Of a DNA stretch of 64,000 nucleotides, positions 1-64,000 are shown in pieces (within the stretch, counting starts at the first letter, position 1; the number at the start of each line of letters is the position of its first letter). Under the pieces are notes generated by a model. That model worked only from the letters and a program-made list of their open reading frames with translations. It did no database searches and had not been told where the DNA came from. The stretch comes from Massalongia carnosa. Taxonomy: Eukaryota. Both the position numbers and the translations under genes were made by a program. The stretch covers positions 558,001 through 622,000 of the forward strand of contig OZ287087.1 in assembly GCA_965645245.1 (NCBI GenBank). The letters are read 5' to 3'.

Positions 1-159
1 TCCTTGCCCCGACCGTTCTCATGTGGCCGAGGAAGGGTTTCGCATTATTCATGCGTTCATATGGAGTGACCTCGTCAACCCCGGGACTTCTATTCTTGAT
101 GTACCCGGCCGTCTTCAGGACCTCCCCCCAAAGGGACTTTGGGAGCTTTTTAGCCTTCA

Positions 160-2066
160 TCATGGACCGAGTGGGGACCATGAGGGTATAATTTGCCTTT
201 CGGCCTTCCCATTCTGTTCTGGCACATTTGGTGCCCGGGCCTCCCACTGGATACCTTCACTCTTTAGGAATTCCTGGAAGTCACCACTAGTGTACTCCTC
301 TCCTCCATCAGCTCGGAGTCTCTTTATTTTCTTTCCCGATTGATTTTCTATCCATGTCTTGAACTGCTTAAAACATTCGAAGGTTTGACCCTTTGTTTTC
401 AGCAGGTAGATCCACACTACCCCGGAGAAGTCGTCTTTCATCGTAGCATAAAAACGTTCACCGAACCTTGTCAGTGGAAATGGTCCCCCTAAGTCGCTAT
501 GCACTATTCCGAGAAATTCTGTTGCTCGGGTTCGTGGAGTGCGATTTATTTTCCGCTGTTTTCTTCCCATCATGCATGAGCCGCATACTTCTTCCGGTAT
601 GCGTCCTTCGATGGTGACTCCATTGGCTAAATGATTTAATTTTAGGAGGTTTGGGTAGCTGAGATGGCAGACTCGTTCGTGCCATGTTTGGATAGGGGCC
701 TTTGTACCGTTTGTGGTGGTGAGGGCCCGTGCTTTGGTAGGGCTAATAGTGGTTGTCTGCAAAACATACTGATGATTTATTGTTTTGGCCAGTCCAACCA
801 CCTTTCCTTTATGCACCAGTTGAGCGGGCTTGTCATCCGCCATCAGGTACGTTGATATGCCATTTTTGCCGAGTTTTATTGTGCTGATGAGGTTGAATTT
901 TAGGTCGGGGGCGAAAAGGATGTTGGTCAAAATGAGGTCCGTTACACCTCCATTTCCATTGTCCAGTGATACGAGTAGAGAGCCTTTCCCCTCTGTCGAA
1001 AACACCTCTCCAGAACCTGTTTCTAAACAGCTATTTTCGCTCCGAAAGGTCCCTTCTTGAAAGAGATCTTTATTGCATATAATGTGCGCGGTGGCACCGG
1101 AGTCGATCAATAGATCGTGGGCATTCTTGGGGCCTCGGTACAGATTTGCCATACAAATAAGCGGTGTTTCCTGGGTTCTTTTCTCGGAACATTCCCTTAT
1201 TGTACAAACTATTTGGGGTTTCGAGGTTTCATTACCTCCTTTGTCTTCGCAAACGCGTTCCAGGTGGCCGGTCTTACCACATTTCCTACATGTGGCGTTG
1301 CTATGCCTGCATTTCCCGGAGTGATTATAACCACAATATTTACATTTGCTCCTACCCTCTTTAGTGGGGTTCTTATTCTTCTTTGCCTTCAGCATGTTAG
1401 CTTATGGCAACAGGGTCCTGGCGCATGCGAGCTTCTTGGTCCTCCAGGTTTTCAGTAGTCCATCCAGCACAGGGAATTTATCCTCCCGCCGAGCCTGTTC
1501 GTTCAGGATGGTCAGGTAGGTGCTGAATGAACTACCGAGTCCGATGAGAAGCTTGAGCTCCACTATTTGCTCGACAGAGAGGGAAATTTCGGTGATCTCA
1601 GCCTTGATATCTCTGACCAGGCTACCGTACTCCTCAATGGTCTTGCACTTTTCATAACTAATCTCCTCTAGCCGGTTGAAGGTGCTCCATTTAGCACTCC
1701 AGTTCTTCAATGTATAACGGGTCTTCAAATGCTCCCAGAGGTTCTTGGGATTCCAGATCTCACCGTTGGCTAGGTCCCTCATCGACAACAATTCTTGCTG
1801 CACGCCGTCCGTGCACATCTTGCCTATCTTTCCTACTACTCTTCTTTGCTTTTCCTCGAACTCCAGTCGTTCGGGGTCCCGTTGATCCCGCTTATCGAGC
1901 TGATCCGGTGTCTCTTCCAGAGACTTCGTCATCATCAGAACTCTTTGATGGAAAGGGAATCTCTCGAGGTATTTTCCGGGCCTGCAGGGCGAAGGCCATG
2001 TCTCTGGACCATTTCTAATAGTTCCCGCTCCCCGTCAGTTTGGGGAACGTGTTCCCCTTTAGCCAT
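160..2066 (-). pseudogene. Copia gag-protease-integrase, broken by frameshifts and stops
   Basis: ORF pieces 1935-2210/2015-2278, 1402-1935 and 160-1395 are collinear parts of one polyprotein, with frame breaks near 2045, 1450 and 190 and a stop at 2015. Confidence 0.8.
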
Positions 2067-2375
2067 GATGCTACAAGGAAGACGAAATGAGGAATAGGGC
2101 AGTGACCCTGTGGAATGGACTGATGCTTTGACTTTGGCGCGGACGGAGGTAGGGAATATATATAGTATAGAATGGAGTAGATGGAGGGATGGAGGTAAGT
2201 TGGTTGACAATCAATGTGGAGGCTTTTCAGACGTAGCAGAAGTAAGCCGGGCTCATAACCTATGAAATATAAATTCACTTTTTAGGTATAGTAGCATGAT
2301 TGTCATTCAAGGTAATTATCTATGTGGGCTATTTGTCTGCTTTATATACCAGTTACAAAACAGTCACATCTAGGA

Positions 2376-2521
2376 GGTCAGACCTTGTCCCCCTGACGGT
2401 CAGACCTTGTCCTCCAGGCGGTCAGACCTTGTCCTCCTGACGGTCAGACCTTGTCCCCCTGACGGTCAGACCTTGTCCCCCTGACGGTCAGACCTTGTCC
2501 CCCTGACGGTCAGACCTTGTC
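2376..2521. repeat. 22-bp tandem repeat (GGTCAGACCTTGTCCCCCTGAC), ~6.5 copies
   Basis: Directly visible head-to-tail repeat with no spacers. Confidence 0.9.
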
Positions 2522-2650
2522 TCCCATCTCTGCTTGTTTAGGCACTTTGCAAGGCACCTCCCGAGGCTCATGATGGATGCCCATGATGATGGTGGCCTCA
2601 TCATCTAACATCCAACAGCCCCACGGTGAGGCCTTTGGCGTCTCCGTGGT

Positions 2651-2812
2651 GAGGACCGATGGTCCAATGGTGTAGAAGGAGGAGGACCGATGGTGTAGAA
2701 GGAGGAGGACCGATGGTGTAGAAGGAGGAGGACCGATAGTGTAGAAGGAGGAGGATCGATGGTGTAGAAGGAGGAGGACCGATGGTGTAGAAGGAGGAGG
2801 ACCGATGGTGTA
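2651..2812. repeat. 23-bp tandem repeat (TGGTGTAGAAGGAGGAGGACCGA), ~6-7 copies
   Basis: Directly visible head-to-tail repeat with no spacers. Confidence 0.9.
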
Positions 2813-2993
2813 GGATAGCAATGATTTATGATGTGATAACAATATAATAATGTAATAGTAAATGTGAGAGTAATTTAAATGATCGATGAGGAAGGATGTT
2901 GCAATTGCAACAAATAATTAGCTGCACCGCGAATCAATGGCAATCTTATTGATAATTCAATATCATCAAAAAATTCAATATACTCCTTCAGGG

Positions 2994-3429
2994 TTACACT
3001 CCGTCTATAACATAATTAAATAAAGCAATAAGATTCTCACATATTTTAGACATTACGTACGATATCGGCATTGAGCCGAAGCATCTCCCCAAACGCAATT
3101 GGCACACGCGCCTTCTCTCAAGACATCTAAACCATAGCATCCAATGAAGGGCCCCGATCCTCGTACGCAACGCTTGCACGGAAGATGACGAAGAGCCCCT
3201 CGAGATGCTATGATTAGAGCTTAAATATAAGAAGACCGGGCTCGTTCAATCTGATGTGCCTTGATCCCTTCCGCATGCCTTAATTGCACATTGCGACCCG
3301 TGGGACGTCGCAATAAGAAAACACGCAATTCTTCGTGCAGGTCATACGGAAGTAACTAAATCAAATTAGAAACATGAATAACAATATGAGACAAGAACTT
3401 ACCTCAGGAGCTGCAGTCCGCACCATCAT
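2994..3429 (-). pseudogene. DUF3716-like Cys-cluster protein, copy A (in-frame TAA; 3' exon cut by Copia)
   Basis: Manual translation gives SSYI*ALIIASRG..PCKRCVRGSGPFIGC..GACANCVWGDASAQC; stop at 3221-3223. Confidence 0.65.
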
Positions 3430-4108
3430 AGAATGAGTGAGAAGGTCAGCGGCAGAAGCCAAAGACGGCACTGAACATAATATATCAGTTCGTACGAGTC
3501 ACTTACTGTTAGATAGATAAATGATATCACATACCGGAAGACATAGTGATGAGGACAATGATGAAAGAAAGAAAGAAGAAAAAATAAGTGAGCTTGAAGA
3601 CTGCACATGATGATATTCACTGTCACAACACGAGCTTGCGTTATTCACCCGTACGTTTCATTATTAGAATTTCATATTATATTACACTCTCGATGTCTAT
3701 TTTGATCTAATTGACTTGCTTGGTTTCACTCTTAAGTAGTACTTGTGCTTGTGCTTTTGCTGTAACTTTAAAAAAAATCTTCATACTCACTTTAATAAAG
3801 AAAAATGTCAGTTTCTCGAGTCGTTCCGTCATCATTAAAAACATGATTCCCAAATATTCATTATATTATTACAAGATTGCGCCAATGTCATTTGAAACCT
3901 ACCGCTCGTACGGGTCATTGTTGAATGATGTATGTAGGGCTCGATGTCGTCAAACTTCAAATGCTTTCGCTTAAATTTTGAAGTTAGGGTTACTCTATCG
4001 TTTTCAATGAAGGTGATGGCTGACTCAAGCCGTACGAAACATAAAACATGTGTACTTAAGAAAAGCCACAACTAACAACTCCTTCATCAGCCTAATACGA
4101 ACAGAGAT

Positions 4109-5152
4109 TCAATGGCTCTGTTCTTCAGATTTTAAGTCCATCCTGGACCGCGTACGACGAGGTGATATCGTTGTCAAGATGGAAGTTGGCGGAGAGCGGG
4201 CAGAAATGGTTCTTTTGCGTAGATTTTCCACTGAAGGAAAAGAAGAATCGGTCAATTCTTCCTGTAAATTGTTAACAAGAGGATGCAACAACACGTACGA
4301 GTCATACCTTGAACATGCGCATCAGAAATCTTTTCCTGTTCGAAGATTTTGTTCTTCTTGACACATTCGTCCGAGTCTTTTCTTTCCAACTTGATTTTAG
4401 ATTTCGAATTAAATCAAACTCTGATCTTGGGTTTTACAGGAGTCTCCACAGTGTCTTTGTCCGAGGTGTCTTGCGAGTCGTACTAGGTATCCGGTCTCAC
4501 CGCAATCACCCACATGTTCTGTTCATTGATTGCAGACTTTTTAAAGTGCTGCAGATATTCAGTTACATCTCTAGCACTGAGACCCAAATCTGTGGCTCCA
4601 TGTTTGTCTGACCAGTCACATGTCAAATACACTGCTATGGCAGTGTATTTCAGGTCATCGTAAGATGTCATTTCTAGTAGGATTGATTTGTTTAGGAAAA
4701 TGGAAGGATTGAACTCCGTGTGCTCGTTGAGAATTATGTTTGTCATGGCTAATATATTAATATAACAACTCCTCACGGAAGAAACGACAGTATAAACACT
4801 TACAAACTTTGATCCATTTAACAGTCTTGCTGTTATCAGACAAATCATATTCTCGAATCACCAAATGTGCAATTAGCTTATGCACTATGCCAGAAGATAC
4901 TTGAGATTGAGATCCTGTCTTCCGTACGCTCATGGCTGGCAATCCAGCATGAGGTTTCAGAGAAACTTTGGACTTTGGAATGGTTCCCAGTCGTTGAAGA
5001 TTCACATCCTTCCCATCTCCATACGTGGCAAATCGTTTTGCATGCTGAACTCTACCCCGATCTTGAGCCGTTTGTACATTCTGAGCTCTCAGTAGGTTCG
5101 TACGAGATTCAAGAATCTCGGGCGAATCGTCTAAGACAATATAATTTGCCAT
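4109..5152 (-). CDS. Transposon accessory gene of unknown function, copy A (probably 3 exons)
   Basis: ORF pieces 4757-5152, 4483-4848 and 4109-4294 can be joined by GT-AG introns and are conserved in copy B. Copy A has a stop near 4483, so it may be inactive. Confidence 0.45.
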
Positions 5153-5264
5153 AGACTTTCCAGGAGTGATTTCCGCTTTCGTAGCAGCAGAACGTGTCGG
5201 ATTGAAAAAAAAAGCAATGAGGACAATGAGGCAAGCTCCAAAAATCGTTATGCGCCACGGGCGC

Positions 5265-5614
5265 TGTGGAAGGATGAACTGGGTGGTGTGCGTGGTCCAC
5301 TACTGCTAGGAGTGCAAGAGAACAAACAAACAAGAGAAGAACAGAACAATAGAATAAGGACAATAGCTAGATTGGTCTCTGTATGCCTCGTGCCTCGTGC
5401 CTCGTGCCTGTGAACTGTATGTGTTGATGCTATGTGTTGTAGCTATTGCTACGAGCATGCTTGCTCTAAAAGGAAAAGAACTATCTATAACTAAACTAAA
5501 AGAAAGACTGTCACCTGACTTCCCCTCTACCTTTACCGAGTATCAGCCGAAAAGAACTAACTCCCGAACCGCTAGCAATTTGAATTTAGAGTATCACCGC
5601 TCCACCCCCCTACA
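5265..5614 (-). repeat. Gypsy 3' LTR
   Basis: Direct repeat of 13673-14022. Confidence 0.97.
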
Positions 5615-5663
5615 TAGTTCCCCTCTCTCTTTAGGTGTCGACCCCTGACACCTATCACTGTTC

Positions 5664-6179
5664 CTACTCCAGTGTTCGCTTCATTCCGGCCTCAGCAAAC
5701 ACTAACTCCTCCTCATCCAGCTCGGGTCCCGGAGTCGTATCAATGTCATCAGAGATGTGAGGAATAGGCCTGCCATGTGACTCTCGCTTTAACCGAAAAG
5801 ATGACCTAGTCCCAAAGTCCTCTTCCTCTGCTTTCTTCACATGCTGAAACATAATAATGGCCTCCTTTAGTGTCCGATTCCTCCATTCTCCAACTGTCCG
5901 TGACAGTTGGGCCATATCCACCTCCTCAATAACATCTTCTCGTTGAGCTTTGAACTCTTCTTCTTTCATCACCGAGGCCCAGGCATCATTCTGTATGACA
6001 TAGTCATAATAGTCCACTATGCTATCCCCTAGCATATGCTGGAACTCTATTAGCTGCGATTCTATGGTCCTCTGTCCCTCGTATCGGTCTGCTGGGGTCA
6101 ATGTCTCAAGAAAAGCTAGTGCGTCTGTCATGCGGTGGAAGCGGTCATTTCCTAGGACAATGACTAATTGGAAAGACAT
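5664..6179 (-). CDS. Extra 171-aa ORF between pol and the 3' LTR, unknown function
   Basis: ATG-initiated, acidic, helical-looking ORF on the element's sense strand; no domain recognised. Confidence 0.45.
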   Translation of the reverse strand: MSFQLVIVLGNDRFHRMTDALAFLETLTPADRYEGQRTIESQLIEFQHMLGDSIVDYYDYVIQNDAWASVMKEEEFKAQREDVIEEVDMAQLSRTVGEWRNRTLKEAIIMFQHVKKAEEEDFGTRSSFRLKRESHGRPIPHISDDIDTTPGPELDEEELVFAEAGMKRTLE

Positions 6180-6536
6180 GCCAAAAGATGTAAGGCAAGT
6201 AAGGTAAGATAAATTGTTCCAAGTTATCGAGTAGCTTGCTGACTTTCGCTTAGATAAGAAGTTGAGCTTAGCAGAGATGTTTGCTGATAGGAAGATAGTA
6301 TATGTGCTGATCAGGTAGGTAGTAAAAGCTAGATAATTTGCTGAGTTCTGGTAGTATGGAAAAGGTAAAACATGGAGGTGAGGATTCGGAAGATGGCAAT
6401 TTCGACTAAGGTTGGTGAAGTTTTCGGTGAATTTTGGTAAGTGTGAAATGAAACTATTCCGAAGGTTCGTGTGCTTCCTCCGCTGACAATATGCATTTTA
6501 CTAAGGAAATTCGTTCGATATAGGTAGTCGGATATG

Positions 6537-9500
6537 TCAATTTTCCACCGTCTCCATCGCATCAGCACGTCTGCTAGGAATCACTACTGCCATTGGCCAG
6601 CCAGGTGGAATCATGGACTGTCGGTCGTCCTCGTCCCCCCCATGGTTTATAGTCGGCCCCTGACTATTATGTTGCTCAGGTTCTTCTATCGGAGGTAAGT
6701 TAATATTTTGCCGAGCATGAAATGGTTTCAGTCGATTTCCTGCAAAGGTTCCAGCTAATAGGGTGCCGTCTAGTTCACATAGTTTGTAAGTTCCCTTATC
6801 AACAATTGTTTGTTGAATTTTATATGGTCCCAACCACCTGAACGTTAGTTTGCCTGTGTGCTGATTGTCTAATTTAGTGTCGTGCAAAAGAATTAATTGA
6901 CCCTCGGTGAGTTCAATTGATCTCAGATTGTTCAGAGTGTCAAAGGTCTCTTTGCCTTCCATTCTTTGTCTTTGCAGGAATAAAGCTGTCTCTTCCATGT
7001 CTTCATCCCTTCGCTGTATTTGTCTCGCACGCATAGCTAGCAATTCGTCTGTTGTATGAACTTCATTCCATGGTAATATTCTCCATGTTGGAATTTCCAG
7101 TTCAATTGGTAGAACAGCCTCATTGCCGCTATTCAGATAGAAAGGTGTGTTGCCGGTGCTAGCACGAACTGTTGTACGGTCGGCCCATAGTACTGCAGGA
7201 AGATTATCAACCCATTTGCCCATGCCTCCATTTGTCATTTTGGATAATGCTTGAACAACTGGCCGATGTCCCCGTTCTATCATGCCATTGGCTTGCGGAT
7301 GATAGGCAGAAACAACTACTCTTTTGATACCATATCGATTTGCTAATTCGATAACAGCATCTTTGTTTTCTGGTCCACCATCAACAATCAGTTTTCCGAA
7401 GCACCCATGTCTGCATATAACATCTTCCCACAAGAATCTCGCGACATTCTGAGCGGTAGCTTTTCCTAGTGCTCTACCCTCGACCCATCCGGAAAAGTCA
7501 TCTCTGGCCATAACAATATAGTGCTTGCCTCGACAAGCTGGCATGTGGACCACGTCTAAGCCAACCTTCTGCCACATGAAGGTAACCCATGTCGGATGAA
7601 GTGCTTCCTCGAGCCTAGTGGGGTCACGTTTCTGACATTCCTCGCAGGACCGAACATAGCCTTTTACATCATCGTGCAATTGTTCCCACCAGTACCTGTC
7701 TGCTATGCGTCTGTATGTGCCCTCTCTGCCTCTATGTCCACTTTCGTCATGCAGCTGTTTCAATATTTCCAACTTCCGCTCATCGGAGTCTATCACTCTC
7801 CTGGAAGGTACGTTCTTGCTGTTTCGTCTATAAAGATGGCCATCTTGTACTCGATAGCGCAAGGCCTCGCTCTTAAACGCTCTAAACTCTTTGCGGTTTA
7901 GTCCAACCGGCTTTTGTAGTGATGTTAGAAATGCAGCGATTCTCTCGGACTTATCACTATATCCGGCCTTTAGCACTTTTTCGTCTGGCACCTCGTCTGC
8001 GGAGTTAACGGAAATTGGACAGGCCCTTAGTGAATTCAGTTCGGCATCTATGAAGTCGTCTATGTCTTGCTCCTGCTGTTCGGCCCGAATTTCTTCCTCA
8101 GTATGAGGTCGTCTAGACAGTCCATCTGCTGCCGTATGTTTTCGGCCAGCAACATGTTTGACCTCGAAGTCAAACAGTCGTATCCATGCTATCCATCGGA
8201 CTATCAGAGCACCAGGCAAATCGGTACAAGCTCCATTCAATTGCGCCACTAGGACGTTGGCGTCTGTCTCCAACACAAAGTGAACTCCATATAGCCAGTG
8301 CCTTGTCTTTTTCAATGCCTTTAGAACGCCTCGACACTCTCGCTTGGTTGCATCATATCGCTGTTCCACCTCGCTCCATACTCCGCTTTCGTACCGAATG
8401 GGGTGACGCTTGCCATCAAAGATTTGCATCAGTACAGCGCCCCATCCTTTCAAACTCGCATCCACAGCCAATATGATAAGTCCAGCGAGCTCGCTATAGT
8501 CAATGGTCTTTAGTGCTGGCGGAGATGTCAGAGCTATCTTCAGCAAGTCCATTGCCTCGGTTTGTTCCATGCCCCATACAAAAGCAGCATCTTTCTTCAG
8601 CAGACGATATATTGGTTCAGCAACAATGGCAAAGTCCAATATCCATATGCGATAGTACACACACACACCTATAAAAGCACGAGCGGAAGAAGCGTCGGTG
8701 CATATCGGCCACTCTAGAATTTTGATAACCTTAGCGGTGTCCGGATGTCTACCATCGGAGTCGGTCACAAATCCTACTATCTTCAGACCGGCCATGCAAA
8801 ATTGCGACTTTTCTCCGGAGATAGTGCATCCAGCCCTTTCTATGTCCGCGAGTACCCCATCTAGCCACATGAGATGTTCAAGCACGTACTTTCTGATGCC
8901 CGGTGCCACTTCTTCACCACCATAATCAGTCTTCGGCCCCTTCACTCCGATGTCATCAAGGAAAGGTTTAGCACGGTTCGGAATGTGGTCCTGCAGTATC
9001 TTTGTCACTACCCGTACGAACTGTGCAACCGAATTGGTAGCTCCCATTGGTATAGATGTCATTCGCAATAGTCCTATTGGTGTCATGAAGGCGGTCATGT
9101 CTCGACTATGAACATCGAGTTCCATTTGGTCATATCCTGAAAACAAGTCGATCAAGGAAGCGATGTGGCAGCCAGCAAAGTCCTCTGAGAATTCGTCTAC
9201 CGAAGGTGGCAGATTTGCGTCTCGGATGGTCACTTTGTTCATGTCTAGGGCCGCATTAATTAATCGGTACTTATTTTTCTCTTTCTTCTTCACTATGAAC
9301 CATGGATTTCGATAGGGACCATGACAAGGTTCCAACGTTCCTCGCTGCAGTCGGTCCTTCAGCATCTCTATCACCATCGGTACCAGGGCCCTTGGCAATG
9401 GGAATGATGGGGTCTGCCATGCCTCATGTGGAATAGTGTTGATTTTACATGGTGGAGACACCTCAGGTTTGACTCTGCCCATCTCGGAAAACTCCCATGA

Positions 9501-10124
9501 CAGCGCTGCTTCTCGGTTGTATAACATCTGGGTCAACACTTCTTTCTCAGCAGACGTCATACTGTCGCCCACTGTCATTCGCTGCAGCCGTTCCGGTGTC
9601 AATCGTGAGCCTTTGAATATTGTCGAGAACTTTGGAATTAGCCAATCAGGGAACTTTTCTGACTTTGGTAGGCCTCTCTCTTTCTCTAGCGCCTTCGCTT
9701 TCCAATCTGCTATTCCACCAGGTATGGTGCCATCCGACTGGTCAGAATTCACTGGTCGAACCTTGACTGCCTTCCGTTTGTATGCCGTATCAACTCTCAC
9801 ACTACTCCGTCGCCCGAACACCCTGTTCTGATTGATCGTGTACATGTCGAATTTCCGAGAAAACCTCAGAGCCGAAAGTCCGACCGAGCCAATTGCACGC
9901 GACGGTGTGAAGGCGCGAACATAGTGGTCCATCGCCGCCTCTTCCGCACTAGTCGCTGTAGGAGTTAGGGCTATTTGATTTAATAGGCCGGGCCTGTTAA
10001 ATGGAATGGAAGATTTATTCTCCGATAGTCCAACCCTAAAACTCGACACTTTCGCTCTCTCCAGGTTTTTATTACTGCTACCAGCCATGGACCTGTTCTG
10101 CACATGGTGGCTAGCTAGTTTAAA
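6537..10124 (-). CDS. pol: Gypsy pol (RT, RNase H, integrase), probably expressed by -1 frameshift
   Basis: RT FLDD, RNase H VDAS/ETDA/ADGLSR, integrase zinc finger LHDESGH..CEEC and core; uninterrupted 1188-codon ORF. Confidence 0.95.
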   Translation of the reverse strand, partial: FKLASHHVQNRSMAGSSNKNLERAKVSSFRVGLSENKSSIPFNRPGLLNQIALTPTATSAEEAAMDHYVRAFTPSRAIGSVGLSALRFSRKFDMYTINQNRVFGRRSSVRVDTAYKRKAVKVRPVNSDQSDGTIPGGIADWKAKALEKERGLPKSEKFPDWLIPKFSTIFKGSRLTPERLQRMTVGDSMTSAEKEVLTQMLYNREAALSWEFSEMGRVKPEVSPPCKINTIPHEAWQTPSFPLPRALVPMVIEMLKDRLQRGTLEPCHGPYRNPWFIVKKKEKNKYRLINAALDMNKVTIRDANLPPSVDEFSEDFAGCHIASLIDLFSGYDQMELDVHSRDMTAFMTPIGLLRMTSIPMGATNSVAQFVRVVTKILQDHIPNRAKPFLDDIGVKGPKTDYGGEEVAPGIRKYVLEHLMWLDGVLADIERAGCTISGEKSQFCMAGLKIVGFVTDSDGRHPDTAKVIKILEWPICTDASSARAFIGVCVYYRIWILDFAIVAEPIYRLLKKDAAFVWGMEQTEAMDLLKIALTSPPALKTIDYSELAGLIILAVDASLKGWGAVLMQIFDGKRHPIRYESGVWSEVEQRYDATKRECRGVLKALKKTRHWLYGVHFVLETDANVLVAQLNGACTDLPGALIVRWIAWIRLFDFEVKHVAGRKHTAADGLSRRPHTEEEIRAEQQEQDIDDFIDAELNSLRACPISVNSADEVPDEKVLKAGYSDKSERIAAFLTSLQKPVGLNRKEFRAFKSEALRYRVQDGHLYRRNSKNVPSRRVIDSDERKLEILKQLHDESGHRGREGTYRRIADRYWWEQLHDDVKGYVRSCEECQKRDPTRLEEALHPTWVTFMWQKVGLDVVHMPACRGKHYIVMARDDFSGWVEGRALGKATAQNVARFLWEDVICRHGCFGKLIVDGGPENKDAVIELANRYGIKRVVVSAYHPQANGMIERGHRPVVQALSKMTNGGMGKWVDNLPAVLWADRTTVRASTGNTPFYLNSGNEAVLPIELEIPTWRILPWNEVHTTDELLAMRARQIQRRDEDMEETALFLQRQRMEGKETFDTLNNLRSIELTEGQLILLHDTKLDNQHTGKLTFRWLGPYKIQQTIVDKGTYKLCELDGTLLAGTFAGNRLKPFHARQNINLPPIEEPEQHNSQGPTINHGGDEDDRQSMIPPGWPMAVVIPSRRADAMETVEN

Positions 10125-13100
10125 GTTTCGTCTCGGTTCTCCGGAAACAGGTCCTCTGCTGTATGGAGTTTGCTACCAGGATCGGAAGTCGCTATGAACT
10201 TAGCAGTTCGTTTCCCATCTTCAGCATGTATGGTGCATTCTACCTCGTTGTTACGGTAGTCCAAGCCCACACGCATCTGGTGAAGATAAGGTTGTCCTAG
10301 CACTAGTTGATGGTCCGCAGCATCAATGACAAATATGTGGTTAAGCGACGCTACTCCGCCAATATCAACCTCCACGTTTTCACACACCCCGAGGAATTCC
10401 TTTCTATGTCCGGTATGGGAAATTAGATTGATATTTGGGTAAGGTCGCATGGCCAGACCCTCGCGCTTAGCGACATCATATGTCATCACGTTCACTTCGG
10501 CACCTGAGTCAAGAAGAGACTTATATCGGCCTCCATCACCAACTCGCACTTTGGCTTTAGGTGTCGACCTTGTATATGCTCTGCGGAGTAGTGGATCCCG
10601 AATGCCGATAGAGCCGATTTTTACCGTTGGACCGTCCTGTCTTTCTGCTTCCGTATTTCGTGTCACTTTGTTAACTACCGATTTAAACATGGGTAACATG
10701 GCTATGATATTGCCATTGGTCAGTCCTCCAGTACCAGCTGCTAGCGATTGCAGATAGCGGCCCTGTATCAAGTCCACGTTGAACTCTCGTCTCGCTATCT
10801 TCAGGAATTCTTCTGCACCTATCTTTTCTATGGCGTCTCGAACTTCTCCACGAATAGGTGCCCTCAGCACTCCGGTACCCGGCTTCTTCTTTCCGCCGCC
10901 TTTCCCAGCTAGACCTGCTTCTGTCATTTCCACATCTTCTTCTATAGGGTCAGCAAATGTTACCCGAGGTTCTGCCGCGGAAGCTCTGTCGGTTGGTTTT
11001 GATTGGTCAAGACTATCATTCCGACGTTCTACCGACGTAGGAAGCGGACTCCAATTGCCATATCTAGGTGCTTTCGGTACTGCGAAATGGTCCTCGCGCT
11101 CAGCCCTGCGTTTCAGAATTCGTTTAGCCGGCTCTTTCCAGTTCTCCTCAGCAGGTTTATTGTTTTCGGTCCTAGCCGAGTTGATAGAGGTAGTATGTTC
11201 GATGATCGTCACCTCCGGGTCCCATTCTTCGTCAGAAGAAAAGTCATCTGCACTATCCTCGCCTATTCGAACCGTGTGCACTTCGGCATTTTGTCCAGCT
11301 TGACTAAATTGATTGGCCAACATCTTCGCACGTCTAATGGACTCTTTTTGTGTCACACCCGGTAAATGCCGAATTGGGTTGGAATATGTACCCATCGGTC
11401 CCAGACAGAGCAGGCCTTTCTCATTCAGATGGATAACACCATTCCTTTGGTCAGCGTCGAAGTCTGGACAGTCTCTTCGCCTGTCATGCAGTACCTTCTC
11501 TCCACAATAGTTGCAGCTTTCGTCGCTACCATATTGATGGTCATGCTGTTGTCTCTGTCCGTCATAGGATGACTGTCTATGTGGTGATTGGGAACGGTTC
11601 CGACTCTGCTGACTCTGCTGACTATTCTGATTGGCCGGTCGCATTTGAGCTCCGGTGGCAAGGACTAATGCATCGAACTTATTGGTCAGGTCCATGATAG
11701 TTTTCTCCGTGGACTTCGATAGGCTAACAGTAGTCGAGTCTGCTACTGGTGGACTAAGCGAGTTCATGATATTTTCATGACCGTCTAGCACTATCTTTTT
11801 GTCGAACTGGTCGGCTAGAGCACTATATTTATCGGTTACACTCTTCTCGGTCCGCATCACCTCCTTATATTTCATTCTCGCCTCTACTAGTGTCAGAGTC
11901 TTTTTCACCAGTCCATCAAAGTCCTTCATCACATTATCGTCGAAATCAACACCTCGGCGAAAGAACAACTCTTCGCGTATGTCAGCAGGAAGACCTTGCA
12001 TGAACCACTGATTTCGTGTGTAAATGTCTAGCTTCTCTTGACTAATTAGGGCTTTGGATATGGCACCGAACTTCCGACAGAAGTTCCGCACATCATCGTC
12101 GCTAGTGCGTACTTTGTCCTTGTATGACTCCAGAAACGGTCGAGAATTCACCTGCTGAATGCTATCGCCAGCCTTGTACTCTTTCTTCATCACCTTGCTC
12201 AGCTGTGTCCATCTTCTCTCCACAAAGTCCGGAAGCGACTCAATGGTCTGGCCAATTAGCATGTCGCAATAACGGGGCAACCTACGAATCCTCTCATTGT
12301 TTCCGACATGATAGTCCTCACACATATCCTCGTACCGACTCAGGAACTCCGACACATTTTTACCTTGAAAGAATGGAGTGCCAGGAGTGCCTGGTTGAGG
12401 CATGGTCATCACAAATCCAAAGGGTCCAGCGGACATGGCTGGTCTATTTCCAAAAGACTCGGGGCTTGTCGACGATGGTGTGGTCATGGTGCTCTCTGCC
12501 TCGTGACTAGGTTGACCTTCGGTTGTAGGTATGATAGTCGATGGACTATCTCGGCTCGCAAGTGGAGCAGGACTATCAGTTCGCGTACGTGCCTCGTTAG
12601 TGTTTCGGACGCTAATGACAAGTTGCTCAAGAAGAGGAATGAGGTTTGTAACGATTTTTGTCAGCTGTGAGGTAGTTGTTTCTTTGTCGTCAGAGGTTGG
12701 GATATGACTACTCGGCTGACAATAGTATTGATGACAATGCGAAACAGGATGATGAGTATACGTCTCTCCTGCAGACGAATGACCAATAGGAGCTTGCTTA
12801 GTCGGCTCGAAACAATGATATGACAAACAAGGACAAGTATGTGTCTGGTACGGTGGAGGTAGGTCGAAATGTCTGTGGTGCAGAGGTGCTGGTGCCGCCT
12901 CCGTATGCAGACGTTGTCTGTTATAGCAATGCGCTCTGCTTTCTCTCTCGGTATTGTCAACTGGTGAATAGGAAGTTTGATATGAATTGTACGAATGGGT
13001 AGAATGGAATGGCTGCGCTATTCTGCCATCGGAGGGAAATGAGGCTACTTTTATGTCTACTCCGTGTCGTTTTGTCTCTCGGTTCCCGACGCTGGCTAAT

Positions 13101-13171
13101 CTCCTAGCAGGAATGCGATACCGCTCAGGCCCCATGTCTGTGGGTACACTATATTTTTGCCACTGTCGCAC
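10115..13171 (-). CDS. gag: Gypsy gag-protease ORF
   Basis: PGTPFFQGKNVSEFLSRYE gag motif, Cys/His knuckle CNYCGEKVLHDRRRDC, aspartic protease LLDSGAEVN. True start codon uncertain. Confidence 0.9.
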   Translation of the reverse strand: MRQWQKYSVPTDMGPERYRIPARRLASVGNRETKRHGVDIKVASFPSDGRIAQPFHSTHSYNSYQTSYSPVDNTERESRAHCYNRQRLHTEAAPAPLHHRHFDLPPPYQTHTCPCLSYHCFEPTKQAPIGHSSAGETYTHHPVSHCHQYYCQPSSHIPTSDDKETTTSQLTKIVTNLIPLLEQLVISVRNTNEARTRTDSPAPLASRDSPSTIIPTTEGQPSHEAESTMTTPSSTSPESFGNRPAMSAGPFGFVMTMPQPGTPGTPFFQGKNVSEFLSRYEDMCEDYHVGNNERIRRLPRYCDMLIGQTIESLPDFVERRWTQLSKVMKKEYKAGDSIQQVNSRPFLESYKDKVRTSDDDVRNFCRKFGAISKALISQEKLDIYTRNQWFMQGLPADIREELFFRRGVDFDDNVMKDFDGLVKKTLTLVEARMKYKEVMRTEKSVTDKYSALADQFDKKIVLDGHENIMNSLSPPVADSTTVSLSKSTEKTIMDLTNKFDALVLATGAQMRPANQNSQQSQQSRNRSQSPHRQSSYDGQRQQHDHQYGSDESCNYCGEKVLHDRRRDCPDFDADQRNGVIHLNEKGLLCLGPMGTYSNPIRHLPGVTQKESIRRAKMLANQFSQAGQNAEVHTVRIGEDSADDFSSDEEWDPEVTIIEHTTSINSARTENNKPAEENWKEPAKRILKRRAEREDHFAVPKAPRYGNWSPLPTSVERRNDSLDQSKPTDRASAAEPRVTFADPIEEDVEMTEAGLAGKGGGKKKPGTGVLRAPIRGEVRDAIEKIGAEEFLKIARREFNVDLIQGRYLQSLAAGTGGLTNGNIIAMLPMFKSVVNKVTRNTEAERQDGPTVKIGSIGIRDPLLRRAYTRSTPKAKVRVGDGGRYKSLLDSGAEVNVMTYDVAKREGLAMRPYPNINLISHTGHRKEFLGVCENVEVDIGGVASLNHIFVIDAADHQLVLGQPYLHQMRVGLDYRNNEVECTIHAEDGKRTAKFIATSDPGSKLHTAEDLFPENRDETLN

Positions 13172-13672
13172 TCACGCCGTCGCTAAATCATTGAGGCATT
13201 CGCTAAATGTGGCGATGTTCTCAAACGGGATTAGTCTGTCGACTTCAACTGCCGAGTCGCAATTCCGAGGCTCCTGATTGGTCCGGTCCGTAATGCCGTC
13301 ACTTTTCCGTCTTTCTTCGTCTCGCTGTCAATTCTTTTAGTACCTAGACCGTCTCCACCGTGTCGCAAGCTGTATGGGGTCGTCCCGTCGCTATGTCCGA
13401 GTCCGCGCGTTCTTGAGAGGTCTGTTCGTGCCTCGTTGTCAGGGTCAAATGGATGCCCCCGTTCTTTCTGTCTTTCTCCGGTCACTGTATGTCGTTTTTC
13501 CACTATCTCTAGATATCTGTACGCTGTCGCTGCTTCCTGTCGCTGTTTCCTGTCGCTATTTCCTGTCGCTGTCGCTGTCGCTGTAAGTCTACTGTCTGTC
13601 TCACATGTCTGTCTAGACTCGTCGTTGGATTCCTGCTCCCGGTCAAATAGAGATCGCACCGTGGTCGCCAAA

Positions 13673-14022
13673 TGTGGAAGGATGAACTGGGTGGTGTGCG
13701 TGGTCCACTACTGCTAGGAGTGCAAGAGAACAAACAAACAAGAGAAGAACAGAACAATAGAATAAGGACAATAGCTAGATTGGTCTCTGTATGCCTCGTG
13801 CCTCGTGCCTCGTGCCTGTGAACTGTATGTGTTGATGCTATGTGTTGTAGCTATTGCTACGAGCATGCTTGCTCTAAAAGGAAAAGAACTATCTATAACT
13901 AAACTAAAAGAAAGACTGTCACCTGACTTCCCCTCTACCTTTACCGAGTATCAGCCGAAAAGAACTAACTCCCGAACCGCTAGCAATTTGAATTTAGAGT
14001 ATCACCGCTCCACCCCCCTACA
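13673..14022 (-). repeat. Gypsy 5' LTR
   Basis: Direct repeat of 5265-5614, adjacent to the PBS. Confidence 0.97.
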
Positions 14023-15300
14023 GCGCTTTCGTACAAATTTCTTCCCAAGTTCTGGACGATATGATGTTGAAAATGATATTGAGGACAATGACTCTTGTAC
14101 AATTATCTTGCAATGGAAAGCACACATCATATAACAGAAACAAGATTTTCGACGCTTGTTCACCGCTACATCTTGCAATTAGTAAAATTGTCCACGTATC
14201 AAACTACTTATTCAGTAACTGCATGTGGAACGATCAATCGTATGACTGTGATATATATTATCGTAACACAGTAGTACGTCTGAAAAAAACTAGAACAAAT
14301 TGTAACCCTGAAAAAATCCATCGTACGCTCACAACAAGTGAGCTAATCTCTTCTTATAACGCCATATGCAAATCCTCAAGAAAATCATCTTCTTGAGCGT
14401 TTTCATCTGGACCCTCCTCCGCTAATCCAGATCTTGCACCATTTCTCGATGCGTATGAAGAGCGTCCTCGTCAGGCTGCCATTGAAACGTGGCATTTGGC
14501 TATTGACACAAGGTCAAATTCCGGCTCTTGTTGACTTTGAATGTGATCTGTTACTGCTTGTCGCAGTAGTAAATACGCCACGCAATGCGTACGATCTTGT
14601 GATTGATTAGGAAAAGCATCTGCTGCAGTGATAGTGTTGATGTCAATGTCAAGTCCTTGCATGATTTCTTGAACCTATTGCAAGGTTGTCGCAGGAAGAT
14701 ATTCATCAATGGCTGTAACATCATTAGTCTCGTACGTGAAATGTTGAAGTCATAACATGCTTACGCCATTCTGCCACGTCATCTTGCAAGATTTGTAACA
14801 ATTCCGCATTTGGCTGAAGGCGATGATCTTCTATGTACAATCTGACAGGTTGACCAGATAAAGAATTTGGTCGCTGACGCTGTTTGCGTATCCTGTGTAC
14901 ATTCCACAATCGTACGAATCCAAAGATCTCTCGCCGAATGATAGGAGTATAAATAGCTAGAAATGCAATGCAATCGGACAACATGTGAGAATCATAGAGC
15001 TTGTCTTCTTGCAACATGGAAAAATACGTCTGTAATGTGTTAACGCTTGTCATTGAAAACGTACGAAAGCGATGACATACTCGCCATCTAAATATAGAAC
15101 TCTTTGTCAGTTGTCCCCACCATGCCTCGATTCGTTGATTCGCTGTACTAGTACTATAGTAATAACATTCCTCAAAAGAAATATCAGGCGATTGCTTCTG
15201 CATTAACTGATAGTGAGCATTGCCTATCATGGTTGTCTCGGAACCTCTGTCCGTACGAATGATCTGAGGCTGGGTGTTTTCTCTTTGCAGAATATCCAAA

Positions 15301-18071
15301 GGGTGCGGATACGGGCACACCCTATTAGCTACCTTAACACCCTACTTTGCTACCTTCCCACCCTACTTGGATACATTCACACCCTCGAAAAAGTAACCGC
15401 AAAAGGGAAAGTTTCCGCCCCCTTCCCTTTCCCAATTAGGGTAAGCGGCGCGAAATTTTGCCGCACCTGAAATTTCGCTGCATCTTTCGCAAAATTTCGT
15501 CGCATCTTGGAATTTCGCCGCAACCTTCTTCTTACTCCTGCAGAATGTCATCTTCCGATGACACGTTCAATGGTTTTGATACCGAATCCAATTCTTCCGC
15601 TCCCAATCTCATCATCCTCGAAAGAGTCCTATCTGCCTCCCCTCCGCCAGCTTCTCCCCCTCCGCCAGCTTCTCCCCCTCCGCCAGCTTCTCCCCCTCCG
15701 CCAGCTTCTCCCCCTTCGTCAGCTTCAGCACCTCTTGCTGCTCCGGAAGAAGGACAATCCTTTGAGTCTTTGGAAGACTTGATTCAACGAGTCAATGAGC
15801 ATGCTGGCCCGCGCGGTTATGCAATTGTTCTCGCTCGTACGAAGAAGAATAAGGATGGAAATACGCGCAAAGCTTGGTTGATTTACGATCGAGGAGGCAG
15901 AGTGAGAGAACCTCGCGGACAAAGTCGTCGTCATACTGCCAGCAGAGCCATTGCTTGTCCCTTTTCAATGATTGCGATTCGGGAAAAAGAGTCTGATATC
16001 TGGTTTTTGGAAGTGGTCAAATCGGAACATAATCATGCCTCGAGTTTGGCAGGGGCTCATCCAGTGCATCGAAAGATGGCTATCACCGCCGAGGTAAAAG
16101 ATGAGATATCGCGTCAGCTAACTGTTCAGACTGCTCCATCGAAAGTGATTTCGAGTCTGCGCATACCTGATCTTACCACCGGAATCAATTGGGACGATCC
16201 GGCCAATCCTCGAGTCGTCAATCCCATGATCAAACCTCGAGACATCTACAATCTCAAGGCTCAACTTCGTCGCGAGGCTTTGGGACCGTTGACTCCCATA
16301 CAGGCATTGATTCGAGAGCTTGATCAGAGCGACGATTAGTTGTATCAAATGCAAAAGAATGAGGAGGATCGCAATCAGATAACTCATTTATTCTTTGTAA
16401 AAGGAAGTTCCCGAACTTTTTTAAAGTCCAACTATGAGGTTCTGATCATGAATTGCACTTATAAAACCAATCGCTACAAAATGCCTCTTCTGATCATCAG
16501 CGGTCAAACCGCATTGCATACCAATTTCTATGTGGCTTTTTGCTTCATGGCCAGTGAGACAAAATCTAACTACACCTGGGTTTTGAGGCAAGTCAAAGCT
16601 CTATATTTGCAAATGGAGCTTCCAGATCCGACCGTCATTGTCACCGACATGGAAAGAAGTCTGATGCTTGCTCTTCGTGCGCAATTTCCTCGTACCAATC
16701 ATCTGCTTTGCATTTGGCATATCAATAAGAATGTCGTCGCCAATTGCAAAAGACAATTCAGCAGGGAAGAATAGGACACCTTCTTTGCGGAATGGAAAGC
16801 GATAACTTACGCCTCATCGGAAGTCATACTATGGGAGCTCTGGGGTCATTTTTCGATCAAATACAAGGACTATGAGGTAGTGGAATATCTGGCTACCACC
16901 TACATTACTCATGTTCAGCATTTCTAAAATGCTTTACCAATCGAGTACTGCATTTGACACCACCACTACTTCTCGAGGTGAGGGAGGGCATGCAGTGATC
17001 AAACGTCAATTAGGAACGTCGACCGGAGATCTGAAAACGGCGGTGGACGGAATCAGTCTTTTATTGATGAACGAGTATCATAACTATTGGATCAAATTGA
17101 ATGAGGACAAAACGCTATATCCGCTAGATCTTCGGAAATCAATTTTTCAGCAAATATCTCCATTCATCAGTACTAAGGCAATCAGAAGAATTAATTCTCA
17201 GTACGATTTACTGACCGGGAGACCGACGGCTCTGCCAGCATGTACGAATTCTTTTACAACCACCACCGGACTGCCTTGCAGTCATAGAATTCAGGAAAGA
17301 TTGTATGGCGAAGGAAGTTTATTGCTGGAAGACGTTCATCCACATTGGAGATTTGAAAGAAACGCTCCCGCCAATGATTTCAATTTGCTGATAGTGGAAG
17401 AACCAGACATTATTCGACCTCGTGGACGACCTTCGGGAGCGGAAAACAGAAGAACTCAAGCTTTCAATGCCTCTACGGGTCGACAACCTTCTCAATTCGA
17501 GCGAGTTATTATGGAGACGGCAGAAGATGAAGAGGTGCCAGCGGATGTGGAACGGGTCATTCGTCGGGCGGATCCAGCCCCGACAAGGGCGCGAGGCAGA
17601 AGAGCTCGAGCTGATCGAGCTGATCGAGGTGGTGGAGATGCGCGGGGGACGCGGGGGACGCAGGATGCGCAGGAGACTCGAGGGACTCGAGGTGCGCGAG
17701 GGATTCGAAGAAGTGCTCGGAATGCGCGAGAGAATCAGGGAGGTGAGGGAGATGTCAGAGATGGAGACGGCGAAAATGAGGGTTGAATGAAGCAGCGATA
17801 GATCAGGCAGGAAATGAGGTAGCTAGTCTGCTTTAAGTTTAGTAGCTTGAAATCAAGGTGCGTATGGTCTGAGGCTCGAAAACATGGAATTTCTTCCTTC
17901 CCCATCTCAGGCGACAGAATTTCGCACCGCTTACCCTACTCGGGAAAGGGGGGGCGGAAACTTTTCCTTTTGCGGTTACTTTTTCGGGGGTGTGAATGTA
18001 TCCAAGTAGGGTGTGAAGGTAGCAAAGTAGGGTGTTAAGGTAGCTAATAGGGTGTGCCCGTATCCCGACCC
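15301..18071 (+). mobile_element. Mutator-like element (MULE) with long TIRs and 8-bp TSD TATCCAAA
   Basis: TIRs of about 130 bp starting GGGT..GGATACGGGCACACCCTATTAGC; TATCCAAA at 15293-15300 and 18072-18079; empty site in copy B at ~31214. Confidence 0.95.
15545..17786 (+). pseudogene. MULE transposase (FAR1-type N-terminus, MULE DDE, SWIM-like finger) with premature stops
   Basis: MNCTYKTNRYKMPL (expected catalytic D reads N), VIVTDME, LCIWHINKN, TTSRGEGGHAVIK, TGLPCSH; TAG at 16337 and 16772. Confidence 0.88.
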
Positions 18072-18861
18072 TATCCAAATATTGACGCAACACGCTGACA
18101 CCGGTTCTATTTGTGATACCTACATAAGCGTAAACCTCAAGCCCGTACGCCTTGAGTTTATCGTATCCATCCATAGACCAAAGATAATTTGGTCCCGGAA
18201 TAACGTATTCTCCTCTATGTCGAAGCAAGTCGGAATAACGCAGTTTTATTCCCACAGGATCTAACGTACGAACAGCGGCAAACAATCTATCACTGAAAAG
18301 TTATTAGTAACTTAAAATGACGAGTCTCAAAGATTTACACAGGCCGTGAGATAATGTTTCCTTGCGTACGAAAGTGATAGAATAATTGTCGTCCGAATCC
18401 ATCAATAACTACTGAATCTAGTTCCTGACGCACTAGTCTTTCTGCTTCAGCGTCCGCTTCCGCTTTATTGAAAACAGATACTCGTATGTATATGCCCATA
18501 GATTTTCGAATTCGTTGTAAAGCTCGTGGTGCAATAGTAGAACCTTCTCGCACAAGAGCATGTAGTGTGTCTGCATCATTGAAGCAAGACTCGTACGTAA
18601 GAGCAATAATTCGTAATCTAAGATCAGCAGTATCTGAAGTTATAACATGTGTGCCAAGATTCCAGCTTTTCAAACGTTCGTTCCAGAGTTCTTCTACTGA
18701 CTCGTACAGAATGATTTTGAGACAAAAGATGTCTTATTTCTAAGACTGTATGTTTTTGTTGTATCAAACCTGTAACATACAGTTTGTATGCTTCCAAATC
18801 AATAAATCGTGGAGGCATTTGTAACTTGTAAGGTGCGAGGTCGCGATTGACAGTTTCAAAT

Positions 18862-18898
18862 TTTCGTTATGGCGGTTTGGTATTTACCGTCCGCCGTA
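18862..18898. repeat. Right TIR of element copy A
   Basis: Exact reverse complement of 22056-22092; identical to 32007-32043. Confidence 0.92.
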
Positions 18899-19264
18899 GA
18901 TGGCGGGGCTGAATCCTAAGGTAGGCTAGATTTCGATGAGAACGAGCTTATACCTACCTATATCATAAAGGGGCTCGCTCTGCCATTCAGAATAACTGGA
19001 CCCTGTCATCTCCGTTGAATCCGGCGCCTCTGACGACGACCCCGTCGCTGATGCGGAGCAGTGCCCAGGCTCCGGGATGTAGGTCAGGCATAATTCACAT
19101 ACTACGCTATGGTATCTTGAATGACCGACCATCTTTTGTGGGTTGTGATTGTAAGCTGGGATCGGTGACTGCCGGTATCCTACGATTTTGCGCGTGAGTT
19201 CGAGCTGACGATCTACAGACCAAGCGCCTCCTGTCCGCACAAGAGCAGATGTCAGATCGCTACC

Positions 19265-21584
19265 ATGCCACCTATTTCAGACCTTGTGCAGCTTTCAAAG
19301 CTCGAGACTCAATTCCACTCTGATCCGGAATATACGCAACACGTCCAGTACATTTCTGGAAGTACGGCAAGACAAAGAAAAGTTCGCATGGAGGAAAAAT
19401 GGATGAGAGAAAGGATGCTAGGAAGCGGCAGTTTCGGGATCGTCTGGTTAGAGCGGTGTATTCAAGGGAACAGTGAAGGGAAAGTACGAGCTGTAAAGAA
19501 GGTCCGAAAACTTGAGTCCAGCGATTATTACAGAGAATTGGAAGCTATTGCTCTGTTTTCTCACAGCAATGTAAGTCTATACTGCTGTTATTCTTTCACA
19601 ACCTACTTTTCCACACCTTACGCTAACGTCAAGCTAGTACGAACGATGCTTTGTTAAGTCCTTCGGCTGGTATGATGATAGTGACAGCATATTTATTACT
19701 ATGGAGTACCTTTCATATGGTGATTTGCATAAGTACATCGGTTCGCCGCTACCAGAGAAGGAAGGACAGCATATCGTTTTTCAGATCCTCGAAGGCTTAC
19801 AATTCATGCATGATAAAGGGTTCGCTCACAGAGATTTAAAGCCAGCTGTAAGCCTAGCTACATGCATCAATATAATCAGAAAATTAGCTAATACTCTAAG
19901 TAATACAGAACATACTAGTTGTGGACAAAGGCCCAGAGTGGTGGGTCAAGATCGCAGACTTTGGAGTCAGCAAGCGGGCAACAGAGGGACTTACAGCATT
20001 AAGAACCCAAAAAGGCACACCTGCTTTTATGGCACCAGAAGTACTTGGCTTTATTCAATTGAACGACGAATCAAATGATTCGTATACAAACGCTGTTGAT
20101 ATCTGGTCTCTAAGTGTTATCACATTCTTCATACTCACCGGCGAGATTCTTTTCAAAGACCTGCGCCGTCTAGGTCAGTATGTTGCGGGCAACTTTAAAT
20201 TTCCTTTGAATGTCTTGCTTGTAAACAAAGTAAGTGGACAGGGATGCGACTTCTTAAAAAGCTCAATGGCGTCAAAATCTGAGGATCGTCCGAGGGCTAA
20301 TGAATGTTTACAACATTCGTGGTTGGATTTTCTTATAGAAGAGGCGGCTCCCGACACTCCAAGGTATTACTTCTTATAGATGGAGACAGAAAATTATTAT
20401 AATATCTTATAATAATAATGTTGTAGTGTTGCTGATATCTTTGCAGAAAAATCAATGTTACAAAGCCAATTTCAACACCGCTGGACTGTTCAGATCCTGA
20501 GCCCTCTGCTAATTGGAGCACTCAAGACTCAATCTCGGCCTACGAGACTTATAGCTCTACGGGCGTGCTTACTAAAAAGACTTCATCTACTTCTAAGGAA
20601 GCAGTAGCATCTTCAAAATCAGAACCAGCGACTCAAATCTATTGGCATATGGCAAGCATCCTCAAGGGTCATTCGGATTATGTTAGGGCGGTGGCATTCT
20701 CGCCAGACGGGAAGCAGATCGCGTCTGCATCGAGGGACACGACGATCAGGCTCTGGGACTCGGCCACGGGGGCTTCGCGCAACATCCTCAAGGGTCATTC
20801 GGATTATGTTAGGGCGGTGGCATTCTCGCCAGACGGGAAGCAGATCGCGTCTGCATCGTGGGACACGACGATCAGGCTCTGGGACTCGGCCACGGGGGCT
20901 TCGCGCAACATCCTCAAGGGTCATTCGGATTATGTTAGGGCGGTGGCATTCTCGCCAGACGGGAAGCAGATCGCGTCTGCATCGTGGGACACGACGATCA
21001 GGCTCTGGGACTCGGCCACGGGGGCTTCGCGCAACATCCTCGAGGGTCATTCGGGTGAGGTTGACGCGGTGGCGTTCTCGCCAGACGGGAAGCAGATCGC
21101 GTCCGCATCGTGGGACAGGACGATCAGGCTCTGGGACTCGGCCACGGGGGCTTCGCGCAACATCCTCGAGGGTCATTCGGATTATGTTAGGGCGGTGGCA
21201 TTCTCGCCAGACGGGAAGCAGATCGCGTCCGCATCGTGGGACAGGACGATCAGGCTCTGGGACTCGGCCACGGGGGCTTCGCGCAACATCCTCGAGGGTC
21301 ATTCGGGTGGAATTCTCACGGTGGCGTTCTCGCCAGACGGGAAGCAGATCGCGTCCGCATCGAGCGACACGACGATCAGGCTCTGGGACTCGGCCACGGG
21401 GGCTTCGCGCAACATCCTCAAGGGTCATTCGGGTGGAATTCTCGCGGTGGCATTCTCGCCAGACGGGAAGCAGATCGCGTCCGCATCGTGGGACAGGACG
21501 ATCAGGCTCTGGGACTCGGCCAGGGCTCGGCCACCGGGGCGGCGTAATAAGTTTTCCCAGTACCTAGAAAAGTTTTTCACATAG
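19265..21584 (+). CDS. Ser/Thr protein kinase fused to 7 highly conserved WD40 repeats, paralogue A (exons 19265-19570, 19638-19847, 19909-20363, 20447-21584)
   Basis: GSGSFG, AVKK, HRDLKPAN, DFG, GTPAFMAPE, DIWSL; three GT-AG introns splice in frame; 7 x 126-bp GH...WD repeats. Confidence 0.9.
20661..21522 (+). repeat. 7 x 126-bp WD40-coding tandem repeat
   Basis: Near-identical units varying mainly at GHSxxVxA and ASASxDx codons. Confidence 0.97.
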
Positions 21585-22202
21585 AAAATTATTACGACCT
21601 CCATCCCCACCCACCTCCATCGCCCTTTACGTCCTTATATACCATTTTAATCATTGGATTATTAATTCCTGCTTCAAAGAATGTCGCTCTGCTTTGAAAT
21701 CTAAGCTACTTCGAAATTCTTGTCCTGAAATGTACTTTTCTTTGAAATACACTTTGCTTTGAAATCCTATGTCACGGCGTATAACGACCTCGCGGTTAAA
21801 TAAGCTTTACCATTAAGTTAACCGACCTATTAGCCTTGTAGGACGAATAGGCACAAATCTGTAGTGAGAAACTTCAGTGCTTATTCTACTACGTGTACGA
21901 TAGAGGCACATTAATCAGAAAACGACAGTATAAACGCAAACAGAAAAAAGTAACCTTTCCAAAAACGCAGAACAAAGAACATAGCTTCAGGCGACGTCAC
22001 TACATCACAAACCAAATCCTGTTCCGCTGCCATCAAAACGAGACGAATGCAAATCTACGGCGGACGGTAAATACCAAACCGCCATAACGAAATTCTTGAG
22101 TTTCGAATCGCGACATTGCGACGAAAAAACAACGTACATTTATAATTCCACGCTTTCTTCTCTTCCCATTTCTTCCTCTCTATTATATAAAGTTAGTATA
22201 GT

Positions 22203-22878
22203 TCAATGATGGGACTTCGTACGATCTGAAACATACTCTTCAACCTTGTCTGATATGCTTAAAGTGTCAACCTGCGCTGCCGCTAACTCTCGAGACAACT
22301 GAACATCAGGGTTGTCTTCTACAGAAGACAACGAGACGGTTGTCTCAATTGTACGACGCTCTGACGCAGACGCAGACGACGAAAGAGGGAGTGCCACATG
22401 AGAGAACTGTTGCGTTAAGGGAGGAATAGGTCTGACGATCGCGTACACTCCGTCTATAACATAATTAAATAAAGCAATAAGATTCTCACATATTTTAGAC
22501 ATTACGTACGATATCGGCATTGAGCCGAAGCATCTCCCCAAACGCAATTGGCACACGCGCCTTCTCTCAAGACATCTAAACCATAGCATCCAATGAAGGG
22601 CCCCGATCCTCGTACGCAACGCTTGCACGGAAGATGACGAAGAGCCCCTCGAGATGCTATGATTAGAGCTTAAATATAAGAAGACCGGGCTCGTTCAATC
22701 TGATGTGCCTTGATCCCTTCCGCATGCCTTAATTGCACATTGCGACCCGTGGGACGTCGCAATAAGAAAACACGCAATTCTTCGTGCAGGTCATACGGAA
22801 GTAACTAAATCAAATTAGAAACATGAATAACAATATGAGACAAGAACTTACCTCAGGAGCTGCAGTCCGCACCATCAT
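22203..22878 (-). pseudogene. DUF3716-like Cys-cluster protein, copy B (3 exons, in-frame TAA at 22670-22672)
   Basis: MMVRTAAPE|LLPYDL...PCKRCVRGSGPFIGC...GACANCVW...C|DGVYAIVRP; introns start GTAAGT and GTAATG. The C-x2-C/GPF/C/CANC pattern matches DUF3716 as I recall it. Confidence 0.65.
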
Positions 22879-23633
22879 AGAATGAGTGAGAAGGTCAGCG
22901 GCAGAAGCCAAAGACGGCACTGAACATAATATATCAGTTCGTACGAGTCACTTACTGTTAGATAGATAAATGATATCACATACCGGAAGACATAGTGATG
23001 AGGACAATGATGAAAGAAAGAAAGAAGAAAAAATAAGTGAGCTTGAAGACTGCACATGATGATATTCACTGTCACAACACGAGCTTGCGTTATTCACCCG
23101 TACGTTTCATTATTAGACTTTCATATTATATTACACTCTCGATGTATATTTTAATCTAATTGACTTGCTTGGTTTCACTCTACATATAAGAGTTACTCGT
23201 CCTGAACACTGCGTAGAAGTGCAAGTCTTGTTCAGGTATCGTACACATCCCGTACGATTAAGTAGTGCTTGTGCTTGTGCTTGTGCTGTAACTTTAAAAA
23301 AATCTTCATACTCACTTTAATAAAGAACAATGTCAGTTTCTCGAGTCGTTCCGTCATCATTAAAAACATGATTCCCAAATATTCATTATATTATTACAAG
23401 ATTGCGCCAGTGTCATTTGAAACCTACCGCTCGTACGGGTCATTGTTGAATGATATATGTAGGGCTCGATGTCGTCAAACTTCAAATGCTTTCGCTTAAA
23501 TTTTGAAGTTAGGGTTACTCTATCGTTTTCAATAAAGGTGATGGCTGACTCAAGCCGTACGAAACATAAAACATGTGTACTTAAGAAAAGCCACAACTAA
23601 CAACTCCTTCATCAACCTAATACGAACAGAGAT

Positions 23634-24686
23634 TCAATGGCTCTGTTCTTCCGATTTTAAGTCCATCTTGGACCGCGTACGACGAGGTGATATCGTTGTC
23701 AAGATGGAAGTTGGCGGAGAGCGGACAGAAATGGTTCTTTTGCGTAGATTTTCCACTGAAGGAAAAGAAGAATCAGTCATTTCTTCGTGTAAATTGTTAA
23801 CAAGAGAATGCAACAACACGTACGAGTCATACCTTGAACATGCGCATCAGAAATCTTTTCCTGTTTGAAGATTTTGTTCTTCTTGACACATTCGTCCGAG
23901 TCTTTTCTTTCCAACTTGATTTTAGATTTCGAATTAAATCGAAGTCTGATCTTGGGTTTTACAGGAGTCTCCACAGTGTCTTTGTCCGAGGTGTCTTGCG
24001 AGTCGTACGAGGTATCCAGTCTCACCGCAATCACCCACATGTTGTATTCATTGATTGCAGACTTTTTAAAGTACTGCAGATATTCAATCAACGAAGTTAC
24101 ATCTCTAGCACTGCAACCCAAATCTGTGGCTCCATGTTTGTCTGACCAGTCACATGCCAAATACACTGCTATGGCAGTGGATTTCAGGTCATCGTAAGAT
24201 GTCATTTCTAGTAGGATTGATTTGTTTAGGAAAATGGAAGGATTGAACTCCGTGTGCTCGTTGAGAATTATGTTTGTCATGGCTAATATATTAATATAAC
24301 AACTCCTCACGGAAGAAACGACAGTATAAACACTTACAAACTTTGATCCATTTAACCGTCTTGCTGTTATCAAACAAATAACATTCTCGAATCACCAAAG
24401 GTGCAATTATCTTATGCACTATGCCAGAAGATACTTGAGATTGAGATCCTGTCTTCCGTACGCTCATGGCTGGCAATCCAGCATGAGGTTTCAGAGAAAC
24501 TTTGGACTTTGGAATAGTTCCCAGTCGTTGAAGATTCACATCCTTCCCATCTCCATACGTGGCAAATCGTTTTGCATGCTGAACTCTACCCCGATCTTGA
24601 GCCGTTTGTACATTCTGAGCTCTCAGTAGGTTCGTACGAGATTCAAGAATCTCGGGCGAATCGTCGAAGACAATATAATTTGCCAT
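23634..24686 (-). CDS. Transposon accessory gene of unknown function, copy B (probably 3 exons)
   Basis: MANYIVFDD...WIK | HTEFNPSIF...AHVQ | EMTDSSFPS...QSH*; basic, S/T-rich C-terminus; conserved in copy A. The ORF is open upstream to 24860. Confidence 0.5.
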
Positions 24687-25942
24687 AGACTTTCCAGGAG
24701 TGATTTCCGCTTTCGTAGCAGCAGAACGTGTCGGATTGAAAAAAAAAGCAATGAGGACAATGAGGCAAGCTCCAAAAATCGTTATGCGCCACGGGCGCTT
24801 TCGTACAAATTTCTTCCCAAGTTCTGGACGATATGATGTTGAAAATGATATTGAGGACAATGACTCTTATACAATTATCTCGCAATGGAAAGAACGCATC
24901 AATTAACAGAAACAAGATTTTCGACGCTTGTTCACCGCTACATCTTGCAATTAGTAAAATTGTCCACGTATCAAACTACTTATTCAGTAACTGCATGTGG
25001 AACGATCAATCGTATGACTGTGATATATATTATCATAACACAGTAGTACGTCTGAAAAAACTAGAACAAATTGTAACCCTGAAAAAATCCATCGTACGCT
25101 CACAACAAGTGAGCTAATCTCTTCTTATAACGCCATATGCAAATCCTCAAGAAAATCATCTTCTTGAGCGTTTTCATCTGGACCCTCCTCCGCTAATCCA
25201 GATCTTGCACCATTTCTCGATGCGTATGAAGAGCGTCCTCGTCAGGCTGCCATTGAAACGTGGCATTTGGCTTTTGACACAAGGTCAATTCCGGCTCTTG
25301 TTTACTTTGAATATGATCTGTTACTGCTTGTCGCAGTATTAAATATGCCACGCAATGCGTACGTTCTTGTGATTGATTAGAAAAAGCATCTGCTGCAGTG
25401 ATATTGTTGATGTCAATGTCAAGTCCTTGCATGATTTCTTGAATCCATTGCAAGGTTGTCGCAGGAAGATATTCATCAATGGCTGTAACATCATTAGGTC
25501 TCGTACGTGAAATGTTGAAGTCATAACATGCTTACGCCATTCTGCCACGTCATCTTGCAAGATTTGTAACAATTCCGCATTTGGCTGAAGGCGATGATCT
25601 TCTGTTCCTTCAGCGGGATAATTGTACAATCTGACAGATTGACCAGATAAAGAATTGAGTCGCTGACGCTGTTTGCGTATCCTGTGTACATGATGATGAT
25701 GATTATGATGATGTATTCAAACTCCGATATGACACCGGCCGTAGGCCGGCCCATGCGGGCAAAGCTATCTAAGTTATGTTACATGGAAAACCTTTCACAG
25801 GTGTAAAAACCATGTCCCTTGATACCCGTCCGATGTGACTACGTGTCGACGTCGGGCGGGAGACGCAGTGCAAAAGACGTGTGGGAACTGTAATGCCTTG
25901 TGAAAAGAGAAGAAAGAAAGAAAGGTTCAACTATTGTTGATT

Positions 25943-28900
25943 TTACAATATTGTTGATGCTAGTGAGAATTGATTCAATAAGCCTGTTTTCATTAGCCAA
26001 GCAGTTAGTATCTTCAGAGTTTTTGATGATTTGATCAGCTGCTGATAGTCGCTCGTGCCGGCGGCGCGAAACATCTGTTCTCTATTGTCAATAAGTCTGC
26101 AGAACATGATTACATGTTCTGGAGTTTGTCTGTGCCAGCCACATGAGCAGGCCGGTGAGGTGACGGAGGGCACCCGTCGCTTGTAGAGGAAGTCAGCTAA
26201 CCCGATTTTGCCAGTGCGGATTTGAGTTGTTAGAGCGCTTTCTGCCTTTTTTAGCTGCGTGTGTATTTTCAGCCGTTTTTTGCTCAGTGGGACTGATTGT
26301 GCTATGGAGGGTTCGATGACGCGATTTTGATATGCGCACCACGAGTCGTTCCAGACCTTCATTTGTCGTGCTTTGATTGTTTGCATCTGCTTGTGTCGGG
26401 CCGTTGCCGCAACGGTAGCTTCGCGGTGCCACGCCGGGTAGACTTCGAACCATGGTGGGTGTGCCTTTGGTGGTTGAACTATTTTTGAGTCGATCAGTAG
26501 GCTTTTGGCCCAGATGTGTTTCAGCTCTCCCGGGGTGGGCTTTTGAAGTCGGTTGCGACCTGCCTTGCCTCGAAGTTTGTCAGCTATTTTGTTGCATGCG
26601 GAGGAGATGATCTTCAATTGGCCTCCGGCTCGGAGCCGGTGCCTTGCCTGTGCTTGTAGCATGTCGAGATGCGTGTCTATGGGCGCTATGAATGTCTCTG
26701 CTTCTAGTACTGAGATGGGAGTGGCTTTAAAGGCACCGGCTATGGTGCGAAGGTAATTGTTTTGCATGACGGAGAGCTTGCTCGTTGACGTTTTTGACTT
26801 TTTGACTTCTTTGGGCATGTGCCATACGGTTGACCCATATGTCATGGCCGGACGCACCACGGCACTGTAAACCTGCCTTGCCTTGGCGAAGGTGGCACCC
26901 CAGGTTGATGTGGAAATTTTTGTCAATGCCATGGATTGTTTGACCATTTTCTCTTGCGTTTTGCGAACGTGCGGTCCCCATTTCAATTTGGTGTCGATTT
27001 GTAGGCCCAATACTCTGATGTCCGTTTTAGGTTCAATTTCGGTGCTAGCAATATTGATGGATGCAGTCATGTTGAATCTTTTGGGATTTCTGGACAAGTG
27101 TATGAGTTCGTACTTCGTCGGAGCGAATACGGACCTGTGCCGGGAAGCCCACGTCTCACATTGTCTGTGTATTGCCTCTAGAGTTTTGCAGTTTTCCTCG
27201 GTGCTTTTTCCATATGCCAAAATGTTTGCGTCGTCTACGAATGCTATGGCACTTGTGTTTTTGCCTGGTCGATCACATATTTCCAATAGATCTGCATTGT
27301 AAAATAGGTAAAGAATGGATGACAGGGGAGAGCCCTGTGGGATACCCGTTCTTACCGCAAACCGCCCAGTGACTTTTCGATTTATTGCTAAAGTGGTGCT
27401 TCGATCGCTCAGAAAGCTGTTTAACCAGTCGGTGATCCATTTTGGAATTTTTCTTTTCCGTAGGTTGTGCGTTAGTCGTTGATGTGATACCGTATCGAAC
27501 GCGCCGGCGACGTCCATGCTTAGCAGTGTGGCTACTTTGTCTTTTCCCTGTCCCCAAATCGTGTGAACCTGTTCAGTTAGCAGTTCCAGTGCTGACTCTG
27601 TGGATCTGCCCTTCCTTGCTCCCATCTGTGTATCGGGTAGGAGCCGGTGTTTTTCCGCCAGATAGGTTATTTTCGATCCAATGATGGATTCCATAACTTT
27701 ACTGAGCGTGTTGAGCAGTGCAATTGGTCGGTAGGCTTTCGGCGTGGTATAGTCTCCTTTGCCTATTTTTTTCAGCGCTATTGTGTTTGCCATTTTGAAG
27801 GCCCGCGGGTGGTACGAGTGTGTGACGCACGCCTGAAACAGAGGTGTTAGTAGTTCGACAAGTATTTCGCTGCATGCTTTGAGTATTCTGTTAGATATGC
27901 CGTCTGGGCCCGGTGCCTTATCGGACTTGAGCCGACTCAGGGCCGTCGATACTTCTGACTTGGTGATGATTATTGGGCAGTGCGGCGATGTAGGATAGAA
28001 GGATCCTTCTATGTCGCTTAGGTCGGCCGGTGGTGGTGCGGGAAAGAAGACACCTTTCAGCATTTCGGCTTTTTGGTCAAACGTGTCTGCTACTTGGTCA
28101 TTGAATTTTAGCATCGGCATTTTGGATACTTCTCTAGATTGATGACTTTTGTCTTTGGCCCATTTCGCTAGCCGCCATAGTCCCTGAGGCGTTTCGGTGG
28201 CCTTATTGATTTCTTGACGAAAGTTTGTTCTCTTTGCCTTTTGAATGATTTTCTGTTTTTTATCATTGGATTTCATATAGTTAGACCAGTCCGTTAGGTC
28301 TAACGTGCTGGACCATATGCGGCGTAGTTTCCGTGTGGCTTTGGTGGCAATGCTGCATTCTTCTGTCCAGAATGGCTTAGCATATTCGCTAGATTTTGCC
28401 CATGGAACTGCTTCGTTGATGACATTTTGTAGAAATTTTTGAATCGATTCCGTGTACGCATCAATCTCGGCAGTGGTACGGGGAGACTCCGGTATAGGGG
28501 CGTGTCGTTCGGCCTCCCTTAATTTTTCCAGGTTTAGAAGTTTCCATGCTCTGCGTTTGATTTTCGGTTGCGGCTCGCTTCCGAGTAGGATGCGGGTTGA
28601 TATCGGCACGTGATCGGACGATTGATTCAATTCTGGTCTGGACATGCAGTGTTCGAGTCTTTCGACTAGGTATTCTGACATGAAAACCAAATCTATCGTG
28701 CTAGACGTGTTTCTTGCTTCCCATGTTACGGTGCCTTTCGGCAGTGTCAACGAAAGATTATGATCATCGATTATTTCCAGTAATTGATCAGCAGCAGCGT
28801 GTTGTGTGCGTCTTGAGGGACCATTCCAAAAGGGATGATGCAGGTTGAAATCTCCAAGTAGTATGTGATGCGCATCGGCGGTAAGCATGCTCCGAGCCGC

Positions 28901-29296
28901 CGGTAAGGTCGTGGGACTGTCAGTGGATGAATAGGAAGCGGGAGAGGGGTTATACACATTATGGACGTGAATTGTTTCCATAACGCCTTCGGTGTAGGTC
29001 TTTCTTTTCAAAGTGCACATGTCGGCCGAGGTGAATTCCACCTCCCAGCTGTCAGTGTCTATTAGGTCGTTGACATAAAAGCACACTCTGGTGTCACCTC
29101 CTGGGCGGTATAGGAGGTGAAAGCCGCTTTGATGAGAACTAAGCGATGTGGGGGCGGATGGATTGCGCCACGGTTCCTGTATTGCAATAATATCATAGTC
29201 CTGGGTGTTTGTGTCTGCTAAGAGGGGTATCATAGTACTCACTCTGTCATTTCTGACATTATATTGCAATATAGAGAGGGATTTTGTGTCCCTCAT
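25943..29296 (-). CDS. LINE ORF2 (AP endonuclease, reverse transcriptase, C-terminal CCHC)
   Basis: QYNV, IQEP, GDFNLHH, SDH; PGPDGI, GIPQGSPLS, FVDD; CSCG..EHVIMFC. Confidence 0.95.
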   Translation of the reverse strand: MRDTKSLSILQYNVRNDRVSTMIPLLADTNTQDYDIIAIQEPWRNPSAPTSLSSHQSGFHLLYRPGGDTRVCFYVNDLIDTDSWEVEFTSADMCTLKRKTYTEGVMETIHVHNVYNPSPASYSSTDSPTTLPAARSMLTADAHHILLGDFNLHHPFWNGPSRRTQHAAADQLLEIIDDHNLSLTLPKGTVTWEARNTSSTIDLVFMSEYLVERLEHCMSRPELNQSSDHVPISTRILLGSEPQPKIKRRAWKLLNLEKLREAERHAPIPESPRTTAEIDAYTESIQKFLQNVINEAVPWAKSSEYAKPFWTEECSIATKATRKLRRIWSSTLDLTDWSNYMKSNDKKQKIIQKAKRTNFRQEINKATETPQGLWRLAKWAKDKSHQSREVSKMPMLKFNDQVADTFDQKAEMLKGVFFPAPPPADLSDIEGSFYPTSPHCPIIITKSEVSTALSRLKSDKAPGPDGISNRILKACSEILVELLTPLFQACVTHSYHPRAFKMANTIALKKIGKGDYTTPKAYRPIALLNTLSKVMESIIGSKITYLAEKHRLLPDTQMGARKGRSTESALELLTEQVHTIWGQGKDKVATLLSMDVAGAFDTVSHQRLTHNLRKRKIPKWITDWLNSFLSDRSTTLAINRKVTGRFAVRTGIPQGSPLSSILYLFYNADLLEICDRPGKNTSAIAFVDDANILAYGKSTEENCKTLEAIHRQCETWASRHRSVFAPTKYELIHLSRNPKRFNMTASINIASTEIEPKTDIRVLGLQIDTKLKWGPHVRKTQEKMVKQSMALTKISTSTWGATFAKARQVYSAVVRPAMTYGSTVWHMPKEVKKSKTSTSKLSVMQNNYLRTIAGAFKATPISVLEAETFIAPIDTHLDMLQAQARHRLRAGGQLKIISSACNKIADKLRGKAGRNRLQKPTPGELKHIWAKSLLIDSKIVQPPKAHPPWFEVYPAWHREATVAATARHKQMQTIKARQMKVWNDSWCAYQNRVIEPSIAQSVPLSKKRLKIHTQLKKAESALTTQIRTGKIGLADFLYKRRVPSVTSPACSCGWHRQTPEHVIMFCRLIDNREQMFRAAGTSDYQQLIKSSKTLKILTAWLMKTGLLNQFSLASTIL

Positions 29297-30780
29297 AGGA
29301 TTTCCAGCGTTTCGGCCGCTGTGTTCGATGTGACCTGAGTTCCTGCCGTTAATGCTACGGAATCTGCACGAGGCCTACCCAGCACTGGTTTTGCTAAGGC
29401 CTTTACCATATTTTCAGGATTCATGATGCCTATATTAGCCCAGGTAGGTGCGTCGTTTCCCCGATGAGGGCCCGGGGGTGTGCCGGATGAGGGCGTAGCG
29501 TTGTGTATTTTTCTTTTCTTGCCGTTTACTATCTTCCACGTTGATGGAATTTCGTCCGTTTGTGTGACTGTGGGTGTCGACTCTCGTTGAAGTTGAAATT
29601 GAAATGAGGGCGGCTGTGATTCAATTGCATAGAGGGGGGCGCGGTTTTGCATTGCTATTTCAGTTTTTCGCTTTTCAGCTAATCTGACTTTGCATGCTGT
29701 GGACCATGCTTCGTGTCCCTTCTCTCCGCATACGGCGCAACGGCGGTATTGCCCCGTTGTCTCCATATTGCATTCTTTGCTTTGATGTCCACCGGCGCAG
29801 TGACCACAGGCGGCGGGATTGCGGCATGCTCTACCGATGTGTCCGTATTTTTGGCAGTTGAAGCATTGAGTCATGGTGCAACCACGTGTGAAGCGCTCGC
29901 AGTCCTTTATTTCGTAGCTTTCCATTAGGCCCTCGGTGATGAGCCGGTTAGCCATCTCGGCGGTGGCGACCTCGATATGAAGCGTCGAGTACGCTTTTTT
30001 CTCTCTAATGGCCTTGATTGACCAGGCTACTTTGACGATCTTCAGGTTAGGGTGCAGGCGTGCGTTAGCGGCCTGAAGGTAGGTGATGGCTGTTGATTGA
30101 TTGGCCACTTTGATGTTTTCCACCCTGATTCCATTCGCTCTTACGGTGAAGGTGCGGGTGTGCACCGCAGCTGAGGCGGCCACCATGCGGGTCCAATCGG
30201 TCTTCTCCTGCAGGGTCTTCTTTGCTTCCAATGACTCTGCGTGAATCCTGATGTCGCCGTTTAACAAACGCGACACTCCCCTTATTCCTTCAGCTCCATT
30301 TTGTAGTGTTTCTACTAACTCCTTGGTTGGCATTAGCTTCATTTTTTCCTTGTCCGCATCCTCCGTGATGTGAACGGTGATTTCCCGGGCACGTCGCGCT
30401 TCTCTTGGTGTGGGTGCTTTGTCTTTGCGGGGCTGTTGAGGCTTGACGTTTTGGTTCTTTGGGGGTGCGGGCTCATCTCGGCCTTGCCTTGTGGCAGCAG
30501 CGGCATAGCTGCGAGGAGTGGTCTCATTGCGCTCTATGCGTGTCAATGATTGTTGGATTGCCTGTAATGTGTCACCTATGTTGTTGGGAGTTTCTGCAAC
30601 TTTGTCATCGACTAGATTTTGCGCTTGCAAAATTTCCGCTGAGTTTCTCAGCAACTGCAACGCCTCCGGGTCACCAACGGTGCCCACTCGATCAAGATAC
30701 TCCTTGATCTTTACGTGTAAACATTCCCTCCTTTCGCTGTGCGCTCTCGAGAGCGCGTTTGTTTGTTCGAGTGTAGTCAT
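29293..30780 (-). CDS. LINE ORF1 (gag-like, three zinc knuckles)
   Basis: ATG at 30780 inside the element; CFNCQKYGHIGRAC, CGHCAGGHQSKEC, CAVCGEKGHEAWSTAC. Confidence 0.92.
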   Translation of the reverse strand: MTTLEQTNALSRAHSERRECLHVKIKEYLDRVGTVGDPEALQLLRNSAEILQAQNLVDDKVAETPNNIGDTLQAIQQSLTRIERNETTPRSYAAAATRQGRDEPAPPKNQNVKPQQPRKDKAPTPREARRAREITVHITEDADKEKMKLMPTKELVETLQNGAEGIRGVSRLLNGDIRIHAESLEAKKTLQEKTDWTRMVAASAAVHTRTFTVRANGIRVENIKVANQSTAITYLQAANARLHPNLKIVKVAWSIKAIREKKAYSTLHIEVATAEMANRLITEGLMESYEIKDCERFTRGCTMTQCFNCQKYGHIGRACRNPAACGHCAGGHQSKECNMETTGQYRRCAVCGEKGHEAWSTACKVRLAEKRKTEIAMQNRAPLYAIESQPPSFQFQLQRESTPTVTQTDEIPSTWKIVNGKKRKIHNATPSSGTPPGPHRGNDAPTWANIGIMNPENMVKALAKPVLGRPRADSVALTAGTQVTSNTAAETLEIL

Positions 30781-32408
30781 TTTCGCGACAAGTTTATTTG
30801 GGGGTGAGTATTCCTGTGTACATTCCACAATCGTACGAATCCAAAGATCTCTCGCCGAATGATAGGAGTATAAATAGCTAGAAATGCAATGCAATCGGAC
30901 AACATATGAGAATCATAGAGCTTGTCTTCTTGCAACATGGAAAAATACGTCTGTAATGTGTTAACGCTTGTCATTGAAAATGTACGAAAGCGATGACTTA
31001 CTCGCCATCTAAACATAGAACTCTTTGTCAGTTGTCCCCACCATGCCTCGATTCGTTGATTCGCTGTACTAGTACCATAGTAATAACATTCCTCAAAAGA
31101 AATATCAGGCAATTGCTTCTGCATTAACTGATAGTGAGCATTGGCCATCATTGTTGTCTCGGAACCTCTATCCGTACGAATGATCTGAGGCTGGGTGTTT
31201 TCTCTTTGCAGAATATCCAAATATTGACGCAACACGCTGACACCGGTTCTATTTGTGATACCTACATAAGCGTAAACCTCAAGCCCGTACGCCTTGAGTT
31301 TATCGTATCCATCCATAGACCAAAGATAATTCGGTCCCGGAATAACGTATTCTCCTCTATGTCGAAGCAAGTCGGAATAACGCAGTTTTATTCCCACAGG
31401 ATCTAACGTACGAACAGCGGCAAACAATCTATCACTGAAAAGTTATTAGTAACTTAAAATGACGAGTCTCAAAGATTTACACAGGCCGTGAGATAATGTT
31501 TCCTTGCGTACGAAAGTGATAGAATAATTGTCCTCGTCCGAATCCATCAATAACTCCGGAATCTAGTTCCTGACGCACTAGTCTTTCTGCTTCAGCGTCT
31601 GCTTCCGCTTTATTGAAAACAGACACTCGTTTGTATATGCCCATAGATTTTCGAATTCGTTGTAAAGCTCGTGGTGCAATAGTAAAACCTTCTTGCACAA
31701 GAGCATGTAGTGTGTCTGCATCATTGAAGCAAGACTCGTACGTAAGAGCAATAATTCGTAATCTAAGACCAGCAGTATCTGAAGTTATAACATGTGTGCC
31801 AAGAATCCAGCTTTTCAAACGTTCGTTCCAGAGTTCTTCTATTGACTCGTACAGAATGATTTTGAGACAAAAGATATCTTATTTCTAAGACTGTATGTTT
31901 TTGTTGTATCAAACCTGTAACATACAGTTTGTATGCTTCCAAATCAATAAATCGTGGAGGCATTTGTAACTTGTAAGGTGCGAGGTCGCGATTGACAGTT
32001 TCAAATTTTCGTTATGGCGGTTTGGTATTTACCGTCCGCCGTAGATGGCGGGGCTGAATCCTAAGGTAGGCTAGATTTCGATGAGAACGAGCTTATACCT
32101 ACCTATATCATAAAGGGGCACGCTCTGCCATTCAGAATAACCGGACCCTGTCATCTCCGTTGAATCCGGCGCCTCTGACGACGACCCCGTCGCTGATGCG
32201 GAGCAGTGCTCAGGCTCCGGGATGTAGGTCAGACATAGTTCACATACTACGCTATGGTATCTTGAATGACCGACCATCTTTTGCGGTTTGTGATTGTAAG
32301 CTGTGATCGGTGACTGCCGGTATTTTACGATTTGCGCGTGAGTTCGAGCTGATGATCTACAGACCAAGCGCCTCCTGTCCGCACAAGAGCAGATGTCAGA
32401 TCGCTACC

Positions 32409-34726
32409 ATGCCACCTATTTCAGACCTTGTGCAGGTTTCAAAGCTCGAGACTCAATTCCACTCTGATCCGGAATATACGCAACACGTCCAGTACGTTTC
32501 TGGAAGTACGGCAAGACAAAGAAAAGTTTGCATGGAGGAAAAATGGATGAGAGAAAGGATGCTAGGAAGTGGCAGTTTCGGAATCGTCTGGTTAGAGCGG
32601 TGTATTCAAGGGAACAGTGAAGGGAAAGTACGAGCTGTAAAGAAGGTCCGAAAACTTGAGTCCAGCGATTATTACAGAGAATTGGAAGCTATTGCTCTGT
32701 TTTCTCACAGCAATGTAAGTCTACTGCTGTTATTTTTTCACAATACACGTTTTCACACTTTAAGCTAACTTCAAGCTAGTACGAACGATGCTTTGTCAAG
32801 TCCTTCGGCTGGTATGATGATAGCGACAGCATATTCATTACTATGGAGTACCTTTCATATGGTGATTTGCACAAGTACCTCGGTTCACCGCTACCAGAGA
32901 AGGAAGGACAGCATATCGTTTTTCAGATTCTTGAAGGCTTACAATTCATGCATGATAAAGGGTTCGCTCACAGAGATTTAAAGCCAGCTGTAAGCCTAGC
33001 TACATGCATAAATAAATCAAAAACATTACCTAATACTCCAAGTAATACAGAACATACTAGTTGTGTGCAAAGGCCCAGATTGGTGGGTCAAGATCGCAGA
33101 CTTTGGAGTCAGCAAGCGGGCAACAGAGGGACTTACAGCATTGAGAACCCAAAGAGGCACACCTGCTTTTACGGCACCAGAAGTACTCGGCTTGATTCAA
33201 TCGAACGACGAATCAAATGATTCGTATACAAACGCTGTCGATATCTGGTCTCTAAGTGTTATCACATTCTTCATACTCACCGGCGAGATTCTTTTCAAAG
33301 ACCCGCGCCGTCTAGTTCAGTATGTTGCGGGCAACTTTAAATTTCCTTTGGATGTCTTGCTTGTAAAAAAAGTAAGCGGACAGGGATGCGACTTCTTAAA
33401 AAGCTCAATGGCGTCAAAGTCTGAGGATCGTCCAAGGGCTAATGAATGTTTACAACATTCGTGGTTGGATTTTCTTATAGAAGATGCGGCTCCCGACACT
33501 CCAAGGTATTACTTCTTATAGATGGAGACAGAAAATTATTATAATATCTTATAATAATAATATTGTAGTGTTGCTGATATCTTTGCAGAAAAATCAATGT
33601 TACAAAGCCAATGTCAACACCGCTGGACTGTTCAGATCCTGAGCCCTCTGCTAGTTGGACCACTCAAGACCCAATTTCGGCCTACGAGACGCATAGCTCT
33701 ACGGGCGTGCTTACTAAAAAGACTTTGTCTACTTCTAAGGAAGCAGTAGCACCTTCAAAATCAGAACGAGCGACTCAAATCTATTGGCATATGGCAAGCA
33801 TCCTCAAGGGTCATTGGGGCGGGATTTGGGCGGTGGCATTCTCGCCAGACGGGAAGCAGATCGCGTCCGCATCGGGGGACATGACGATCAGGCTCTGGGA
33901 CTCGGCCACGGGGGCTTCGCGGAACATCCTCAAGGGTCATTCGGGTAGGGTTGTGGCGGTGGCATTCTCGCCAGACGGGAAGCAGATCGCGTCCGCATCG
34001 GGGGACAGGACGATCAGGCTCTGGGACTCGGCCACGGGGGCTTCGCGCAACATCCTCAAGGGTCATTCGGGTAGGGTTGTGGCGGTGGCGTTCTCGCCAG
34101 ACGGGAAGCAGATCGCGTCCGCATCGGGGGACACGACGATCAGGCTCTGGGACTCGGCCACGGGGGCTTCGCGCAACACCCTCAAGGGTCATTCGGATTA
34201 TGTTAGCGCGGTGGCATTCTCGCCAGACGGGAAGCAGATCGCGTCCGCATCGGGGGACACGACGATCAGGCTCTGGGACTCGGCCACGGGGGCTTCGCGC
34301 AACATCCTCAAGGGTCATTCGGATTATGTTAGGGCGGTGGCATTCTCGCCAGACGGGAAGCAGATCGCGTCCGCATCGGGGGACACGACGATCAGGCTCT
34401 GGGACTCGGCCACGGGGGCTTCGCGCAACATCCTCAAGGGTCATTCGGATTATGTTAGGGCGGTGGCATTCTCGCCAGACGGGAAGCAGATCGCGTCCGC
34501 ATCGGGGGACACGACGATCAGGCTCTGGGACTCGGCCACGGGGGCTTCGCGCAACATCCTCAAGGGTCATTCGGATTATGTTAGCGCGGTGGCATTCTCG
34601 CCAGACGGGAAGCATATCGCGTCCGCATCGGGGGACACGACGATCAGGCTCTGGGACTCGGCCAGGGCTCGGCCACCGGGGCGGCGTAATAAGTTTTCCC
34701 AGTACCTAGAAAAGTTTTTCACATAG
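32409..34726 (+). CDS. Ser/Thr kinase-7xWD40 fusion, paralogue B (4 exons)
   Basis: Same exon structure and intact kinase motifs as paralogue A; WD40 variable residues differ. Confidence 0.9.
33803..34664 (+). repeat. 7 x 126-bp WD40-coding tandem repeat
   Basis: Near-identical units; every unit reads ASASGD. Confidence 0.97.
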
Positions 34727-36329
34727 AAAATTATTACGACTTCCTTCCCCACCCACCTCTATCGCCCTTTACGTCCTTATATACCATTTTAATCATTGGA
34801 TTATTAATTCCTGCTTCAAAGAATGTCGCTCTGCTTTGATTTCTAAGCTACTTCGAAACTCTTGTCCTGGAATGTACTTTGCTTTGAAATCCTAAGTCAC
34901 GGCGTATAACGACCTCGCGGTTAAATAAGCTTTACCATTAAGTTAACCGACCTATTAGCCTTGTAGGACGAAAAGGCACAAATCTGTAGTGAGAAACTTC
35001 AGTGCTTATTCTACTACATGTACGATAGGGGCACATTAATCAGAAATCGACCAGAGTATAAACGAAAAGAGAAAAAAAGAACCCTTCCAAAAACGCAGAA
35101 CGAAGAACGTAGCGTAACATTACTCTTCAGTAAAGACGTCACTACATCACAACCCAAATCCTGTTCCGCTGCCATCAAAACGAGACGAATGCACATCTCC
35201 GAAACAAAACAATAGCAATAACGGACGGAAAGAAGGCGTTTTCACCCTCTTTGCAATAATCTTACGAGAAATCATTACTAACTCCCTTGCCAGCGCGTTT
35301 TGCGTTTCTGTCATTTGCAAGCAAGTAAGTCATGACGAGTCTTCCCCGTCGAAAACGATTGCTTGACCAGCATGCATGTATGCTCAACGGGGGACTTGCA
35401 TAATAACTCACAGAAGATCGCAATGCGTAGATGTAAACTGCTTCAGGAAAGCTGTTGTCAGCGAGTCGTGAGTCGACCGCCTATGTACGAGTACATACTC
35501 TGCCAACGAGTTGTCGCGGGGGTTCACATAAATACTGCAACCTGAGTCCTTGGTTTATTTTAGCCGTCATCCATCTTAACTACTAATCAAGAATTTCCCC
35601 ACCTTGGCCTACACCCCGTTTTGTGTTCTAGCCAGCGACTCCGTAAAGCTAGCTAGATACCTAGATATTTCCCTCCCCAATCAACATAACTCGCGGTCGA
35701 CGAAAGCCAGACGTCTGGGAAAGTAAACGGGGCGCGACCTTCGGTACTAAAAGACCACCATGGTATGTACATAAGTAGAAACACTCCCTGATTCTTTTCC
35801 AGTGTAGTTGCTGGTGTTGGATTATCATTCGGAAAGCGGCCTGCGAAGTTGTGTACTTAGTTACATGGTTACTCTAGACTTCAGTGGGGCTTTGTGGGGG
35901 CTCCATGGCTCTGGGTTGAGAATGTATTTTTCAGGGTCTTGAAAAACGGGGTAATATTACATAGTTATGGATTTCTTAATGGGGCTGTGGGTTTCAGTAC
36001 CTCGTGATGAAATGTATCGTTCTGTTCATACTCAATCTCTCACTTCTAACCTCTCGTCTTCTCATTATTGATTGTTTATCGCTCACATTATTCATTATTC
36101 ACGGTTCAGTCATCAAGCTCTTGGGCACTGGGAGTGTTGAGTTCGTAGCTAAAAATGCAGTCGCTTGCGATGAATGATGATACAAGCTTCGACGAGAACG
36201 AATGCGTCGAGCTTTGTCGGCGTAATAGAACCAGTTCAGTTGGGATGGGACAGTGAGATATGTGGTGCCGTGGTGGATGATGAACGCACTGCTGGAAGAT
36301 AATTGGGCTTTGATAAAGAGTAAGACAAG

Positions 36330-36382
36330 GTTTTTTTATTTATTTATTCATCGAGTGTATACAACCTAAGTTTATGACAGTA
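36330..36382 (-). mobile_element. Possible 3'-end remnant of a fungal LINE
   Basis: Minus strand reads ...AGGTTGTATACACTCGATGAATAAATAAATAAAAAAAA, resembling a LINE terminus with an A-rich tail. No ORF support. Confidence 0.3.
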
Positions 36383-37929
36383 TGATAACTTCATGAATCT
36401 AATGATATTTATAAATATTGACAAAATCACCTCAGTGCATATGAAACCGATTTTTAATCATCTTAGTTCCACGTTAAAATGTAGAAATGAAAATGGGGGT
36501 GATCTCTAGCCAATATGGTGCCCTATGGGCTATCCGTGGGACGGTCCTAGGACCGTGTTGGTGGCAGGTTGTAGGCCTCCAATGCGCATATGAGCGTGGC
36601 CCTCCTAGGGGTAGGTAATCGTTCGATGTTCTGGAGGGTCCGATTACCGAAATAGCTCCTTCCCGGCAATATTTTTGGTGGTGTATAGGCTGCAGGCTAG
36701 GCAGAAGGCCACCGTTCCACGCCCGAGTTGATCGAAAATCGGTTATGTCCAGGTGGTTCGATAGGCGGGAAAATAGGCATATAGGAGGGTATAAGGCTTC
36801 GACCCCAGGAGGCCAGTCGGCAGGTGTATTCAAATAGAGTAGGCTAGAAATGGCTGTAGGAGTGGTCGCCGAAACGGATAATGGACGCTCTATCCAGGCG
36901 TGGGGTAGTACTAATAAGGGCCATCACCACCCCACCTTCCCTCCAAATTTGCCCTCTTTTTGGGTGGTTCTTAGGCCGTCTTCCGATTCTGTCGTCCTAT
37001 TTATTGTCCACCTCTATTCTCCCGTCCACCTCCAGTCTCCTCAATCTCCACCTTCCCCTCAGTCGGTCTATTGGGAGGTAGCTGAAAAGACGTCCGGTTG
37101 CACTCCACTCCATTTTCAGAGGTCCTCTAGGGGGTCACTACTCCCCTACAAAGACGGTGTGTTTGGTGACACCCATAACTCTAGTTTAGTTTTGCTCCAC
37201 CTAATTATCCAGTTATATATCGCCTGGAGCTCAGTTATAGTCCTCCTATTTCATCTTTATCATTTTACCGAAGATTCTTCGCTTCGAGTATAAATATGAG
37301 TTGTTTGACTGCATAGGCAGTCAGATAACTAAACAAGTCAGCTATAGAGCCTATACGAATGCATCAATCAACCGAAAAATATAGACCGATATCATCACCG
37401 TCCAGGCAGTGATCTAAAAGACTTTCATTATTTATAAACCTCAGACGATCGAAAATCGATCATATAGCAGATATTAGCCACCCGGGCGAGTCCCGAAGGA
37501 TCCTCGGAGTGTTTCTAGCCAGGATCATGTAGAGAGAGGTATCTGCTGTCGTTGGCCGCATACTCAAGTAAAATGTGGAGAAATGTGGACCCTACGTAAG
37601 AGTGAATAGAATGGGGAGCGAGGTCAAATCATGATTGCGTGAGTACAAACCGACACAGGACTTGGAGCCACCTTTGTCAGATTATTTGAAATTGGTCAGC
37701 GATATGATCGAAGTAGAAGAGCCGTAGCGCGGGTGACAGCCACGACAAAGTTCAATATGCACGATCAGGTCGCGCGGTCAGCCCGCGTCGTTTTTGCAAC
37801 GCCAATTAAGCCGCATAGAAATAACCATTTATGAAGATGTCACTCCTCAAAGCACCCTCCTTTCCTTCTTTCGCCTCGTTTTCTCCCTCCGATGTTCACA
37901 GGCTTCCACATCCACTACGGTGTCATCCT

Positions 37930-40700
37930 CATCTCGGAAAGGTCTGCAGTCTTAAATAGACGAAAACAGCTCGCTCTTATCGATGAGCAGTCTTATCACA
38001 TCTTGATGACCGCCGGTAGAGGTGGCTTGAAGGCGCTACCGTAATGCCCCAGCTTTGCGTCGGCGTCCACTCCTCTCTTCAACAGCAATCGCACAACAGT
38101 CTCGTGACCGCCAGCGGAGGCAGCCTGCAATACGTGCATCTTCAGACCCTGTCTTCGCATCATCTTTCAGCAACAGGCGAATCACGACAGCGTGACTATG
38201 GTTCATAGCTGTTTGTAATGCTTTTCTAGATTCGACTTTCGAGAAGTTTATCTTTATCCTTTTCTATGTTAGCTGTCGCATCAGTTCCTCGCTATCAAGT
38301 AATGCTATCATTTGCAGAAAGATGTTATAATTGCCGATTTTCTTGTCAGCGTCGATAATATCTGTTTGAATCCTTGAGCTGTGAAGAGTATGAAAGTAAG
38401 GCCTCATTGGATCTCAGAGGACTACGCATTTGATATTTGAACTTGTTGAGTTAATGAGAAGCAATTTCTCCGACTCAATGAACTCGCGCTGGAATTGCGA
38501 AACATCATTTAGGTTCATGATTGAATTCAGTGTGAATGAATATTCTTTTCCTAACATCTTTTTCTTGAGCATCAATATTCGTCAAAGTATAAAGCTTCAG
38601 TCTTCTGATACTTGCCGTGATTTCTCAGCATTTCCGTCATAGTTTTCATGCCCGCTAATGCGTCAAGATGCTCTGAGCCCAGCGGCCTGTCCATCACTAC
38701 TAATATCTATCAATACATCACCTTCGCCTCCTCGTCCTTATCCTGCTGGCTCAACATCACTGTCGAATTTTTCATGCTCGTCAGTGTGGACGGATGCTCT
38801 TTGTCCAATACCCGCTGCATTACCGCCAGGGCTTGTGAATACATCGCCTTTGCCCGTTTGTGCTGGCCCTGACCATTGAACAAGAACGCCAGATTGGCTA
38901 TACTGGTTGAAGTACCGGGATGCTCCTCGCCCAGCACCCGCCTTCTAATCTGAAATATTGTCTTATTTAGCGCCTCCGCCACAACCCATCATTCTTGTAA
39001 CCGATAGATCGACGTCATATTAGTCGTACTGTTTAGTGTATCTGGATGCTTCTCGTCCAGTACCGTCTCTAGTGCTCTCTCATTTAGCGCCTTCGCCTCA
39101 GTCATCGTTCTTATAGATTGATTAGCGTATCTGAATGCTCCTCGTGCAGTAGATGTCTTCTAGTTTGTAGCATTCTCTCCTCCAACAGCTTCACCTAATC
39201 CCATCGACTTTAATTCCAGTAAGCTGATGCCAGATTAGTCATACTACGGAACGTGTCCGGATGCCCTTCGCCTGATATCATCATTCTTGCTTGCAAACTT
39301 GTCTGAGTCATCTCCTCTGCTTTACGGAATCAAGTTGTTCGTTAGAGTACTACGAGGCACGGAACAGTATCATACCCCACTATTCAAGAAAGCTCGAGCG
39401 CTCTATTCGATATGGCAGCATGGCTTTCATGTGAGGAAACAAGATCTAGCACTACTTTCAGTTCTCATATCGTCCGTCAGAAAATGCCTCCACTATCGTC
39501 TTGACGTACCTCTCCTGCTACTCTTCTAGTTCGTCATGCAACTAGAGTCAATTTTGTTGACAACTGCACGAGCCGATACATCTTGAACATATCTTGCGCA
39601 TTCATTCTGATTAAGAAACCTCGAAGCATATCTACATCATCCTTAAAGTTGAAGTCGTCGCTCTTGACGTCGTCCTGATAGTCGTCAAGGAGACTCTCGG
39701 GATTTCTTGCAGTCAAAGCAGCTCATAAAGACGAGTAATCGCGCAACCGATGGCTGTGTTCGTCGAATATACTCAAATGAAATATGTCATGTCGTGGTAA
39801 TAGAATTCGAAGAATCTCTTTCTCGTCGCTGATCTCTTACGTCGCGCTGCAGAAGCCGCGTGCGCTCTCGATCGCCATGTCGCAGTTTCTCGAGATATCG
39901 TGACATGATCATCTGAGGATAACGTTGATTAATGAACGCCGCCGCTAGTGATTGCCAATGATATGCCGTTCGGATTCAGCATCAAGGCCTTCGCATCTTT
40001 CACGTTTGCTGGAACTATGAGCTTGTTACGAAGATGAACTCGTGCTGTGTTCGGATTCATCGATCTCACCTTGATAATATGCTATGTAGCCTCAGTTAGC
40101 TGATAAGCTATCTTGCTACGGGCTGCGAGAGATTATCAGCAAAGATACGTTAGCCGTCGGTAAACGGTACCTCGACAGTGACCGAGAGTCATGATCGACC
40201 TGGTCGTATTGGCCCTTCAATGGGGCACAAACTAAGTCTGTATCGTCCGCATTATCGATAATCAGCACTCATGGACCGTGTGTATCGAGCCAGTGGCTGA
40301 GAACCTCCAGAATGTTGGCATTCGCGTCATCCTAGCCCGGGGACTGTGTTATCTCTGGCAATAATTCGGAATCCTTCTTCCACACGCGTCGTCGAGCTCG
40401 TGTGCACCCAAAACATCCAAATATCTGAACGCTCGTCTCGGATCCGATAGGATCTGCTAGGCATCTTTGATCGCTAACTGGGACTTTCTACACATAGCGT
40501 CAGCTCAGATTCTCTATGTTTTGTGTCGGAATGAACATGTTCACCTAACGCCTCTTAATCCCATTAAATGTTACTTGCGAGGCGGAATCGTATCGTCGGC
40601 TCCAGAGCTGATCAAATTCATTTCGGTTTATAAAGTCAGGGTCGTGATAAAAGAATGCGATGAATGTAGAACGTGGTCATGATTGCGCTGTGGCTGTCGA
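37930..40700 (-). pseudogene. Degraded NLR: NB-ARC + TPR + ankyrin repeats
   Basis: Manual translation: KSQLA, IWMFWVH, VLIIDNADD (40240-40490); TPR VLGEEHPGTSTSIANLA and VLDKEHPSTLTSM (38710-39300); ankyrin LQAASAGGHETVVRLLL and TGGHQDVIRLLID (37970-38220). Many stops and frameshifts. Confidence 0.75.
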
Positions 40701-43700
40701 GGATGTTAGCGACGGGATCTAAGGTCGTGTTAAAAAGTCTCTTACTATTGAAAGTGTTACGAATCATTCCGTATTTGTGCCAACATGCGAACTATGACTG
40801 ATTGCATGTATGAGCTTGAGAATTTTCAGGAAAGAAATAACATCAAGATGAATGATTCAGATGAAGAGTCTTTGGGCGAGGTATCTCCTCAACTTCGCAT
40901 TGAGCTAACGCGAGATCGGCTTTAGGTCGAAGGTCTCGACTCATGGACAAGAGATCGAGACACAATAGAGCAGGCCACACGGCACTGATGAATACGCCAT
41001 GAGGGAGAGGGACGCAAAAGAATGTGGTGAAAGCAGGGATTATCGGTCTCGGGCGCTTCTTATAGAGATGTCCCTAATTAAGTGCACGCTTAGCTCCGTA
41101 TGATCCTTTCCTTTCGACAAGACCAGTCATGTGACCATATACGCACAAGGCTACATACTGCCTCGCACTGCTCTTCTTCAGTCATACTTCATTCAGCGGC
41201 TATATTCTCATGTCAGACGTCATGATATGTTACGAGGATGATTTCTCGGTTAGGTTTTACTTGTGTCTTCGCGAATTTGCGAGACGGGAAAACAGCAAAG
41301 CTAGAACAGAGAGCTATCGAGTTGATTGGCCGAACTTTAAACTGTAAAAAAGCGGGCGCATTACGAAGTGCCAAATGTTGGTGTTTACGGTTGAAAAAAA
41401 AATTCCCGAGGTGCACCCTCGGGAGCTTACCCCGAAGTGGGTAAGTGAGGGGCTGAACCCTTGATTCTTACCTATTCTAGGAAGGGGGTGTCCGTGTATC
41501 ACTGGGGGGTGTCCAGGTAACCTCAGGGGGTGTCCAGGTAGCCAAAGGGGTGTCCACGTATCCGTACTCTCTTTTTACCTTCTATGTACGAAGTACCTTC
41601 TTTCGCAACCTCTTTCACAGTTTCTCCGCAATCGAATTGCAACGTGATAAGTTGAAAAAATCATGATTTGCTTGATGGTTTTGATTAAAATCATGATAAG
41701 AGTTTCAAAGGGGTTGCGAAAGTAGGTTCATACTATAATCGTCTCAAATTTTTTGCGCCCGCATGTTTTAAAGTTCAAAGCTCGCATTTTTCAAAGTGTA
41801 AGCAAGTCCTCTCGAAGTATAATCAACAAGAATGAATTCATCGCCTCATGTGACGGTTATTAAACCATCTATCTACCTTCCAAAAAAACAAAAACTGCCT
41901 TCGTCAAAGTCTCCGACAGAAGATACTAAGAACCGATAGCAAGCCCTGCGAAAATCAAAAGCCGCTTTTCCGGGGTTTATCGCTACGCTCCTCTTCCAGC
42001 TGCTCAGCTGCATAGTTAAGACTTCTGAAGAAACGTTTTGAGTTATGTACATACTAGCGTGGTGATTCATCGAGGTTTACACGATGAGTGACCTGATGGA
42101 AAAAGCTCATGGTATATGCTGATCGGGAAATAAGGCTTCATCGGAGTTACATATATTGGCAATGATTGACATTTGAGGGTAAGTTAATTCCATCGATGTG
42201 GATTAATTACTAGTCTCAGTATATTAAAGTCGCCATATTCAATCTAAAAGATTGATTATCTCTCAATGCCTCGTCCTTTGGGCAACCCTTATAATCGGGC
42301 CTCCGATGAAGTCGCAGATAGAGAGAGGCCCTGTCGAACTATGTACTCGTACTATGTATTAGTAGCTATAGGGCAGAGTAAACTTGAACCTTCAGATGAA
42401 TGATGCTACCGTACACAATAACGGTTAACTAATCACCAATTGACAACCATGACCATTTCAAGACATGACACCGAAGCTGAGAAAGCCAGAGCTGGACTAA
42501 CGATCGACAAATTATACATCAAGGGGCGTTCGGGTACCAATAACTAAACATCTGTGACTGAAAGCAGTAAAGAATCCCGAGTAGATGCTCTCTGATGTCC
42601 GAAGTGGGGGCACGGTGTGGGAAAGATTGCTTCTCAGTGAGGTCGTCGTCAACGGAAGGAGAAGTGTTAGGATCTTGTTCTGGACGTTGATGGATGGACT
42701 GCGTGGATGGACTGTCAGCTGGGGATTAGAGCAGTCATGTACATAATAGTTGACATGCACTCGCGCGTCTTCGTGCCTCGCTTGGTGACCTAGCGCGCCG
42801 TGGGTTATGCTTGGTTGGTCTCTGTTGTTTTTCTTTTTTCTTCGTAGTTAGTTGAAGTCTATTGTAATAGCTACTGGATGTAATTAGATTCAGCTGCCTT
42901 GCATAATAACCCTATATACTGATCCTATCACGTCTGTACATCTGTTAGATTTTGTATTGTAATTTGATTAAGACTGTCTTTCACTATTTTAACAATAGAT
43001 CACATATACCATCTTGGCACTAGGCCACGCGGGTAACTATAATAAGGTTCAGCCCGAGCTGACATAGTTCTCCCGACTTTCTACCATTAAACACCTTCTC
43101 CTGGCACCACCTCTTCTGGCTGGCTTCCATGGGGAGTCGGGGGTTGGGCCCTTGGGGCTCGACCTCGTCCTCGATTGTCAAAACATAAATAACCAGAAAG
43201 GATATAATGAAGGAAAAAATAAGGAGGCGGGGGGGGGGCTAGAATTGATCACCTTGGTGCATGATACAAATATTTAGAAGGGATAGTTCATTTGTTCACC
43301 ACCAACTCCAAAATGCACGCTAGGCCCAAACGGGCAGTCACCAGCTGCCTGACACATTCTGGTTTGGCCTCCTAGCCTGAAGACCAACATTCCTGTCTGT
43401 TCAAGCCAGCTAGATCATATCTGACGTAATGTGCGAATGCCCTCGCGTATTTTACTGATATGGGAATAGTTACATCTGAGAATTTCTGGTATCTTCGATG
43501 CTTAGAAATTCAGGTCTATAGACGTTCGAGGAGAATCTCGAATGTTCTGTGATCAACATGTATATAACATCACTCTTACGCATAGCTTAGAGATTAGTCG
43601 CAATAATCTGAATTATTTCATTCTAGAAGTTCTATACTATCCAGAGACTTCTGGCACTCTGCCACCTATTTTCTGTGCATTGGGTCCATCATTCTCCATC

Positions 43701-43794
43701 CATCCCTCCTATTTTAAACAGGTTATGAGCCCGGTTAGCCTATAGTGCTGCCGAGTGATTTTCTTGTGTCAGTTTCGAGGTTATACATAACGAG

Positions 43795-46700
43795 ATGGCG
43801 GACCAACGCGACTCCACAGACCCTAATACACCAGCAAGTATGACCAGCCCTTCCCCTCCTTCCTCTTCATCTTCTGGCCCCGATGGGCAGTAACGTATTA
43901 GCCACCCATTCGGGCCAGCCACCCAATCGGGCCACCCCTCAAAATCTAGTAGCCGAATATTAATCTTTTCCTTCCAATCCACCACCATCACTCCTTTATC
44001 GATAAACTATATATAAAATGCCTAAAAACATACCCGTACATGACTCTGCTACTAGATTACACTTGGCTATTGAAGAAATACGCAAAAACCCGGGCATTTC
44101 GCCGCGGGAGATAGCGCGCATTTACAGAGTTCCCCGATCGACCTTACAGGCCAGTTTTCAAGGCAGACGTGACGCAAAAACCTCCCATGAGGCCACTCAA
44201 AGACTATCAGTAGAAGAAGAACAGGGCTTGATCACGTGGATAGATCGGATGACTGCATGGGGTTGGCCACCTAGTATTCAACACCTTGAGGGCATGACCA
44301 AAAGTCTGCTGGAAGCAAAAGGGGACTCAAAACCCCTAGGACATCATTGGTATAAAACTATCATTGTCGGACCGTTCTTATTGATCTGGAAAATGATGTT
44401 CTCCTTGTCTATCTAAACTGGAAATTCTAGCTAGCTATATAGACCATTTCGCCACATTCTTTCATAATCTAGATATCTTCCAGCCACTTCTATTTACTAA
44501 TAGATCATTAGTGATCCGGAACCCATGCGAGGTACAATGCTTTGAAATCATTGAGTATTAGAAATCAGATCTATGGCATAGAAAGAAATAGCATCTGAAA
44601 GATCGAGGCCTCGGTTATTAGTCCGAAATCACGTGCTTTTCCTTCAACAGGATCTTACTTCGGGAATTGGCTTGAACCACGGTCTATTAATATCGACAAT
44701 CATGAATAGACATCCCCAATTCAAAACTAAATTTAAAAGAAACTTGGATCAATCCAGAAAAGACGCAAGTCATCCCTGTAACGGTTCGACCATGGGTGGT
44801 GCGGACGGCAGGACCTACAGCGAACATAGCAGGAGTCCCAGTTATAGTAGAATAGAGGTTGGTCTGCGGACTAAGTATTGTGCCTTTTGGTCGGGAGGAC
44901 AGGTGGCGCAATGGTAGAAATCTATTCACTATATCGCTTCGTCACAATCCCAAAATCCTGAAGGAATGGTTTGAACTGTACATGACCACCCGAGCAAAGT
45001 ATGGAGTCGCAGATGAAGATATTTACAATATGGATGAAAAGGGTTTTGCCATGGGCATTGCGGATAGTTCTAAAGTGATAGTCAAGAGGGAAACAACCTC
45101 ATCAATATCATGAATGCATGGCGGGGGGCAGGTCTTATTCCATACAATCCCGAGCATGTTTTAGGCAAACTGCCTAGATCTATCATTCCTTCACCTCGCA
45201 ACATCGTTACCACTACCCTCACAACGAACAAACGCATTTAGGTAGCTAGCGATGCTTTATTAACCCGTGTAACTCCATCTCTCCGCGCGCATGTTGAATT
45301 GCTTCAAACAACCGCATTGAATGCCGTGGCTGATAGAGTTATTCTACGGCATTTCAATCAGGAACTATTTGAAAAACAGCCTCAGCGACGCCAAAAGGCG
45401 TCTAGAAAGGGGTGTGATAAAGTGAGGGTGCTAACTGTGGGTGAGGAGCTGGCTAAGATCGAAGAGAAACAGCAAAAAGAGGAGGCATTAGCCAGAGAAA
45501 AGGAGCGATATCATGCTTTAAATGGTAAAGTGAAGTTCGCAAAGGCCGTCTGGAAAGAAATGCGTATGGATAGTGATATTTTTAGTTAATTTTGGGGATG
45601 GTAGAAGCATCGTGGTGATGTTGTTTTCCTTTTGGTGGAAGGGGATAGTTGGCCAGGATATTTTTGATGGGGTGGCCCGATTGGGTGGCTGGCCCGAATG
45701 GGTGGCTAATACGTTATACAAAAGCGGTAAGGAAAGGGGATATAAGGGTAGAGCCCAAGCTAGGTGCCGATAATTATTTAACCTGGGCGGAAGAGATGTG
45801 GATTCAGCTTAAATCTATGAGAGTCCTCAAGTTAGTAGAAGGAATAACCCCTCAACCAGATACAGTAACCCGACCAAAAGACTTTGACGAATGGGACCAC
45901 GATGATACCAACGCATTGAAATGGATACGGGCCAACTGTGAGAAAAGCCAATTGACTCACCTTCGAAACAAAACAACATCCAAAGCCGCCTGGGACGCTC
46001 TAAAGAAGGTCCATGGAGTCCACGCTAGAGGAAGAATCAACTATTTATTGAAGCGATTCTATACCTACAAGGCTGGATCCAGCGACTCCATCGATGATAT
46101 AGCAGGAGCCCTTGAGACCTTACGAGTCCAGATTGCAGACATAAAATCGGAGTTTGAGCCTCACGATGCGTTGATGGCCATAGCCCTGATGAGTGCCGTG
46201 GAGGACCCTGCATTTGATACAACAAAGCTTTTATTGGAACGGGAACCCGAGCTTACCTTGGAAGCAACTAAGGAGGCCTTGAAAGCGACGGAGCAGCGAC
46301 TAAAATTCGAAAAGGATGACTCTGTCGAGGATGCCCATCGAGCGGATGCAAAAAAGGGTAAAGGGCCACCAAAGAAGTGCGACCATTGCGGGAAACTTGG
46401 ACATATCCGAATCTATTGCTGGAGCTGGCTCGATGACACCGACGAAGGCCAGGAATGGGAACGCACCCATCCTGAGCAACGGAGGAAACCGAAGTCCAAA
46501 TCCGAAACATCAAAACCTGTACCCAAATTGAAATCACAGAGTACCACTAGGCCTACCTCCACGAGCAATACCACTTCTTCCAACTTCAGTGGCCGAAGCA
46601 AAGGCACTGCCCGGCCGGCCAATGAAGAGGACTTTGACGATGGTGCCAGTGAGGATGAGGGGTGGATGGCCGTGGATATAAAAGAGGAGGTTATTGATGA

Positions 46701-49700
46701 GAAAGTTGAAAAATTAGAAGAAATTTTTGAAGTCCGTGAAGGTGCAGAGGATAAAACTAGTGGGTGGATGCTAGACTCTGGTGCTTCACGTCATATGACC
46801 TATATGCGAAATATCTTCACGAAATTCGAATACCACCGCACCCCAATTCGAATTGCTAATGGCCAGAGGCTTTGGAGCAAGGGTAAGGGTGATATTTCTG
46901 TGGATATCGATGGTGTTGCCATTCGCATGACCGACGTTTTATACGTACCCCAACTGGATGCAAATCTACTGTCTATTTCGGCATTAAACAAAAAGGGGTT
47001 AAATGTCTTGTTTCATGGAGAAGGTGTGGAGATCCTGCGGAAGGGTACCTCAGTGGCCAGCGGTTTTCTTAGAGGACGTACGTATTTCTTGCGGACCTCT
47101 CAGGTTGCCTTACAGGCATTCGCGGAAATCAGCGAAAATATCGAGGAAGCCAACCCCGAAGATCCTAAATCGTCGAACAAGCCTACAATAACAGCAAGAG
47201 ATTGCACGCGAGAAAAATCGGTATCACCTGTAGGTCAAGAAAGGCCAGAAGAGCGTGAATACAAGCTGTGGCACGCCCGAATGGGTCACCCCAGCCCAAA
47301 ACGACTCCAGGATTTACACCGCTATGCGTCTGGAATAACTTCCTTTTCACCAACTGTTACACAACTTTCATGTTCTATCTGCAACTTTACCAATTTAACT
47401 CGAGTGGTCAGTCACGAGCCGTTTTCGAAAACAGTCCGGCCATTGGCCAGGATTCACACGGATATCTGGGGCCCCTATCGTACGGCTAGCCTCGGAGGCC
47501 ATTCGTACTTTATTTCATTGATTGATGACTTTACACGGAAGTCCTGGCTAATTCTCCTTAAAAACCGACGAACCATTTATGGAGCTATCAAAGAATGGAT
47601 CGATGTCGTTGAAAGAGAAAAGAATCAGCAGGTAATAAAATTCCGATGCGACAATGCTAAGGAGTACAAGAAATCCATGGAACTTATTCGACCCGATGGC
47701 ATTCGCGCTGAACCCACTACACCGTATACTCCAGAACAGAATGGAGTTGCGGAACGATATAACCGAACAATCGTTCAAATGATTAGGTCCATGCTCGTAT
47801 GGGCGAAATTGCCTCATTCCTTCTGGGGAGAAGCAGCAATGACTGCTAACTATCTCAGAAACCTCCTTCCTACCGCCAAAGTTAACCAGTCACCCGAAGA
47901 AAAATGGACGGAGCAAAAACCGGACATCAGCCATCTACGCACCTTTGGCTGCTTGGTTCACGTTTATATCCCGAAGGAAAATCGATCCAAGCTGGATAAA
48001 GTATCCTGGCAAGGAATTTTCGTCGGATATCGCTCTTCAAACCAATATCGCATTTATAATCCAAAAACGAGCAAGGTAGAATGGCATACTTCAATTAAGT
48101 TCCTAGAAAATATACCCGGCGGGATCATTCTAGGAGGAGCAAAACCAAATGAGGATCGCGAGTCATTCGTACAGTCCGGCATCACTAATGATGCTGACGA
48201 AAATAGTACAGATAACGAGGATGACACAAATAAACCTGATTCTGATCAAGTGGGAGCGCCTGAGGGTGTTCAAAATCAGGTTAGAGACGAAAATTCAGGA
48301 GGGGATTCAGGATTAAATCCTGAAAATCAGCAAGTTATCACTGATTCATCCCCTAATGCTTATCAGCGACCAGATGGTTCAACATTCCGGTCGCAAAATC
48401 ATAATCGAAACTCTTCCACCCCTACGAACCCTTCCACTTCCGTATCTTCATCAACCATCAAGTCTTCTTCTTCCACTATACAAACCTCTGCTAATAAGCC
48501 TACTCGTCGATCAACGCGGGAACGAAAGCCATTCGATAAGTACGGCTTCGATAAAGCACACGGGCATATAGCTCGGAAAGCAGACATGGACGCAAACCTA
48601 GACCAGAGTGGTCACAAGCAAGTTTATCAAACCCCCAAGCTATCCGAACCCCGCTCCTATAAAGAAGCCATCAAATGCATTGACTGGCGTAAATGGCTAA
48701 TAGCAATAGACGAGGAGCTTTGTGCCCTCATTGCTAATGGCACATGGGAGTATTGTAAGCGGCCGCATGGCAGAAATATCGTGACGTCCAAATGGGTATT
48801 CAAGATAAAATACACGGTCAACAATTTCATAGACCGCTACAAGGCCCGCCTAGTTGTACGAGGATATACACAAATATTCGGCCTAGATTACGAGGAGACC
48901 TTTTCACCCACACTCCGTCAGGAATCTTTGCGGATGCTTTTGTCGCTCGCAGCATATTTCGGGGTTGAAATCGAGCAAATGGATGTTCCGAATGCCTATC
49001 TTAAAGCGGATCTAGAAGAAATTATTTACATGGAGATGCCCGAAGGCCTCACGCCACCACCAGGCTATGAAGACTGCGTATTACGACTACGGAAGGGCCT
49101 TTACGGATTGAAGCAATCCGGACGAGCGTGGAACGAAAGAATATCTAAATTCCTGCGTTCTATTTGCTATAAGACCCTCACAGGCGATAATTGCGTCTTC
49201 GTCAACCAAACCTCGCACGTAATCATCGCGTTGTACGTAGATGATTTACTACTTTTCTCAAAGAGCAAGACAGCGATCAAAGATGTCAAAGAGCTATTAA
49301 ATCGTGAGTACAAAATGAAAGACCTAGGGCCAGCACAGTACGTGTTGGGTATTCGCATTCGACGTGAAGGAAAACGGGTTTTCCTCGATCAATCCAACTA
49401 CATCAAGAACTTCCTTCGCGATTACCAGATGGATAACGCCAATCCAGTACTAACACCATTAGACGGGAAAGAAAGCCTTACACCTGCAACGGCTGACGAG
49501 CCCAGAACCAATCAATTAGAATATCAGAAGCGTATTGGCAGTGTCATGTACGCTATGGTAAGCACGAGGCCAGACCTCACTTTTGCAGTTGGAAAACTCA
49601 GTCAGTACACGCATGATCCAGCCACGAGGCACCGAACAGCCCTTGACCGAGTCTTCAAATATCTCAAAGGGACAGCCGACCTAGCCCTCGTATACGACCA

Positions 49701-50193
49701 TAACCGTAACGGTGATCTCTTTAGCTTTGCGGATGCCGCATACGGCGATGACGTCAATGACCGCAAGTCAACCTACGGGCATACAATGTTATTGGGCAAT
49801 GGGGCAGTGATTTGGGCAAGCAAGAAGCAACGATCAGTGGTTACGTCAACAATGGAGGCAGAATATTCATCCATGTGCCAAGCAGGCAAGGATATCGTAT
49901 GGGTGACAAGGTGGATGAATGAATTGGGATTTGGCAAGCATATGAACTTCCCGATCAAGCTGAACGGTGATAATCAGGGAACCCTCGACTTGATCAGAAA
50001 CCCCGAGCATCATAGCCGATCAAATCACTTAGATATCCAACTCCACTACCTTCGCGAAGTCATCAACGATGGCTATGCTTCAACTGGTCACGTATCCACA
50101 CACGAGATGATAGCTGATATATTCACCAAGCCCTTTGGAGCAACCATGTTCAAAGAACTACGAGCCAAGCTTGGTGTGCAAGAGGTGGAATAA
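43795..50193 (+). CDS. Copia gag-pol polyprotein; restored in frame when 43893-45716 is removed
   Basis: MADQRD..GQ|YTKAVRK joins in frame; CDHCGKLGH, LDSGASRHM, HTDIWGP, EQNGVAER, YVDD, FADA, DNQG, IADIFTK. Confidence 0.9.
44365..44698. mobile_element. Solo LTR (334 bp), 5-bp TSD ATCAT
   Basis: TG...CA ends; removal restores the pogo frame WYKTIMNRHPQFK. Confidence 0.88.
44777..44946. mobile_element. Solo LTR (170 bp), 5-bp TSD ATCCC
   Basis: TGTAAC...GTCACA ends; removal restores ASHPKILKEWF. Confidence 0.88.
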
Positions 50194-50581
50194 GAAAAGG
50201 GGAACACAGGCTCAGTGGGAGCTAATGGACCAAATCAGATTGCACACAACAGGTCCAAACCAAATTCAAATTGCATACGGAAGAGGTGAATTGACATAGA
50301 TTGATAAACGGTTTAGGTGTTAGGGATACAGGTATTTTTTCTGTTAAAATTTCTCAGCTGACTTTGCAGTGGGAGTGTTGCGAATGCCAAGCCAGCTAGA
50401 TCATATCTGACGTAATGTGCGAATGCCCTCGCGTATTTTACTGATAAGGGAATAGTTACATCTGAGAATTTCTGGTATCTTCGATGCTTAGAAATTCAGG
50501 TCTATCCCTTCGTCTGGCAATTTGGCAGCCATTTAGGTAATATTCAATTTTACACGCGCCTTCTCCGGGTAATGACTAATA

Positions 50582-52509
50582 ATCGTGCCAAAACACTAAA
50601 CCCCAACCGAGTCAGGGTCTAGTGCCCGACGGTCTACTGACGCATACAGTCTACTGACGCACTTTTCCCATTTTCACTACCATTTCTGCTACAAATCGAG
50701 GACAACAACGGTTATGCAGAAACTGATTGATTATGACGCTGGTAAAATAGCTTCGCTTGTCTGGGTATCGATCTGGCGATTCTTTTATACCTTTTGTCCA
50801 GGGCAATCTGCTTCTTTTCAGCAGCTAGTGTGGCACGTTCATAGGCCAGTCTGGTCTTTTCCACCTCGTTCTGACAACGTTTCGAGGTTTTGGCCCGTAC
50901 ATCTCCTACAGTTATGACCCCTCCCTTCTGGGCGACCTTACCATCCAATTTTCTACGGGCCGCCTTCGCGATGGACTGTTGTTGACTGGCTCGAAGGTCC
51001 CGCTCAATAATCTGACGTGCATGCGCATTGGAAATAGAGCCCTTCACAAATCGATTCACATGACAATCCCATTCATTGTCCAGCACGTTGTATTTCTTCA
51101 AACTTATTCGAAGGTGTAAGCCATATTCAACCACCTCTTTAGTCGTACGGGGCGTTCTGGCGAGCAGAGGGGCTGACAAAGGTGGGGGCGGGGTAGCAGG
51201 TCTCCGAGTTTGAATTTCCTCCAGCTTTCGAATTACCACATTGGGGTTATAAGGCACCAGACCCGTGTTTCTGAATGACGATAATATGGTAGATGAGGTG
51301 AATGTTTGATTTCGCATGCGCTGAAAAATGGACAAAAAATCCAGTTTGTCGAAATCTGCCCCTCCGAGTCGCACCATCTCGTCAATGCCTTCGGAATAAT
51401 AATGTTTGAACGGCTGAAAACATCCTACATCCAATGGCTGAGTGAGATGTGTTGAATGAGGAGGCAAACGAAACAATTCAATGTGATTTCGTTTGGCATA
51501 TGTAAAAAACTCATATGTCATATGAGATCCATACCCGTCCATGATCAACATACGCCAGGCCCCTACCTGACCCTTTTGACTGTGTTTATCGAAATGTTTC
51601 AACCAATCAATAGCCAAATCATCATTGGAATAGCCGGTAGGACTAGTAGTCAACAAAACATCGTCATTCAGATCGTTTTGTTGTGTCCACTTTTCGAGAA
51701 TCAAAACCCCCGCTATAATCACCATGGGGGGAATGTTTCGCCCCCCAGCACTAATACACTCACACGAGGTGACATATTCTCTATTATCTGGATCTGTCAA
51801 TAGCAAGGGCTTTCTGGAGTGAGTTGATATAACCCAATGAGCCCTGTCACAGCCAATTCGAAAGCCCATTTCATCCATGTTCCAAACGTCCTCGTCCGCT
51901 ATTCCCCGCGTCTTTCGCGCAGTTCGATATACTTCAAAATACTCGAGCCTGTCCTTTGCATTGTGCGCGTGTTTTCGCTGAGCGGCCAGAGGTTTGTGTT
52001 TTCGCTTGAAAAATTGAGGATGACGATTGAGGAAACGTTTGGTCCAGGCCTCGCTGACGTGAGGGGGGGGGATGGAGGCGTCTAAATGAGCTTCTCGAAG
52101 TAGATAATTAGCAGCCCCCCGAACCATTGAAAACCTGGCTGATTGTTCGGCTTGATCGAGCATCACAATATATTCACAAAGGGCCAATTCTTGTTCATCA
52201 GATAAAGCCTTGTTGGGGCCAGATCGACCGATGCGCGAACCCCCTCCAGCAAGTCGTCTTTGAAGCGTACGAATGTCGGCATCGAAATCAAATGGCTACT
52301 GCGCGTATACTTCGAAATTCACCCGTGTTCCACGCGTTTATAGCATCGACAATTTGATCCTCCTTATTAGAATATGAGTTAGGCATGGTGGTGGTAGATG
52401 AACGACGTGGTGAAAATGGTAGTGAAAAGTGCGTCAGTAGACTGTATGCGTCAGTAGACCGTCGGGCACTAGACCCTGACTCGGTTGGGGTTTAGTGTTT
52501 TGGCACGAT
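50582..52509 (-). mobile_element. Fot1/pogo element nested in the piggyBac, ~86-bp TIRs, TA TSD
   Basis: ATCGTGCCAAAACAC...CTGACGCACTTTTC inverted at both ends; TA at 50580-81 and 52510-11. Confidence 0.92.
50712..52386 (-). pseudogene. pogo/Fot1 DDE transposase, frameshifted in the 5' part
   Basis: WNMDEMGF, LIMDGYGSH, QPLDVGCF in ORF 50712-52187; the ATG at 52386 runs into a TGA near 52290. Confidence 0.85.
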
Positions 52510-52576
52510 TAACTTTAATCTGGCCAATCAGATTTTCCCTTTTCAACGATAATAGGTACAACACCTCAATCACCCC

Positions 52577-54419
52577 TCATGATCTATGTAAAATTTCCCA
52601 ACATGCCTCCTTTTTGCAACATGGTCCACAGCTCTTACATTGCCATCTGGTCTGACTTGCACGTCGTCTTTTGGTGCAATTTTCATCAATTTCCGCAAGT
52701 GGTCGGCGTCGTTTGAGTCTTGGCACTTGCCTTTTGCAGGCCAAACAATAGTCCTTCTTATTCAAATGCTCCCATTTGCAAGTTGACTCGACGTCTTTAT
52801 TAACGTCTTGATTAGTAGTAACTATGACATCTGTCGGACGTTTCCGTAGGGCACCGGCTTGATTGGATAGTAGGGCATTTACTATTTCTTTTTGAAAGTC
52901 CAAATGGCTGAGTGTTGAATTCGGATACAGAATTCTCCACAATTTGAAGGCATTTAGAACGGCTGCATCCAGAAGAAAGATGAAAATTGACTACCAGTAG
53001 CGACAATCAGATCTTTGAGGTGAATAATATGCTCTTTGCTGAGCATTCCCATCTGACCCGTCCATGTGCTGGTTATATACCACGATGGGCATGGGAAATG
53101 GAAGCTTTTCTTCTTCATCATCAACGATGACTCTGGAATTTGCAGGAATTCCACGACGTCGACGGGAATTCTTGTAGAAAGAAGTCTTCAAATCCTCAAT
53201 TGTATGAACCGTGGTCATGAATTGCACGGTGTTTAAATCCACCCATGCCATACACAGAATGTCCCCGTCATCAATGTCTGATTTTTTACTTTTATTTGCA
53301 GGTACCGTCATCAATGCCTTCTTTCCCCAGTTCTTATTCTTGGTGGCTGCAACCCTCAGACGTAGAAGATCAACAGGAAAACCGCATCCAGATTTAGCCG
53401 TCCCACAGGCACCAATTCCAATGGTTTTCAGAGGTTTGAATAGCTTCGTATTTGTGAAGAAGTTGTCCAGAAAGATGACGTATTTCAAGCCTTCATCAGA
53501 CGGTAAACTTCGAGCCAGTTGAATGACGACTAGGGAGGAAGGAGACAAATCCCATTTGGTTGTCGGAAATTTCAATTGTCCTGGCGTTTTTAACTCACTA
53601 ATTTTGGACACCTGTCTTGCAATTAGTACGATGCAAATTGAGACCTTTTCTACTCACCTTGGAGGTAAATAAGAAGTCAAAAAGATAATTTTCCTGACAT
53701 AAACTATAGATTTTGAAGCCTACACCAGCCGCCTTGGTGGCTATTTGCATAGTATGGCAGCTCCTACCCCTGAATAAAATCAATTGCTCGTCAACTGACA
53801 CATAACTTCCAGGAATCCAGTATTTCTTTAATGCTTTTCGAAAGTCTGTGGCCAATGGTTCCAGCTTTTTCCACCAATCAGGGCCTCGAGTATCAATGAT
53901 CTCATTTTCGTCGGGGTTGGATATCTTCAAAACTCGCTTGAGTTGCTCCCATCTTCGAAGACTCATGGCTTGAATCACCATGTCATGTATGGCAAATTTA
54001 GGAGACGTGTTCCAATAGTCAGTAAGACGTGGCATCAGTGTATACCCCATATATAACAGAATTCCCAGAAAAGCTCCTACTTCAGAAGAAGAGGTGTCAT
54101 GCCATTGACGTCTCTTGATGTCGTTTAGGGCATACTTCTTTTTCACTTTAAGATTGGTGTTTTTAGCTATGATTTCAAGCATTTCAAAGCTAAAGAAGAG
54201 GCAGAATAAACTGAAAGGAGTCTGATTTATCAAGCGCAACGTCTCGTCCGGCTGTGGTTTTCGAAATGGGATCGAAATTGGACAATAATTTGATGACGGA
54301 GGGGGCATGGAGTCAATTATGCTTTGTACGCTGGGTTTATTCTTTTTGGCCTGTTCTTTCAGAATTGAGGGGGGCAAAGCGTCTGATTGGTCAGGAACTT
54401 CTATCTCAATGCCTCTCAT
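52577..54419 (-). pseudogene. piggyBac transposase (one intron, premature TAG at ~52991)
   Basis: VSVDEQL, FLDNFFT, YNQHMDGSD; C-terminal Cys-rich CLAC..CKSC..CC..CWEILH. Confidence 0.87.
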
Positions 54420-54724
54420 GATTATTCTAAAGAAATTGTAGATGTTTTAATGATTTTCAACTGATGTTTACCTTCTTATTTACAAAAAAAGGGGAGAATG
54501 TTTTGAAGTTCGCGACTCAGCCCTACGGTATCTCACTAAGCCTATTTAAGGTGGCTGCCAAATTGCCAGACGAAGGGATAATGCTTGAGAGTTATCCCAA
54601 GTGCGCTTGGGGGGATGCGGCTGTTGATTCGTGCGCTGGTGCAGTGCGATACGAGGGCACGGATATACAAATAGAGGTAGCTACCTAAAACAAAATTGAT
54701 CTTTTGATAATTTAGGTCGCTACA

Positions 54725-57700
54725 ATGATGTGCAGCAGAGACACAGTAAAGGCCTCAGGTCTTAATATTTGGGTCAGTGGCGAGCAAGACTGTAACGGAC
54801 CCGAAGTAGAGTAAGACAAACGATTCTTCATTGAGTCGCAGCATCACTGACAAGCGTTTAAGCGTTATTGCAGTTCAAGGTCTCGGTGCTGATCCATATT
54901 ACACATGGGTCTCGAGGCCAAATTCTGCGAAGCAACCGAAGTCTAGAAAAGCTCATCGATTCAAGTTCTTAAAAAGCCGTGCTCAGACTGACAAACATCC
55001 CGATGCCGCTCAAACGACATCCGACAATGCTGAAGTCATGTGGCTTCGAGACTTGCTGCCGAACTTCGCTTCAAATGCTCGAGTTGCGACATACAGTTAC
55101 GAGTCAGACTGGCGAAGAGCAGACATCAAAACAAGTCTCCGCAAATGTGGGGAGCAGTTTCTTAATGTTCTTTATCAGAATCGGTCAAGTGAAAAGGTTA
55201 GTAAAGCGATCGCTCATTTGTCCTTCCTAATAGTCTATATAGCAACGTCGTCGACCCTTGATTTTTATTGGGCATAGCCTTGGAGGTTTAGTTATTAAAC
55301 AGGTCGGTCTAGCTTGACACTAAGTTTTTTTAAGTACTAAGGTCCTCTTCATAGGCTCTAGTATTAGCCAATCATGCTGAAGATTTTAGAGATATTAAAC
55401 TATCCACGACTGGGATCATCTTTCTTGGAACGCCACATCAAGGAAGTGACGCTGCAGTATATGGTACATGGCTTGCTCAAGCAGTAGGACATGATAAGAC
55501 GTTATTAGAGTCTTTGAAAAAAAACAGCCCTACTCTTCATGATGTAGCGCGAGACTTCGAAACAAGTTACGTCAATGTTGATATCGTTTGCTTTTATGAA
55601 GACAAGAAAGGGTCATATGGACCTTGGCAAACTCAGGTCTCATAATCTCTGTCTTCATGCTCAACTGGGATGAAAGCTTATGACTCATAGTTCGTTGATT
55701 ATCAGTCAGCTTCTTTGCTTAGCAAAAGGACCATATACCTCACTACGGATCACTCGGGGTTGAACAAATTCAATGACCCTGAAGATGAAAATTTTCTCTT
55801 GATAAAGCCAGAGGTTCAGAGAATGATTCAGAATGCGTCTCAAAGAGTCGAGGAACAGTATCACCGTAGGATTCATCTTTCTTACTTTAGACTTCACGTT
55901 TTTCAAGGCTTCTCTGACCTTTTATCAGCACGTGTTGAAAGCAGCGAAAAAAAACCGTTTCATGTTGAATTCAGTCTTCAGGGCATTCCTGTGATGAATC
56001 ATTTTGTAGCTCGAGACGCAGAGATGACTCGATTGACTCAGATTTTACTTCCCACTACCATAGATTCAATGCGTCGCAAAGTATTCATTCTTCACGGACT
56101 TGGCGGGATTGGAAAGACTCAGCTCTCCGTTGAATTCGCTCGACAACAACACAAGAACTACACCGTAGTCTTTTGGGTCGACGGCTCGACTAAGGAGAGA
56201 CTGAAGCGAAGCATTGCTGACCTTGCCGGTCGACTACCACAGCATCAGATATCTGAAAATAGCAGAAATTATTCACAGGAGAAAAGCACGAAGACGAACA
56301 CGGATGTGGATGAAATCGTTAAGGATGTGCTCAATTGGTTATCACAGTCATCAAATGATCAATGGCTGCAAATTTTTGACAACGTGGATCGAGAGTTTTT
56401 CGGATCAATTGAAGATCCGGAAGCCTTCAATGTTCAAGACTTTTTCCCAACGGCAGATCAAGGATCTATCCTTATCACCTCTCGACTAGCCAGTTTACGG
56501 CATTTGGGTACGGATATGAAAGTGAAACCGGTCAATCAATTGCAAGGAGAAAGTATTCTCGAGAATTGTCTTGGACAATCCATGCAAGGTCAGTGCAATA
56601 AGAAGCATACTTGCTCAGGCATTATCTGACATCTGAGACTTATTAGGATTATTCGAGATTGTCAATCTACTTCAAGGCCTCCCTCTAGCGATTAATCAAG
56701 CCGGCTCATACATGCGAAAAACTGGCACAAACGTGTTTGAATACATTAAGTTATATAATCACACATGGGAAAAATTGATGAAAAAACAGCAAAACCTCAC
56801 AATTCAAGCAGGTGCAGATCGCAGTATTTTTACAACATGGATGTTATCTTTCAAACATCTTCAGGAGCAAAGTAAGGACGCAGCGAACATTTTAATGCTG
56901 TGGGCGTTTCTTGACAATCAAGATCTCTGGTATGAGCTCTTTGTATCAGCGCTAGATCTTGATATTGTCAACGAGATGCCTGATTGGTATATCAGATGTG
57001 CAGGCGATGAATTTGAATTTAAAGAATGCATAGGATTACTTTTGAAATATTCCTTCATCGATGCAAAAACTGAATCATCTTCCTTCTTTATGCATCCTGT
57101 GCTTCATCAATGGTCACTTCACGCATTTGAAAAAGAGAAGACTGATATGAGCTGGCTTGCCATGATTATTGTCGCATCCGCTGTGCCGTTAAAGACTGTG
57201 CCTAATTATTCCTTCACATCGAGACGTCTTCTGCCACATTGCGATCGTGTATTCCCATTACTGAAGCATCGCATACAAGAAAGCTCTGTTAACGAGATAT
57301 ATCCTTTATCTCTTAGCAACGCATGTCATGAATTTGGTCGTCTGTACTCCGATCAAGGCAAGATGAAAGAAGCCGAAGAAATGTATCTGCGGGCACTGAC
57401 AGGCTACGAAAAGGCCTGGGGCGTCGAGCACACGTCGACTCTCGGCACCGTCAACAATTTAGGAAATCTGTACAAGGATCAAGGCAAGATGAAAGAAGCC
57501 GAAGAAATGTATCTGCGGGCACTGACAGGCTACGAAAAGGCCTGGGGCGTCGAGCACACGTCGACGCTCGGCACAGTCAACAATTTAGGAGAACTGTACA
57601 GGAATCAAGGCAAGATGAAAAAAGCCGAAGAAATGTATCTGCGGGCACTGACAGGCTGCGAAAAGGCCCGGGGCGTCGAGCACACGTCGACGCTCGACAC

Positions 57701-60700
57701 CGTCAACAATTTAGGAAATCTGTACTTCAATCAAGGCAAGATGAAAGAAGCCGAAGAAATGTATCTGCGGGCACTGACAGGCTACGAAAAGGCCTGGGGC
57801 GTCGAGCACACGTCGACGCTCGACACCGTCAACAATTTAGGAAATCTGTACTTCAATCAAGGCAAGATGAAAGAAGCCGAAGAAATGTATCTGCGGGCAC
57901 TGACAGGCTACGAAAAGGCCTGGGGCGTCGAGCACACGTCGACGCTCGACACCGTCAACAATTTAGGAAATCTGTACAAGGATCAAGGCAAGATGGAAAA
58001 AGCCGAAGAAATGTATCTGCGGGCACTGACAGGCTACGAAAAGGCCTTGGGCGTCGAGCACACGTCGACGCTCGGCACAGTCAACAATTTAGGGAATCTG
58101 TACTTCAATCAAGGCAAGATGAAAAAAGCCGAAGAAATGTATCTGCGGGCACTGACAGGCTACGAAAAGGCCTGGGGCGTCGAGCACACGTCGACGCTCG
58201 GCACAGTCAACAATTTAGGAGAACTGTACAGGAATCAAGGCAAGATGGAAAAAGCCGAAGAAATGTATCTGCGGGCACTGACAGGCTACGAAAAGGCCTG
58301 GGGCGTCGAGCACACGTCGACGCTCGGCACAGTCAACAATTTAGGGAATCTGTACTTCAATCAAGGCAAGATGAAAAAAGCCGAAGAAATGTATCTGCGG
58401 GCACTGACAGGCTACGAAAAGGCCTGGGGCGTCGAGCACACGTCGACGCTCGCCACCGTCAACAATTTAGGAAATCTGTACTTCAATCAAGGCAAGATGA
58501 AAGAAGCCGAAGAAATGTATCTGCGGGCACTGACAGGCTGCGAAAAGGCCTGGGGCGTCGAGCACATGTCGACGCTCGGCACAGTCAACAATTTAGGAGA
58601 ACTGTACAGGAATCAAGGCAAGATGAAAAAGCCGAATAAATGTATCTGCGGGCACTGACAGGCTACGAAAAGGCCTTAGGCGTCGAGCACACGTCGACGC
58701 TCGCCACCGTCAACAATTTAGGAAATCTGTACTTCAATCAAGGCAAGATGAAAGAAGCCGAAGAAATGTATCTGCGGGCACTGACAGGCTACGAAAAGGC
58801 CTGGGGCGTCGAGCACACGTCTACGCTCGACACCGTCAACAATTTAGGAAATCTGTACAAGGATCAAGGCAAGATGAAAGAAGTCGAAGAAATGTATCTG
58901 CGGGCACTGACAGGCTACGAAAAGGCCTGGGGCGTCGAGCACACGTCGACGCTCGGCACAGTCAACAATTTAGGAAATCTGTACTTCAATCAAGGCAAGA
59001 TGAAAGAAGCCGAAGAAATGTATCTGCGGGCACTGACAGGCTACGAAAAGGCCTGGGGCGTCGAGCACACGTCGACGCTCGACACCGTCAACAATTTAGG
59101 AAATCTGTACAAGGATCAAGGCAAGATGGAAAAAGCCGAAGAAATGTATCTGCGGGCACTGACAGGCTACGAAAAGGCCTTGGGCGTCGAGCACACGTCG
59201 ACGCTCGGCACAGTCAACAATTTAGGAGAACTGTACAGGAATCAAGGCAAGATGGAAAAAGCCGAAGAAATGTATCTGCGGGCACTGACAGGCTACGAAA
59301 AGGCCTGGGGCGTCGAGCACACGTCGACGCTCGGCACAGTCAACAATTTAGGAGAACTGTACAGGAATCAAGGCAAGATGGAAAAAGCCGAAGAAATGTA
59401 TCTGCGGGCACTGACAGGCTACGAAAAGGCCTGGGGCGTCGAGCACACGTCGACGCTCGACACAGTCAACAATTTAGGAGAACTGTACAGGAATCAAGGC
59501 AAGATGAAAAAAGCCGAAGAAATGTATCTGCGGGCACTGACAGGCTACGAAAAGGCCTTGGGCGTCGAGCACACGTCGACGCTCGGCACCGTCAACAATT
59601 TAGGGAATCTGTACTTCAATCAAGGCAAGATGAAAGAAGCCGAAGAAATGTATCTGCGGGCACTGACAGGCTACGAAAAGGCCTTGGGCGTCGAGCACAC
59701 GTCGACGCTCGCCACCGTCAACAATTTAGGAAATCTGTACTTCAATCAAGGCAAGATGAAAGAAGCCGAAGAAATGTATCTGCGGGCACTGACAGGCTGC
59801 GAAAAGGCCTGGGGCGTCGAGCACATGTCGACGCTCGGCACAGTCAACAATTTAGGAGAACTGTACAGGAATCAAGGCAAGATGAAAAAAGCCGAATAAA
59901 TGTATCTGCGGGCACTGACAGGCTACGAAAAGGCCTGGGGCGTCGAGCACACGTCGACGCTCGGCACAGTCAACAATTTAGGAAATCTGTACTTCAATCA
60001 AGGCAAGATGAAAGAAGCCGAAGAAATGTATCTGCGGGCACTGACAGGCTACGAAAAGGCCTGGGGCGTCGAGCACACGTCTACGCTCGACACCGTCAAC
60101 AATTTAGGAAATCTGTACAAGGATCAAGGCAAGATGAAAGAAGTCGAAGAAATGTATCTGCGGGCACTGACAGGCTACGAAAAGGCCTGGGGCGTCGAGC
60201 ACACGTCGACGCTCGGCACAGTCAACAATTTAGGAAATCTGTACTTCAATCAAGGCAAGATGAAAGAAGCCGAAGAAATGTATCTGCGGGCACTGACAGG
60301 CTACGAAAAGGCCTGGGGCGTCGAGCACACGTCGACGCTCGACACCGTCAACAATTTAGGAAATCTGTACAGGAATCAAGGCAAGATGAAAAAAGCCGAA
60401 GAAATGTATCTGCGGGCACTGACAGGCTACGAAAAGGCCTGGGGACCTGAGCATAAATCGTCGTTAGACACAAGATATAATTTAGGACTCTTATACAAGG
60501 AAAGATCTATGGTTGAGGATGCGACACATCACTTCAAGCTTGTCGTACAAGGTTATACAAGTACACTAGGATCCGAACACTGGGAGACAATTGAGGCCCT
60601 GAATCAACTGAAAAGCTGCGACTCTGAACAGTTAAATAGATTCACTGATGCATCTGACACGAATCATGCCTTAAATTATACCGCAGAAAACGATCGACTA

Positions 60701-60748
60701 ACTCGACTAACTCGACTAACTCGAACTGTGCGACGGAAATTACATTGA
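54725..60748 (+). pseudogene. Fungal NLR: SesB-like alpha/beta hydrolase - NB-ARC - ~25 TPR repeats; array truncated by a frameshift and stops
   Basis: VIAVQGLG, WLRDLLP, IGHSLGG, FLGTPHQGS, DHSGLNKF; P-loop GLGGIGKT, QIFDNVD, ILITSR, GLPLAI; several GT-AG introns; TAA at 58637 and 59897. May still give a protein with ~10 repeats. Confidence 0.9.
57330..60445 (+). repeat. ~25 x 126-bp TPR-coding tandem repeat
   Basis: 25 QGKM units counted across the three ORF pieces; near-identical at DNA level. Confidence 0.97.
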
Positions 60749-63700
60749 CAATACAGAGAAGCTGATCGAGACAACTGCGGTGTTTGGGCGTTTCATTCAA
60801 AACTGGTTTCTTGTCATGAGTATCTATACATCAAAGTGATTCAGCCAGGGTGGAAGTTAATACTGGAACATGAGAAGAGAACTATATAAGGGGGCGTTTT
60901 GGTACTATTTTCCTTATCATCTATCATTGATTCAGGTTTCAACATCAAAAAAACCTTTTATCTATCTGTCCCTACCGATGTACGACCTTTCATCTAATTG
61001 TCATCCAGTCATCATTATCTATTGTTTGCGGAAAACCAACGCTTAGCCTGCCTGCTCCCCTTACCCAAGGCCGACATGCCTCTCGCCCTAGGCCTCTCCA
61101 TGCCTCGCCCTATCTATATCTGTGACTAGGATGTAGCGAACCACACCCCAGCGATAAGCAGTTTCCCCTCTATCTAAGCGAAAAAGTCTCAGATTGAACG
61201 AGTGATCATCAAGCTCCTGCTGGTGCCCCGAAGAATCGACATCCAACAAGATGAGAAGCAAAAAGCAAATATAAAAGTTATCTATCTGTATGTGCTCTGA
61301 CTCTCTACCACACTCCCCCGCCTAGTTACTACCCCACTGTGTCCCTCGCGCCGATCACACACAAGCCCTCCATCAATCTGAGATATTTAACGTCGTTCTG
61401 TCCCCGTCTTGCGCCAAATATATGTAACAGCCCTTCCCGATCTCCTCCAAAACGCAAATCCCCAATCCTTTCCAAACCAAACTGTCACGACCTCCCGTCG
61501 CTTTTCAAAGAGGCGAGAGCTCGGAAACCAACATGTAGCCACGATAGCGGGTTTTCCGGAGGGGGGGGAATGAGGCCCGGTGACGTGACTGTAGAGACGA
61601 CAAGTTAGTTACAGTATGATGGTTATGCAATGTAGTTAGTTAGTTCGGGTAGCTAGGTATAGAGATATGGGTGTCGAGAAGGCTTATCGGAAGGGGGAGG
61701 AAAGTTCTTCTCTATTTACATCAGTTAGTTATTACTCGTATAAAACGAATACATCGTCTATAACTGAAAGTCTGTGCGAATGTTTCACATAATGTTTCAC
61801 CGAATCAGTACATCAATCAAGGAGTGCATAATGATCACGCGGGATGAAGAGAGATTGACACCACCGAAATCACGCATATATTTAAACGCGATCATCTTGT
61901 AAGAGTATTGTTAAAGCTAGGTGCCTGTCTACGTTGCTACACTCCCCCGAAAGATCCCCCGAGATTATGAATTGGGTGAGACGAACCGCGAAAAGTCCAC
62001 GAAGCTACGGTCCTGAGACCCGCTCAATTGCCACAACTGAGTTCCTCGAGAATGATCTGCAATAGGCAACACAAGCGCTTAAAAGGACGACATTCGGCCT
62101 GCAACATACAGCTCTCAAGAGGAGGGTGCTAGTGATCTATCACACTCCACCACGGCTATAGACTTCAGTTGACTCCCAAATGTCTTGTTGATTGTGATAG
62201 CTTTCAGTCAATCATCCACACTCACTTTGTTAGAACCTATGGGTAACGCTCTTGAGCCTTCGAGCGCCAGTGACCTCCAACATCGACACGCTTTTCAGGT
62301 CTGGGTCAACTAGTCCTCAAAGTATCCACCATCTTGGGCACTCAATCTGAAGAAAGCGGTCATAATTATGAGACGCGAAACCCACCTCCGAACGCACAAC
62401 TATAGGTGATAGGGACGCATCGGGGGGGCTTCCGATATAACAGGGAGGCCACCAAGAATGTGCCGGAATAGGCTTTGGCTTGCGCTTTGCGCTCCAAGAG
62501 ATCCCTCTATCAGTGGTTATGACCAGAGTTACCTGGCAGTGATTACTCGGCAGTCGGACTTGGCCATCGATCATCAAGCTTGATCAGCGCCAGGGAGTGA
62601 TCACCATGTTAGTTACCCGGCGGTCGACCGCAAAAATCAAATCAAGAAATTTCCAAAAAAACTCCCCAAAATTAGGTTTAATACCAAATTCTTACCGCTA
62701 CCCGGCGGCGTTCGTCTTTATACCAGCATCTGGGCGCCCTATGGGCGCCCAAACTCCCTAATTGAGCACCCGTCCCTTTCGGGAGGAGGTCCCCCCAGAG
62801 ACTAGCCACGGAGAGGCCATCGTGCCGGGCCCATCATACTCGTAGGCAGGAAGAGTCTTTTACCTACGCCTCCGCGACCAATGAGGCGCGGGTACCTATA
62901 TTGTTATTAGCAAGAGTGAAAAATGGTAATCCGTAGCTGGGTTAGATCACCCAGCCTTCCTAAAAGAGAGTCGTCCCCGAGCGGTCCCATCAGCCTAAAT
63001 GTGCTCCCGAAGAAGCTTACTCAGGCCAATCAGCCCCGGTTCTGACTCCCTCCCGGTGCAAGTCCACTGTTAAAAGCTAGCGTGTATCTCCCCCATCTCC
63101 TCATAGGGTTGGTGGTATTATTATAGCCGGCCTTCACAGGGTCGGGGTCAGTCTCCCGAAACTTTCCGGCACAAGTCCAGGGACACGTTCTCGAGGGTAG
63201 CTGATGCGTCACGTATGCGTTTGTGTATGCGGTGGGGGGCGTTTGGGCGGGGGGGTTGGCTGGGTGGGGAGGGGACTACGGATTGAGAGGAAACGAGCAA
63301 TGGGGGTGAGAGCGAGGGAGAGGCGCAAGGGGGCGGCCGCAAGGGGGCAGCCGCAAGGGGGCGGAGGCGATGAAGTCTCCTAATAAGGTGCTGTTCTATA
63401 GGGTTGACCCCGCTGGGTACAGCTCCCTCTCATTATAATATTTTCTGGCAAACTCGGGGGGGGACCAGGGCCATGCCCCCGCTGGGTGCGGGTTCCCTTA
63501 TAAAAGGTCATTTTCGACGGAGTCGGGAGGCGCAACGGGTCGGAATGGAGGACGAGGAAGTCTCCCGATGCGAGAGCCGTTCCAAGAGGTTACCCTCGCT
63601 AGGTACGGCCCCCCCGCGCCCCCTAAATGGAATGGAGTATTGAGGAATCGGCTTCGGGAGCTCCCGGTGAAGAGAGGTTCGGATGACCCCGAGGGGGCGG

Positions 63701-64000
63701 GGGCGAGGGCGGGGGCGATGATGTCCCGGGGGGGTGAATCCAGGCGGTCCTAGACTCTCGAGCTCCCTCCCCTCCGAGCGCCTGCGGACGCGTTCGCGCG
63801 GTGGGGATAGAGAGCACTCTCGCCCTAAAAACACTTAGCCGGATGGGGCTGAAGCTCAGTAAATCTGTTGAGAATTGAGCCGAGATGTCTGCTTATTAAT
63901 AAGAGCACTAACCGAATGCGGATCAAGCACTAAGGGTTATTTCGGCCGTGGCAACACATCACTAATCATTCGAGATGTCATCTATCTGCCAGCTAAGGGA

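What the first reader, a model, noticed from the sequence alone, without database searches (positions are those of the whole stretch)
19265..34726. Kinase-hypervariable WD40 fusion genes: candidate NOD-less fungal immune receptor kinases
Seen: two intact 4-exon paralogues join a complete Ser/Thr kinase to exactly seven 126-bp WD40 units. The units are almost identical at DNA level except for a few codons (after GH: SDYVRA, SGEVDA, SGGILT, WGGIWA, SGRVVA, SDYVSA; ASASxDx: RDT, WDT, WDR, SDT, GDM, GDR, GDT). No NACHT/NB-ARC, signal peptide or transmembrane segment is visible. Known: this repeat consensus and pattern of hypervariable top-face residues is the hallmark of Podospora HNWD NLRs (het-d, het-e, het-r), where it sets recognition specificity. 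Inference: an NLR-type diversifying sensor wired directly to a kinase, i.e. a cytosolic receptor kinase for non-self recognition.
Basis: partly seen in the sequence, partly recalled or inferred. Interest (0 to 1): 0.88.

Follow-up and report, generated by a model that had tools for sequence, protein, structure and literature searches.

The report
Kinase fused to hypervariable WD40 propeller
Two neighbouring copies of a fungal gene join an intact-looking protein kinase directly to a seven-bladed WD40 propeller whose binding face differs from blade to blade; this is an immune-receptor-style sensor without the usual NLR switch domain, it occurs in many ascomycetes, and nobody appears to have studied it.

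Summary
Two 4-exon genes (19265-21584 and 32409-34726, + strand) each encode 702 aa: a CAMK-like Ser/Thr kinase with all catalytic motifs, a conserved linker, and exactly seven 126-bp WD40 units. There is no NACHT/NB-ARC domain, signal peptide or membrane segment. The genes lie in a tandem segmental duplication inside a transposon-rich region that also holds an NB-ARC-TPR gene.

Unit variation sits at unit positions 4, 5, 7, 23 and 25. These include the three known WD40 top-face hotspots (R1-2, R1, D-1). The same five positions are the most variable in 10 relatives from other species. The kinase is under purifying selection (dN/dS 0.28).

The architecture is not unique to this window: it is a Pezizomycotina family, best represented in lichen-forming fungi, annotated only as hypothetical proteins. 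None of 61 relatives scanned has a NOD. Sister kinase clades carry TPR or ankyrin repeats instead.

An immune or non-self role remains inference. I found no RNA, population or functional data. I rate it a new variant of known kinds (fungal high-internal-conservation repeat sensors; bacterial PkwA-type kinase-WD40 proteins).

The parts
19265..21584 (+). Copy A of the kinase-WD40 gene (702 aa). Exons 19265-19570, 19638-19847, 19909-20363, 20447-21584.
   Evidence: Gene model; Pfam; colinear with orthologues.
19265..20363 (+). Copy A, exons 1-3: conserved N-terminal extension of about 45 aa, then a CAMK-like Ser/Thr kinase domain (GSGSFG, AVK, HRDLKPAN, DFG, APE).
20447..20651 (+). Copy A, start of exon 4: linker with the conserved D-x-EPSA-x-W-S/T-TQD motif, then the IYW strand that closes the last blade.
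   Evidence: strand at residues 65-73 of the exon-4 product.
20652..21522 (+). Copy A: array of seven 126-bp WD40 units with high internal conservation.
   Evidence: 6.9 copies, 94% matches.
21523..21584 (+). Copy A: short C-terminal tail (predicted helix, KF..LEKFF) and stop codon.
   Evidence: helix at residues 369-377, low confidence.
32409..34726 (+). Copy B of the kinase-WD40 gene (702 aa). Exons 32409-32714, 32780-32989, 33051-33505, 33589-34726.
33794..34664 (+). Copy B: array of seven 126-bp WD40 units. Glycine at unit position 23 in all seven units.
   Evidence: 6.9 copies, 96% matches.
18072..22056 (.). Duplicated segment, copy 1 (pairs with 31214-35198).
   Evidence: blastn, 94.8% identity over 4008 columns; mosaic divergence.
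31214..35198 (.). Duplicated segment, copy 2.
30780..31442 (-). Integrase-like ORF (Pfam rva_4) lying head-to-head with copy B, inside the duplicated unit. Truncated counterpart at 17842-18300 and a displaced piece at 14885-15300.
25946..30912 (-). LINE-type retrotransposon (endonuclease + reverse transcriptase ORF, and a gag-like ORF) inserted between the left part of duplicated unit 2 (24795-25497) and its integrase-like ORF.

Best explanation
These are two intact, tandemly duplicated members of a Pezizomycotina family of cytosolic CAMK-group Ser/Thr kinases. In this family the C-terminus is a single closed seven-bladed WD40 propeller built from near-identical repeats. The repeats are kept alike by unit turnover inside each array (concerted evolution), while the residues that form the ligand-binding top face are diversified.

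Proposed working: the propeller is a variable recognition module. It captures a protein ligand on its top face and thereby either presents that ligand to the attached kinase or switches the kinase on. Recognition is turned directly into phosphorylation without the nucleotide-driven oligomerisation step of an NLR. The two copies have very different top faces (tryptophan at the D-1 position in 5 of 7 blades in A, glycine in 7 of 7 in B), so they would bind different ligands. The likely arena is interaction with other organisms or non-self.

Shown: gene structure, domains, fold, intact catalytic motifs, purifying selection on the kinase, placement of the variation, family distribution.
Inferred: ligand binding, coupling to kinase activity, and the biological role.
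For: Structure and integrity:
- Searches give the gene models and domains. All catalytic motifs are present.
- Between A and B, the kinase has dN/dS 0.28 (dS 0.076), the linker 0.83 and the WD region 1.71.

Fold:
- AlphaFold2 with a 17-row alignment gives pLDDT >= 90 for 292 residues and 28 strands, i.e. 7 blades of 4.
- Foldseek matches 7-bladed propellers, including the PkwA WD40 domain 5yzv (TM 0.98 normalised to the target, rmsd 0.9-1.0 A).

Repeat conservation:
- Offset-42 identity is 0.95 in A and 0.96 in B.

Placement of the variation:
- Among the 14 units, the positions with most residue types are 7 (6 types), 5 (4) and 23 (4), then 25 (3) and 4 (2).
- By the rule of Wu et al. 2012 (PMC3419727, passages read), positions 5, 7 and 23 are R1-2, R1 and D-1, the general top-face interaction hotspots.
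- In the model they fall in the loop before strand a, the start of strand a, and the b-c turn.
- That the three hotspots named in advance are the top three of 42 positions has chance 1 in 11480 (my arithmetic).
- Mean pairwise pN is 0.40 at codons 4, 5, 7, 23 and 25 against 0.008 at the 34 scaffold codons. pN/pS is 1.99 against 0.22.

Replication in other species:
- In the 10 of 17 relatives where at least 4 units could be parsed, the most variable within-protein positions are 23, 5, 7, 4 and 25.

Turnover:
- A2 = A3 and B5 = B6 are identical over 99 nt, and units at the same rank in A and B do not match.

Family:
- Kinase-WD40 relatives occur in Lobaria, Lasallia, Sticta, Letrouitia, Endocarpon, Varicellaria, Psora, Ciborinia and Rhinocladiella. 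Some species have more than one copy.
- In a quick tree of 73 kinase domains the window genes fall in a clade with SH-aLRT 99 that holds 13 WD-linked rows of 17.

No NOD:
- 0 of 61 relatives scanned with Pfam have NACHT or NB-ARC.
- No Walker A motif in 40 of 40 first hits.

Context:
- The region is transposon-rich and carries an NB-ARC-TPR gene at 55.7-60.7 kb. PMC13449251 (passages) reports the same kind of association with transposons for highly repetitive NLRs.
Against: - No transcript, protein, polymorphism or phenotype data exist for these genes or any relative that I found.
- The 14 units are not independent samples. Six of them share the signature SDYVRA, so the real diversity is modest: 11 signatures over positions 4, 5, 7, 23 and 25.
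- pS is also raised at the hot codons (0.20 against 0.036), so pN/pS of about 2 is not a formal test of positive selection.
- Repeat number is fixed at seven in both copies, and seven units were parsed in three relatives (P0007, P0037, P0013). HNWD genes, by contrast, vary in repeat number.
- More distant kinase-WD relatives (P0059, P0091, P0129, P0144, P0177) have WD40 domains with offset identity of only 0.12-0.15. This fits a conserved cellular partner at the root of the family.
- Without a NOD there is no known switch, and how ligand binding would reach the kinase is unknown.
- High internal conservation also occurs in 5.59% of repeat proteins without an ATPase (PMC13449251), so it is not diagnostic of immunity.
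Confidence: 0.5

Rival explanations
1. An ordinary signalling kinase. The propeller binds a constant endogenous partner or substrate. The near-identity of the repeats is a neutral by-product of recent unit duplication and gene conversion, and the variable codons are simply the least constrained surface positions.
For: - More distant kinase-WD relatives have low internal conservation.
- Repeat number is fixed at seven.
- Six of 14 units share one signature.
- Highly repetitive WD40 proteins are described as evolutionarily young in fungi and bacteria generally (PMC5587647, passages).
- The kinase, the linker motif and the tails are conserved.
Against: - The variable codons are the three interaction hotspots, not random loop positions.
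- They differ by several nucleotides per codon, e.g. TAT/GAG/GGA/AGG and AGG/GAC/CTC/TGG/GTG/AGC, while 34 scaffold codons have pN 0.008.
- The same five positions are the most variable in 10 relatives.
- A constant partner would be expected to constrain exactly these residues.
- The family is patchy and multi-copy rather than a one-to-one orthogroup.
Confidence: 0.25
2. A bait or guarded target. The kinase-propeller protein mimics or is itself a target of effectors from other organisms, and its modification is monitored by NLRs such as the NB-ARC-TPR gene 21 kb downstream.
For: - Kinase domains are discussed as candidate integrated decoys in Sordariales NLRs (PMC12258605, passages).
- An NB-ARC-TPR gene lies in the same window.
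Against: - The neighbouring NB-ARC-TPR reading frame is broken.
- Nothing links the two genes beyond distance.
- A decoy would not be expected to keep every catalytic motif and a dN/dS of 0.28, although it could.
- Conservation of this neighbourhood in other genomes could not be examined.
Confidence: 0.1
3. A decaying remnant: an NLR that lost its NOD, or cargo duplicated with a mobile element, with no function of its own.
For: - The region is transposon-rich, and an integrase-like ORF is part of the duplicated unit.
- Both duplicated units were later hit by insertions outside the gene.
Against: - Both copies have open frames, intact splice sites and a kinase dN/dS of 0.28.
- The same architecture, with the same frame breaks, linker motif and tail, recurs in other species.
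- 0 of 61 relatives scanned have a NOD.
- There is no RIP-like mutation bias between the copies.
Confidence: 0.05
4. A gene-model artefact: the kinase exons and the WD40 ORF are two separate genes, or the seven-unit arrays are assembly collapses of longer arrays.
For: - No RNA evidence.
- Highly repetitive WD40 arrays are known to be misassembled from short reads (PMC12222747, passages).
- A metagenome relative shows only one unit, which is probably such a collapse.
Against: - The third intron is phase 2 and restores the single long frame.
- There is no in-frame ATG-led start for a separate WD40 gene that orthologues support. At least 10 annotated proteins from other species span both parts, with a conserved linker.
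- Both copies, and the three relatives in which seven units were parsed, have seven units, the number needed for one closed propeller.
Confidence: 0.05

Closest known systems
Podospora anserina HNWD/NWD NLRs (het-e, het-d, het-r)
   Same: - 42-aa WD40 units with very high internal identity, maintained by concerted evolution.
- Hypervariability at a few top-face positions. The published high-dN/dS positions 10, 11, 12, 14, 30, 32 and 39 (PMC12222747) correspond to my unit positions 3, 4, 5, 7, 23, 25 and 32 if the numbering is offset by 7. That offset is my inference from the spacing of the positions. Six of the seven vary here.
- The scaffold is 0.65-0.74 identical to fungal NACHT-WD40 proteins.
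- Transposon-rich surroundings.
   Different: - No HET domain and no NACHT.
- A kinase sits in the effector position, joined to the repeats by a 70-aa linker.
- Exactly seven units forming one propeller, not long arrays of variable length.
- The repeats are closest to those of kinase-WD orthologues rather than to any NLR examined.
Fungal NLRs with an N-terminal protein kinase domain (Dyrka et al. 2014)
   Same: A kinase is listed among the N-terminal domains of fungal NLRs whose C-terminal parts are WD40, ANK or TPR repeats (PMC4986451, passage and supplement rows).
   Different: - Those proteins have a NOD between kinase and repeats and are rare (4 orthologue groups in that survey).
- Here 0 of 61 relatives have a NOD.
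- Whether the kinases are the same clade could not be tested, because no sequence of a kinase-NLR was to hand.
Bacterial Ser/Thr kinase-WD40 proteins (PkwA of Thermomonospora curvata; cyanobacterial and planctomycete relatives) and the Nostoc highly repetitive propeller 2YMU
   Same: - Same order of domains: N-terminal kinase, C-terminal 7-bladed WD40 with highly similar repeats.
- These are the best matches among natural solved structures: 2ymu at E 7.6e-207 and 5yzv at 6e-116 by sequence, and 5yzv at TM 0.98 by fold. A designed 7-bladed propeller (7big) ranks just above 5yzv in the fold search.
- The kinase-WD40 association in bacteria is noted in PMC5587647.
   Different: - The kinase here is a eukaryotic CAMK-type domain. 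Its nearest solved relatives are STK17A/B, CHK2, CaMK1 and Rad53, and its nearest sequences are fungal.
- The gene has three spliceosomal-type introns.
- The function of PkwA is itself unknown (my recollection).
Plant kinase fusion proteins used as non-NLR resistance genes (e.g. wheat Pm13)
   Same: The concept: an intracellular kinase fused to a non-NOD domain acts in pathogen recognition. Seen only as a search listing and the start of an abstract (PMC11297308).
   Different: Different fusion partners, no repeat array with concerted evolution, no homology shown. This is an analogy only.
LRRK2/ROCO kinases and Vps15 (eukaryotic kinases with a C-terminal WD40 domain)
   Same: Kinase followed by a WD40 propeller. 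LRRK2 also has a short helix after the propeller (recalled, not checked), as these proteins may have (helix at residues 369-377, low confidence).
   Different: Those have additional GTPase or HEAT domains, divergent non-repetitive blades, and are conserved single-copy genes.

Membership tests
Fungal NLR (STAND NTPase with repeats) | Central nucleotide-binding oligomerisation domain (NACHT or NB-ARC) with a Walker A motif | tested here: not met
   No NACHT or NB-ARC among the Pfam matches shown for any exon product. The 702-aa protein is filled by kinase, a 70-aa linker and seven units. 0 of 61 relatives have one. No Walker A in 40 of 40 first hits.
Fungal NLR (STAND NTPase with repeats) | C-terminal WD40, ANK or TPR repeat domain | tested here: met
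   Seven WD40 units.
Fungal NLR (STAND NTPase with repeats) | N-terminal effector or signalling domain from the known repertoire | tested here: met
   Pkinase is in the list of Dyrka et al. 2014.
HNWD family (het-e/d/r) | N-terminal HET domain | tested here: not met
   No HET match among the Pfam matches shown.
HNWD family (het-e/d/r) | WD40 repeats with high internal conservation and hypervariable top-face positions | tested here: met
   Offset identity 0.95-0.96. Variation at unit positions 4, 5, 7, 23 and 25.
HNWD family (het-e/d/r) | Repeat-number polymorphism between strains | not testable with these tools
   The public runs hold only short contigs. The metagenome scan found no copy above 73% identity.
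Eukaryotic protein kinase, CAMK-like | Complete catalytic core: G-loop, beta-3 lysine, HRDLKxxN, DFG, APE | tested here: met
   GSGSFG, AVK, HRDLKPAN, DFG and APE are present in both copies. Pkinase profile positions 61-263 are matched. Nearest solved kinases are STK17A/B, CHK2 and CaMK1.
Seven-bladed WD40 propeller | Seven four-stranded blades closed by an N-terminal strand | tested here: met
   28 strands, with the first (residues 65-73) preceding unit 1; pLDDT >= 90 for 292 residues. Matches 7-bladed structures at TM 0.9-0.98 normalised to the target.
PkwA-type bacterial kinase-WD40 | Common descent of the whole architecture | tested here: inconclusive
   The WD40 domain is 48-49% identical to PkwA's. 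The kinase's closest relatives, however, are fungal CAMK-like kinases. No joint phylogeny was made.

The most novel reading that the evidence does not exclude
Ascomycete fungi have a second, NOD-less class of intracellular recognition proteins. One CAMK-like kinase lineage, marked by a shared N-terminal extension of about 45 aa, has been wired directly to each of the three repeat types that fungal NLRs use as sensors: WD40, ankyrin and TPR_10/12. These sit in separate subclades, and some have repeats under concerted evolution with diversified binding faces. On this reading the proteins turn recognition of non-self (other strains, symbionts, bacteria, mycoparasites) straight into phosphorylation. 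They would be a fungal counterpart of plant kinase fusion resistance proteins, and in lichen-forming fungi they could take part in partner recognition.
Probability: 0.3. Interest if true: 0.85.

Novelty: new variant of a known kind. Interest (0 to 1): 0.58.

Why it matters
Work on fungal innate immunity is built around NLRs, and surveys start from the NOD domain. Proteins that carry the same diversifying repeat sensors but lack a NOD are therefore invisible to those surveys.

This window gives a clean pair of such genes. The analysis here shows three things:
- They belong to a widespread, unnamed kinase family.
- Different branches of that family carry WD40, TPR or ankyrin repeats.
- The diversified residues are the propeller's interaction hotspots, in this genome and in ten relatives.

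If these proteins do recognise variable ligands, they offer a simpler system than an NLR for asking what such repeat arrays bind and how binding is signalled: one enzyme, one propeller, and an assayable output. They would also broaden the catalogue of immune-type receptors in fungi, including lichen symbionts. If they do not, they show that concerted evolution with hotspot diversification is not in itself a marker of immunity.

Tried and rejected
- Whole genome of the window: none is held. Other WD40 or NLR genes of the same organism could therefore not be compared, and repeat exchange between loci could not be tested.
- RNA evidence: no RNA holder was listed among the 9 runs returned.
- Laying four runs on 19100-21700 (first attempt failed on the machine; repeated). 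This gave only short contigs, 676 nt at most among the pieces listed. Some run through introns. No joint appeared at the three predicted splice sites, as expected of DNA. The contigs are too short to count repeats.
- Of 25 coding-region differences that I picked from the 40 rows printed (a further 105 rows were not shown), 19 are the letter of copy B. What was laid is therefore mostly B-like sequence. I draw no conclusion on presence or absence of copy A.
- Metagenome scan with exon 3: 78 loci, best 73% identity, none from the same species. No isolate comparison was possible. L003 and L004 have no tandem array. L003 encodes the same four-part frame structure with a single WD40 unit, which is probably a short-read collapse.
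- Single-sequence AlphaFold2 model: mean pLDDT 55. Replaced by the alignment-based model.
- Earlier findings of this scan: nothing by place or by sequence.
- RIP as the source of divergence between the copies: rejected. There is no CpA-to-TpA bias; 8 C/T changes were before A against 16 before G.
- Recent derivation from an NLR by loss of the NOD: rejected on family distribution.
- Literature searches for a description of fungal kinase-WD40 proteins with repetitive, hypervariable repeats and passages of the main fungal NLR papers gave none. The held supplements of Hu et al. 2017 contain no 'kinase' entry. One supplement file of Dyrka et al. 2014 could not be searched.
- The careful tree search did not finish. 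The tree cited is the quick one.
- A complex prediction was not run, because no binding partner is claimed.

Full report
**What is there**

The region holds two paralogous genes on the + strand. I located the exon borders from the sequence and translated the joined exons in scripts.
- Copy A: 19265-19570, 19638-19847, 19909-20363, 20447-21584.
- Copy B: 32409-32714, 32780-32989, 33051-33505, 33589-34726.
- The introns are 61-83 nt, all GT..AG. The third is phase 2 and restores a single frame.
- Each CDS is 2109 nt (702 aa). The proteins differ at 63 residues.

Pfam finds Pkinase in exons 2 and 3 (profile positions 61-263) and seven WD40 repeats in exon 4. No NACHT, NB-ARC or HET was among the matches shown. 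Exon 1 supplies the G-loop and the beta-3 lysine. GSGSFG, AVK, HRDLKPAN, DFG and APE are intact in both copies. There is no hydrophobic N-terminus, and the only hydrophobic 19-mer is the buried kinase helix. Tandem Repeats Finder reports 6.9 copies of a 126-bp unit at 20652-21522 (94% matches) and at 33794-34664 (96%).

**Gene model without RNA**

No RNA run was available (see 'tried and rejected'). The spliced products align without gaps across all three junctions to single annotated proteins from Lobaria, Endocarpon, Varicellaria, Lasallia, Psora, Ciborinia and Rhinocladiella. A metagenome contig 67% identical in exon 3 has breaks in its reading frames at the same three places as the window's introns.

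The alignment also shows three conserved accessory features:
- an N-terminal extension of about 45 aa before the kinase;
- a linker motif, D-x-EPSA-x-W-S/T-TQD;
- a short basic/hydrophobic C-terminal tail, predicted helical at low confidence.

**Genomic setting**

The genes lie in a tandem segmental duplication: 18072-22056 matches 31214-35198 at 94.8% over 4008 columns. Two further matches, 14885-15300 to 30805-31221 and 14023-14727 to 24795-25497, show that the original unit was about 5 kb. It included an integrase-like ORF (Pfam rva_4) lying head-to-head with the kinase gene.

Each unit was later broken outside the gene:
- by a 2.8-kb insert bounded by inverted 21-bp repeat arrays in unit 1;
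- by a LINE-type element in unit 2.

Divergence between the copies is mosaic: 1.2-1.9% in the upstream region, exon 1 and intron 3; about 4% in exons 2-3; about 15% in introns 1-2; 7.5% in the arrays. There is no RIP-like bias. This suggests an older duplication partly homogenised by conversion. The rest of the window is copia, gypsy, DDE and piggyBac-type elements, plus an NB-ARC gene with 24.6 near-identical TPR units.

**Selection and repeat dynamics**

Between A and B (Nei-Gojobori):

| Region | dN/dS |
|---|---|
| Kinase | 0.28 (dS 0.076) |
| Linker | 0.83 |
| WD40 region | 1.71 |

Among the 14 units, amino-acid variation is concentrated at unit positions 4, 5, 7, 23 and 25, counting the G of GH as 1. 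These have 2, 4, 6, 4 and 3 residue types, often with multi-nucleotide codon differences. The other variable positions are singletons, a V/I exchange, or a K/E exchange at position 42. Mean pairwise pN is 0.40 at the five codons against 0.008 at 34 scaffold codons. pN/pS is 1.99 against 0.22. pS is also raised at the hot codons, and the units are not independent, so this is suggestive rather than a formal test.

Adjacent units A2/A3 and B5/B6 are identical over 99 nt, and units of equal rank in A and B do not correspond. The arrays have therefore been reshuffled since the duplication while keeping seven units. Position 23 is glycine in all seven B units, and tryptophan in five, arginine in one and serine in one A unit. 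This is a gene-specific sweep that changes the whole ring of D-1 residues.

**Where the variable residues sit**

Wu et al. 2012 (PMC3419727, abstract and passages) define the general top-face hotspots of WD40 blades as R1 and R1-2 at the start of strand a, within the pattern (V/L/I)-R1-R2-(V/L/I), and D-1 before the tetrad aspartate. In the unit ..SDYVRAVAF..ASWDT.. these are positions 7, 5 and 23. These are exactly the three positions with most residue types. The chance of that for three positions named in advance is 1 in 11480 (my arithmetic).

An AlphaFold2 model from a 17-row alignment is confident over the propeller (292 residues at pLDDT >= 90). It has 28 strands, the first being the linker's IYW strand that closes blade 7. 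In it, positions 4-5 fall in the loop before strand a, 6-7 at its start, and 23-25 in the b-c turn. By established knowledge of the fold, these elements make the top face. I could not extract coordinates to measure clustering.

Foldseek and sequence searches place the domain next to the Nostoc highly repetitive propeller 2YMU, designed 7-bladed propellers, and the WD40 domain of the bacterial kinase PkwA.

The published high-dN/dS positions of the Podospora HNWD repeats are 10, 11, 12, 14, 30, 32 and 39 (PMC12222747, passage). With an offset of 7 they match my positions 3, 4, 5, 7, 23, 25 and 32. I infer that offset from the spacing and did not verify the repeat frame. Six of the seven vary here.

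**The family**

A word-indexed search with exon 3 found 40 proteins at E <= 1e-10. The closest (60-77% identity) are kinase-WD40 proteins of 477-741 aa from lichen-forming and other ascomycetes. All are 'hypothetical', and some species have two hits. None of the 40 has a Walker A motif.

An exhaustive HMMER search found 9436 hits at E <= 1e-3 but only 19 at E <= 1e-30. Pfam scans of 61 longer relatives gave 0 with NACHT or NB-ARC:

| Partner domain | Relatives |
|---|---|
| TPR_10/TPR_12 | 6 |
| Ankyrin repeats | 6 |
| Clear WD40 matches (plus one weak beta-propeller match) | 3 |
| SH3, ENTH, WW, ricin-B or VPS13_C | a few |
| Nothing beyond the kinase | the rest |

Named members come from Penicillium, Aspergillus, Malbranchea, Cryomyces, Elasticomyces, Zasmidium and Teratosphaeriaceae.

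I made a quick maximum-likelihood tree of 73 kinase domains. Of 76 near-full matches, three tandem multi-kinase proteins were dropped, and the careful search did not finish. In this tree:
- the window genes fall in a clade with SH-aLRT 99 holding 13 WD-linked rows of 17;
- all six TPR-linked kinases fall in a neighbouring 12-row clade with SH-aLRT 97;
- the five ankyrin-linked kinases, with one WD-linked protein, fall in a third region.

Most of these kinases match the N-terminal extension.

Internal repeat identity is high in the window's subclade and in two outliers (0.65-0.96; P0002 lower at 0.48). It is moderate in one ankyrin protein (0.66) and one TPR protein (0.59), and low (0.12-0.15) in the more distant WD-linked kinases.

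In the 10 of 17 relatives where at least four units could be parsed, the most variable within-protein positions are 23, 5, 7, 4 and 25, the same five as here.

At scaffold positions the window's unit is most like those of kinase-WD orthologues (0.79-0.86), and next most like fungal NACHT-WD40 proteins (0.65-0.74).

**Reading**

The anatomy is that of an NLR sensor arm joined directly to an enzyme. The kinase is conserved and apparently active. The propeller's interaction surface is the only part that changes fast, and it does so in several species.

The most economical mechanism is that the top face binds a variable protein ligand, and that binding either delivers the ligand as substrate or relieves an inhibited state of the kinase. 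CAMK-group kinases are commonly autoinhibited by segments after the catalytic domain (general knowledge), and the conserved linker and tail are candidates for that role. All of this is inference.

Against an immune reading:
- repeat number is fixed;
- signature diversity is modest;
- the deeper relatives have ordinary propellers;
- high internal conservation also occurs outside NLRs (5.59% of repeat proteins without an ATPase; PMC13449251, passage).

The rival explanations are listed with their odds in the Rival explanations section.

**Comparison and novelty**

The proteins are not NLRs and not HNWD members, because the defining NOD and HET domains were tested for and are absent. They share the repeat behaviour of those families.

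They share domain order and propeller type with bacterial PkwA-type kinases, but the kinase is of eukaryotic CAMK type. Kinase domains are known as rare N-terminal domains of fungal NLRs (PMC4986451) and as C-terminal, possibly decoy, domains in Sordariales NLRs (PMC12258605).

Six full-text searches and targeted reading of nine papers found no description of fungal NOD-less kinases with repetitive, hotspot-variable repeats. The sequences themselves are public as hypothetical proteins.

I therefore rate this a new variant of known kinds, of moderate to good interest. It is a well-founded lead whose functional claim is untested. The broader pattern, one kinase lineage paired with all three NLR-type repeat classes, is the part most worth following.

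Noticed in passing
window 55691-60748 (+): NB-ARC/AAA_16 ORF followed by 24.6 near-identical 126-bp TPR_10/12 units (57352-60444). This is an NLR-type gene with a highly repetitive TPR array. The reading frame shifts near 58640-58658, and an in-frame stop lies at 59897-59899, so it is either a pseudogene or an assembly error in the array.
   Followed up: partly
window 15300-18072: A 2.8-kb insert splits the integrase-like ORF of duplicated unit 1. It is bounded by inverted arrays of a 21-bp repeat (15316-15385 and 17988-18056) and contains ORFs with only a weak FAR1 DNA-binding hit. It is possibly a non-autonomous DNA transposon.
   Followed up: partly
window 17842-18733, 30780-32011 (-), 14885-15300: A repeated integrase-like (Pfam rva_4) gene lies head-to-head with each kinase-WD40 copy. 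Its upstream ORFs run to within a few bases of the kinase start codon. It may have mediated the duplication.
   Followed up: partly
window 160-13171, 25946-30912, 45649-54446: Dense transposon content: copia-type and gypsy-type LTR elements, a LINE with endonuclease and reverse transcriptase, a Tc5/DDE_1 transposase and a piggyBac-like transposase.
   Followed up: no
window 19571-19637, 19848-19908 versus 20364-20446 and 18072-19264: Divergence between the two copies is strongly mosaic: introns 1-2 about 15%, intron 3 at 1.2%, and 1.2 kb upstream at 1.9%. This points to gene conversion between the paralogues after an older duplication.
   Followed up: partly
window 19265-20590, public runs X1-X4: In four DNA-like public runs, 19 of the 25 coding-region differences I checked against copy A are the letter carried by copy B. 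At several sites no contig carries A's letter. This could mean that copy A is private to the assembled strain, but the contigs are too short to tell.
   Followed up: partly
L003 562-2172 (+): A metagenome relative (67% identity in exon 3) has reading-frame breaks at the same three places, the linker motif and the C-terminal tail, but only one WD40 unit. This is most likely a short-read collapse of a repetitive array, and a warning for surveys of this family.
   Followed up: no
proteins P0007 (Endocarpon pusillum) versus Lecanoromycetes members: The kinase of the lichen-forming eurotiomycete Endocarpon groups inside the Lecanoromycetes kinase-WD40 clade in the quick tree, with weak support. This could reflect retention, or transfer between lichen-forming fungi.
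   Followed up: no

Follow-up and report, generated by a model that had tools for sequence, protein, structure and literature searches.

Known sensor systems and the kinase-WD40 genes

The HNWD/NWD genes of Podospora anserina (het-d, het-e, as well as het-r) are built from 126-nt WD40 units that show high internal identity and evolve in concert, according to the accessible parts of the published accounts (PMC1805685, PMC12222747, PMC13449251). In the HNWD receptors, diversifying selection acts on codons 7, 9, 25 and 27 of the unit (PMC1805685; the same numbering is used here). Fungi also contain NBD-less proteins in which a protease is fused to WD40, TPR or ANK repeats and paired with a gasdermin, so that a repeat-fused enzyme controls an adjacent executioner, and animals have the RIPK3-MLKL pair, a kinase with a helical-bundle plus pseudokinase protein (both in the accessible portions of PMC12881547 and PMC10197012). 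Fungal HeLo/HELL plus kinase-like proteins are described in the same portions with no activating kinase named. MLKL-shaped fungal proteins are likewise noted in reviews with their activator unnamed, and the stimuli of fungal death sensors are posed as an open question in the available text of PMC12881547. In bacteria, PkwA of Thermomonospora curvata (PMC6805158, PMC5587647; PDB 5YZV) joins a Ser/Thr kinase to a seven-bladed propeller with internally similar blades and an N-terminal closing strand.

The window, the whole stretch of 64,000 nt that was analysed, comes from a lichen-type ascomycete and contains two intact genes, A and B, of a kinase-WD40 family with eleven copies in the genome (A and B included). 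Predicted GT-AG gene models give each a 702-residue protein with a kinase, a linker of about 75 residues and a seven-bladed WD40 propeller (Table 1). The Ser/Thr kinase motifs of gene A are all intact (GSGSFG, AVKK, RELE, HRDLKPAN, DFG and APE). The exon ORFs of A and B match the Pkinase and WD40 families alone; neither NACHT nor NB-ARC was detected, and the N-terminus, occupied by the kinase, lacks a HET or other death-effector domain. By predicted domain content, A and B are NBD-less proteins that fall outside the HNWD/NWD-type definition of a fungal NLR. Their within-gene unit identity exceeds the 80-85% that defines HIC (high internal conservation) WD40 sensor domains, with a mean within-gene unit difference per 105 nt of 7.9 (A) and 6.0 (B).

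Table 1. Coordinates of genes A and B and of the neighbouring transposon sequences in the window
Feature	Position	Strand	Basis or remark
Right-hand terminal inverted repeat, element copy upstream of A	18871..18901		about 360 nt before the ATG
Gene A exons 1-3, kinase	19265-19570, 19638-19847, 19909-20363	+	predicted GT-AG model, unbroken 702-aa frame; Pfam Pkinase
Gene A exon 4, linker	20447..20660	+	motifs kept in homologues
Gene A linker motif EPSAxWSTQD	20499-20528	+	conserved in homologues
Gene A IYWHMASI strand	20637-20660	+	conserved in homologues
Array A, 7 WD40 units	20661..21542	+	126-nt units
Gene A 3' end with 11-nt duplication	21515..21584	+	stop at 21584
Element between A and B	22053..32046		about 60-nt terminal inverted repeats; CGTACG-rich
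LINE inserted in the A-B element	25692-30811		nested insertion
rva_4 integrase-core ORF in the A-B element	30777-31442	-	profile match
Gene B exons 1-3, kinase, K2/K4-type	32409-32714, 32780-32989, 33051-33505	+	catalytic motifs intact
Gene B exon 4, linker, K3/K5/K1-type	33589..33802	+	sequence comparison
Array B, 7 WD40 units and tail	33803..34726 (units 33803-34684)	+	stop at 34726

The predicted fold of array A matches seven-bladed propellers, with PkwA (5YZV) as the best match, although the single-sequence model is of moderate confidence (pLDDT 60.5). In a full-length model of the homologue P0007, which is neither A nor B (pTM 0.53, with linker and kinase-propeller orientation at low confidence), the IYW segment forms the strand ahead of blade 1, and the IYWHMASI segment of gene A is probably the closing strand of its modelled propeller. 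Only A and B have the 11-nt duplication at the 3' end, apart from a variant of it in the second array of K3. Unlike PkwA, the fungal family contains introns, has much higher internal identity and draws on a multi-gene repeat pool. It resembles HNWD/NWD genes in inter-paralogue exchange, variable codons 7, 9, 25 and 27 and transposon-rich surroundings. It differs from them in the absence of NACHT and HET, in the joining of an active-looking kinase straight to the propeller, in having a single propeller of 7-8 units where those genes have 10-12, and in its arrangement as a tandem cluster with a divergently placed MLKL-shaped partner.

Exchange and surface variation in the WD40 arrays

The original prediction held that A and B are duplicates whose arrays were rewritten separately, and its description of the two arrays stands. 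Outside the repeats the genes differ at 42 of 1185 coding nucleotides (pS 0.070, pN 0.026), with a further 2-nt indel in intron 1. Both arrays have seven units. Codon 25 (x in ASASxD) reads R, W, W, W, W, S, W in A and G in all seven units of B, encoded by GGG every time; the residue ahead of GH varies in A alone (K, K, K, E, E, E, K, with K in 7/7 units of B). Compared blade by blade, the arrays differ at 33/42 hypervariable residues versus 6/203 others (pN 0.472 at hypervariable codons, 0.013 at the remaining ones). The loops of units 1-7 are DYVR, DYVR, DYVR, GEVD, DYVR, GGIL and GGIL in A, and GGIW, GRVV, GRVV, DYVS, DYVR, DYVR and DYVS in B. The blade-wise difference arises because shared loop types are shuffled, and the arrays do not hold separate repertoires. 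Of the 80 units compared, just six have the SDYVR loop, identical over 15 nt: A1, A2, A3, A5, B5 and B6. A2/A3 differ from B5/B6 at only 2 of 105 nt. The original prediction did not mention this sharing. Other loops are held in common with siblings: GGG-GAC-ACG of B with K3 only, and TGG-GAC-AGG of A with K1 only.

The proposed history fares less well. B is 1.3% from K2/K4 but 4.2% from A; its kinase is K2/K4-type and its linker K3/K5/K1-type (4-6 differences, versus 10-11 to K2, K4 and A), while the linker of A is K2/K4-type. B's closeness to K2/K4 and the swapped kinase and linker affinities rule out A and B as sister duplicates. By these affinities, A and B are both recombinants, and recombination in the 5' part is evident from adjacent-site incompatibility (0.09 versus 0.27, p=0.0001). 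In the unit tree that had been proposed as a check, the A and B units do not cluster significantly by gene (p=0.105; p=0.52 without codon 25), and clustering by position is ruled out both for these 14 units and family-wide. Across the family, units do group by gene (27 label changes versus 61 when shuffled), but homogenisation is not confined to single genes: copies in the cluster have units in common. Three arrays on other contigs form one clade each and neighbouring cluster copies have mixed clades; repeat sharing follows physical proximity. Nor is the number fixed at seven: arrays hold 4, 4, 7, 7, 7, 7, about 7.4, 8, 8 and 8 units, K3 has a double array of 7 plus about 8, and seven is the mode in homologues (10/20). 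The suggested donors, WD40 NLR loci, were likewise not borne out, the donors being sibling kinase genes. All 79 units from 11 NACHT-WD40 loci lie at least 22/105 nt from any kinase unit and have no loop in common with them, and this candidate source was rejected; the same codons vary in both pools.

Variation was analysed over the first 105 nt of 80 units, the truncated terminal units K3b_8, K9_8 and K11_8 having been dropped from 83. The variable codons are 2, 6, 7, 9, 25 and 27; they were picked from the same data, and four of the six are independently named in the HNWD genes. Amino-acid entropy at codons 7, 9, 25 and 27 is 2.86, 3.23, 2.58 and 1.55 bits, versus 0.70 and 0.10 bits at conserved codons 8 and 26. 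At the six codons pN is 0.458, versus a scaffold pS of 0.064, with a within-codon ratio of 1.47. Minimum-spanning counts give Fisher p=0.0003 under the fewest-synonymous assumption and p=0.097 under the most-synonymous one. There are 66 distinct surface types among the 80 units (55 of 69 in HNWD at four positions), and a full five-residue surface type is common to only 3 of 55 array pairs, the A/B pair having none. The fast homogenisation and surface-residue diversification of the original prediction are borne out, most sharply by K3 and K5, which differ at 0/1595 nt of the partner gene described below, 17/1097 nt of the kinase part and 27/42 hypervariable residues. The arrays, as compared here, evolve by homogenisation, inter-paralogue exchange and probably selection; because the variable codons include the four HNWD codons under diversifying selection, this is a known mechanism and not a new one.

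Three other accounts of the arrays carry little weight. A single duplication followed by independent internal homogenisation, with the number held at exactly seven, would suit the fixed G25 of B, the lack of a full surface type common to A and B, their seven units each and the family-wide grouping by gene. It is largely refuted by the mosaic, non-sister structure of A and B, whose units do not separate by gene, by the loops common to B and K3, A and K1, and A and B, and by unit numbers that range from 4 to 8, besides one double array, and we consider it very unlikely. Equally improbable is that variation at the six codons reflects a locally raised mutation rate or neutral repeat turnover instead of selection on a binding surface. 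Pairwise pS is also high at these codons (0.31 versus 0.064), and their minor alleles comprise 26 transversions to 15 transitions, versus 10 to 32 elsewhere. Against this, the codon variants at each site are linked by single-base steps that are mostly non-synonymous, the flanking codons 8, 24 and 26 show no third-position change in any of the 80 units, no variable codon is a stop, and the separate NACHT-WD40 pool and the Podospora HNWD genes vary at the same codons. The least credible account, with hardly any probability left to it, is an assembly artefact in which repeats were collapsed or wrongly joined to give mosaic arrays. Arrays of this kind are known to come out garbled from short-read assembly (PMC12222747), and short contigs from other sequencing runs differ from A at several sites, none of them spanning the stretch or any array. 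The assembly, however, comprises 52 Mb in 25 contigs, every array is shorter than 1.1 kb and has flanks of its own, the differences keep the frame and gather at six codons, and two features, the junction of repeats and linker in K3 and the terminal insertion of K11, recur as loose ends in run X2.

The HeLo-like pseudokinase partner gene

The partner gene, which the original prediction did not see, is located beyond the window. It stands head-to-head with the kinase gene at 5 of 11 copies (K1, K3, K5, K9 and K10), with an ATG-to-ATG distance of 528-557 nt; five close partner copies were found in the genome, all at those five genes, and three of them are frameshifted. At A, B, K2 and K4, a transposon sits at the expected partner position. 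Other family copies run on into the partner gene at the point where the upstream element of A has its edge, and the element between A and B adjoins the upstream region of B in the partner's place. A and B have, by this comparison, lost their partner to the transposon. As the partner is absent in cis at A and B and frameshifted in 3/5 copies elsewhere, part of the family may be decaying.

The partner is a predicted pseudokinase with a HeLo-like N-terminal region. HK followed by N or T replaces HRD, GFE replaces DFG in 61/63 members, Pkinase matches to the C-terminus are weak in all 63, and Thr365 in the activation segment is invariant (63/63). MLKL also carries GFE in place of DFG. The best Atlas match of the N-terminus (0.95) is to a cluster that is 93% HeLo; its structural neighbours are Rx_N coiled-coil bundles at TM 0.54-0.63, below the tool's bar for naming a family, and Pfam HeLo was detected in 0/63 and 0/50 members. 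More distant partner paralogues in the same genome do clear the Pfam HeLo cut-off, and the hhalign profile-profile alignment of the partner to these paralogues spans the pseudokinase alone. PDB sequence searches returned generic kinases only for the partner, with no MLKL chain among the 60 best matches, and no match for a HeLo-positive paralogue. Complex prediction for the Endocarpon kinase and pseudokinase domains, run without alignments, scored 0.00 and was counted neither for nor against binding.

Consecutive locus tags and accessions place the pair in four other fungi of three classes, Psora testacea, Endocarpon pusillum, Brigantiaea leucoxantha and Ciborinia camelliae; most close homologues of the kinase-WD40 genes are from lichen fungi. 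In metagenome loci the partner accompanies 3/5 kinase matches with 65% identity or more, the other two being on contigs under 1.4 kb. Of five kinase relatives that are more distant and have 6 kb of flanking sequence, one has the partner (L058) and four do not (L057, L062, L065 and L071). Within the Massalongia genome, at 17/19 more distant partner-like loci (7/8 families) a kinase gene, an ankyrin gene or both lie within 10 kb, and a kinase domain was detected beside 10 of the 19. None of 13 control loci, which were NLR neighbourhoods in which ankyrin genes were not counted, matched the kinase or partner profile. A search of the largely open-access literature gave no account of fungal kinase-WD40 HIC genes or of their pairing with HeLo-pseudokinases, although such proteins could appear in the supplementary domain tables of the surveys of NLRs and gasdermins.

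A candidate cell-death switch

What is new is the pairing of kinase-WD40 and MLKL-shaped genes outside the window; the repeat mechanism is itself already known. Given the HNWD-like evolution of the arrays and the MLKL-shaped partner of their relatives, A and B may be sensors of an undescribed cell-death switch. In the mechanism we propose, unequal exchange keeps the scaffold of the A and B arrays near-identical, as in Podospora HNWD sensors, units and half-unit loops are exchanged inside a gene and with adjacent paralogues, and amino-acid changes build up at codons 6, 7, 9, 25, 27 and 2. Judged from the units themselves, it is very probable that the A and B arrays evolve as those sensors do, and it is likely that they serve non-self sensing. 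By genomic association, the ancestral unit of the family is a kinase-WD40 gene head-to-head with a HeLo-like plus pseudokinase gene. Binding of a non-self or altered-self protein to the propeller's variable top face would switch the kinase on. By analogy with RIPK3-MLKL, the kinase would then phosphorylate the pseudokinase, the best candidate site being the invariant activation-segment Thr, and the phosphorylated partner would free its helical domain, with membrane damage and cell death to follow. We give these last steps, from ligand-activated kinase to killing by a phosphorylated pseudokinase, an even chance of being right. The targets of A and B would lie in trans, 35-95 kb away, where the two intact and identical copies of the partner stand (those of K3 and K5). 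The likeness to RIPK3-MLKL lies in the pairing of an active-looking kinase with a helical-bundle plus pseudokinase protein and does not imply RIPK orthology; unlike that pair, the sensor here is fused to the kinase and the genes are linked. Unlike the described fungal HeLo/HELL plus kinase-like proteins, the executioner candidate here neighbours a gene that joins a kinase to WD40 or ankyrin repeats and shows variation of the HNWD type.

The same pair could also work in the opposite sense, with the kinase-WD40 protein guarding or restraining the partner, or serving as a decoy, and death following from loss or mismatch of restraint. Paired plant receptors or toxin-antitoxin-like het loci would be the parallels, and the output might be non-lethal, for example symbiont screening. 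The head-to-head layout suits any sensor/helper pair, the partner-like family L139 has neither a kinase nor an ankyrin neighbour, and lichen fungi supply most of the close homologues. The kinases, however, remain intact and multiply while partners are lost or broken, so dispensable executioners shared in trans fit better than one-to-one restraint. The catalytic motifs are also unbroken in A and B, and Ciborinia, which is not a lichen, has the pair as well. We regard the guard arrangement as unlikely, with a real minority chance, and on balance lean modestly towards variable sensor kinases that act, by the analogy drawn above, on a near-invariant candidate death executioner.

The locus thus supplies a candidate activator for the MLKL-shaped fungal proteins, one whose sensor face bears the diversification signature of proven non-self receptors, while the candidate executioner next to the kinase barely changes. 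HNWD-type repeat evolution is now found on a receptor without a nucleotide-binding domain, and a fungal RIPK3-MLKL-like switch can be put to a direct test with a pair of genes and a pair of point mutants. Somewhat more tentatively, filamentous ascomycetes may possess an immune pathway that resembles necroptosis and is triggered by a kinase, the kinase being itself the receptor. NBD-less kinase-WD40 and kinase-ankyrin sensors would gain new specificities through HNWD-style shuffling of repeats and through selection, and many of them, partner-less copies such as A and B included, would converge in trans on a near-invariant HeLo-like pseudokinase executioner.

Kinase-WD40 genes and unit number

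Genes A and B are predicted to encode a Ser/Thr kinase with the full set of catalytic motifs, a linker of ~75 aa and seven WD40 units of 42 aa each, followed by a short tail, and neither predicted protein contains a NACHT or NB-ARC domain. Their closest homologues come mainly from lichen-forming ascomycetes, and one sequencing run with matching DNA is labelled as a lichen metagenome. The linker motif EPSAxW[S/T]TQD is kept across homologues and is a possible docking or autophosphorylation site; it occurs two or three times in some homologues (P0013, P0021), the remaining linker is not conserved, and the motif is not resolved in the structure model of P0007, an Endocarpon homologue.

Features of the kinase-WD40 family and its surroundings (window positions unless a contig or locus is named; G000, M. 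carnosa genome; window, G000:C21:558001-622000)
Feature	Position	Strand	Description
Gene A	19265-21584	+	C21 cluster; predicted model, four GT-AG exons, 702-aa unbroken frame; 7 units
Gene B	32409-34726	+	C21 cluster; predicted model, four GT-AG exons, 702-aa unbroken frame; 7 units
Linker motif, A	20499-20528
Linker motif, B	33641-33670
K1	C21 cluster		8 units
K2	C21 cluster		7 units, premature stop
K3	C21 cluster; double array G000:C21:495735-499060 (L039)		7 units + spacer + about 8, in frame
K4	C21 cluster		4 units, frameshift
K5	C21 cluster		7 units
K8	C21		4 units
K9	C1		8 units, frameshift
K10	C16		8 units
K11	C7 (L037:1094-4452)		7 units + broken eighth; DFG to GFG
4.9-kb element	22053-32046		LINE excluded
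Further element copies	G000:C21 446300-457858, 499663-508627, 545319-576901
Retroelements	5265-14022, 25692-30811, 45649-50193		young-looking
NB-ARC + TPR gene	55691-60748		about 24.6 near-identical 126-nt units; frameshift and in-frame stops inside array

The genome holds 11 kinase-WD40 copies, seven of them (K1 to K5, A and B) within 150 kb on one contig, and an open frame is retained in 8 of the 11. The original prediction that repeat number is held at one closed propeller fails, since copies carry four to eight units and K3 has a double array. Among 20 WD40-bearing homologues of other organisms, several partial or from fragmented assemblies, seven units occur in 10 and the maximum is eight. 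P0007 is confidently modelled as a seven-blade propeller (1.0 Å rmsd from PkwA, 5YZV), in which the conserved IYW segment forms the N-terminal strand. Together, model and counts indicate that a single propeller naturally has seven units and that seven is the commonest number, yet not a fixed one.

The K3 array consists of seven units, a 27-aa spacer and seven further full units in frame. The spacer, which carries a second IYW strand, belongs to the type found in K9 and K11 on other contigs, and the joint has 5-nt microhomology; K3 is a probable double propeller created by ectopic recombination. An open frame enters the ATG of K11 from upstream. As a check for artefacts, both the K3 junction and the K11 end were found in sequencing run X2; the assembly comprises 52 Mb in 25 contigs, and the arrays are short with distinct flanks. 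In the related kinases P0022, P0035, P0040, P0003 and P0032, ankyrin repeats or formin GBD/FH3 domains replace the WD40 units, so the C-terminal module is interchangeable.

Array rewriting and surface codons

What had been predicted residue by residue for the A and B arrays is correct throughout in the unit sequences, and its interpretation is partly supported. Compared by position, the arrays differ at 33/42 hypervariable residues versus 6/203 others; non-repeat coding sequence differs at 42/1185 nt (pS 0.070, pN 0.026). The expected clustering of units by gene is not seen: within-gene and between-gene distances among the 14 units average 6.9 and 7.6 per 105 nt (p=0.105 by permutation; p=0.52 with codon 25 removed). 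Same-position units, with 64 differences, are no closer than shuffled ones (96% of permutations equal or lower), and units sort by type across both genes. Among 80 units family-wide, a 15-nt SDYVR loop occurs only in A1, A2, A3, A5, B5 and B6. The GGG-GAC-ACG loop of B is common only to K3, the TGG-GAC-AGG loop of A only to K1, and an 11-nt 3'-end duplication is confined to A, B and the second K3 array.

Nor are A and B sister genes born of one duplication: the 5' divergence of B is 1.3% to K2 and K4 versus 4.2% to A. A joins a K3/K5/K8-type kinase to a K2/K4-type linker, B has the opposite combination, and the signal of recombination over this 5' stretch is significant (p=0.0001). On the 80-unit tree, gene labels require 27 changes versus 61 when shuffled, and position labels do not cluster. 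Each of the three arrays on other contigs forms one clade, and cluster arrays require two to six changes; nearest neighbours lie solely within the own array for 22/26 dispersed versus 31/54 cluster units. This clustering, with the loops common to neighbouring copies, points to rewriting that is real and fast, as predicted, but fed by a neighbour-shared pool rather than confined to single genes.

The suggested donors, NACHT-WD40 NLRs, are ruled out as a separate pool. That family (L038, L040-L049 on C22, C10, C7, C2, C12, C8, C19 and C16) has up to 15 units of high internal conservation, variable at codons 6, 7, 8, 9, 25 and 27, and has no loop sequence in common with the kinase pool.

Variation within kinase-WD40 units is focused on codons 2, 6, 7, 9, 25 and 27 (pairwise pN 0.458; the other 29 codons, pN 0.018 and pS 0.064). 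Numbering and pattern agree with the Podospora HNWD repeats, where the relevant passages of Paoletti et al. (PMC1805685) place codons 7, 9, 25 and 27 under diversifying selection and describe 8 and 26 as conserved, all on the propeller top face. The 80 units carry 66 distinct five-residue surface types, and only 3/55 array pairs have one in common. At the six codons pS is raised too (0.31), changes are transversion-rich and a counting test gives p from 0.0003 to 0.097, which weighs against a clean claim of selection. Blind hypermutation, in turn, seems disfavoured by the invariant third positions of flanking codons and by variable-codon networks that are single-step and stop-free. The repeat mechanism is already known, as far as the passages concerned go (PMC12222747, PMC13449251, PMC4986451), and acts here on an NBD-less protein; passages of PMC5587647 and PMC6805158 describe bacterial proteins combining kinase and repetitive WD40.

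The linked partner gene

A partner gene of about 510 codons lies head-to-head with K1, K3, K5, K9 and K10 (ATG-ATG distance 528-557 nt), and these five are every close copy detected in the genome. Its C-terminal part is a pseudokinase, with HK[N/T] in place of HRD, GFE in place of DFG (61/63 homologues) and an invariant Thr365 in the activation segment (63/63). The N-terminal part starts with a hydrophobic stretch; its language-model features resemble HeLo clusters (0.95) and its structure helical bundles. Because 63 + 50 members gave no Pfam HeLo match and hhalign to HeLo-positive paralogues left the N-terminus unaligned, we term it HeLo-like, not HeLo.

The pairing is conserved. Adjacent locus tags and accessions, which attest adjacency and not orientation, link kinase and partner in Psora testacea (Q9217_000675/674), Endocarpon pusillum (GJ744_006315/316), Brigantiaea leucoxantha (Q9190_001108/109) and Ciborinia camelliae (NHQ30_002475/476), which we take to represent three classes. 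In metagenome loci the partner is divergent (L052, L066) or tandem (L053); L054 and L056 are too short to show it. Of five more distant kinases whose upstream flank covers 6 kb, only L058 has a partner. With an E-value cut-off of 1e-30, the partner family is large, comprising 872 representatives. At distant partner-like loci of the genome (19 fetched of 23 matches; 8 families), a kinase and/or ankyrin-repeat gene lies nearby in 17/19 loci and 7/8 families, a kinase domain is detected at 10/19, and 0/13 control loci match the kinase or the partner profile. These nineteen HeLo/DUF7580-pseudokinase loci (L132-L150) lie mainly next to kinase-ankyrin genes; some are arranged head-to-head, and in one 9-copy family the arrangement is tail-to-tail. 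L139 encodes a fusion of 1091 aa whose C-terminal half has no family assignment. We found no account of the kinase-WD40/partner pair in the literature searched.

The C21 cluster reads partner-K1-element-K2, partner-K3-element-K4, partner-K5-element-A-element-B. Some 360 nt upstream of the start codons of A and B, homology to paired copies breaks off at an inverted repeat belonging to a 4.9-kb element; K2 and K4 share this break and have a further insertion. Of the five partner copies, just those of K3 and K5 are intact, and they are identical (0/1595 nt); the K3 and K5 genes themselves differ at 17/1097 kinase nt and 27/42 hypervariable residues. The picture is of numerous variable sensors alongside a single, constant candidate executioner, which A and B could use only in trans. 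No partner was found near K8, and upstream of K11 lies a divergent DUF7580 gene (593 aa) whose sequence is not related to that of the usual partner.

The element has terminal inverted repeats of about 60 nt, an rva_4 ORF and 22 CGTACG sites versus 0.7 expected by base composition. Four full copies were found, all between kinase genes of the cluster and with no target-site duplication seen; fragments lie on other contigs. The window's retroelements include a Gypsy whose 350-nt LTRs are identical, a LINE in which long ORFs are open and a 1514-aa Copia ORF, and their young appearance suggests that RIP is weak or absent.

A possible kinase-partner pathway

To the gene structure, repeat dynamics, mosaicism, conserved linkage and pseudokinase motifs observed directly, we add a proposed mechanism: a ligand would bind the top of the propeller, the kinase would become activated and phosphorylate the partner, and membrane damage would result. 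This would resemble RIPK3-MLKL and, as portrayed in parts of PMC12881547, PMC10197012 and PMC9815663, fungal protease-repeat/gasdermin two-gene clusters. HELL-pseudokinase proteins are mentioned in PMC12881547, whose relevant passages do not name a partner kinase. We regard a kinase-triggered death pathway as possible, slightly short of an even chance. A and B are not NLRs, yet they evolve as the HNWD sensor does and probably act as it does; the locus contributes HNWD-type diversification on the kinase arm, together with partner-less sensor copies.
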